DNA of 63,086 bases, counting the filler, from Hausera hauseri (lineage: Eukaryota): assembly GCA_046269625.1 (NCBI GenBank). It is 13 parts of 13 records of this genome, joined end to end, with 100 filler letters (N's around TTAATTAATTAA, not from the genome) between each part and the next. Parts side by side here need not be neighbours in the genome. Positions count along the whole stretch, not along the records: positions 44,030 to 48,190 come from JBJURY010728323.1; 12 more parts are not named here. The stretch is one strand, 5' to 3'. A model generated the notes under the pieces. That model was given only the letters and a program-made list of their open reading frames with translations. It was not told where the DNA came from and did no database searches. A program made the translations under genes and the position numbers. Below are positions 1-63,086 of this stretch, piece by piece; position 1 is the stretch's first letter; the number at the start of each line of letters is the position of its first letter.

Positions 1-300
1 ATTAAATGATTGATTAGGCACCTTTATGATAGCCAAATATATATATTCCGTAACTATCGGCTGAAATAATAATATTTATTTTGCAAGTTTGTACAAACTA
101 AAGTAAATATATTCTAGCCATGAGTTACGGCGCCATCGTTCGTTTGCAGAAAAGTGCAAAGTTCACATTGTTTTTATGAGGCAGAGACAGAGAGAGAGAA
201 TAAATTGTATTGTGGTATAAAATAAATGTCTAGACAATGCTACGTGGGAATAAATGATATAAGCGAGAATTAATGTTATAAATATAAATGTCTAGACAAT

Positions 301-410
301 GTCACGTGACTTTCCGCACGCATCGCGTGACCAATCACGGACGCGTGGGCGAATAACGTGACCAATCACGTGACGCGTGGGCGGATCACGTGATGCGTGG
401 GTGGACCCAC
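301..410. repeat. Tandem GC-rich repeats containing CCAAT and CACGTG boxes (promoter/terminal-repeat-like) beside the pPolB element
   Basis: Unit cgtgaccaatcacg(t)gacgcgtgggcg occurs twice plus a partial third copy. A separate direct repeat ataaatgtctagacaatg lies just upstream (about 221-300). Confidence 0.7.
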
Positions 411-1130
411 TCCCCCTTTGGTCCAGAACACACTTTTTTCCCCTTCTGTCAAGGTACAGCGAATATTCGCTCAGAAATTGTCGGTTGTATGATGATACAA
501 CTTACGTTACCTGCGCAACGCTATTTAATTGCCATTGACGAAAACTGTCAAAGTCAAACAGGTGAAATATGGTCTATTGGGGAGAAAGATTAGCGGCGAT
601 GATTTGGATACAATGGAAAAACTATTAGAAAAGTTGAGAATAATTTGGTGTTGAGTAGCGATATCCTAGGTACATTGTCGATTTTCTCAACGGAAATATT
701 ACGAAAATTGTCATTTAACATGGCGGCGAAACAGCAACAGCAACAACAGCAGCAGCAGCAGCGGCACTTCTGCCACCGGAAGGAGCTAAAGGCTATCTAA
801 CATTAAAGTTGGAAGGATACAAGGATCTTCACGGCGTTAAATCACCAATATGGAAGCTTGAAAGTTTACGCTGATTTAACTTACTTTGTTTTTGATTTTA
901 GCTTACGATGAATAAATTTTATTGATTTTGTTCTTAATATTGTTTCTCGTCGCATTAAGTTAAATATATAAATGTATATAGATAAATTAAATGGGTATAA
1001 AACAAAAGGCAAAAAACAGCGAACAATATACATTATTTATACAAAACACAGATCATAATGAATTGTCGCAGTAAATGGGTTAGTTTGATCTGTCTGTATC
1101 ATCAGCAGTGAATTCATGCGTGTGCGTGTT

Positions 1131-4100
1131 TTATTCCAAACTACAATGTCCGTACGCCCAACTCTTATTCCGTCCCACCCACTTAAGCTTATAATCACTG
1201 CATGATAAATTGACTTTTGTATTGGTGCTTAATAGATCGAATGATGGTTTAAGACGCAACAGACTTTGTATTTCCTTCGTCTCCTCATTCATAGATTCGG
1301 CGATAATCACCGTGGTTTATTTCCGTCTGAACAAACTGAACTCCTTTGGTGTGCCTTTTCGTTCCACCATCAGTTAAAAGGCTATAACATTTTGGCCGTA
1401 GCAATATCCATTCCCTATACTGAACCATACCTTCACTTTCATCCTTGAAGCAGCGGATTTTGTTTGTGATGGCGGTGCTGTACAATGGATTATTCCGTGG
1501 ATAATTGGACGTGTCCAGTAATCCGTCTGGCATCATTTGCCACAGTAGTTGTTTGCGACTGACTTTTTTTAGTTTCAAGAAAAAACTATCTGTGTCCCCG
1601 GCAATTATATTGATCTCGCATCTGCCGAACATTTGCAAATATCGTGCCAAATCACGATACTGCAGCTCAAGCATGGGCAACTTGCTCAGATCCAATACCA
1701 CTTGTCCTATGTAACTTGGCCGGTCAAGTACGACTTCTTCCCTGTTTAAAATCATGGAAACCAATCCATCGGCAATGTGCATTGACCAACTGAACTGCGC
1801 CTTGCGGGTTTACGTGACCAACCGCTCTTCACCATTAAATAGGCGTACACTGAGCCGCCTTTTTATATTCTCTACTGTTTTTCCGTATAGAGAATTGTTT
1901 TTCAGCTTCGAATAGTCATTTTCAAAATTGTACAAGCTGCAGCTCGTTTTCCCGAATTCCGACTAATATACGCCTTGAATATCAGAGTCTGTGCGAATCG
2001 GATTGCGCAATGTTGCTGTGAGACGCGTACAACCAACTGCATTTAAAATTGCAACAGATGCCAATGATCTATATAATTTTTCTGAGGTTCATGCATCGTA
2101 AGCAGCTTCTTCACCTTCGAGCTCGGCGGACATTGGCTAATTTGTGAAACCGGTATTTCATTCAGAAAGTCATACAGCTCATCTCGTGCTCCGAGATCGA
2201 CGTCCATCAGGTATTTGATTGAGCTCTTTTCTGACGTGTCTGCTCTCGGCACATTTTCCATTATGTCGTACAGGTCGTGCTTGTCGACTATCCATTCGAA
2301 TGAAGTGTACCACAAGGGTTGTGAAAGCGCCCAGCCGTACAGGTTATTAATGTCGATATACAACAGTGATGTATATCATCACTGGTTACGTGATGCTTGT
2401 TGACAAATGTCATGCCGCCAAGAATACCAACATCAAACATTCAGTACACTTCCGGGTTTTGCAACAGCTTGATATTCGGTCCAGTTACATCAGAGCTGAT
2501 GCCCAACTTATTCCGGATATTGAGTAAAAGTTGAGTGGCTTTAGCCTATATTCTGTCAACGCTTTAGCTTGAAATGTTTGAAAGACATCGGCTAACAGGT
2601 ATACATCCAATTTCAGATAGTTAAGCATGTACTCCAACAGGTTTCTGAAGCCGAGCTCTGCTCAAGACGACTGTGCTTTATGATATTTTTCTTCTGTGAT
2701 ACCGGACCATTTCAGTGGTAAGTCGCCTGCCGTTTGAAGCCGTTCATACGATATCGCAAAGTCATATGGGAATATATTCTTGTTACATGCAATATGTGCA
2801 GAGAACTTAGTCATTGTTAGCGGCACATCTGTCAGGGCATCTACCAGCTTTGCCAGAGATTCATTGAGAAATTTCAATGAATCGAGGAAGCGTACCTGAA
2901 ACCGGTTTGTACGAACAGACAGAGACTAGTATTTCTCCATCGTAGTCGGAATTACGGATATTTCCCAGTGCAGAAATCCGCTTATTGCCCATTTCAAAAT
3001 ATGGTGACAATCATAACTCCTGAAATTGTGAAAGATCACTGGAAGGAATGGCCTCACACGCCTTGCCAAATTTCATAAATTACATGCGACTCCTATATGT
3101 CGACCGGTAAAATAATCGTGATCGGGTACGAGCCGTTCCTGTGCAGCAAACGGTATTATTTTGTGGCACAGGTAACATTCATCTGTGACTGCAAACGTCA
3201 GGCGTTCTTCTTCATCTGTCCAGATCAGAGGTTTGGAGCTATTTTTGCAACACCACAATGCGATTTCAGTTTCTACTATTGTATCCAAATGATGCAGGAA
3301 ACCACGGATACAGTCCCAACCATAGAAAACACAATATTGAGGTTTACCTGCGGCTTTTATTGGGACTATCAACATACCGACAGCGATTGGAACGTGATTT
3401 TGATCGTATACATTGTGTCCTGGTATAGTGGCTTCAATATCGGCATATACCTCATATGCCGGACCGTCTGTTTTTGACCAATCACTGAATCTCAGATCCT
3501 TCTTGACTGACATGACATACATTGTTGTTCCCGAGGAATTTTGTCTACATAGTGTCACATATTTCTTCCATGTTGTTTCTGATCAGAATCCATGCAGACA
3601 TACAGGACACCATTTACACAGTATACGCTTTATGATGAACTTGTAATGTTCTATGTTCAGCAGTCTGTCCAGATTTGTCATTGCAACCTAATAAAATTTT
3701 TCCTTTTGCTCTAACGGCAACAAATTTATTAGGCGGCCATTTGGATTCCGACTACGATAGATTATATCCACATGAGGATTTTTGTAAATTTCTTCATTCG
3801 CCGGTATTTCTATTATTGTGTTGTACCGCAGCATGTTGATTGCCAGTGTCGGATTACGCCGTTCAAATTCCGGAATGGATTTCAGTTTCACCGGCATACA
3901 GCATCCATCGTAATTTAATTCGGAAAAATATTTCTGGTACTGTTTTGGACTATGTGCACTGTCTGTCAACTTCGTCATATTTCAATACCGCCAGAATACT
4001 GTAAAAAAAACAGTATTCATCGTTCTTGTTTTATACATTCACCACCGCCAGACACAACTTCAGAGCTGCAGGTGTCGGTATGAATGACTGGTCGGACAAA

Positions 4101-5034
4101 TATCGTGTCACTCGTCTGTGTTATAATAAAGCCGAGAATGACAATTTTTACTATTTTCCAGCCACTACCCTTTTCGGTATAGTTGGTTATTTTATCGTCG
4201 AGCTTTTCGCTTACATCGGCAATAAAATCTTCGGCGTATGGTACAGCTGTATGTGTCAGGTATTATAGTTTCCTGTCACCTTGTACATTTTCGAATTCTG
4301 AAAGTGAATTATATTGCACTTTGCAATGATTTTGGAATTTTTCCACTTTTAATTCCAACCTGTTACGCACATTTTGTGGAACATGTCTCAATTGCGTTGC
4401 TGTTGTTTTCGCCGACATGTTCGCTTTATGTTCACGTACGATCTGTTAAGATCGTACTTGACTGTAATAATGAGAATATTGGCTTACTGTTACTCCTGTT
4501 TTGTTGCTGTTGATGCTGTTCCTGCTGCTTCTGTTTCTGCTGCTACTCGGTAGTATTTCTGATTAAATCGTCAAGACTTGTTGAGGACTAACGTTTTCTG
4601 CAGCTGCTGCTGCTGCTGCTGCTGCTGCTTTCATTTGAGTCCATAACAAGTTGTTTTTTCGACCGCTTAAACCGGTTTAAATGGTCTTTGTTCAGATTAT
4701 AAAAATGTTCATTGTTGATTTTAGCAACTATTGAACAACCGGGGCAAACGAAGGCCCGTTTATTGTGCAGCGTTGTGGTGCCATAGTACTGCTGCATTGA
4801 ACTATAACAGCCACTAACGTTGTGCACATTATTATTGCAGTAGCGTGGGTATGTAGGGAAATGCATAACTATCATCTTCTTCGAAAGAGGAAACGGTTTG
4901 AGATGACGCTTGTGCACCTCATGAAAATCGGCGTACGGGCTTTTGGAACAAACATCATACGTTAGACACACCTACGTGTCTTTTTCTCCAACGCTGTAAT
5001 ATTTCACCATCTGCAGATGGAACTGATCCTCCAT
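1131..5034 (-). pseudogene. Protein-primed DNA polymerase B (Polinton/adintovirus-like) with endonuclease VII-like insertion; decayed copy 1
   Basis: Colinear frameshifted ORFs: exonuclease VYADIEA, EndoVII-like CYLCHK...DHDYFTGRHIGVACN, polymerase motif A YIDINNLYGWALSQPL, motif B KLKNNSLYGK, motif C GDTDSFF, LRPKCYS, KGV, C-terminal WAYGH. The N-terminal region has poly-S/poly-Q tracts and a CPGC motif. Confidence 0.9.
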
Positions 5035-5202
5035 ATATTTGAACGAGACGCAATGTATGAGATATTGCTTACATTTCTAAATTTAAACAACTTTACATTT
5101 AAAATAGATTAAAATTATAAATACAATAAATTAAAATACATAAACTCGTAAAATTAAACATTGAACATGTTTATTACATGTAATGTATTACAAATACAGC
5201 AC

Positions 5203-5302
5203 NNNNNNNNNNNNNNNNNNNNNNNNNNNNNNNNNNNNNNNNNNNNTTAATTAATTAANNNNNNNNNNNNNNNNNNNNNNNNNNNNNNNNNNNNNNNNNN
5301 NN
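5203..5302. other. Artificial contig-joining linker N44-TTAATTAATTAA-N44 (first of 12)
   Basis: Identical 100-bp spacer with stops in all six frames. Others at 9416-9515, 15657-15756, 20470-20569, 24673-24772, 28833-28932, 33487-33586, 38930-39029, 43930-44029, 48191-48290, 53909-54008, 58807-58906. Confidence 0.98.
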
Positions 5303-5664
5303 CGAAAACTTAGCAATATGAGATTGTACCGGACAGCGTACACGGTATCGAACAAAAATAAATGTTCAACACCACCACTTCATGAATCATGTATTAGCGT
5401 GACAAAAATCAATAAATTCAAACGAAAAACAGAAAATTTTCGTTTGCCTTATTTGTAATTCAAATCAAAACGAGTAATTCATTAAACATAACACATTTAT
5501 TATCAATCTGGGTTGAATATTCGAATTAATATACAATACCAGAATTACTGAAAAAAATGAAACAAAACAGAACAGGATCAAATGATATGCCAGCATAAAT
5601 GAACCAATCAAAAAACAATGTTTATGATTATTAAAAAGAAACCCATGAGCTAACGAAAATAGTT

Positions 5665-7884
5665 ATGAATAACTTTCAATTTAGACATATTTTTTTACAT
5701 TACTTTCCAATTATTTTCTTGTTTATCGTCTACATTCCAATGTGTCAAACGTTAAACACAGTCAAATTTTCCATTTTCGAAGAGATTCAAATCGGAACCG
5801 TAATCGGTACACTAACGGAACATCTGTCAGTGGAGTTAATGAGCCGACAGAACCAGCTGAATTTCGTTATCATGAAAACGGAAATGTCCGATTTCGTAAA
5901 CATATCGCAGAATTTCGGTAAAGTCATCGTCAACAAACGAATCGATAAAGAATACCTCTGTCCGAAATCCCGGGAGTGTTCAATAAAAATATCGGTGAAT
6001 TGTAATAACGGGTTTAATTTCATGGAAATTCTCGAAGTACTCATTGATATACTCGACATTAACGATAATAAATGTTCGTTCGTTGCATCGCCGTATCAGA
6101 CGATAATTTGGCCTGAAAATTCACCAAGAACCGATACGAAGGAATTTCTAAATCGTCCGGAAGATTTAGATACTCAGTACAGTATTCGTCGGTCGGAAAT
6201 CCGACTGCTGAACAAATCGGATTTCTTTCGTTTGGATATTCATTCGAGTAGTGCATTAACGAGACCGTTTTCACTCGAATTGGTACTGATCGGTGATCTT
6301 GACTATGAAACGACACCGTCTCATCAGATCGTCGTCGAAGCTGGAGACGGAAGTGATGAACACAAATGTTACCTGACAGTGGAAATCGAAGTCCGAGATA
6401 TTAATGATAACAATCCGATTTTCCCAAGTGAGACGTATCGGACAGAAATATCTGAAAACTACACGCTATTCAAACCGTTTTTTCGTGTTAGTGCAACCGA
6501 TAAGGATTCGGGAATGAACGGGAAGATTTTCTATCAAATCGATGNNNNNNNNNNAAATGATATCAAGACCCAATTTGGAATCAATTCGACCGGTGAACTT
6601 TTTTTACTGAAACCGTTGAAATATTACGAAAATATTCTCTACAAAATTCCGATCGTTGCGCGCAATGTGAACATGTATTCACGGTTTGGAACATGTCAGG
6701 TCATTGTTACCGTCACCGATATCAATAATGAAGTGCCGGAAATAACAATTTTCTCAGCGATTACTGGGACATCGCGAGTGACAATTATTGAAGAACAAAT
6801 GCCGGGTAAAGATGTTGGAATGGTCAATGTTATCGATCGAGATTCGGGAAATAACGCTCGAGTAGATTGTAAACTAATCCGAGAATCTCTTCAGGACTCC
6901 ATGGAGTTACGACCGACGAGTTCAAACAATCAGTATCGATTAGTGACAAAAATGAAAATAGACCGTGAAAAATATTCGAGCATTTCAATGACGATTCATT
7001 GCAACGATTTCGGCAACCCACGACTGACGAGCGAGAAGCTGCTAATCGTCGACATTTTAGACATCAACGACAATGCTCCGAAATTCAACGAACTAAAATA
7101 CGAAATCAACGTCACCGAAGATTCCGATCCCGAACGGAAACGGCAAAAGTTTTTCATACGGAAATTCGACGCAACTGATTTGGATGAAGGGAACAATGCG
7201 GAAATATTCTATTCCATTCGCTTCAAAGATCAACCGCCGTCTGAGTTGATTTCAATTGATCCGAAAACTGGGATTTTATCGTCGAACGGAAAGATCGACC
7301 GAGAAATCAAGAATTCCGTTAGCTTTATCGTCGTTGCCACCGATCAAGGAGATGTGAAATTGAGCGGTTCGGTTTCGGTCCTTTGTAATATTCTCGACAT
7401 TAATGACAATGCTCCGGAATTTTCCGTTGAACATGGCTATACATTCTTTTTATCGGAAAATAACAGACCGACTCAGTTCGTTGGACGATTTTTTGCCAAA
7501 GATATCGACTATGGATCCAATGCAAAATTGGCGTTTAACGTTGAAACCGGTGACAATAATTTTCCATTTAAGATTTATTCGAAAAAATTGACGCCGCAGG
7601 AAAGAGTGCAGCTTAACCATGAATTATTTGATTGGTCCGTGGAAATTTTTACAACGTCATCAATCGATAGAGAAGCCGTAGGATCGTTGATAAAGAGTGA
7701 TCCATCGTATGAGTTTCTCATTCGGGCTCATGATTTTGGCATACCGCGATTGGCAAAACGAGTGAAAATCAAAATTTCAATTCTCGATGAAAATGACAAT
7801 TGTCCACAGTTTACTTTTCCCAGTACGAATAATTCCAGATTGACTCTTTCGTATTTACAGAAGAAAAATTATCGATTTGGAAAA
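5665..7884 (+). CDS. Protocadherin (delta-type-like), large first coding exon
   Basis: Signal peptide plus six complete cadherin repeats (DINDN-P-F linkers, DRE/DYE, A-D-D-G-N motifs) and the start of a seventh. The exon ends at a canonical donor aaa|GTGAGT at 7885. One internal N gap at about 6545. Confidence 0.92.
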
Positions 7885-9515
7885 GTGAGTATTTGTTAAC
7901 GATTATTAGCAGTATAACTGAACGGGAACTAACACAACGGGAAAGGGAATATTACATATTTTTAAATTAATTTTCTAACTATATACATTTAGACAAGCAG
8001 GTTTCCACTACGTCACTCTGCTGGACGACAATTAAAACAATACCCTGGCGTGTACACATTCATCACAGAACCGAGTGAGAGACATTCCAAGGAGGATTGA
8101 GGATTAAATAGACGTGAATGTTGATGGATTCATTTGTATGCTGGACGACTTGCTGGCAAGCTGACAAGACCCGTTCCAAAATTGGGATCAATGAGCAGCA
8201 GAGATGGAGAGAGGACTCTGTTCTCACTCCACGTTGTGTGATTGTGGTTTTAAAATACACACTCACAAAATGACCTGTCCCTTCTGCCACAATGTATTAC
8301 GAGGGATTAAACGACTGCCACTTTCTAGGTATGGCAGCCAAGACAACCCCGCCTTCACGTAGTGGCGCTTCCTGATTTCCAAGACGGGGCTGTGTCGGCT
8401 CCTCCCTGCGCGCGAGCGGGAGGAGTTTTTGTCGTCAGAACAAATAGGTCCAGACATTGAAGAGTAACCCACCCGGGTGTCATGACTAGGACTGGGTGGT
8501 GAAAACATAAAATCCTAGATTGGTGGCAAAATCCGCCTTAAAGGTGGGACTTGACCTGGCAAGGACCGGGATTGCAAACAAGCCTGAGCGGTGATTTGTT
8601 CGCTCCTATGAGCAAATTCCACAATCGTAGCCCTAGTGTCTTGAGAAACTACTGATCCGGGTGCTAAGAGCTAACGCTCGCGGCTTAAGGGAAATCAACA
8701 AACAAATAAACAACATACACAAAAGAGACACTCTTTTTAAAATAAGTGTGCGACTTTCAGCAGAATTTATTTACAAAAATATCCAGGTAGTTAATAAAAA
8801 GACATGTTATAGACTCACAACGGATGGACAAACATGAATACGTGCTCAGTCAATATATCCTAACAATTTCTTCTCTATTCAATATCTCTAGCATTCTAGC
8901 TTTTAGCAGTAATATTATTAATTGTTATTAATTGAAAGAAGCCAGCGGCCCCGCTTGTATCGAGAAGTCAGCGGCCTCGGCCGCTTCATTTATTTGGTTA
9001 ATTCTGACTTCAGTTATAAGAAGTTATAAATACACTAAATGTTCGTTTCCTACGTCGTTACCAGCAGACACTATATAAGATGAAACAACATTATCAGTAG
9101 ATAACCCACTCCCATAGCAGTATGAATGCCGTAGAGGAATGAAGTGTTAGTGCCTTCATTTTTCTAGGCTTCGACTTTGTGAGTAGGGACGCCGCCACCT
9201 TTCTTGCCGCATTTATTTCCCAGATTTTTTTTTTCCGCGGACCACTAAAGTAGATAAGGCAGGCAAATGTGTGGCCCTTGTCAGATAAAGTGTCTGATCG
9301 TGGGGAACGAAATGGGAGAAGCTTCTATAAGGAGAATGAAGGGAATATCTATGGGACCGGGTGATGCAAGAAAATACATGCCCACATGACATGCAAGAAG
9401 ATAAGATCTTTACTTNNNNNNNNNNNNNNNNNNNNNNNNNNNNNNNNNNNNNNNNNNNNTTAATTAATTAANNNNNNNNNNNNNNNNNNNNNNNNNNNNN
9501 NNNNNNNNNNNNNNN

Positions 9516-9890
9516 TTTCAAGTAGAAAATCCACTTCTCCGCATCTTCTTTGTCACTTGATGACAGCATGTATCGAACGTGAGCTTCATTAATAATATCT
9601 TTACCCTTTTCTAAATATCTAATAAATTACTAAAGCCGTTCCGATTGGAAAATAACCCGGATTGATAAAAAATACGTATTCGTTGCTTGTCTTATCCTCT
9701 TCAATATCACTCAATTCAAGATTGGTAAGACAAACATGGCCTTTTAAGTATGACTGGGTTTGATTTGCATAATAATATAACGTTTCAGCGACTAATAAGA
9801 AATACCGTCGTTTGAAAGTTTTGAATTTACCACCTTGCTTTTTTAACCAACCCTTATGAATTATATCCGATTCTTTAAAAATTGTTCCGG
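9516..9890 (-). pseudogene. Pleckstrin homology (PH) domain, cytohesin/ARNO-like, at the 3' end of the retroelement's extra ORF
   Basis: Manual translation (absent from the ORF track): IIHKGWLKKQGGKFKTFKRRYFLLVAETLYYY...LKGHVCLTNLEL...(frameshift near 9625)...NEAHVRYMLSSSDKEDAEKWIFYLK. This is a canonical PH beta1-beta2 plus C-terminal helix Trp. Confidence 0.85.
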
Positions 9891-12800
9891 TTTCCTATTT
9901 TATTCGATCGAAATATAGTTCATATAAAGTCATATATAATGTCATGAAACCTTTTTGGTCCTCATTGTGTAATTGATTTGTAGTACCTCCTGACAATAAG
10001 CAGTCAATAATATCTTTGGCCCATTCCTGAGGGGTCTCTCCGAATATACGAAGTATGGTAGTAGGCTGGTCATAATGAAATATGGTGCTAGATTGGTCGT
10101 TTGTTGATTCAATGTCGTCTAACCATTGTTCGGTTCTATTTGCTATAAAGCGTAGCTTTTTATAGTGTTCGAAGTATCTTGGTCTTAGGGATATGTTTAT
10201 AATGAGTTAACAATAGAGTGGTGCAATGATTGATATGCTAGTTTATGTATTACTCGATCTAATTCCTCTCGGACAGACGGGAGGCTACTTGGGTTTATTC
10301 TTAGAGTATTTACTATTCTGATGTAAGGAATTATCCGGTTGGCCATCGTATAATTATATTCTCCTACGGGATCTACTACGCTTGCTATGGTGGTTATGAT
10401 TGTGTTAGTTTCGGATGTTGTCGTTGTTGGTGTCAAGTTAAGTTCATTCTGTATTGCTTCCATTAAATCTGACGTAACTACCCATTTAGTTTTATATTGT
10501 TCCCATTCGTTTTCGTTCCTGTTTAATTCGTCCATAACCTTTTGTATTTGTTCTGGTAATTCCTTTCATTCTTTAATATCAGAATAGTCTTTCTGAAATA
10601 TCTCTTTAGGACAGTAATATTTTCGTTTCATTGGAGGGAGGTGATGTTCGATTTCAGTAGTTTTCAGCGTTGAAAGTGGATTGGGTATTTATCCTCTTTT
10701 TTATATGAGAGGAGCAGTCGTGATCTACCTTTCTTTCTTGATATATTCTCACTATTCTAATTAGGTTGGAGTAATTTTCGTTATATGTCGCCTGTTCGTG
10801 ATCTATTTGTTTCAATAGCTGTCCTTCAGACGAGCAATCCGATGAATATTTTCGGATGAACCTTGGTCTGTACATGTAATACAACATTTCATTCTCTGGT
10901 TCTTCGTTGCTTGTCGAAGATTCCATAATATTTAGTGTGTCTCTTATAGTAATTTGGGGTAACAATTTTTTATTCTGGCTAGTGGTTTTATCAAGTATGA
11001 AGTATTCGCGTTCTCTTTTAAAAGGCTTGGTTATCTCTTGGTCGTCATCCAAAATACTAAATAGTAGTCTATACTGTAAAGCATTCAGATTACCGGATAG
11101 TCCTCTGATGTTTACTTCATCTAGTTGATTGATTTCCTCGATATCTTCTTTAGTTAGAGGTGTATCTTTGTCTATACATAAATATATATTCCATAATACT
11201 CTAGGTTCTTCTTTTCCATCTTCTCTATTTCCTCTTTTTCCATTTCATTTTTTATGGTTATTAGTGCATATGTTAACCAACAATTGATCATAAATGAGTT
11301 CGTTACTCTTTGGTTCATTAGTTCTCCTCCATAATTCTTAAACAGTGCGATACATCTTTATCCTAATTTTTCAGCTCTTTCTTGAGATACGCAACGCATA
11401 ACGAAGATGTTCGTTGTAACAGGGCAAGTATATTTACAACAGGGATTCGTGGTATTTTTTCTCTTAGAAAATCAGTAAGAAAGATTCGCTCTTGTGGGTT
11501 TCTTATGATTAATGTTTTATATTTAATTGCATTTCCGTAAGAGAAATAGTCGAATATTGTCAATTTCCTTTTAGTGTAAGTATTTTCATCGTCATTCATT
11601 AATTTACATCTTTGCAGGTGCAGAGTATCAGTTCTGATGGGGAGTGTGTATTGGAACTTTCATTTAATATTGGTTGTATTTTACAAAGTTCCTTTAGGGT
11701 CTCTGTTAATTCCTGGTGGTCTAAGTATTCTTTCGTCAGTTGGTTAATGTATAAGGATTCCGGTGGGGTTTCCGTATTATTTGAGAAAAATTCCTGTGGT
11801 CGCAATCTACGTCGTTGAGTGTTTTAGGTTCTCTTTTGTTGAGATGTTTGTTCCAAATGAATGCTGGGATACCTATTATCTTTCAAAATCCGTTTGACTC
11901 ATCTTCATTACTAGAAAGTTTACCTAACATAAATGATGAGAATTTCCATAGTTATATTGGGATGCATGTGTGACTCGGGTGTTGCGATGTGGTCTCGGTT
12001 GCATTTGCTATATTAAACATGGATAGGAAGAATATCCTCATAAAGAATAACGTTCCCAATGAGAATGAAGAATAACCTTTTATTCACGAGGATTCTCGTT
12101 TTACATCCTTCTCTTGAATGTCTTAAATATGCATAGTTCTTGTCTCGTTTGCAATTTTGTCCAAGTATTTAATACTGTTACCTGCAAACTTTAGTTGATC
12201 GATTTTCATCCACTGTTCTGGAGGGATGTTGCTATCTATCTCATAAATGAGTTCTCGGCCTCCTATATTTAGATTATGGTGTTTGTAAATTTTTAATGCT
12301 CAGCTGGCAGCTACATGGTCGTGATGTTTGGATTTTCCTGGGTTGGCTAGATCGGGAATTGTTTAATATACCTCTTCACAACTTATCTTTATTAAAAGTT
12401 TATCCAGTAGGATCAGTGTATTAAAATCCAATTTTAGATATTCGCAAATAATTTTATTATGGGTCTATATTGTTCATCAGTTATCCCGCATTTTTCATAA
12501 CATTTACCAAGAAAATCTCTTAATTCCGCTACACTACTTATGGGTCCTTTGACTAGTTATTGTGCGTGATTAATACGTTCTGGGGTGGCTAGTAGAAAAT
12601 TCTCCAATCTATGCAGATTTTCAGCCTCTCTCGTTAAATGGAGTGGTGGTAGAATTTTCCCTTTTTGTTGGGGTTGTACAGCATAATTTTGTTCAAATGG
12701 TTTAATTTCTTTACATTGTACTTGCTCAGTGCGGCTGTGACCACGCCTATAACTTTTAGCTGGTATCCGTTTATTAACTTGTGATTTATTTCGCTGCTTT

Positions 12801-12895
12801 AGACCAATTTCAATTTTATAGTCTACGTCGTGGTTTTGCTTAAATAATTTTTTGCTGCTCCTGTATCTATTATTGCTTCTATTTTGACTTTTCAT
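9516..12895 (-). pseudogene. Long decayed extra ORF (ORF3 position) downstream of Gypsy pol
   Basis: Chain of same-strand ORF fragments (12557-12895, 11599-11805, 11363-11599, 10654-11052, 10197-10535, 9516-10200). Includes a hydrophobic stretch near 12010-12070 and a recurring (L/Y)RP(R/Q)xF motif. Confidence 0.55.
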
Positions 12896-13199
12896 ATAAT
12901 TATGGTTATGGTTACTGTGTTGTTCGATCCACCGTCGATGAATGCAGCCATCGTATTCTTATCATCTAATTTCATTCTGCTTCTTAATGAGTATTTACAG
13001 GGTGCTGTTTGTTCCAATTTACGTTCTTTAGCTACTGGTCTGAATCGTTGCACGCTTATCCAAGAGGTTTTATTAGGGTTGGATAGATTCTATAGTTCCA
13101 AACTTGGTTCAGTTACTTGTAGTATTTTTTATTGTCTTTATAAGGCAATTTTAGGTTTGGGCTTTCGCCTGGTTTACAGGTCTTCAATTCGATATACAT

Positions 13200-15656
13200 G
13201 GGGTTTTTCCTTCTTATCATATTGATCCTTATAATTTTCTTGCTGGTCCAGCTCTGATCCATGTTTCTTGTAATCTTTTCTGTAGAATTGTTTCGTAATC
13301 TGTTTCTTCTATCAGTTGTGATTACGGCATTTTATATTCCAGATCAATTGGCATAATATCGCGTCTATCATACAGTAAAAGGAATGGTGATTCTCCAGTT
13401 GTTGAATGGAAACTTTGTCGATAGGCATATACACAAAGTTTTATAGAGATCCCAATCAGCTGGGTGATCGTATACATAGTTGGATATCATAATTGAAAAT
13501 TGTTTATTAAAGGCTTCCACCGCGCCATTGACTTGAGAATGAAAAGTTGAGGTAAATTTGTAATTGACTCCTAATATTTCTAGTACTTTTTCCATAAGTT
13601 CGCTGCAAAAATTATTTCCTCTGTCAGATATCATTGTCATTGGCATTCCATATTCAATATTACGTCGTCTACTAGTCTTCTAACCATAACGTCCATGGAT
13701 TGATTTACCATTGGCATCGCTATTGGAAATTGTGAGTGGTAATATATTGCTGTAAGTACACATGTATTACTTCTGGCAGTAGTTGGTAATGGTCCTACTA
13801 CGTCTACGCCCATGCAAACAAATGGTGATGCTAAAATTGGTACCGGTTTTAGTGGTGTTTTCCTTGCTTGAAAATTTCCTCTTCTTTTTGAACATACTTG
13901 GCAATTTGTACACCAATCTTTCACGTCATCCGCTATTTTTGGCCAATAATATTTTTGCTTGAGTCAGCCTAGGGTGGCTTTATATCCTCGGTGTCCGCCT
14001 AATTGTCCGTCATGGTAGTGTAGTAAAAGCTTTGCGTGCATGTGTTTTGGTACAAAGATGAGTAAGTCTTAGCTCTCATGATAGTATATATTTCCTATAT
14101 CCATTTTATATTTATTTTTGCTCCCCTCTTTGTTAGGCTATTACGAATTTTACGAATTTCTTCATGCTTTGCTTGTTCTTTGGCTATGGCTTCGTGTGTA
14201 ATTGGTATTGTTAGAAATATGTGCATTTCTTCACTAACTTCTGCATTGTCTACTTCGTCTATCATGGTCTGAATTGGGTCAATCATTTTGTAATATTCGT
14301 ATAGGATGTCTTCAACGAACGAATATTTATAATCACTCTGTCTTCCAATTTGCTGCTTATCCTTGTTCAAAGTTTGTATAATCATATTTATTAGCTGATC
14401 TGTATCCTTGGTGCGCTTTTTTCGTGTTGTTTTAGGTACGTCCGGATGAATTCTCCGCGAATAATATTCTTTCAAATCTTGTATATCATCTTAACCGGAA
14501 TTAATTTAGTCGTTATAGCCTTGGTCAATGTCATTTTTCTGAAGTCTTGATAAGAAATCTGCATTCGCATTTGCTTTCCTTTGTCGGTATTTTATTGAGA
14601 TTTCTAAGTCTTGGATTTCCGCAGCCCATTTCATTAACTTTCGACTGGTGTCTCGTTGACTCATTAATCATTGTTGTGGTTTCTGATCAGTGATAGGATT
14701 ATTTCTCGTCCGGTTATACAATATCTAAAATATCTCAATGCATATACTATTGCATAGCATTCACGCTCGATTGTTGGCCATCCGCGTTGTCTTTCGCTTA
14801 GCATTTTACTGAGACATGCTATTATTCCTTCACGTGGTCTGTCGAGGAAGAATTGTCCTAGGACTGCTCCTATAGCGTAACCGCGGGCATCTGTCATTAT
14901 TATATATGGATAATTAGGGTCAGGAAATTGCAGTATTTGTGACGAAGTTAGGACTTGCATTAGAACCTCGAATGCTCGCTGGTGTGGTTCTTCCCAATTC
15001 CATGTTGTTCCTTTCTTGGTTAATGCTACTAGTGGTTTAACTATTCTTGCAAAGTTATATACAAATTTCCTATAGTAATTAGCCATTCCTAATAGTCTTT
15101 GTAATTCCTTGAGATATTTGGCGGTTTTAATTTTTTAAGTTTTTCTACATTTCTGGGATCATGTTGATTTCCTTTACTTGATACCACGTGTCCGAGAAAG
15201 GTGACAGTATTTTTAGCAAATTCACATTTTTTAACTTGATTTTTAAATGAGCCTGCTTCAGTCGATCGAATACTTGTGAAATATTTTCTAGATGTTGATA
15301 AAAATTTTTAGAAAATATTATTACGTCATCTATGTAAACTATACAACAAGTGATTCCTTGTAATACAAAATTCATACACCTCTGAAATGTTGCGAGTCCT
15401 CCTGTCAAACCAAAAGGCATGACGTTAAATTCCCATAATCCAGTTCCAGTAGAGAAGGCTATCTTTTGCTTATACTCTTCGGCAACTTCGACTTGCCCGA
15501 ATCCGCATTGTAAATCCAAGGTGGTGAATATTGCAGCATTTCTTAAATCGGTGAGTATTTTATTTATCTTTGGTAATGGGTAATTACCCTTCTTGGTAAC
15601 ATTACTTACTGCTCTAACATCTATACAGAATTATTCTGCTCCGTCGTCATTCTGTA
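13200..15656 (-). mobile_element. Ty3/Gypsy LTR retrotransposon pol (RT - RNase H - integrase), decayed
   Basis: RT motifs MPFGL and YIDDVIIFS; RNase H IMTDA..YAIGAVL and IERECYAIV; integrase Zn finger (HRG...CQVC) and D,D35E (GVDVVGPL, SDRG, VEAFN). Domain order RT-RH-IN. Confidence 0.93.
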
Positions 15657-16162
15657 NNNNNNNNNNNNNNNNNNNNNNNNNNNNNNNNNNNNNNNNNNNN
15701 TTAATTAATTAANNNNNNNNNNNNNNNNNNNNNNNNNNNNNNNNNNNNNNNNNNNNCATGGGACAAAGCGAGGCTGTCTATCTAAATCTTGGCATCTGTA
15801 ACTCTTGTTACTAAGACAGCTGATAAAAACCCCTCTTCAGCTCCTGCTGTTCAGTCTGTTCACAAGGATATAGTAGTTAAAGTATTTCTCCCGGGAGCAG
15901 CTGTTGGAGAGCAGGTTGTACAGTATATGTCTGTCTGGTTGAGGGTTGTTTTTTGCTGACGCAGCTGTTTTCTCTCACAGGGCTCAAGGCAACATGCCCT
16001 ATCATACAACAGTAAAGATGGATAGCTTTTCATATGTTCTTTAAATTCCATCAGCACATCAGCATGTAGGTTTGACTCAAGCATGATTTTCTCTGTTGTT
16101 TATATGAAATTTGTTTGAAGACATAAAACTTGAATTAGAGATTACTGATTGATGATTGTCCT

Positions 16163-19100
16163 TCAGGTTTGAAGATGACCACCCTTTCTCTTTTTGGCAG
16201 TTTGTGTTCCATGAGTCCTCAGGTGGCTCACAAGACCTGCCCTAGATCGGCAGCTTTTTCCACATTCGGGGCATGCAACTCCAGTGGTGTGGGGGACGGC
16301 GATCGTTGCCTTTCTATTTTCCCTCTTGGCAATGGCCGAGGCCCTTCTAGTTTCCTCGTAGAGTGCAGCTTTCTCATAAATGATATTTCGCCAGGTGTCC
16401 CTGCACTTTGCTGATCTTTCCCACTGTGATTGGCTGATATTGAACTCAGACAGAGTTGCCTTTATCATGTCCTTATACCTTTTCTTTGGACGTCCCCGGC
16501 ATCTTGATCCATTTGATAGCTGTCCAAACAGAATGGCTTTTGGAATGCGGTAATCTGGCATGCGAATGACATGTCCGGTCCAGCGCAGGTGAGACTTCTT
16601 GATTAGTGTGTGGATACTGACAGATCCTGCTCTAGTCAAAACTTCTGTGTCTGGAATCCGGTCCTGCCATCTGATATGCAAAAGTTTCCTTAGATTAATC
16701 AGGTGGAAGTGGTTTAGCTTACGCAAGTGTCTGCTGTACAGGGTCCACGTTTCACAGCCATAGAGTAGAACGGGAATTACAGCAGCAGCGTACACCCGTA
16801 GCTTTGTATTCACTGAGACACCTGGCCTGTTCCACACAGAGCTTCGCATTCTACCAAAAGCTACACTGGCCTTTGCTATTCTGGCATCAACTTCTGCATC
16901 CGCCAAAGCATTGTTGGAAAGAGTGCTGCCAAGATAAACAAACTTGGAGACGTTGTTTAAGCTAGCTCCATTGACAGTCAGTAATGGTTCCCTGGGCTGT
17001 GTCCCTGGTGCAGGCTGATGCATGACAACTGTTTTGCTGGTGGAAATTGTCAAGCCAAAGTCAGCACAAGCTTTTGAAAACAGGTCCAGACTTAGCTGCA
17101 ACTCAGCTTCAGAGTTCGCATTTAATGCAGCGTCATCAGCAAACAGGAGTTCATTCACCGATGTATTGCGTACTTTAGACTTTGTCGTCAACCGCTTTAA
17201 GTTGAACAATCCACCATCAAGTCTGTAAGTGATTGGGACTCCAAGCTTTTGGCCATGGAAGGCACTATACAGCATTGCTGAGAACATAATGCTGAACAGC
17301 ATAGGGGCAAGCACACAGCCTTGCTTGACTCCGTTTGTTACATCAAAAGGGCTGGATAGGTCTGACTCATCTCTCACTCTGGCCATCATACCGTCATGGA
17401 ATTGTCTGATCATCACAATAAAGTGCTGAGGACACCCAAATTTGGACAGGATTAACCAGAGTCCTTCCCTATTTACGGTGTCAAAGGCTTTTGTCAGGTC
17501 GATGAAGGCCACATACAGGTCCATATTTTGCTCCTGACACTTCTCTTGAATTTGCCTAGCTGCAAATATCATGTCAACAGTGCCCCTGTTCTCACGGAAG
17601 CCACATTGGCTTTCGGGCAGCATGAAGCCCAGGTGGTTTACAAGACGGTTTAGTAGGATTCTAGCCAATATTTTGCCCGCTATTGAAAGGAGAGATATCC
17701 CTCTATGGCTATCACAACACTGCCTATTTCCTTTATTTTCGTAAAGGTGGATAATAGTGGCATCCTTGAAGTCTTGTGGGATCTTCCCTTGAGCCCACAT
17801 TTCATCAAACATTTCGGTTAACTTCATTATTAGGTTGGTGCCACCAGCTTTGAAGACTTCCGCAGGTATAGCATCGGAGCCGGGTGCTTTCCCATTTGAA
17901 AGGGATTTTATAGCTTCTTGAGTTTCCAATGGGGTTGGTTCAGCATCGAGCCTATCGTTTATAATGACCTGTGGAAGTTTACTAATTGCCTCCATGCTCA
18001 TCAGTGAGGGGCAATTGAGGACAGAATTAAAGTGTTCAGCCCAGCGCTCCAGTATATCTTGTTTATCAGTTATTACAGTGGTTCCATCCTTACTCAAAAC
18101 TGGCGAGGTACCTGATTTGCGAGGACCATAGATGGCACGCAGAGAGCTGTAAAAGTTCTTTTGGTCATTTCGTTGAGCAAAGCCTTCAATTTCTTCTGCC
18201 CTTTCGTTTAGCCAGCTGTCACGCATTTTCCTTAATTCGCGCTGCACGTAGTTACGGGCTTTACGGAATTCCTCCCTTTTCAGAGCATTATCTGGTTCAT
18301 CCAGGCTTGCGCGATGAAGACGGTGTTTTTCTTCTAACAGCTCTTTTATTACTGTGTCATTTTCATCGAACCAATCCCTGTGTTTTCGAGTTTGGAACCC
18401 TAAGGTGGAAGCATTTGAGTAAACTGTGTCTTTAAACATGGCCCGGCTCCCCTCTGTATCTTCGGCTTTTGCATGGAAGTTTTCCAGTTTCGCATCTAGT
18501 GAGTTGGCAAGCTCTTTGGCACATTGGTTGTCTCGGATCTTTGATGTGTTGATCCGCTTGGGCTTTTTTGTGCTATATGGACGATGTGGTGGTATGACTC
18601 TTAAGTTCAGTTTCACTATTATTAATCTGTGGTCAGTCCAGCAGTCGGCTCCGCATTGGGACTTTGTTACTCTAACGTCACACAGATCGTTTCTTTTCAC
18701 CAGCACATAGTCAATGAGATGCCAATGTTTTGAGCGAGGGTGCATCCATGAAGTTTTTTGCCTCATCGGTAAGCTGAAAAAAGTGTTTGTGACTGCTAGG
18801 CCATACTTTGCACAAAAACTTAACAACATTAGGCCATTTTCGTTGCAGCTGCCTATGCCGTGGTGACCTAGGATGCCATCCCAAGTTTCAAAATCTGACC
18901 CCACTCTGGCATTAAAGTCGCCTAGGATAATTAGCTTTTCCTTTCTTGGTAGAGAGCTAATTACTGTCTCAAGATCTTCATAGAACTTTTCCTTTGTTTC
19001 ATCTGAGTTAGTCATGGTGGGGGCATATACACTGATTATTGTCGCAAACTGTTTCTTAGCAAGTGGAAGACGCATGGTCATGAGGCGATCATTTATCGCC

Positions 19101-19426
19101 TTTGGCAATGATGTGAGCTTTTGTACTAGTTGAGTTTTAATGGCAAAACCAACGCCAGCTTCACGCCGTTCCTCTCTTGGCCTTCCACTCCAGAAAAAAG
19201 TGTATCCTGCACCTGCCTCCGTCAGCTGACCTACTCCTGGTAGTCGTGTTTCACTCAGTGCTGCGATTTCGACATTGTATCTGCCCAGTTCTCTGGCCAC
19301 CAGAGCAGTCTTTCTTTCAGGTCCGTCTGTTTCCTGTCTGTCAAGAAGGGTTCTAATATTCCATGCTCCCATCTTCATTGGGATTATTTTACTATTCTTT
19401 TTATTTCGACCGCAAAGTTGGGACAC
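16163..19426 (-). CDS. RTE-clade non-LTR retrotransposon ORF (AP endonuclease + reverse transcriptase + C-terminal C2H2 finger), intact
   Basis: Uninterrupted 1087 aa. APE motifs WNIRTL, LSETR, GDFNA, TDH; RT motifs GVKQGC and LFADD; C-terminal CPECGKSC...H...H. First ATG at about 19378. Confidence 0.96.
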   Translation of the reverse strand: MSQLCGRNKKNSKIIPMKMGAWNIRTLLDRQETDGPERKTALVARELGRYNVEIAALSETRLPGVGQLTEAGAGYTFFWSGRPREERREAGVGFAIKTQLVQKLTSLPKAINDRLMTMRLPLAKKQFATIISVYAPTMTNSDETKEKFYEDLETVISSLPRKEKLIILGDFNARVGSDFETWDGILGHHGIGSCNENGLMLLSFCAKYGLAVTNTFFSLPMRQKTSWMHPRSKHWHLIDYVLVKRNDLCDVRVTKSQCGADCWTDHRLIIVKLNLRVIPPHRPYSTKKPKRINTSKIRDNQCAKELANSLDAKLENFHAKAEDTEGSRAMFKDTVYSNASTLGFQTRKHRDWFDENDTVIKELLEEKHRLHRASLDEPDNALKREEFRKARNYVQRELRKMRDSWLNERAEEIEGFAQRNDQKNFYSSLRAIYGPRKSGTSPVLSKDGTTVITDKQDILERWAEHFNSVLNCPSLMSMEAISKLPQVIINDRLDAEPTPLETQEAIKSLSNGKAPGSDAIPAEVFKAGGTNLIMKLTEMFDEMWAQGKIPQDFKDATIIHLYENKGNRQCCDSHRGISLLSIAGKILARILLNRLVNHLGFMLPESQCGFRENRGTVDMIFAARQIQEKCQEQNMDLYVAFIDLTKAFDTVNREGLWLILSKFGCPQHFIVMIRQFHDGMMARVRDESDLSSPFDVTNGVKQGCVLAPMLFSIMFSAMLYSAFHGQKLGVPITYRLDGGLFNLKRLTTKSKVRNTSVNELLFADDAALNANSEAELQLSLDLFSKACADFGLTISTSKTVVMHQPAPGTQPREPLLTVNGASLNNVSKFVYLGSTLSNNALADAEVDARIAKASVAFGRMRSSVWNRPGVSVNTKLRVYAAAVIPVLLYGCETWTLYSRHLRKLNHFHLINLRKLLHIRWQDRIPDTEVLTRAGSVSIHTLIKKSHLRWTGHVIRMPDYRIPKAILFGQLSNGSRCRGRPKKRYKDMIKATLSEFNISQSQWERSAKCRDTWRNIIYEKAALYEETRRASAIAKRENRKATIAVPHTTGVACPECGKSCRSRAGLVSHLRTHGTQTAKKRKGGHLQT

Positions 19427-20190
19427 CCATCAGCCGCGGTATGCTGATCAGGTTAGATGAAAACAGGCAATGTTTGAGGCACCTTTTCTAGCCTCCTCCC
19501 CAGTTTAGGGGTGAGCAGTGCAATCCTAAATAGGGCTGCTCAGTCACCTAGGTTGCTGCCGAAATTCACTGCTGTTTTCGTTCAATGAATGACGACCCAA
19601 TAGCCTGGGTCGCCTACGTGCAGGTCTACAACTACGGCTCCCAGTCTGCCAAACCTGCCAGTTTCACTGCGTGCCTGTCGCCGTAGGGCTTTTAAGAGTC
19701 GGGTGTTAAGCGCTGACAATTTGTTTTTAGTGAGGGAGAGTCGCGCACGTCAACCTCACTCTTTAGTCCAGTGCACCTTTAAGCCAGTGGCTAGAAAGGG
19801 TCGATACGACTGGAAAGTGCATGGATGTAGTGGCTGGCCATAGTCTTTTAATATGCCTAGACGTGCCCTCAGGTTCACCACACAACCTTGCTCACCTCGC
19901 CGCACTGTTCGTTTAACTGTATAACCATCAGTTCGCACAGATTGCCGAGGACAGACTTCACTTGCTAGGGTAGGCATACCCAGAGAACGAGAGGTAATGA
20001 CCCTGCGGCTACCCTCACCTGGTTTAGCCCGCCTTGTTGAAGCGGTTTACCGGGGTGTACCCGCTGTCGCATGCTTACAGCTACTTGGAGGTACAGGTGA
20101 GAGCTGGGCATTGGGTGGGGACCAAAGATAGGAAAGCTGCTCTTACTAACACAACAAGCAAACCTGTCAGAGGTACTACCCCTATCCAAG

Positions 20191-20366
20191 CAGAGCCGGC
20201 CCGAGGGCGAGGAAGGTGAGGCACTTGCCTCAGGGCGCCACGATACGGGGGCGCCAAAATCGATGAAAAAAATACGAATTCTCAATAAACGTTAACTATT
20301 TAAGAAATTTAGGGGCGCCAATTTAACCTTCTGCCTCAGGTGAAAAAATACCTCGGTCCGGCTCTG
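20191..20366. mobile_element. hAT-type MITE (176 bp) inserted in the RTE 5' UTR
   Basis: 16-bp terminal inverted repeat (TIR) cagagccggcccgagg / cctcggtccggctctg with 1 mismatch, flanked by a perfect 8-bp TSD tatccaag (20183-20190, 20367-20374). Confidence 0.93.
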
Positions 20367-20408
20367 TATCCAAGTACCCCTTACATCCCGATATTTACAT
20401 AGCATCTG

Positions 20409-20469
20409 CAGGGGCGGCTTTAGGCATGTGCAAGCTGTGCACCTGCACAGGGCCGCCACAGCACAGGGG
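20409..20469. mobile_element. Probable left end of a second hAT-type MITE, truncated by the contig end
   Basis: Begins caggggcggctttagg, resembling the adjacent MITE terminus, and contains a similar internal gcacctgcacagggccgcca motif. Confidence 0.5.
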
Positions 20470-20569
20470 NNNNNNNNNNNNNNNNNNNNNNNNNNNNNNN
20501 NNNNNNNNNNNNNTTAATTAATTAANNNNNNNNNNNNNNNNNNNNNNNNNNNNNNNNNNNNNNNNNNNN

Positions 20570-20651
20570 TTTTTATAAAATTTAAAATGTTTTACGAAAG
20601 TTAATAATTAATATACAATTTAAATTTTATCAATCGAGTTTCCCCTCCACA
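20570..20651 (-). repeat. LTR-like terminus (TGTGGAGGGGAAACTC...), copy 1
   Basis: About 80 bp nearly identical to 48322-48403. Identity stops exactly at ...ACA, and both copies run into contig ends. Confidence 0.75.
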
Positions 20652-23539
20652 CGACTCACTATGGCAAATAGAGTATTGCATTTTATGTAATAATAAAATT
20701 AAAGGAGTTAACGTCACGATTCCGGAAAAATCAGTTTTATCATTTCATCGCCTCATCACACCAATTTCGACATTTTGCAAAGTCGTCTCAGCCAAAACTT
20801 TTCAGAACTTTGGTCAAAAAGTTGAATATCGGAAGATTTGCGGAACCAGAACAGAAAATATAATAAAAGTCTTATCATTGTCATTACCTGCAGTCTGACA
20901 TGCTGCAGCGGCAAACTCTTTATAAACAGATGACCTCGTATTTTCAACTGTACCTGTATGTTGAATGCCATATTCTGAAATCTTTAGCCAACTGGATAGA
21001 ACACTTCAATAGCAGATTTCTGCAATACACACAATGGGTCCTTATTTATTTTGGCAATGGTTTATCATTTATTATAGGTTGAAAATAGTGAACCGGAAGT
21101 TATGCGGCTATGAGGAGTTCATATTCCTGAGTCAGATCTGTCGCAGCTTTAGTACAAGCAACATGCAGCAAAATGGATGGCATTTGGATAAATCTGCATT
21201 GTATACAACGGTAGCACCTGTTGCCTGCAGATGTATCCACGCTATTCACATTATCGCCCAGCTTCGGTAAGGTTGGAAAATCCCCCCTGGTATGCCTGCT
21301 GAATCAGAATTGACATCAAAACTAGCAATAAAAACGATTTGAACAGTAATTTTCCAGCGAGGATCAAAAATGTCAGGAAGTTGTAAATCAAAGTTTGTAC
21401 AAAGCCAACGGAATATTCAATAATTACAATGCTTCGAAATTTCCCATCAGGTCTGTGATAATCTGAAATTCTGCTTCACTTTGGACTAATTACTTAATTT
21501 CAATGATGGACCTGCCAATTTGAAAAATTTTACAAATGCGTTGAGCATTTCGATAAACGATGAGTCCGGATGAGAAATCAAATCGGTAAGATTGGTGCCA
21601 TTATATGAAATCCCTGCGTTGCAACAAAATGCCCATAAAGGTACACGAAGCATGACGACAGAAATATGCGTATTCGAGTAAAGAAAAATAGACAAACGGC
21701 TGCAACGAGTAAGTCGAATTTAATCGCAGAAACGTTTATGATGTTGCAGGAAACAATCTTTGTGAAATGGAGAAATTTTGGAGAGTGTTTATATTGAAGC
21801 AATTTGAGCAAGAATTTAAGGAATAAGGGGAGTTTAAATCAGGAAGTAATTGCCATTTGGAAGGAACGGTCATTGCTGAAGTAGGAATAAGAGTTTACAA
21901 ATACACAAATGAATTTTACATTTAATTTCCAACTAACTATTTTACTAATATTTGCTCACCGAACCAACATTTTACATTAAACAAACGGGCTAAGAACAGT
22001 CGCAATTTTCCAAAAAAAAACGAACTCAAAACATTTCACAAGTTCCCCCAATTGTCAAATGGATCAAATTTGTCTGTAACGTTTGAATTATTTCTATTAT
22101 CATTTTATACAAAACAAATTCGGTCCATACGAAATTTTATTTCGACACACTCAAATTCGAGTTTGTATTCAATCCGTAATTTATAACGGATTTATGGCGG
22201 ATTTTACCCCATGAAATGTTTCTAATTGTAAATAAAATGTCATTTTCATGCCGTACGATTTACGCCGCGTATAAAACTGCCGATCTGGTCACATTTGGCC
22301 TGTTTTACGCTGTTTTGTTTGAAAATGTTCATATTTTACATTCAGTTGGTTTGTTTGAACATTTGTCAATAACAAATTCTGTATCGCGTTCTCCCATTTT
22401 TTATTGCCTCTGCAGGCATTTCTCGTGTCCACATGGAATCCAATTGGTGATTTGTTGATTAAATTTCTGTTTGTTTGAATAAATAAATTTTTTGCTGGCT
22501 TTTACAAATATCAAATGTCGTACACGATTTGTCTTGTTCCCTAATTATGAATTAGCCCCCAACTGCTGTTAGCAAAATCCATATCGGATTGGTTTATAAT
22601 CCAATGCAGGCAGTATCGTGTCATCGTGTGTGTATGTGACATACTATTCAATCCATGTAGTGTGTATGATGGGACTGTGTGTATTTGTGAATGAGAATCT
22701 ATGTAAAATATATTTATCAAACAGAGAAATTGATGATGATATTTGCTGGCGTAATTTGTACATCATTACTGATTATGGGGCATGAAAATGAACAAATTTA
22801 TTTACAATTTACTCATTTATCAGATGGGACATTATTATTTATTGAACGAATTGATTAAGTAATTCAAATTCAAATTGAAATTATTGATCAATTCAATGAG
22901 GGGAATTTTATGAAATTAATGGAATTTATTGTGGCATAAAATCAGATTTGCGATACAATTAAATCTAACAAAACTATTCCATAGTCAACCAATTCAATGT
23001 GTGTGTGTGTGTGTGTGTGTAATAGCCACAAATAACATTCCAATGGTGCTGATAATGAATAAGAATCATTTTCATTGATTAACGAAATACCGAATTGACA
23101 TCTCTCATTAAGAAGAAGGAAAATTACACACCAATTGTCATCTATAACGAACTATTCGCATTGCAAACGATATTTACCGAAAACGAGATTTTGTCAAAAT
23201 GAAGTTAAACGATCCAATTTGGTTGATATTGAGTCAAACAATTATGAGCACATACAGATGCCATTTAAGTTTGATTATGGCTGCTAATGACAGCAGTTCA
23301 GACCGAACCACACAAATGTCATTACTTTCTTACCTTTACCCAATAAGATGAGCCATGGCAATACACACACACACAATGGAATTCAAGGTCATGCACGAGG
23401 TTTGAATATTGGTGAAAATTCCGTTTCAGATGGAAATTATTCATGAGTAAAATCTTATCATTAGAAATCGGAATGCCAGTTGTGTTGTACCACACACACA
23501 CACACACACACACACATACGAACGTAACAATTTATATCA

Positions 23540-24200
23540 ATTTTCAAAAATCGCCATAACTAATCAGATTCAGATCATCCATTCCCGTCTGAAATGAAAC
23601 TGAAATTTTTGTCATTTAGCAATTCCCTTTGCAAAATTCAAAACTGAACAAGACAAAAATTAATACCTTTCCCAAATGTAGTTTATAACTTACACATTCC
23701 ATACCGATTCACTGAATAATTTACCGTCGATCCCCATGAAATTTAACAGTATTTAAACTACATGAACCAAAAAACGTTTATCAATATTCATATTGGAAAT
23801 CCAAAGAAGAACAAAACAAATTACCTCCAACTCAGCAATAAACGATTTCTCCACCAAATAATCCATCTCATCAATAATCAAATATTTCTAATTTGTCAAA
23901 TCCAATTGATCATTTTGTCCAAATGTTCTAACATTCTACCCAACGTCGATATGACTATATTTACATCTTTTATCTTTCTCCATTCATCTTTTTTCCATAA
24001 CTAAACAACAGTAACAATTGATTTTAACGCTCAATAATAAAGTAATATTTTACCTGAGATTTACCTTCAACAACACTGATTTTAGTTATATTTGACAAAT
24101 GTTTCATAAATTTTGTCAAAATGCTAATAATTTCCTATGCCAATTCGGCGGTGGGCACCAGAATTATTGACTGAATGCCGACATTTTTTTACATTTCTGT
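23540..24200 (-). pseudogene. DEAD-box RNA helicase fragment with short introns, decayed
   Basis: Motif Ia SIILVPTAELA*, motif Ib IVISTLGRMLEHL, motif II LIIDEMDYL followed by a GT donor; weak GMD motif V. Contains in-frame stops. Confidence 0.65.
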
Positions 24201-24794
24201 TTCCCGAGAATTTCCCAAATAGAAACGAGAAAAACTAATGTAATAACAACAACTTTTTCTTTAAGACAAAGTGGTATTCCTTTTAATTGCACTTCTGTTG
24301 CTAAAAAATAAACCCTAATTTATTTAATGAATCGACTAAGTACTGAGATAATTTCAAAAAACTGAAAAATAATCCATTGATTCCATTTGTGTCACATTTT
24401 ACATCAAAATTGTGATTATTAAAACAAAGTTATGACAAATAATACCATGAGTATTTCATCTGTTGTCAAATGCATGATTTCGTTTTTATTTCGGTCATCT
24501 TGTACTGTGCTTTAATGTTTTATATGCCGATGAAGAAATTTTAATTTTATTTAAATGTTTTGCGTAAAACACAAAATTTTGTATTTTATCGAGTACAAAA
24601 TACCGAAGCATTCAAATTCTAAACGAAAATCCGACAGTATTGTACATGTACTATTAAATATTCGCACTGAACNNNNNNNNNNNNNNNNNNNNNNNNNNNN
24701 NNNNNNNNNNNNNNNNTTAATTAATTAANNNNNNNNNNNNNNNNNNNNNNNNNNNNNNNNNNNNNNNNNNNNCCTGCAAAGGTATTGAATTCTT

Positions 24795-24899
24795 AAGTCG
24801 GGGAATCGGATCGGACTACTGACCCAACGCGGCGACAACGGACGCCCGGCCGTGCCCGACCAAATGGGTCAAAGGGCACCGGCCGCTGTGGGCACCACA
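24795..24899 (-). repeat. GC-rich TGTGGTGCCC terminal repeat (type A) of the cargo-cassette retroelement family
   Basis: Reverse complement starts tgtggtgcccacagcggccggtgccctttgacccatttggtcgggcacgg. Homologous to 44139-44245, 33349-33455 and 34929-35010. Confidence 0.85.
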
Positions 24900-25180
24900 G
24901 TCAACATTGCACTGATTTGCATTGTTTTGACTGTAACATATTTAATTATAAATTTCAAAGGCCTGCATTGCAATGCCCCATTAGTGACAAGAAAACGTTC
25001 TTCTGTTCCCTCGACCTTGATGGGTTAATTTTAAGTATTTTGAATGGTGATCGCTCGAAATCTACCGAAATCATTAATTTTAACAAACTGGATCAGTGGA
25101 AACCAGGTTTTAAGAAAGTACCTGGTATTCATAACGAGAACACTGATTTTTACAATGTGAAAGAATTTTTCCTCGCATAG
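24900..25180 (+). pseudogene. PIAS/Siz-like SP-RING (zf-MIZ) fragment
   Basis: HCTDLHCFDC...PALQCPISDKK...LDLDGLILSIL matches the SP-RING pattern CxHLQCFD...WxCPVC...LxIDG. The 5' end is cut by the repeat at 24899. Confidence 0.7.
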
Positions 25181-25379
25181 ATATGCCGATAAATTACGAT
25201 AGTTTTATTTCTAACCTAAAGTCAAATTACAGTACTGAATCTAATATTAAGAAACTCATTCACCACATTCTGCAAAATCCTAAGACAGTGTCTCTTTTTA
25301 GTAAATTTAAAGAATTGTTTTACTTTGAAAGATTCCCTTCAGTGATAATATAGCAGATTAATAAATATTGTTTAAAATT

Positions 25380-25705
25380 CCCATTTTTCGATTTATGCCA
25401 AATAATTTGCCATTGTTTAGACCACTCGGCTCCTTTGGAGTTCCTATTCAACTTGAAAAAAGCTTCAAATGGCGACTCGAACATTTCCAAGAGGAATGTC
25501 GAAATATGATGCCAAGCGGAACTGTCAAACTTATTTTAAAACGAGATGATCTTCTCGATTCATCTTACAATCAGGTAGTGATTATTGTCATATTGGCATT
25601 ATTCGGTTATGTTAGATAAATAATTTATCTCCCACGGAGTTAAAGAAACGCCTTAGTGTCCAGTTTCTTGGTGAAGAGGGTCTTGATTATGGTGGTGTAG
25701 CAAAG
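25380..25705 (+). pseudogene. NEDD4-family (Itch/WWP/Su(dx)-like) HECT E3 ligase fragment with a 41-nt intron (25575-25615)
   Basis: FKWRLEHF...VKLILKRDDLLDSSYNQ | GT-AG intron | INNLSPTELKKRLSVQFLGEEGLDYGGVA, the start of a HECT domain. Confidence 0.85.
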
Positions 25706-25999
25706 TATTCTTATTCTTATTATTAATTTCTCGTACTGTAAATTATCCCAATTCAAAATGTCAATGTATAGTGTTTTATTATCTTACCACTTTTCATCTA
25801 ATATATGATCTTCAGTTGACATTGTGTCTTGTGAATATTGGCTTCAAAGAGAATTACCATTGTAGTGTTCAACTTGCAACAACGGAAATATTTATCTACA
25901 TTATGGTAGTCCACAGTTACATAGTAAAATTTCATGTTGCTTACACTGAATCAGATACATGATGCCCTTATTACAATTGACAATGTAAGTAAATACTGA

Positions 26000-28396
26000 A
26001 ATTTTCAAAACAAGCGGATAATGCTTAGATGTCGCTCCAAATGTCAGCTTTTGCAAGCAATTACAAGCCATATTGAAACAACACGTAAAGTTTGGTCATC
26101 ATGAAGAAATAATCACTGCATGTCGACTACCCTCTAAGAGACAAGTGTTGTGGCATTTCTTTTGTCATCATACAACTCTCAAGAAAACCAAGACTGACAG
26201 TGCATCTGAATTTACTGAAGTTGTTATTTCCTTCTGGACTGCAGAACACGTTCCGACTTCTACTGTCTGCTATTGTAAGAAAAAGTTACTTGCGCTTGTG
26301 GAGCAGTACGAAAAGTTAAAGAAAAAATCGATTGATGGACTCGGAATCCTACAGAAAAACTAAGAATATCTCCAATAGAGACCTTGAGAAACTGTTCCAC
26401 ATCTACAAGTATGAAACTCAAATGCTGATGACAAATAAGGAAGATCGGACTTTCCTATAAGTCAAAAGGAAGATTGCACACAGTCGACAATGACAGGTGT
26501 CTATCAGGTACATCACAGCGCTTGTGGACTAAAACGCAAGGGGATGAACACACAGCAGAAGCGACACGAAAAATATTTGAAACAAAAGGAAACTTGGAAC
26601 CTGACATTTGATTCATCAAATATCGTTGGCCTCTTTTTTTCATCAACATCGGATGCTGAAGGTGTCGAACCCGAAGAAAGAAGTGATCCTGACTTCACCT
26701 ACAAGCAGCGACAAAAAGCAATCGCCATCGCATGAAAAACTGTGAAATGCTTGCTTCCAAGAAAATCTATATATCACCAACAATGCCTCTATTCTTACAT
26801 TGGGACACAAAGCTGTTACATGGTCTCACCAGAACACAGAAAGTCGATCGTGTTACAATCCTGGTTACTGGTGAAGATTAAGAAATCCTTCTTGGTGTAC
26901 TACCTGTTTCTAGAAGTACTGGGACTGCTCAGACAGATGTTTGCCTCATCCTGCTTCGTGAGAACAACCTTGCTGAGAACATTACAGGTGTAGCGTTTGA
27001 CACAACAGCTTAAAATACCGGACTATCCGAGGGAGCCTGCATGAAGATTGAACGCGGTCTGAATCGCGAACTTGTGTGAGTTGCATGTCAGCATCATGTT
27101 TATGAAATCGTTTTGAGTGACGTCTTCGCTAAAGCTTATGGTACTTTCTCTGTTCGCTTTCAGGAGAGCTGAAAATTAATTTACAAATCCAGATGGTCTG
27201 CCATCACCTAGGATGAAGATCTTGCACAACGATTCTTGGAAAATGGCGACCCGGTAGAAATGAAGACATCAGCAGTCAACTATCTGAATTCCACGTTGCA
27301 ACAGAAATCCCACCCTAGAGAAGATTACGCCGAACTTCTACAACTGGCTTTCCTATTCTTGGGAGAAGTTTCAAATGGTTCTGACATGATCTGTACACCT
27401 GGTGCGTTCTATCAAGCCAGATAAATGACCAAAGCAATCTGTGCTTTAAAGATCTATCTCTTCAAGAATCAATTTCAAATGACTGCCAAAGAGAAGCTTG
27501 CAATGCGAAGTGTCGGCTTGTTTATGGCCCTTGTCTACGTTAGGTACTGTAATGAAGCTATGATAGCTAGAATTGCTTCAAAAACGATCTCGACTTTGTG
27601 TCATCTTCAGAACGGTTTACCGGAGCAAAGCCTTTCAGAGACATCATTAACAGTTGGGAAGCGGCACCAGTGGTACATTTCAGAAGTGTTAGTCGGTTTA
27701 GCTTTTTTCGATGAAAGGATCGATTCCACAAAGAAGAATGTCATGATGCACAACCTGTAGAAACCAAAGAAAAAAGCTCTTAAGAAACTCGACGGAAAGA
27801 AATTTTATTTCCGCCAGTCACCAAGTGAATTTGTGACATCCAAGATCATGAGAATTTTTGCAGCGCTTTTTCCAGATGGTGCTGTACTGGCTGATCGTTT
27901 TTTGCACAAGAAACTTGAAGAATAAGACGAATACCCTACCTAAATACGGTTCAAGACAATCTTGTGATAAGATGACAGTCGCCAATGATTGTGTCGAAAG
28001 AGCAATTTCTCGCGACAAAATTCAATTCGACCCTATAAAAGGACGAGAAACAGAAGCAGTATATCCTGACTGTTGTGCGACCGCATCAGAAGGACATGCC
28101 TTGTTGTTCAAAGGACGCTTTCACTGAATAACATTTATGTGGGATACTGAACGCTATTCTTTCTGGTACACATGTTATTACTACATTATATTGTCGATAA
28201 TTATTTCTGTTGTATCAGTAACAAAATAAATGTTGTGAATCATCAATATCCATAGTACAAAAAGCACCAACTAGAGCGACCCCTAAATGATGCGATAGAA
28301 ACCTGAAACTTTGCAGTTTTATTTTGTTTTTGGAATGGAAATAAGGCAACACGTGTTTGACCTGATAATTTTAAATGGGAATTTTGAACCACCCTA
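26000..28396 (+). mobile_element. hAT-superfamily (hATm-like) DNA transposon remnant
   Basis: Decayed transposase: HWDTKLL, FDTTA, ACQHHVYE, REDYAELLQL, PGAFYQAR, HQWYISE, VANDCVER. The right end gaaccaccctA at 28396 is the reverse complement of a TAGGGTGG-type TIR. Confidence 0.75.
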
Positions 28397-28932
28397 GTGT
28401 ACATAGATAATGTCATCAGAAATTCGTATCTACAATTAGAATGTACTGATGATGAAAATCTGATTAATGGAGAGACAACAAAAATTTCACGGATTCATTA
28501 TTTTAAAAACTATATGTATAGAGTAATATGAATTACATATTTAATAAGTATTGGAATAATGTTTATAAAATTATTTTATGTATTGGAATAATGTCATTTT
28601 CATGTATATTTTGTTAGACGTTTTGTGAAAAATATATTTTCCTCCATTTGTTAATATTTTAGTTATGTTATTATCTTGTGAAACTTGTGTAGTGCTTTAG
28701 TTGAATTTCTAAAATGATGTGTGTGTGGATATAATATTTTAACAATGTACACAAAAATTTCGGCAAAATTTGTACAACTTTGTGTTGTCTAACATCGAAT
28801 CCGTGACATTTGTATTCATTCACCAATTTTCANNNNNNNNNNNNNNNNNNNNNNNNNNNNNNNNNNNNNNNNNNNNTTAATTAATTAANNNNNNNNNNNN
28901 NNNNNNNNNNNNNNNNNNNNNNNNNNNNNNNN

Positions 28933-31758
28933 GATGTTTTTCAGCTCAAGGAAAAAGCTGTCTGTGTCACCGGCAACGATACTGATCTCCGAGCCGTCGA
29001 ACATTTGCCGGTAACGTGCCAAGTCGCGATACTGTAGCTCGTACATCCGCAACTTGCTCAGGTCCAATACGACTTGTCCGATGTAACTTGGCCGGTCCAG
29101 AACGACTTCTTCCCTGTTTAGAAGCACGGCAACCAATCCTTCGGCAATGTGCATTGACCGCCGAAACTGAGCCTTGCTGGTGTACGTAACAAGTCGATTT
29201 TCATTATTGCACAGGCGCACATTGAGCCGCTTCTTCAGATTTTCCACTGTTTTTCCGTACAGTGAATTGTTTTTGAGCTTGTAATAGTCCTTTTCGAACT
29301 TTGTACAATCTGCCTTGAATATCGTCGCCTGATTGAAGCGGTTTGCACGATGAAGCTGTGTGACGCGTACACCAAGCTGCATGTAAAACTGCAGTAGACA
29401 CCAATGAACCATGTAATTTGATTTGGGTTCATGTGTTATGAGCAGTTTCTTTACTTCTGAGCCGCCGGGCGGACATTGGCTAATTGGTGCGGCCGGCAGT
29501 TCATCCAGAAAGTCATGCAGCTCATCTGGTACCATGAGATCGGCCTCCATCAGGTATCCGATTAAGCTGTTTTCTGCTGTTGTCGTGTCTGGCGCCCTCA
29601 ACAGATTTTCCAGTATTGTGTCCAGGTCCTGTTTATAGACCATCCATTCGAATGAACCGTACGGCAAGGGTTGTGAAAGCGCCCAGCCGTACAGGTAATT
29701 AATATCGATGTACAACATTGACGTTGTATCATTATCATCATCATCATCATCATCACTGGTTACATGATGTTTGTTGATAAATGTCATGTCGCCACGAATA
29801 CCAATATCAAATATTCGGTACATTTCCGCGTCTTGCAACAGCTCAATTTCCCTGTCCAGCGACATTAGTGCCAATGCCCAACTCATCCCCAGTATGGAGT
29901 AAAAGTTTAGCGGCTCCAGCCTATGTTTCACCAACGCCTTAGCACCAAATGTCTAAAACACATCGGCTAACAAGTACACGTCCAATTTCATGTACTGGAG
30001 CATATATTCCAACATGTTTCTGCAGCCGAGCTTTGTCCACGCTTCCTGTGCTCTGTGGTACTTGTCCTCTGTGATTCCGGCCCACTGTGGCGGCAATTCA
30101 TCTGTTGTCTGAAGCCGCTCGTACCACATAGCAAAGTCATATGGAAATATGCCTTTGCAGCGTGCAATATGCGCGGGGAACTGCGTCAGTGTTAGTGGCA
30201 CATCGGGCAAGGCATTTATGAGCTTTGCTAGAGACTCATTGAGGAACTGCAATGAGTCAAAAAATCGTACCTGAAACCGGTTTATGCGTGCCGATAAGGA
30301 CAGTTACTTCTCTATCGTTGTTGGGATTATGAATAGCTCCCAGTGTGGAAATCCGTTGATGGTTCATTTCAGAATATGGTGATAGTCATAACCCCTGAAG
30401 TTATGAAATATTACCGGCAGGAATGGCCGCAACCGTGTTGCCAAATTGCATGAATTGTCTGTTGCTCCCAAGTATCGACCAGTGAAATGATTGTGATCCG
30501 GTACGAGCCGTTCCTGTGCATCGAACGGCAATATTTTGTTGCTCAGGTAAAATTCGTCACTGGCAGAGAAAAACAGTGGTTCATATTTGTCTGCCCAGAC
30601 CAAGGGTTTAGTGCTATTATCCCAATATCACGACACGATTTCCGTTTCCACTATTGTCTCCAACTGATGCAGGAAGTCGCGGACACAGTCCCATCCGTGA
30701 AAAACGTAGTATTGTGGTTGTCCGTCGGCTTTGATTGGCACAACCAGCATGCCGACGGCAATTGGGGCATGCTTTTGATCGTAGATGTTGTGCCGTGGTA
30801 AAATTGTCTCGATATTGGCATATACAACATATGTCGGACTGTCAATTTTTGGCTAGTCACTGAACCTCAGTTACTTTTTGACTGGCATGACATACATCGT
30901 TGTTCCTGTTGCATTTTTCCTGCACAGCGCCGCATGCTTTTCCAATGTCGCTTCTGACCTAAAGCCATGTAGACATATGGGACACCATTTGCAGCTTATG
31001 CGTTTTTGGACAAACTGATGATGGTCCATGTTTAGTAGTCTATCCAAATTTGTTACTGCCACATAATGAAAGTTTTCTTCATTCTCCAACAGCAACAAAT
31101 TTATTGTGCGTCCATTTGGGTTCCGACTGCGGTAGATTATGTCTACATGGGGATTTTTGTATATTTCTTTATCTGTCGGTATCTCTATGATTGTGTTGTA
31201 CGGAAACACGTTGATTGCCAGTGTCGGATTACGCCGTTCAAAAGCAGAAATGGTTTCGAATTTCATCGGCATCCAAAATTCGTCGTAGTCCAATTCTGAG
31301 AAATACTTATTGTACTGCTTTGGACAATTTGCATGATGTCTAGACACTTGATCATATTTCAGTATGGCAAAAATGCTGCAAATAAAGCGGTATTCGTCGT
31401 TACTATTTTGTACATTCACTACCGCCAGAGACTGCTTCAAGGATGTAGGTGTCGGAATGAATAATGAACGTCCTGACAGGTAAATCATGTCACTCGTCCT
31501 GGTCAGAATAAAGCCGAGAGTGAGAATCTTTACAATTCGCCAATCACTGCCCTTTTCGGTGTAGTTGGCGATTTTTTCGTCAAGCTTTTCGCGTACATCG
31601 GCAATAAAACCCTGAGAGTATGGTACGGCTCGATGTGACATGGACCATTGTTTCCTGTCACCCTGCAGATTTTCAAATTGTGCAAGTGCATAATATTTTA
31701 CTTTGCAGTGGTGTTGTTGGAATTTGGCCACCTCTGATTTCAACCGGTTACGCACATT
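28933..31758 (-). pseudogene. Protein-primed DNA polymerase B (Polinton/adintovirus-like), decayed copy 2
   Basis: CPICLHGF Zn finger, DHNHFTGRYLGA, FHNFRGYDYH, YIDINYLYGWALSQPLP, KLKNNSLYGK, GDTDSFF. Clearly homologous to copy 1; homology ends at about 31758. Confidence 0.92.
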
Positions 31759-32329
31759 AGCAGTAGTTGTATTACCAGTGTTATGGGCTGGCCCCTTAAA
31801 TTTAAAAAAAATTGTCATTCGTTCGCTACCCTATTACCGCTCGCTCATGAAAATTTAAAAAGAAATTGAAAAACCGACCCATATATTAATATCTAACAAA
31901 TATTTGAAAACGAATAGATTACCAGTTTGTAAACTAAAATCCGCAAATATTTCAAAATTGAAACTGATATTAAAGAATTGAAAATGGAAGCAAAATTTTC
32001 AAGAAATCAACTCGAAATATCAATTAAATCAAAATGTCTGAAAACCGATTGTTAAATATCCACGCAAATGAAAATGGCCAGATTAAATTCTGAAATAAAG
32101 TCTGAAAAACGATACGACAAGCTTGTAAAGCTGATTCATCGAAAAAAACAAATGGCTGATTAAAAATCAATTGTATTTAAAATTTTCAAAAGTTTTCACT
32201 TATATTTACTACATTTAAACAAAGTCTCGAAACACAATAGTAAAGATAAACACAATCAATTGTCTAATGTTCATGTAGTTTATCCACAAAGAAATAATAA
32301 CACACCTTGATAAATAAAATGTACAGTCA

Positions 32330-33220
32330 ATGACAGGTGAAGGAAGCAGCAAAGATAGATAAAATAAATAATTCAGGAATTATGTTTCAAAAACTAAAGT
32401 CGACTGAAGCATTAGAGTTTGTAACAGACGATCCGTTCAGGTACATAATGTGATCAATTTCCACTTCTGAACTGCCAGTTCCGTTGATATTGTGTTGACT
32501 AGCCTCAATAGATTGCGTCTCAAACGAATTTACGGAATCGTCAAATTCCGAAATTTTAATATGGACCGCCGAAACTCATTTGAGGCGATTGTAGTTTTTT
32601 ACAGTTGACGTCCGAATTGGTGGCAGTACAATCTGTCTTTTGATTGTTTTCGACAAGGCGGTTTTATCTTCTGACATTTTAAAATAATTGGGTAATTCAT
32701 TTTCGTAAAATCCATCGGCACTTCCGTATAAACGGTTTCTTTTTGTTGGATCGATAAGTACATTTCCCAATATGCCAAATTGCGAATTTCAAATGCGTTC
32801 GATCTCAGCAATATTCGGTCATTCATATTTTTCACGATCACCTGATACAATACAGATAAATCACCATTTTTATTTCCATTTCCACCAAAAATTATATTAC
32901 CATAAAATCCTTTGTTAGACATTTTTGAAAATGTTGCATTTATAATGAAATTGTTATTGTCATAATCAATTTTTGAACAAGTAAAATTATTCAATTTACA
33001 CAAATAGAACACTGTGCTTTGCCCATTTTCTTTTTTAATTTCACCGACAACATCCGAACTGTACGTATTTTGAATAAGATTAACGTTTTGTGATAAACCA
33101 TTTCCACTGATGACTTGTGAACCATAATTACTGACTGACCATTCAAGGGCGTTCGAAAATATTAAAACAATATACAATGAATAAAATAAAGAAAAAACGT
33201 GCTTTTTTCTTGCAGCTCCT
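32330..33220 (-). pseudogene. Frameshifted secreted/surface protein gene fragment (probable cassette cargo)
   Basis: Hydrophobic N-terminus (LFYSLYIVLIFSNA), Asn-rich body across ORFs 32599-33177 and 32576-32770, hydrophobic C-terminal tail. Lies directly inside the terminal repeat at 33349-33455. Confidence 0.45.
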
Positions 33221-33348
33221 AAAATATTTAAAATTAATTCGTTTTGGATTTTGAAGCGTTTTCGAAAGAGTAGTTAGAATTGATATTTTCCAACATTAAC
33301 CGAATACTATCGGGAGTTCTATCGTCACTTGCATTCATTTCAATTTTC

Positions 33349-33455
33349 AAGGCGGAAAATCGGGGCCTGTCTATGCGCCCGACACGCCGGCGGCGGAAAA
33401 CCCGACCGTGCCCAACCGAATTGGCCGGAGGGCAACAGTCAGTACGGGCACCACA
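33349..33455 (-). repeat. GC-rich TGTGGTGCCC terminal repeat (type A)
   Basis: Reverse complement tgtggtgcccgtactgactgttgccctccggccaattcggttgggcacgg...ccgattttccgcc aligns along its length with 44139-44245. Confidence 0.85.
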
Positions 33456-34089
33456 TACATATTCCTACGTATCCCCTCATAGCTCANNNNNNNNNNNNNN
33501 NNNNNNNNNNNNNNNNNNNNNNNNNNNNNNTTAATTAATTAANNNNNNNNNNNNNNNNNNNNNNNNNNNNNNNNNNNNNNNNNNNNTCCTTTTCTAATAA
33601 CAGATAAACATATTTATTACGTAATAAAATAACGGTATGATTATCATATAATCGTTTTCAATGTGGTGCAATCGTTTTCGTTTTCCAGGATAATAACTTA
33701 ATTTTCAAAAATAATAACAATCAACTAATAAATTAACATTCATTGGTTGAATGTTATTATTTTTGAAAATTAACATTCAAATTCATATACATTAACATCT
33801 AAACAATTGTCTCATAATAGAGTGATATGCAAAAAAATCAGATATCAGTTTGTGTAAATAGCCGATTCTGATATCCGATTTTTTCTGATTACCTTGTATA
33901 AACGTCAATTTCGTGTATCAATGGCAAATACTATCGTTAAAGTTCAACAAGAGCATACGTGCTTTAATAAAGATTTCACGGTCAAAAGTAAAAATTGAGT
34001 GAAAAACTTAATTAGCTAATAAACGTCGTTACCTTTCGAATATAATCTTTACCTTAAATTTCAAGTAGAATATTAGTATAAAGGCATAC

Positions 34090-34925
34090 AGGAGTAAACA
34101 AAATTTATCGTCGAACGGGTTAAGTGCCTTCTTTTTTGAAGCCATTGTCATTAATTGGTGGTTCTTTGTACCAATTCTCTCCTGTTCAACTATTGTCCCA
34201 GAAACAGTTTCGTATGCCTGTAGATAAATGTTGTATTGTAAATCTGTCTGCTTCAGATCGATCACTTTGTATTTCAAGACTGATCTGTTGTGTTTTCAGA
34301 GCGTGATTTCGGCCGTCAGAAAATACCCTCTTCATATTCAAAACAACCCCTACTTTCATGTTTAAATTTACTAATCGCAATCGAGAAGCGATAGGAGTAA
34401 GAAGAATCGTTCATATCATAATTCGATGTGTCCAGCTGTTCATTTGAAATCATTGCTGGTAAAAGTTGGGATAGGACGTCAACACCACAGCACTCAAGAA
34501 AGAAGCTGTCCGTGTCACTAGCAATGATATTAATCACGCAGTTAAACTGGTGCTGTACATCTCTAACTCAATGTAGTTCAACTCAAACTAGAGAGATCAA
34601 GTACTACCTGACCGATATATGAGGGCCTATCTAAAGTAACCATACCTTTATCGAGGAGAACAGCAACCAGATCATCAGCTATAATAATACTTTCCTTAAA
34701 CTGTGCCTTGCTAGTATATGTAATAGGCTTCTTAGCATTATTACACTGTCTCAAGTTGCACATTTTTAAGAGACTCTCTACTGTTTTACCATATGCACTA
34801 TTGTTTTCCAGTTTAAAGAAATCTTTCTCAAAAGGATTAATCGTCTCAGCCTTTTAGCAGTGTTTAAATCGATATAATCCATGAACACATAACCCTAGTC
34901 AAATTTAACAGCCCATGAACATAAA
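34090..34925 (-). pseudogene. pPolB C-terminal fragment, decayed copy 3 (more divergent)
   Basis: KLENNSAYGK, LDRPSYIGQVVLDLS, SDTDSFF, KFKHE, KKALNPFDDK. Confidence 0.85.
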
Positions 34926-34928
34926 CCA

Positions 34929-35010
34929 TGACCCTTGGCCCATTTTGGTTGAACACCGTCGGGCGTACCGTTTCCGTCTAATCGGACCGATAGTTGTACC
35001 CGAGTTTACT
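34929..35010 (+). repeat. 5'-truncated, diverged type A terminal repeat
   Basis: acccttggcccattttggttg...cgggcgtaccgtttccg...tcggaccgatag aligns to 44160-44240. Confidence 0.65.
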
Positions 35011-36134
35011 CTTCAGCTAGTCTTGTCGCAGAACAATGTCCGTGGAATAAGATCACAAATATATCCACTAACAACATGCAAACTTAATCCAGTGTCGTAG
35101 TACTATTCCTTATGTAACAACACAAGTTGAATATGACCAAAATCACAAATAATTTTGCACCAATTAATTCTACCTATGCAAACAAATCCGCGCAGATCTT
35201 GCCCATATATCTTGTATCGATTGAAGTTACATTGTTCCTAACAGCTAGATGGATTTCGTAGCATGACAAATTTATAACAGTCTGTAGAAAGTTCCTTACT
35301 CAAATCAGACCTTACATTTTATTCGACTCTTCACATCATAACCAGCTGTTACGTAACGACAATTAGTAATGACGATGTATTCCCATTCTAAATTGCTTTT
35401 ACAATTTTGTATGGATTATTTTGCTATCTTTGTTATTATATTACTGTCGTTTATTTTATCTATGTATCAAGTCGTTTGTGTCCCACAAATCCGTTTTCTC
35501 CTTTTGTACAGTGTAATTTTTTTTAATAAAAAATTCGGGTCTTGTAAAAAAAATTCAACCCGGGTACACATTTTTTACAAGAATAATTTTGGGTTTAAAT
35601 TTTTTACAACATCCGAAAATTCAAATAAATCAGGTACAAAATAATTCAACATCATATATGCAAGTTTTATTAAGAAGTGTGCAGTGATGCACTATTGCTG
35701 TCTGGTTTTGTGCGTTGCCCATTTTTACCCCATCGTGCTGAAATGAAATATGTGGCCCGACGATATAGAAAATATTTTCTGGCAAAAACAAGTTTGTCGC
35801 AATATTAAAAATTTTTAAAACATTAAAGATGTCTGACTTACAGTTTTTCTTATGATGGTTGATGGCGTTTATTATGCTGTTTCTTGCAGATCAGAATACA
35901 TTTTGGTGTTCAGAGTTTAGACAAAATTTTGATGGGATCAAAATTTTACTGCTATTTATTCGCACGCAGTTTTATTGACGTACATTTCATTTCCGAGGTG
36001 CACTAAATCCTGGTTGAGTCTAACTAGGTCGTGCACTCCGAATTGTTTGTCATTTATTGACAATATTTCTTGTCACATAACTTTGTAACTAAGGTTCGGA
36101 TAAACCTACCAAAACTACAATATCCAAGCATGAC

Positions 36135-37550
36135 GCTGAAATGAGGAAGATCGGGCTTTCTTGGTACGTCAACAGGAAGATCGCACACAGTCACCAATGG
36201 CGGATGTCGATCAGTTACATCACAGCGACTGTGAACTGAAACGCAAGCGAATGAACACATAGCAGAAGCGACAGGAACAATATGCGAAATAAAAGGAAAC
36301 TTGAAACCTGACAGTTGATTCATCAAATATCGTTGGCCTCTCCTTTTCTTCATTATCGAGTACTGAAGGTGTAGAATCTGAAGAAAGTAGTGATCCCGAC
36401 TTCACCTACAAGCAGCGGCAAAACGCAAATCTGACAGAGATGTCTAAGGTCAATGATCAAACTCTACTGAATTCAGCAGTAACTTTAACATTAGATCTCG
36501 TGAATTTTTCTGACAGGAAAGGTATGTTTGCACTTGAGGCAGTGGCAAAGGCAACTGATCACAGTTGGAGTGATCTGATGTGTTTCAGAAGTTCCATTCG
36601 TCGCCGTCGCATGAAGAACCGTGAAATGTTTGCTTCCAACAAAATCGATATATCACCAATGGTGTCTCTATTCTTACATTGAAATACGAAGCTGTTGCCT
36701 GGTTTTACGAGAACACAGAAAGTCGACCGTGTTGCAATTCTGATTATTGGTAAAGATCTAGAAATCCCGCTTGATGTACTCCATCACGAACTTGTGTGGG
36801 CTGCATGTCCGCATCACGTTTATGAAGTCGTCTTGACTAACATCTTCCCTAAGGCTTATGATACATGCACAGGACCATATGTTCAGCTCTTTGTTCGCTT
36901 TCATGAGAGCTGGATATTAATTGACAAATCCCAATGGTCTGCCGTCAGTGAGGATGAAGATTTTGTGCAATGATTATTGGAAAATGGCGACCTGGCAGAG
37001 ATGAAGGCATCAGCAGTCAACTATCTGAAGTCTGCGTTTCAACAGAAATCCCACCCTAGAGAAGATTACGCCGAACTTCTACAACTGGCTTTCTATTTCT
37101 TGGGAAAAGTTTCAGATGTTTCTGTCATGATCCGTACACCTGGTGCATTCCACCAAGCCAGACAGATTGTCAAAGCAATCTATGCTCTAAGAGTATATCT
37201 CTTCAAGAATCAGTTTCAAATGATTGCCAAAGAGAGGCATGCAGTGCTCAATGTCGGCTTGTTTTTGGCCCTAGTCTATGTTAAGTACTGGAATGAATCT
37301 ATGATAGCTACATATTCTGCAAAAAACGATCTCGACTTTGTGCCATCTTCAGAAGGGTTTGCCGGAACGAAGCCTTGCAGAGACAAGATTAACAGCTTGG
37401 AAGCGGCACCTGTGGTACATTTCAGAGGAGTTAGTCGCTTTATCTTTTTTCGATGAAAGGATCGATGCCACAAAGAAGAATGCCTTGGTGCAGAACCTTC
37501 AAAAATTGCCAAAGAAAAAACTCTTAATAGACTCGACGGAAAGAAGTTCC
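36135..37550 (+). mobile_element. hATm-like transposase remnant, copy 2
   Basis: Nucleotide and protein similarity to 26430-27820 (ACPHHVYE, REDYAELLQL, PGAFHQAR, HLWYISEELV), with an internal deletion. Confidence 0.8.
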
Positions 37551-37730
37551 TAAGTTGGTAACACACGAATAACAGCTGATCTGTGTATTAGTAGTGTTTT
37601 GTTTTGTAAGTGGTAGTGTTTTTGTTTTTAGTTTGTTTTGCAAGTTACAGAAGGATATCGGGTTCTGTGAAGTGTGCTATTAAAACAAGTTTTCTGCGAG
37701 CTTTATTTCGATTGTTTTGTCAGTGGAATA

Positions 37731-38751
37731 ATGCCTTAAGTATTTACATCAAAGGAATACGCTGATATGGTTTTTATTTTGGGTTACTGTAATGGTAATG
37801 CTAGAGCTGATGCAGCAGAATATGAACTGCGTTACCCTAGTAGGAGGATTCCAGATCCCAAAACAATTCGTGGAACTTTCCGTACTCTTCGGGAAACAGG
37901 ATCACTACCGAGTATTCGTACCAATTATGAACGTGCTATCCAACATGATGACGATATTGTTATTAATACTGTTCATCGCAGTTCGGGCGTAAATACACAA
38001 CGTCTTTCTAGGCGGATAGGAGTTTCACAGTCGACGGTGTGGAGGTCACTGAATCGAAATAAATTTTATCCATTTTATAAACAAAATGTTCAACATTTAC
38101 AGCCAGGGGATGGTCCACTTCGCTTGGAGTTTTGCAACTTTTTAAATATTAATCAACAACTCTACAAGCGTATTTTGTTTACGGATGAGGCGCAATTCAT
38201 TCAGAATGGTGTCAAAAGCTTGCACAATGAACACTCATGTGCAGAAGAGAATCCTCATGAGGTAGTGGAACAGAACTTTCAACACCGATTTAGCGTCAAT
38301 GTCTGGTGTGGCCTTTTTCATAATCGGCTGATTGAACCATTCATATTACCTGGACGCCTAAGTGCTGAGTTCTATTTGCACTTCCTTTAAGAAGAGTTGC
38401 CGCAGCTGTTTGAGGATGCTCCTTTGCATCTCAGACGAGATTTCATGAATCGTTTCAGCTCACTTAAATATTTAATTTCCTGGACAATGGATAGGTTGTT
38501 GAGGGCCTCACTCTTGGCAACAAAGATCACAAGCTCTATCTCCATTGGATTATTGCGTCTGGGGATGGATGAAAGATATTGTCTACAAGACAGAAGTGAA
38601 TTCTCGTGAAGAATTAATTGCCCGTATTATGGATTCGGCTGTGCAGATAAAGGGAAGTCCTGGAAAATTAAGAAACGCAACAAACGCAGTACACAAACGT
38701 CCTTCAAAATGTATTTATAATACCGGCTTCATTTTTGAACATCTATTATAA
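37731..38751 (+). mobile_element. Tc1/mariner-superfamily transposase (N-terminal HTH + DDE domain), decayed
   Basis: EYADMVFILG.CNGNA N-terminus, ILFTDEA, FSVNVWCG, PLDYCVWGWMK. The second catalytic Asp region is deleted and there are premature stops. Confidence 0.85.
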
Positions 38752-39812
38752 AAAAGGTGCGTACAGTTGGCCAAACCGAAATAAAATTTTTTAAAATTAC
38801 TAATGTATTATACTAAATAAAATGCCATTTTTTGTACTTCTGTTTTATTTTTGACTTAACTTACATCAATTTTCTCAGAATTAAATTATGTACAAGTTTT
38901 GATACGTAAATTTATACATTTATCCGCCANNNNNNNNNNNNNNNNNNNNNNNNNNNNNNNNNNNNNNNNNNNNTTAATTAATTAANNNNNNNNNNNNNNN
39001 NNNNNNNNNNNNNNNNNNNNNNNNNNNNNACCTTCCTTCAAAATTATGGATGTTTATCTTTTTCATCATTGTAAATGTTTGGCTTCATAATAATTTGTGA
39101 CTGCTTATGTTCCTAATTTGTGTATAAGACTCCGCTGTTTCAGTTTGAGTAATGCTTAACACCATTTGTTAGGGTTGGCAAGAGTTATTGTCAACATTTT
39201 AGGCAAAGATGCCACGTGATCTGCTCAAAGAAAGGGGCTCCTCCCTTTTTCTTCAATCACCAAAGAGTTGTACTGCTCGATATCTCAGTCTTTGATTGTC
39301 AGCTTGCCGTGTTTTTTTTGTTTAAACCATAAGTCGTAGTCCTATTGTAAACTGTTCGACGAAATCTTTCATCATTCTCCTGATATATTTTCGCTCGCGG
39401 TCTTTAGCTTATCTCCCTTGTCCACAAACAACGTTCCCTCTGTACAAGTATTCCCATTCAACCTGTCCACTTTCTCATACTGTCTCACTCTCGCGACACT
39501 GACAACGCATTCGTGTGATACTTTCGAAAAAGGAGTGGTCAAGAAGAAATACAATCCCCTCTTTCGTGAGTTACTCAGTAACTCCGTCATCATCACCGCA
39601 CGCGATGGCTCCAGGCAAGGGGACCTTTCAGCTAAGAGGCAAAGGATCGCTATTGTTTCATGCAGAGTGATGGATCACTGCCAGAAAGCAAAGGATTGCG
39701 CTACTGCCATTGGGCCTCGATCCACCTTCTATCTAACCACAGGGACGGGAGGAAAGATTTTGATACACTCTATTAATTATTTTTAGATATTGTAAAAAGA
39801 TAATAGAGTAAA

Positions 39813-39879
39813 TGAGAATGAGCAACCAATAAGAAGAGAGCTATATATAGAAGCTATTCTTATTGGTTGCTCATTCTCA
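39813..39879. repeat. 67-bp palindrome (23-bp perfect arms) centred on TATATA, upstream of Rep
   Basis: tgagaatgagcaaccaataagaa (39813-39835) / ttcttattggttgctcattctca (39857-39879), loop gagagctatatatagaagcta. Confidence 0.9.
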
Positions 39880-40034
39880 AAAAGGAGAAGATACTTTTGT
39901 AAATTCATAATATGAACAATCATGTGATTCAATATCTTCGTTTTTGATTGTGTGTAACTGGTGATATGTTATGCAATATATGAGATATTGTATAAATTCG
40001 TAATAATTTATACAATATTTCATATTTTTGCAGC

Positions 40035-41647
40035 ATGTCTTTATCGTCGCAACATGTTATGACACGGGAGGAAAGAAATCAAAGAGTAATTTTATTATTA
40101 TTATTATTATTATTATTTGATTGTGTCTCCAGGGATATGGTGAAAACTTCACTATACATAATGCCCGATTGGGTTTGTACACACGACTGTTTCCCAGTAA
40201 TGATGAATGTACAGATGCACTTCAGAGAAGATTTCCGGATAAAATAGAAGAATTGGTCTGGCCTCCGGAAGGAGCAACATTCCGGCATTATATGGCCGTA
40301 ACAAAATATGATGACAATACAGATTTATGTGTTATTATGAGTAACTTTATAAGATTGTCTTTGATGTATAAATTTTATATGAAGGTGGTGGAGGATACGT
40401 CTCCTTCTGGTTTCCACCACCTTCACTATTTGTTTTATTTAAAAAATCCTATGCGGTTGCATAGATTTAAAACTGTTTTCGATTTTTTATACGTTATACC
40501 TTTTAGAAGTGATGTGTTCGCGGTTTACAAATATCATGAAAAAAATGTAAACCCGAATCTTTTTGTAATGACCCTTGGTAATCCCCCTATCGATATTAGT
40601 AGAGAGAACAATAGTAGGAAAGCTTTATACCGTCTATTCGACGACGCTCCCACGGTCTCGGAAGCTATGAACATCATGAAGGAGGGAGACCGTGCGGAGT
40701 TTGTTACTCGTCATAAGCTCCTCCAATCGTACTGCGCATCCAAATTTAAGCCGAAAATCACTGCTAATACTAATTACATATTCACTATCCCCCCTATAAA
40801 GTTTAGGTTGGATGCAGGTGTGAACACTGCCTTGCTATTTGGCTCATCTAATATAGAAAAAACCTGCTACGCCTTATCCCATGGTAGCAACCCTCTTATA
40901 CTTCACTCTCTGCACGACACACCTGCAGAGTGGTCTACTGTCTATGATGTAATTATCTTTGACGACGTCGGGTTTAGCGAGGTGTGTCCCGACATCTTTC
41001 TTAGCATCGTTCAATGTAACCACGTAAATGATAACAGGAGTATACGTGGACTCTACAAATCTGTTGTGGTACCTTCTAGTGTACCGGTCATTTTTACATA
41101 TAACTCCCAATCCTCCTTTTGGCCTCGAAGGATGGATTTAAGTTAGAAGGAGGCGTGCTTAAAAAGATGCTTACTGTATGAGTTTGGCGATTTCATGCTG
41201 TATCGCACAGGTGAAAGTCGCGATCGATTCTTAACTGAGAACAAAGTGGATTTTAGGAAATTAGCTGAGGAGTATGTGGAACCTCCTGTAATTAATGTGC
41301 CTGTTAGTTTACCTGAAACTATTCCCATGGAAATTCCTATAGTAATTCCACCACACCAATCATTAAGTGTTAACGTCGATGGGGATTGTATGGAAGATGA
41401 GTTGTTTCGTTCACCGTCGTTTGACAGTTCGCCGCCTGCTTTACTTAATGTAAATAATTATCGTCAAGCTTATCATAGGGAAGTCTTGTCTCCGTTCCAT
41501 ATGTGTAGCGAACGGTGTTACGTTGCTCCCGCTGTAGACTTTTTAGCAACTGGTGTTTCTCCTGTTGAGATCGATACTGCCCCAGCGTATGTACGCTATA
41601 ACGATATTGATGTTGATTGGGGCAGAGACGATCATGTCACAATGTAA
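40035..41647 (+). pseudogene. rep: CRESS-DNA-virus-like replication initiator (HUH endonuclease + SF3 helicase), spliced, with one in-frame stop
   Basis: Exon 1 40035-40085, GT-AG intron 40086-40132, exon 2 from 40133. Motif I FTIHN, II HHLHY, III YKYHEK; Walker A GSSNIEKT (degenerate), Walker B IIFDD, motif C VIFTYN, Arg-finger-like ACLKR. TAG at 41144 is followed by an in-frame continuation to 41647, then AATAAA at about 41702. Confidence 0.8.
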
Positions 41648-41740
41648 ATTTTTTATTGGTGCTCAATGTTGTGTGTATATATGTGTGTGTGTAAAGTGTG
41701 AATAAATATTTCAATCTTGTTTTGACTTCTTAATCATTAA

Positions 41741-42289
41741 ATGAGTGTTAACAGTGAATTTTTGTCAAAATTGCTTAAAATGCAGTACAGTGTGGATTCA
41801 TTATGTGACCACGTACGAAATATAGAGGTCCGATATAATCTCCCACCGGAAGAACTAGCAGACTTACAGCATGTCAGTCGGTTGTGCATGGCGAATCTCT
41901 CCATGATGCATGACATACTCAACTTATACGAGAAGATGCAGACCAAGTATAATATTGAGGATCCTATTCACCTGTGTTCTCTCCTACGGGTGTTTGCGAG
42001 TGACAATGATGGTGATCCGATCAGGGACGTTTATAGTTGTCCACCGAGATCTGCGGAAGATATATGTGATAACTTACATCGTCAGCAGATACTGTGCAGT
42101 AACAACCCCTTTCCGATTTATGATTGGGGAAATGAATGCTTGATATGTTTCGCCCTACGTGGTAAGCGAGATTCCGGTAATTGTTATTCTAATTTTTATT
42201 TTATTATTATTAGGGAAGTGGTTAGATCCACGTATAGTTCAGCGGAGAGTCGGATCTCCACTCCCGCGAGTAGCCCTGGACGTGGTTGA
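41741..42289 (+). CDS. Hypothetical protein of the Rep-bearing element (Cys-containing)
   Basis: 182-aa ATG ORF directly after the Rep polyA signal. May splice into the overlapping acidic-tailed ORF ending at 42440, which is followed by AATAAA. Confidence 0.5.
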   Translation: MSVNSEFLSKLLKMQYSVDSLCDHVRNIEVRYNLPPEELADLQHVSRLCMANLSMMHDILNLYEKMQTKYNIEDPIHLCSLLRVFASDNDGDPIRDVYSCPPRSAEDICDNLHRQQILCSNNPFPIYDWGNECLICFALRGKRDSGNCYSNFYFIIIREVVRSTYSSAESRISTPASSPGRG

Positions 42290-42749
42290 ATATGACATTG
42301 CTCGTGACCCTGTGCCTCCTCCTCCTGCTGACTGTGCGACTGAATATAAACCGATATTGAAATTGGCTGAGGATAGTAGCGATGCTGAGAGTCAGGGTCC
42401 TAGTGAGGCTGACACAGAGCCTATGGAGTCTTTTGTTTAATAAATATTCGTAAAATCAAATGTCTTTGTTTATTTGTCTTTGTTTGTATGTTATTTGTTT
42501 CCATTTTTTGTTACATTTTTGTTTATATGTTGCCATGGTAACAAATTTTTTATATTCTTATGTGCCCAAAATCACCGATTCGTGTACGTTCCCATCTCAC
42601 CCCTCACACCGTGCCCAGAGTGCGACCTAAATTTTTTGCATTGGTTATAGAGTATGATATGGGCTATCAGAGACTCTTGTTTTCCCCGAGAATAAATTTT
42701 AATTTTTATAAAAATAAAAATTAATTGTTAGCATCTATCATTTCTAACA

Positions 42750-43859
42750 CTAAGAAATTGTTTGTGAATTTTGCTGATTTTTATGTACTGCGGATTCTTC
42801 TATATATGCAGGATTTTTTATATGTTGTGGTGTACGAGATGGTGTTATTAATTTATATTTTTTATTAGTTATTGCGTTTGTTCCATATGGTGTTGCTCCA
42901 CCTGTACTTGTTCCTGGCAATTGTTCATTTCTAATTAATGGTTTTGTAACTGGTTTAGGCTTTAATTTTAGTATTTTTTGAGTTAAATCACCTGTTTTAT
43001 CTTTTGCAAATATACTTGTTCTCCATGGTTGCGTACCTTCCTTAAATAATAATTTATCTTCGAATACATCTTGTTTATGTAATGGATTATATCCTTTTTT
43101 AAGTGGTGGCGGCCTAGGTGGTGCTTTATACTTTTTGTGTAATTGCCTAATTCTAGTTAATCTAGTATAATTTTGATATGATCGTAAAATTGTACGTGCA
43201 ATACTTGTTATTGTATTATGTATAAGTGTACGTGAACCTCTAAATATTTGAGCAAATAATCTTCCTACTGCACCAATAGTAATTTTTGGAATTGCACGTT
43301 TTGGTCTATTAAATTTTAGGAATGTGTTTAATGTTCTATTAATTCCATTTAATATATCATTATTTTCGTCATATTTTTTAAAATGATTGATATAATAATC
43401 TTCAAACCATTTAGATACCTTCTTATCAATTTCATCTAATCGTTGCTTTTCAGTTGGTCCTCTGTGCTGTCTTAATACATATCCATAATGTGTGTATCTT
43501 TCTAATGGTAATTTCTCGTAAAGTTTTGGTAATTTATTTTTTATATGATACAACAAAAATATAGTATCGCTATATAGATCAATGTTTGTTTTCTGCAATT
43601 TGTTTAAGATTTCATTACATGTTTTCCATTCACGAAAGCTATCTTCTAATCCTTCACTAATTGTATCATTCCATGCTGTTACAAATGGAATTCCCTTCTT
43701 TACTTTTAATATATTTTCTCTATTTCGATGCATCATTTCATTAAAATGATTTTCTGTTTCATCTCTGGGTACTGTATAACCTGATGGATTAATATCATCT
43801 CGCCAAGGTTCAGTAAAATTTTTTCTATTGTTGTATTGTAATGTACTTTCGTCGTCCAT
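42750..43859 (-). CDS. Hypothetical basic protein convergent with Rep
   Basis: Intact 369-aa ORF with a TATAAATA box about 30 bp upstream (43885-43893). Contains RPKR followed by an amphipathic segment. Confidence 0.65.
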   Translation of the reverse strand: MDDESTLQYNNRKNFTEPWRDDINPSGYTVPRDETENHFNEMMHRNRENILKVKKGIPFVTAWNDTISEGLEDSFREWKTCNEILNKLQKTNIDLYSDTIFLLYHIKNKLPKLYEKLPLERYTHYGYVLRQHRGPTEKQRLDEIDKKVSKWFEDYYINHFKKYDENNDILNGINRTLNTFLKFNRPKRAIPKITIGAVGRLFAQIFRGSRTLIHNTITSIARTILRSYQNYTRLTRIRQLHKKYKAPPRPPPLKKGYNPLHKQDVFEDKLLFKEGTQPWRTSIFAKDKTGDLTQKILKLKPKPVTKPLIRNEQLPGTSTGGATPYGTNAITNKKYKLITPSRTPQHIKNPAYIEESAVHKNQQNSQTIS

Positions 43860-44138
43860 TATGTGTGTTTGTGTGCGTAGTGTTCTATTTATAGTATCAC
43901 GCTCAATTGATATAGCGTGCTCAAATTGANNNNNNNNNNNNNNNNNNNNNNNNNNNNNNNNNNNNNNNNNNNNTTAATTAATTAANNNNNNNNNNNNNNN
44001 NNNNNNNNNNNNNNNNNNNNNNNNNNNNNTACCCCCATATTATTCATATTTCCCAGCAATGGTCTGTATTTTACTTACATTCCTATCTTTTACATATTTT
44101 ACACACCAAGTACCCATATTTTACCAGTATCACCTAGA

Positions 44139-44245
44139 TGTAGTGCCCACAGCGGCCAGTGCCCTTTGGCCCATTTGGTTGGGTACGGCCATGCGTCCGT
44201 TGCCGCCGCGTCGGGCCCATAGGCGGGCTCCGATCTTCCGCCTCG
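44139..44245 (+). repeat. Left (outer) inverted repeat of the cargo cassette, type A
   Basis: tgtagtgcccacagcggccagtgccctttggcccatttggttgggtacgg...; its reverse complement aligns with 47026-47128. Confidence 0.85.
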
Positions 44246-44631
44246 GAAGTGTCTCAGTGTACTAAGAAATCTTCCACTCTTCCGAATGTTCTGGAGGGTG
44301 GTCGGTTTGGTGGTGCGGTGGATTCCGTGGAGTCAGCCGAAGAACAGTTTAAAAAAATTGATCATGCAACGATGAATGTAGTTGCATTCGAGGGTCTGTG
44401 CCGACCACTATCAGAATTGTCGTACCTGCTCTCTAATATTCAAGTCGATAGAGATACCGTCAACCGTAGCAATATATAAGTTTCAGCCTTTTCAACGATG
44501 CCTCATCATTTGTTTCAAACTATATCTGAATGAAACGACTAGATAATTTTTAACATCTTTAACGAAAACAACATTGCAAACAAACAATCAAACAAACAAA
44601 CGTCAACACCGAACTAAAACAAGAAACAACA

Positions 44632-45085
44632 ATGTTTTTATTATTGTCAGTAATTATTTTCACTTTCTCAAAATTCGTTCCGTGCCATTTATCGATTAAA
44701 TACGAAAACCGTTCAAATTATGTTGAATTGCTCAAAAATCGAAGTAGATCGAGAGTGGAGGTACCGTTTGAATGCGAAAAGTATCCGTTAATTGTCGAAG
44801 TGGTATTGGGAATTGTTTTATCATTATTGCTGCCGGATCTATCGGTGGGAATTTTCTTGTCATTCTCGGGGTCAGTTTAGTAAGAAAATTACAAACTTAT
44901 ATATTGGTTATACCCGTTGCCATGTACAATCAATTGATACAATTTCGTTGGCCATTTAATGAACAATTCCGTGATGCACTTCTATCATTTGACGTACGGT
45001 TTTGTACATCTAGCACATTAAATCTCTGTGCGATATCCATCGATCGATACCTCGTCATTACAAAACCCATGGAGCATGCTAAAGT
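44632..45085 (+). pseudogene. Biogenic-amine (serotonin-receptor-like) GPCR fragment, N-terminus to TM3
   Basis: GGNFLVILGVSLVRKLQT and FDVRFCTSSTLNLCAISIDRYLVITKP. Frameshift in TM1 and deletion of part of TM2. Confidence 0.85.
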
Positions 45086-45215
45086 TGTGCGTGAGATATA
45101 TGTGATTAATTATTTGTTTTGTTAAAATAAACTAAAAAAATTGTAAACAATGAATTTTGAATAAAAAAGTTTTAATAGAAATTTTTATTTTCAGTGGTAT
45201 TTTTACTCAATGATC

Positions 45216-46235
45216 TAGATTAAAGTAGCGTACTTTTATGAAACAAATGTTGGAAATTTTCATTATGTTTTGAATCACCCTATGAATCCCCACAGACTTT
45301 CTTTGACTCATTCTCTTTGTGTTCATTATGATTTGGCAAAGCAAAGGGACATTTTTCAGCCGCCGAGAGCAGCAGCCCAAGACATGTGCACATTTCTCAG
45401 TCGGGATTATATTGAGTTTCTTCAAGCAGTAACATTGGAAAATGTGAAATTCTATCCCAAAGATAAAATTGTTAGATATAACGTTGGAGAAGATCGTCCA
45501 ATATTTCCTGGTATATCTGAGTTTTGTTCGATATACACCGGTGTGTCGTTGCAAGCGGCGAAATTTTTAAACAATGGCATTGCTGATATTGCAATAATGT
45601 GGTCTGGTGATTTGCATCATGCGAAGAAATTTTTTTGCTACGTTAACGATATTGTTATTGCGAGATTGGAGTTGTTGAAATATAATCAGTGTGTTTTATA
45701 TGTTGATATCGATGCACATCATGGGGATGGTGTACAAGATGCATTGTATTTTACTGATAGCGTTATGACGGTTTCATCTCACAAATATTATAATGTTTTT
45801 CCCCGGAACAGGTGACATGTATGAATTGGGGTGTCGAATGTGGATGGTGCTACTCCACAAACGTTTCTTTGAAGGAAGGTATAATCGATGAAATGTATGT
45901 GTCTGTTTTCAAATCGGTAATAAACGATGTAATAGTGTTTTTCGATCCGGGCGTTGTCGTTCTTCAATGTGGGGCCGATAGTGTTGGATGTGGCGGGTTG
46001 GGTATCTTTGGTTTATCAATTAAGGGCCGCGGGGAATGTGTTAAAATCGTAAAAGGTTATGGTATACCGTTACTGTTGCTCGGTAGAGGGGATTACACTG
46101 TCCGTAACGTTGCTAGATGTTGGGTGTATGGAACTGCAGTTCTTCTCGATATGGAAAATGAAATTTCCAATGACTTACCATATTCAGAGTAGTCGGGATC
46201 CTTCGTTCAGATTTTACACTCCATCCTGACTTAGC
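45216..46235 (+). pseudogene. HDAC3: Class I histone deacetylase (HDAC3-like), nearly complete catalytic domain, intronless, decayed
   Basis: [76 protein letters not shown]. Frameshift near 45810. Confidence 0.88.
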
Positions 46236-46626
46236 AAACTTTTTCGAAAATTTTAATAAGTAACAGGTGGCTGACGAAATGGGCAACAAGCACGGAATTG
46301 ACATAAGAGAACAACTTATTCATGATTATGAAACAAATAACGATACCAGAATGCCAAAAGTGACCGTGAGTACGGCTAGTCCTTCTGCGGGTCACGTACG
46401 TTATTGCCAGCAGTGCGACGTTAGTATAGAATTTAATAAATGGTGTCAGGAAAATTTGTATTATTCGGCTATCCCATAAAAGTAATACTCATTAATCTTA
46501 TAACAACTGATTATCAAATCGAATTAACACCCAGTAATAGTAATATATCACTTATTAATGATCGTTGGTGCTGGGATAAAATGCACATTGCCCCGACAAT
46601 AATTAATAAGGATGATCGAAAATTTC

Positions 46627-47010
46627 ATAAAGTTCGATCCCATGTTCTCAGAGGCACCAATAGTGATGACCGAAAACTTAAAGTTGTTGATAAAACCGTA
46701 ACGTAGGTGGTTGCTAAAACTGGTTATGATCCATGGGGCATTAATTCAAAACTTAGTCCGACTATGGTTGTCGGTTTGGATATATTTCACAGTAAGACTG
46801 GTAAGAGATCGGTTCAAGCTGTAGTTTTTTCTATTAGTACAAAGTTCACTCAATATATTAGCCTCGTTAATTTGACTAAGGGAAAAAGTGAATACCACGA
46901 TTCGCCTAACAGAAACACCGCTGTGGCAATCAAGTGCTTCAAAGATAAGTTTAACATTCTGCTTCAGAAGCACATTATCTACCGTTATGGTGTTAGCAAT
47001 TTTCAGCCGT
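46627..47010 (+). pseudogene. PIWI-clade Argonaute fragment (MID/PIWI junction)
   Basis: AKTGYDPW...PTMVVGLDIFH...RSVQAVVFSI...TQYIS...HIIYRYGVS, corresponding to the MxxGxDVxH and IIYRDGVS motifs. Confidence 0.85.
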
Positions 47011-47025
47011 ATTTCATCAAACTGC

Positions 47026-47155
47026 AAGCGGGGAACTAGGCTATCCTGCAGTTTGCGACCCGCCGCGGCGAGGCTGAAGCCCTGGCCGCCCACCCTATGT
47101 CACTGGGCCAGACGGCAACGTTCGCTGCCGCCTCGCGACAGGCCCCCGGCCACAC
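47026..47155 (-). repeat. Right (inner) inverted repeat of the cargo cassette
   Basis: aagcggggaa...gacccgccgcggcga...gccctggccg...tgggccagacggcaacgttcgctg matches, in order, the reverse complement of the type A terminus (compare 24795-24890 on the + strand). Confidence 0.75.
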
Positions 47156-47164
47156 GACCTCTGT

Positions 47165-48190
47165 ATTTTCTTTTCTTTTTTTTAAATAATAAACATATTT
47201 GCACAAACGCAGTAACACACACACTGCAGCCATCTACAACATCATCGCCACTTTTCTTTGCTCACCTGACTTTTACCCCACACACCACGACTCCACGGTA
47301 CCTCTCGTTAGAACCCTACAATCTTCTTTATCTGCCTTCACATACACTTCCGCATCTGTGGTGGCATGGATTCATCACCCACTATTTATACCACGGACAA
47401 ACCCACCAAACCACCGATCTCCATCACTTACCTACCCAAACAAAGTGTTTCAAACACTACGACACAGCACACACTCCCTGCTCATTCATCCTGCACAGAA
47501 TACTTCCTCGACAGCCAAAATTCTACCAAAACATGGCTAAAACTGCATCAATTCTGGCTCCAATCACAAAACGGCGTCGACCCCTTATTCAAAGCCAACA
47601 GCCTGTTTTTTTCACTTACCTACTTCTACCAAAACCAAAATTACAAACATCATCGACATCCTTCACCACACCAATCCACATGCTCAACTTTACAATGCCG
47701 TGGACCTTCAGAAACCTTCTAAATTCTCAATACCCTTGGCGTAACATCTAAGCCCAGTCCAGAACTTCTTCGTCGCTACTTTTTAAATTCATTGTCCCTT
47801 CAAATAAGAGCTTTGCTCACTGTGGTCGAAGACTCCACGACACTGGGAAAGTTAGCCGAACTGGCAGACAAAGCTTATGAAGTGCTGCACTCACACACAT
47901 TACCAACTGTCTCTGCGGCAGTAACAACAAACCACCAACGACAAAATGCATTGCTGCAGCAACAAATTTCGCAATTAAGCTTAGACAACGAAATTTTGCA
48001 AAAAACAATTAATAACAAACGAGAAATTGAATGAGTTAACGCTGCCTCAACGAGGTTTTCCCAGGGCTGTTTTCCCTTATGTATTTCAACGAAAAAAACA
48101 GTCGCCTTCGCCCGCGCGGTCGTCTATTTGCTACTATCACAACAAATTTGGTAATAATGCTCAGAAATGCTGCATCGGTTGTAAATTTCA
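47165..48190 (+). mobile_element. Ubiquitin-like domain fused to Gypsy-type Gag (decayed copy A)
   Basis: LHIHFRICGG ends at 47365. Then Gag-like sequence TWLKLHQFWL...FKANSL, PELLRRYFLNSLSLQIRALL...LAELADK and the Zn motif CYYHNKFGNNAQKC..GC. Confidence 0.8.
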
Positions 48191-48321
48191 NNNNNNNNNN
48201 NNNNNNNNNNNNNNNNNNNNNNNNNNNNNNNNNNTTAATTAATTAANNNNNNNNNNNNNNNNNNNNNNNNNNNNNNNNNNNNNNNNNNNNTTTTGCTGGC
48301 GTTCATTTAACGGATACGCCC

Positions 48322-48403
48322 TTTTTATAAAATTTAAAATGTTTTACGAAAGTTAATAATTAATATACAATCTCAATTTTATCAATTGAGTTTCCCCTTC
48401 ACA
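48322..48403 (-). repeat. LTR-like terminus (TGTGAAGGGGAAACTC...), copy 2, inserted into the Gag of copy B
   Basis: Near identical to 20570-20651. Interrupts the Gag reading frame right after LAELAD. Confidence 0.75.
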
Positions 48404-49170
48404 GTCCGCAAGTTCCGCCAGTTTGTCGAGCGACGTAGTATTCTCTACAATAGTAAGGAGTGCGCGGATTTGTATTGGCAAAGATGATAAGAAATATCGT
48501 CGAAAAAGATCCGCGTTATTTTGTTAGTTTACTCCTAGTGAGTTTATTTGTGAAAGTGAGGTGCGAAGAAATTCTGAGGGCTTTTGCTAGCCAAGAGCGT
48601 TTTTGTTGAAGTATTTTTGTATTATTGAGTCTAATGAAGGCTCGGTTGATGTGGTTACGAAGTTAAGTAGTGATTTGGATGGATCAGAACGATTAAAGAT
48701 GTCAGAAAGATTAGTTATGCCCGATTTTATATCGGGTGGCAGATGGCGAAGTAGACTGTTGGCCTTTTGAAACGAATCAGTGATTTTATATGAGGCTAGC
48801 CACTTTGCGTGGAAGTCTAGCATGTTTTGAAAGAGTTCTGGCTACCGAAGAAAAAGTTTACACACTGAAAATGTGAGAAAGAAGATGGAGTTGGAGAAAG
48901 AAAGGTTATGTTTGGGGATTTTTTATCTCCTAAGACTTGGGGTCAGAGCCACCACGAAGTTTAGGAATTAGACGGAAATAGAGAGATGAAGAATGTTATT
49001 GAAAAGAGCATAGCAGATAGTCGTGGCGAATAATGAGTCCATTCAGAAATAGAGAGAAACGCGAAAGATGAACGTCATTGCGGATTGAGATGTATATATG
49101 TTTCCCTAATGTTTTGTGATTTCCGATGGGTATGAATATGTATATTTTAAAAAAGATGAAAATAGTAAAA
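48404..49170 (-). mobile_element. Ubiquitin-like domain fused to Gypsy-type Gag (decayed copy B)
   Basis: KIYIFIPIGNHKTL...FSLFLNGLII...YFRLIPKLRGG (LRGG at 48959-48948), followed by FHAKWL...FQKANSLLRHLP...KPSEFLR...FRRYFLSSLPIQIRALL...LAELAD. Confidence 0.8.
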
Positions 49171-49184
49171 GAATTGGCCAACAG

Positions 49185-49320
49185 GTTTGGGGTACAGTGC
49201 GCTGTAACGGGCGCGGGCGCGCCAAGACTTCCATCAAGGCGACATTCGGGCCTTACAACCGGTGCGCCAAGAGTCAAGACCTCCACCCGACAACTCCCGA
49301 TCGGTCGGAACTCAGGTTTA
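49185..49320 (-). repeat. GC-rich segment immediately upstream of UBL-Gag copy B
   Basis: Isolated GC island in AT-rich DNA at the same position as the inner repeat in copies A and C. Contains an internal tcttggcgc direct repeat. No partner repeat clearly found. Confidence 0.55.
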
Positions 49321-61216: not shown

Positions 61217-63086
61217 ATACTTTATAAAATTTGGGGAAGATTTTTAATCTTTGGTCAAGCCGCATCAGGATTTTTAGCGATATATTTTCTGATACAAATG
61301 AATAAGGCAGTCATCCAAGCCGTAATAAACGGATAAGAAATATTTACGCTAACCGGATTTTCATGTAAGATTCTGACTGCAATCATAACGACTTTTGGAA
61401 AACTCTTAAAAGTTTACGAAGAGAGCAGATGGAAATCGGACGTAAAACGTCATGTCGGTTATCATAATCGTAAACGAAGAGGGAGACCGATATTCCTACG
61501 GAAGCGGAAGTCTCCAAAACCGAATATACAAATAAATAATTCAGATGATGACGAGCCTAAGGGAGGAGAAGCATTCTCAGGGATGAATAGACATAAGATG
61601 TACTCGGTCGTTAAAGTACCATTGCCCATGTTACATCATACTGATCCATTCTACGACGATTGCGACAAAAGGTCCATGAGCTCATATCAGACAGAAATTT
61701 ATAAAAGGACAATTAATGTAGAAGATCCTTACGAAGGAACGAAACGATACGGAATTTTACTGAAAATGTGCTACCGTCAATCCGCGGATGATCTAAGATG
61801 ATATACTCGCCAAGAGAACTTAAGAATATTGAGACTAGATCGACAGTTTGGGACAACCCAAGATGAAAAACTTTCCAACATACTGAAATACACACTAACA
61901 ATCGGGAGCCACTAATTAGTATTCATGAAACGGAAAAATTGCACGTAGAAAATAACGAATTATATCCAAACGGAGAGTTATCGGAAAACATAGTATCCGC
62001 CCCAGAAGTAAGAATAAACGGACACAAAATATCGGTGACTAAACTTTCGAAACTAGCATCAAACTGTTTTGGAACTGTGATCGAAGGAAGACCCTTCGCC
62101 AAAATCATCATTGAAGATTGGGAAGTTTATGCGTTAATTGATACGGGTTCCGAGATGTCTTACATCAAAAATGATTCAATACCTCAAACGCTAAGAGGAC
62201 AGTTATATCCGCCGTCTACGAAAGATCCGGGTAGTACAGGAGCTTTTGGCCAAATGTCAAAACCAATCTTTAAATGGAACCCAGAAGTCCAATTAGTTGG
62301 GCAAACATTTCGACATGAATTTACAATCATTGAACAATTAACTGACGATGTCGTTCTGGGATGCGATTTATTAAAAAGGCTACGAAATATAGCGGTCGAC
62401 TTGCAAGCAGGAAAATTAATAGAAATGAGACCCAATAAAGGCGTGAAAAACTCTAAGGATAGAAAATTTGGAGAAATGTGGGTACCAGTAGACGAGAATA
62501 TCCCACCAAGAACGGATATAATAATTTATGCACAAATTCAGCAAGATGACGGTCAGCCAATATATTTCGAACCAAAGGAAACGTTAAATCCAAATATAAC
62601 GCTCAGTAACGTACTTACGAGAGTACACTATGGTCGTGTACCGATCAGAATAGCGAATAATGCACCAGTTCCTATAAAATTCTATGCTTATACGACTCTA
62701 GGAGATACGTATAGAGTATCGTCAATAACCATTGAAGAAAAGCCTTATAAGTATGTCAAATTTCCGCCTCATGTTGAAACTAAATTCTCCCCAGAATCTT
62801 ACTGTCGACTTTACGAATTATTGTGCCGATATAAATCGATTATTGCTAAGGATGAAGAGTATATCGGTAGAGCAAAAGCGTTAAAACTGACTATTCCACT
62901 CAAGAAGAAGCCTGGTTCAAATGAAGAAATAGATCTGGGGGATCAGAAGATGCCGAAATGGTACCCTCCACCACATTCGTTAAGACCTGAGATAACAAAG
63001 GAAGTTGAACGGATGCTTAAGGCCGACATAATCAGGCTTAGTTATAGATTCTGGTACTCACGTATCCTTATGGTTAAAAAGAAAGG
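61217..63086 (+). mobile_element. Second Gypsy element: decayed gag, aspartic protease and start of RT
   Basis: VYALIDTGSEMSYI and DVVLGCDLL (protease), then EITKEVERMLKADII...W.S.ILMVKKK (RT N-terminus), open to the window end. Confidence 0.85.

Follow-up and report, generated by a model that had tools for sequence, protein, structure and literature searches.

The window analysed here, 63,086 nucleotides of Hausera hauseri DNA made up of 13 joined contigs, carries an element family that is best explained as Gypsy-type LTR retrotransposons with a CsRn1-type Gag, whose LTR of 1.8 to 3 kb or more consists of an outer arm, a cargo of host mRNA pieces and an inverted inner arm. The element is known from contigs 10, 11 and 13, all three of which end, or are broken off, in gag; no full-length copy, second LTR, target-site duplication, pol gene or transcript of the element was found. 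The cassettes of contig 10 (3002 bp) and contig 13 (1793 bp) are complete, each bounded by TG and CA ends in register and by imperfect, subtype-matched, GC-rich inverted arms, and contig 11 holds the inner end of a third. A ubiquitin-like domain (UBL) starts 9, 23 or 26 bp past the cassette end in the three contigs and is followed by the Gag. The original prediction had outlined this layout, and each part it named in contig 10 (outer arm, cargo, inverted inner arm, UBL-Gag) was found again, as was the arrangement of contig 13 from 61216 to 59424 followed by UBL-Gag (arms identical at 29/47 positions, z 4.2). Contig 11, for which cargo-like fragments, a GC island and UBL-Gag had been noted, holds DNAH3- and NAT10-type pieces, an inner arm and UBL-Gag. 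A high-copy, Gypsy-derived family had also been proposed and is supported, with a Gag of CsRn1 type.

Arms and ends of the LTR

The type A outer arm of contig 10 (44139-44245, plus strand; 68% GC) starts the LTR with its TG end and was recovered by alignments, by a profile and in contigs of X1, a public run that carries alleles other than those of the window. Three termini reported earlier (24795-24899, 33349-33455 and 34929-35010) are all type A outer arms, the last one decayed: one lies at a contig end (24789-24899, minus; alignments and profile), one is continued by a 224-codon sense ORF with one break in 856 bp (32602-33455, minus), and the decayed one lacks both the TG end and an open frame behind it (34929-35007, plus). 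Local alignment against dinucleotide shuffles gave z values of 8.7 to 26.9 for the four arms at 44139(+), 24899(-), 33455(-) and 34929(+). Type B is represented by the outer arm that starts the LTR of contig 13 (61170-61216, minus), by the inner arm of the same contig (59424-59469, minus) and, in a type B-like form, by the inner arm of contig 11 (49198-49300, minus), both inner arms ending in CA with a run of C next to them. A further type B outer arm faces away from the contig 11 gag and is followed by a 232-codon sense ORF (52225-53453, plus); it is probably a nested second copy.

The inner arm of contig 10 (47026-47140, plus) is an imperfect inverted copy of the outer arm. Its existence had been correctly predicted, with an end at 47128; the end lies at 47140, where a CA in register with the starting TG closes the LTR. 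The two arms are identical in 70 of 123 columns (57%; z 3.4), a real but weak similarity that BLASTN missed. When a profile built from the three outer arms that are intact was run over the whole window, two further places only came up, namely the arm of contig 8 (E 2.8e-6) and, on the opposite strand, the inner arm of contig 10 (E 0.018). The pol of contig 3 could not be tied to the family, as the profile found no arm on that contig. Pairwise comparison confirmed that the arms covary by subtype (A or B). A giant stem-loop as the working part, by contrast, was not demonstrated: arm complementarity is only 57-62%, and the duplex of the contig 10 cis pair has a z of only -2.0, with 5 of 200 shuffles equally stable. 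Type A arms fold on themselves with z values of -0.2 to -2.3, and over four sequences the covariation term is -0.25 with two-sided change in 5 of 23 pairs, which gives only weak support for a conserved arm structure at the RNA level. Rfam returned three matches (E up to 2), none of them in the arms, which therefore contain no known ribozyme or RNA family, and the tRNA-gene search found no tRNA gene.

The nature of the cassette is revealed by what precedes it. In X1, unlike flanks stand directly before the outer arm (44139) in 187 contigs, and a G-rich tract resembling a polypurine tract (PPT) stands before 44137 in 61 contigs (agreement 0.56); behind the arm, sequences diverge after 44245 in 44 contigs and after 44228 in 67. 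Because the outer arm is preceded by unlike flanks or a polypurine tract, it marks the start of an LTR, and the TG and CA ends in register and the UBL close behind the end agree with the earlier suggestion that the cassette is the LTR. Neither of the two complete cassettes is surrounded by a target-site duplication (TSD), and the loose-end cluster expected at 47140 from 3' LTR ends was absent among the 12 of 567 X1 rows listed.

In line with the original prediction, which had found no convincing tRNA primer site there, the tRNA-Trp site is absent behind the inner arm in all three contigs. Searching for TGGTGA(G/C)CCCG with up to three mismatches gave no match in contigs 10 and 13, and in contig 11 the one match with two mismatches lies inside the GC-rich inner arm, with none past the LTR end. 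The primer-binding position is instead occupied by a run of C that lacks TGG and is complementary to the PPT (47141-47150, plus, in contig 10), a feature that the original prediction had overlooked. This run could be a relic of a tRNA-Trp primer site, contigs 10, 11 and 13 all being decayed copies. The most economical idea, which we put forward tentatively and think somewhat unlikely, is that the element's own PPT and arm would pair with the inner arm and the C-run, taking the place of the tRNA in minus-strand priming.

A ubiquitin-like domain and a CsRn1-type Gag behind the LTR

In contig 10 the UBL (47163-47365, plus) is interrupted by frameshifts and stops, ends in RxxGG and has weak profile matches at the expected place (E 0.035 and 0.43); the Gag that follows (47366-48190, plus) comprises the capsid region and a CHCC finger (48129-48182), is decayed and is cut by the contig end. 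Contig 13 carries an open UBL (59415-59197) and N-terminal part of Gag, likewise cut by the contig end (58907-59415, minus), while in contig 11 the UBL (49172-48948) and Gag (48404-49172, minus) are interrupted at 48403 by another repeat. The identity of both domains, as originally proposed, was confirmed by fold. Nearly all of the best 50 structural matches of the UBL are ubiquitin-family domains, each of them weak (Z 5-6.9, E >0.02; best named match Z 6.2, rmsd 3.2 over 67 residues), and all three of its profile matches are UBLs (E 0.19-1.4); these consistent, individually weak matches assign the predicted model to the beta-grasp fold. The capsid fold of Gag was found with Z 8.4-9.4 and an rmsd of 2.7-9.8 over 82-163 residues. 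With Foldseek, neither predicted model had a match at E 0.001, and matches of Gag to DUF7041 (E 2e-4 to 0.012) are below the cut-off.

Related proteins from other assemblies (P0001-P0009 and others) are gene-model predictions known as protein only, which may be spliced. The CX2HX9CX3C (CHCC) finger of contig 10 is present in nine of ten such outside proteins, and P0008, an ordinary DUF7041 Gag, is without it. RxxGG is conserved in all three window copies and in the four of four outside clusters that reach this point; we propose the C-terminal GG as a predicted protease cleavage point. The data did not support a further, partial UBL within P0004. No relative with DNA context was found in the viral and metagenome contigs; the sole genome match, L052, is a bacterial record at 29% identity that looks like chance, and the 51 arm-pattern matches in viral contigs are each of at most 22 bases, none of them encoding the Gag.

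Cargo content, polarity and reading frame

The cargoes of contigs 10, 11 and 13 share no similarity with one another, in keeping with the predicted exchange of cargo among copies. In contig 10 (all plus strand), the GPCR, HDAC3 and PIWI pieces recognised earlier were found again, together with an MMACHC-like piece. Beside the arm lies an open frame that matched neither a family nor a structure (44246-44476), for which a spectrin identity was unsupported; the X1 data indicate that two contigs run from the arm into this cargo. There follow the 5' piece of an aminergic GPCR (7tm_1) with its own AUG, one frameshift and a 16-residue in-frame deletion in TM2 (44632-45086), an AT-rich, intron-like stretch of the form GT...ttttcAG, delimited by eye (45087-45194), and a decayed HDAC3 piece (45210-46260) with frameshifts and a 4-residue in-frame deletion. 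The HDAC3 piece runs from its start codon without an intron across the catalytic domain, aligning to human residues 5-199 and contiguously to Pfam positions 1-297. The MMACHC-like piece (46312-46434; E 6.4e-5, below the Pfam cut-off) is in frame with the HDAC3 tail, and the PIWI-domain piece (46707-47036) shares its frame with the UBL helix. Contig 11 cargo (minus) includes a DNAH3-like dynein piece (50284-51205) and an acetyltransferase piece (49588-50013; PF13718, which we take to be NAT10) in the frame of the second dynein ORF. The cargo of contig 13 (59470-61169, minus) differs from that of contig 10, as had been stated; it forms an almost unbroken reading frame, with a 295-codon ORF (60357-59473) that keeps the frame of UBL-Gag. 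As this cargo has no family match, an origin from host genes is not demonstrated for it.

All named pieces (GPCR, HDAC3, MMACHC, PIWI, DNAH3 and NAT10) are decayed, mostly intronless and on the gag strand, as are all six Pfam matches above cut-off inside the cassettes. Two opposite-strand matches in the contig 10 cargo, DUF7649 (E 3.5e-4) and TM225 (E 0.012), fall short of the cut-off and were taken as chance; Atlas searches gave only scores below 0.9. ADAR-type hypermutation was unsupported, substitutions in the HDAC3 alignment being mixed by eye. Outside Gag models also carry leaders, with DIS3L and CNOT1 upstream in P0001 and P0004 and CARM1 upstream in P0009, and run continuously over 900-1051 aa, such long fusions having been favoured by two of the searches that collected these proteins. 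P0002 has a leader of only about 95 residues, P0003 has none, and P0007 is a model fused to a bacterial gene.

Sharing of cargo among copies is polar, which the original prediction had overlooked. X1 depth falls from 19,845 to 41 across the end of the outer arm, and moving away from the inner arm it declines through 1136, 416, 278, 279, 210, 111 and 42; five X1 contigs pass from PIWI into the inner arm, with staggered joins. An abrupt drop behind the outer arm and a gradual one on the gag side are expected if new cargo enters beside the arm, although host PIWI paralogues may partly account for the gradual depth over PIWI.

The cargo also tends to stay in frame with UBL-Gag, a new observation that had likewise been missed. 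Upstream of the LTR end, the Gag frame contains one stop in 300 codons in contig 13 (21.9 expected), two in 200 codons in contig 10 (11.8 expected) and none in 100 codons in contig 11 (6.1 expected), and reading through the LTR of contig 13 meets 5 breaks, against 22.8 for shuffles. As any captured coding sequence gives long sense frames, only the junctions, which are few, test selection on frame: of the five that could be scored in the window, four keep the frame (binomial p ~0.045), the exception being NAT10 to UBL in contig 11. Both multi-base cargo deletions seen (GPCR and HDAC3) are in frame. In contig 10 a second frame is nearly equally open, with 1 stop over 100 codons and 4 over 200, and 5'-UTR-like and intron-like stretches have stops in all frames.

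Proposed capture of host mRNA and comparison with known systems

The reading we favour, with a probability of roughly 0.55, is that reverse transcriptase (RT) captures host mRNA into a transcribed LTR, that captures keeping the frame survive and that host deubiquitinases free Gag. Transcription would start near the outer arm, which would place the cargo in the R/U5 part and have it lead the RNA. While copying this long leader, RT would switch to a co-packaged host mRNA and return at the arm during first-strand transfer, so that new cargo would land beside the arm and old cargo would be trimmed at staggered points. Gag would often be translated from an AUG in the cargo, allowing open-frame captures to survive while their amino acids decay, and deubiquitinases cutting after the GG of the UBL would yield a uniform Gag whatever the upstream fusion.

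Alternatively, the cargo could belong to U3, the part of LTRs that usually varies, with a promoter downstream of it in the inner arm; captured while the 3' LTR is copied and never translated with Gag, it would be a neutral by-product. The AUGs at 47097 and 59469, which lie within the inner arm or where it begins, and the non-coding stretches in the contig 10 cargo suit such an account, which nevertheless predicts neither the in-frame junctions and deletions and the near-continuous frame of contig 13, nor the continuous outside models or a predicted cleavable UBL at the LTR border; we judge it unlikely. Less probable still is an asymmetric element whose true terminal repeat is the 45-110 bp arm only, with the cargo in a 5' leader that is not duplicated at the 3' end. 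Such an element would explain the abrupt divergence behind the arm, the low X1 cargo depth (~20-60) and the absence of a cluster at 47140 among the rows listed, but its outer arm has neither a CA end nor a primer site behind it, whereas the CA of the inner arm is in register.

The terminal inverted repeats, and the hint of DNA-level capture given by the intron-like 45087-45194, recall a separate non-autonomous DNA element of the Pack-MULE or Pack-TIR kind inserted before gag. This explanation is largely refuted, and the Pack-MULE analogy drawn in the original prediction left unsupported, by the missing TSD at both complete cassettes, the same site before the UBL in all three contigs and in two subtypes, the PPT before the arm in 61 X1 contigs and the sense, mostly intronless cargo. 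Assembly chimeras joined at GC-rich repeats are the least probable of all: the contigs are short, no X1 piece spans the whole stretch and P0007 includes a bacterial gene, yet X1 contigs with other alleles connect the arm with cargo and PIWI with the inner arm, and other assemblies show the same layout around different cargo.

On the favoured reading of mRNA capture into a transcribed LTR, capture looks built in, with one fixed LTR slot, varying cargo and a predicted cleavable spacer that would leave Gag unaffected by the cargo; elsewhere, the uptake of host mRNA by LTR elements has been described as a rare accident that leaves the element crippled. We consider it doubtful, though worth stating, that the life cycle normally samples the host transcriptome, combining ordered, leader-first loading, in which any round could add a new mRNA piece at one fixed LTR site, in-frame cargo, a ubiquitin spacer that rids Gag of it, use of the cargo as disguise or shield, and tRNA-free priming by pairing of the PPT and arm with an inverted copy. 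Cargo could act as a shield because silencing the LTR would also strike host genes such as PIWI, HDAC3, DIS3L, CNOT1 and CARM1. Such a layout could lead to the shuffling of host genes and may hide the element from its host; if so, it would provide an animal genome with in-frame domain shuffling on a large scale, and any gain to the transposon could be tested by comparing copies with differing cargo for their small RNAs, their chromatin and their number. A new way of priming reverse transcription may also be revealed.

Ubiquitin-like fusion precursors such as FUBI-S30, Ub-S27a and SDE2 are cleaved by deubiquitinases. By structure and profile matches the present UBL resembles them as a GG-ending domain fused N-terminally to another protein, but it is fused to a retrotransposon Gag and may have variable cargo in front of it. 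With the CsRn1 clade of Gypsy elements (CsRn1, PwRn1, AgCR; PMC2582038) the family shares the CX2HX9CX3C finger, a DUF7041-like Gag, a TG-starting LTR and a PPT before the 3' LTR; it differs in the missing tRNA-Trp primer site, the N-terminal UBL, two fingers in outside models and an LTR of kilobase length that has long inverted arms and holds host cargo. Tf1/sushi self-priming (PMC7175516) likewise dispenses with a tRNA primer site and involves RNA self-complementarity around the LTR end; in Tf1 the first 11 bases of its own RNA pair with the primer site, whereas the post-LTR run here matches, in sequence, the PPT rather than the LTR start.

Pack-MULEs, Pack-TIRs and Helitrons (PMC6431247) also hold mosaics of host gene fragments between inverted repeats (57-62% identical arms here), but are DNA transposons with DNA-level capture; unlike Pack-MULEs and Pack-TIRs, the present cassette has no TSD around it (0/2), a PPT before it and gag after it. 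The giant Gypsy elements Burro and Ogre (PMC6431247) resemble the family in long LTRs and host-like domains, their extra domains being stable polyprotein parts or accessory ORFs as opposed to swappable, decayed LTR cargo. In content the family also resembles LTR-mediated retroposition in animals, including maize Bs1 as cited, in which template switching explains captured mRNA pieces (Tan et al. 2016, PMC5131818): there, too, partial, intronless, sense pieces of several genes lie in an LTR element, the intron-like stretch being the exception here. In those elements, however, captured sequence takes the place of internal ORFs, in copies that are one-off and crippled, whereas the present cargo is found between the TG and CA ends, ahead of gag, varies among copies as a family trait and tends to keep its frame with UBL-Gag.

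Cassette arms and ends

The feature first noted, host-gene cargo between inverted repeats ahead of a Gag with a ubiquitin-like (UBL) domain, was confirmed and shows more structure than the first reading suggested; the evidence comes from the window, two public sequencing runs compared with contig 10 (X1, X2) and ten proteins predicted in other assemblies (P0001-P0010). The window consists of 13 short contigs with spacers between them and is of animal origin, as its protocadherin, axonemal dynein and PIWI pieces show. Four type A copies of the GC-rich outer arm (105-111 bp) showed strong mutual likeness by local alignment (z 8.7-26.9); a second, shorter kind of start, type B, lies at 61216 (-) and 52225 (+). 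The inner inverted copies stood up to alignment over 112 bases, being weak singly, yet subtype-specific: the contig 10 inner arm matched type A arms (z 3.4-3.7), and the contig 13 arm its own inner arm (z 4.3), while the contig 13 inner arm did not match type A arms (z -1.0 to -0.2). Nor was the contig 13 arm like the inner arm of contig 10 (z -0.1), so that arms covary by subtype. Duplex energies agreed with this pairing. Against the inner arm of contig 10, type A arms scored z -4.4, -3.3 and -2.0; the two arms of contig 13 scored -4.4 together, and cross pairs fell between +0.9 and -1.8. The decayed arm of contig 8 gave no duplex signal with the inner arms.

Aligned from TG, the CA ends fall in register at 47140 in contig 10 and 59424 in contig 13 (cassettes of 3002 and 1793 bp). 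In contig 11 a corresponding inner end lies at 49198, with no outer arm of its own inside the contig, and the arm at 52225, facing away from the contig 11 gag, is probably a nested copy. No target duplication was found around the cassettes. From base 3, the outer arms carry TGGTGCC (44141, 24897, 33453, 61214 and 52227; one A variant), similar to the beginning of several tRNA primer sites, and the copies diverge 7-8 bases on.

In X1, 187 contigs depart from the reference just before 44139 into unlike flanks (agreement 0.36) and 61 before 44137 into a G-rich tract (agreement 0.56). Positioned and built like a polypurine tract (PPT), this tract together with the unlike flanks marks the arm as an LTR start, and the cassette is very likely an LTR or a 5' end resembling one. 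On the other side, behind the arm, 44 and 67 X1 contigs diverge. Summed X1 depth, which by the method's own warning is no copy number, was approximately 20,000-31,000 in two arm bins (the first including a separate high-copy flank repeat), 20-69 across most cargo and 4,200-11,200 across gag, still a contrast of two to three orders of magnitude. We infer that X1 contigs bridge arm to cargo; PIWI is joined to the inner arm in five of them, with staggered breakpoints. None of the X1 pieces listed spans the whole contig 10 stretch, and loose ends at 47140, as for a 3' LTR end, were absent among the 12 of 567 rows listed. At many positions X1 does not have the alleles of the window, so it probably comes from another individual. 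The left flank, 44030-44138, is itself repeated at very high copy, with a depth of 20,000-55,000 in X1 and about 900-1300 in X2. In X2, from organism B, arm and gag are present at low depth, with almost nothing of the contig 10 cargo.

The original prediction saw no convincing primer site after the inner repeat, and the tRNA-Trp site of the CsRn1 clade (PMC2582038) is indeed absent past CA in all three contigs. In each of them, four or five consecutive C start within 6 bases past CA, as happens at 0.7-2.2% of background positions. This C-run is complementary to the X1 PPT, so the inverted repeat seems to span PPT and arm. The RNA's 3' PPT and arm might then pair with inner arm and C-run; such self-priming, by analogy with Tf1 (PMC7175516), is speculative and less likely than not, and the C-run may just as well be left over from a Trp site.

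Cargo, Gag and reading frame

A Pfam scan of 134 frames of contigs 10, 11 and 13 gave six above-cut-off matches inside the cassettes (7tm_1, HDAC twice, Piwi, GNAT_acetyltr_2 twice). All six share the strand of gag, and they confirm the receptor, HDAC and PIWI pieces read in contig 10; MMACHC scored under the cut-off. The HDAC3 piece (human residues 5-199) is intronless with a 4-residue deletion, the receptor (GPCR) piece has 16 TM2 residues deleted in frame, and the dynein piece corresponds to DNAH3 1815-2062. The pieces lack invariant residues and are not functional. Searches gave no identity for the cargo of contig 13 or, in contigs 7 and 11, for the ORFs that follow the arms. Five of six regions behind or inside arms had a longest sense frame (189-295 codons) above that of all 200 shuffles, the exception being contig 8.

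Cargo differs between copies, as had been proposed: compared with one another, the cargos of contigs 10, 11 and 13 have no common sequence, and ahead of the same Gag lie DIS3L and CNOT1 pieces in P0001 and P0004 (one cluster) and a CARM1 piece in P0009. P0002 and P0006 carry about 95 and 130 extra residues and P0003 none; P0005, P0007 and P0010 miss the N-terminus; P0008 is an ordinary DUF7041 Gag. P0007 joins the C-terminal half of Gag to a bacterial DUF5777 gene and is probably a chimeric contig. Six of nine identified cargo genes (contigs 10 and 11, P0004, P0009) act on RNA or chromatin (PIWI, HDAC3, NAT10, DIS3L, CNOT1, CARM1) and three are a GPCR, MMACHC and DNAH3, a small sample biased to conserved genes.

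X1 depth fell abruptly across the arm end (19,845 to 41) and stepwise outward from the inner arm (1136, 416, 278, 279, 210, 111, 42), where PIWI depth may include host paralogues. Divergence of the listed X1 pieces from the window, these pieces being the longest rather than the closest, was about 2% for the receptor, 10% for HDAC3 and 12-19% for PIWI. Both gradients fit a scheme that would insert new cargo next to the outer arm and trim older cargo at varying points.

The UBL starts 9-26 bp past the LTR end in all three contigs. This 74-residue N-terminal domain (pLDDT 68.5) ends in RxxGG, and its structure matches almost only ubiquitin-family proteins, each weakly; its cleavage is putative but rather likely. 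The predicted P0002 model resembles the capsids of retroviruses and retrotransposons, with Z 8.4-9.4 for the top five. The CX2HX9CX3C finger, a CsRn1 signature (PMC2582038), is present in contig 10 and nine of ten outside proteins. All gags in the window are cut or broken, and none reaches pol. An 82-bp repeat (95% alike, TG start), probably another element's terminus, cuts the contig 11 gag at 48322-48403 and ends contig 5 at 20570-20651.

Upstream of the LTR end, the Gag frame has 1 stop in 300 codons in contig 13 (21.9 expected), 2 in 200 in contig 10 (11.8) and 0 in 100 in contig 11 (6.1); breaks in LTR read-through number 5, 15 and 17 (contigs 13, 10, 11), where shuffles gave 22.8, 35.0 and 38.1. 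Coding sequence would be open after capture in any case, which leaves only junctions as informative. Four of five are in frame (HDAC3-MMACHC, PIWI-UBL, DNAH3-NAT10, contig 13 ORF-UBL; p approximately 0.045) and NAT10-UBL is not, a count excluding GPCR-HDAC3 (intron-like stretch between) and MMACHC-PIWI (boundary not sharp). In contig 13, the 295-codon cargo ORF ends in a stop that adjoins a same-frame ATG at the inner-arm start (59470-59475 (-)), reflecting either decayed read-through or stop-restart coupling.

Other elements in the window

The contig 13 cassette starts at the edge of a Monjiviricetes-type fusion glycoprotein fragment (61211-61333 (+), E 7.5e-8), upstream of a Gypsy protease ORF (region 61867-63084 (+)). 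Contig 5 (20570-24672) looks mosaic: by eye it has helicase-like exons with introns of 55-65 bp, and it also contains a dynein-like piece resembling contig 11 sequence and weak Lactamase_B and Dynein_C matches. Region 9516-15656 (-) contains an unrelated Gypsy pol with RT, RNase H and integrase, and then about 3.5 kb of decayed additional ORFs that end in a PH domain (E 4e-11). Decayed family B polymerase (Polinton-like) regions lie at 1565-4373, 28937-31758 and 34298-34886, those of contigs 1 and 7 being 75% alike. A 341-codon ORF at 40121-41143 (+) has rolling-circle Rep-like motifs by eye and no Pfam match; nearby are hairpins (39813-39879, 39975-40028, 42691-42726) and a 392-codon ORF on the opposite strand. 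The decayed transposase-like pair at 26433-27804 and 36139-37548 (83-85% alike, no Pfam match) is presumably Sola2-like. Also present are an RTE-like (by eye) LINE ORF of 1088 uninterrupted codons (16163-19429 (-)), a single-exon protocadherin-like ORF (by eye; 5635-7899 (+)) and a contig of GA-rich simple repeats with gaps (54009-58806).

Explanations and known systems

The best explanation as a whole, to which we assign a probability of about 0.55, is an LTR with host-mRNA cargo, reverse-transcriptase capture, frame keeping and putative UBL cleavage. Among its parts, capture through reverse-transcriptase switching is quite probable, and selection for frame is somewhat favoured by the junctions; against the latter stand a nearly open second frame in contig 10, UTR-like and intron-like stretches, and outside models that may be spliced and that the search favoured. 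Cargo in U3 without translation is an unlikely alternative. A short asymmetric terminal repeat is improbable. A separate DNA element would have to be reconciled with the UBL start 9-26 bp past the cassette in all three contigs, and is very improbable; still less credible is an assembly chimera, given the outside proteins with cargo ahead of the same Gag.

Among the papers listed by full-text searches, no title or start of an abstract describes in-LTR cargo in frame with a ubiquitin-like Gag; a prior description may exist in subscription journals or Repbase reports. With the CsRn1 clade (PMC2582038), the element shares the finger and differs in having no Trp primer site; we therefore call it CsRn1-derived rather than a member. 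Reviewed capture sites lie downstream of pol or between LTRs (PMC6431247), and sequence captured through LTR elements in animals takes the place of internal ORFs (PMC5131818), whereas here the cargo would lie inside the LTR.
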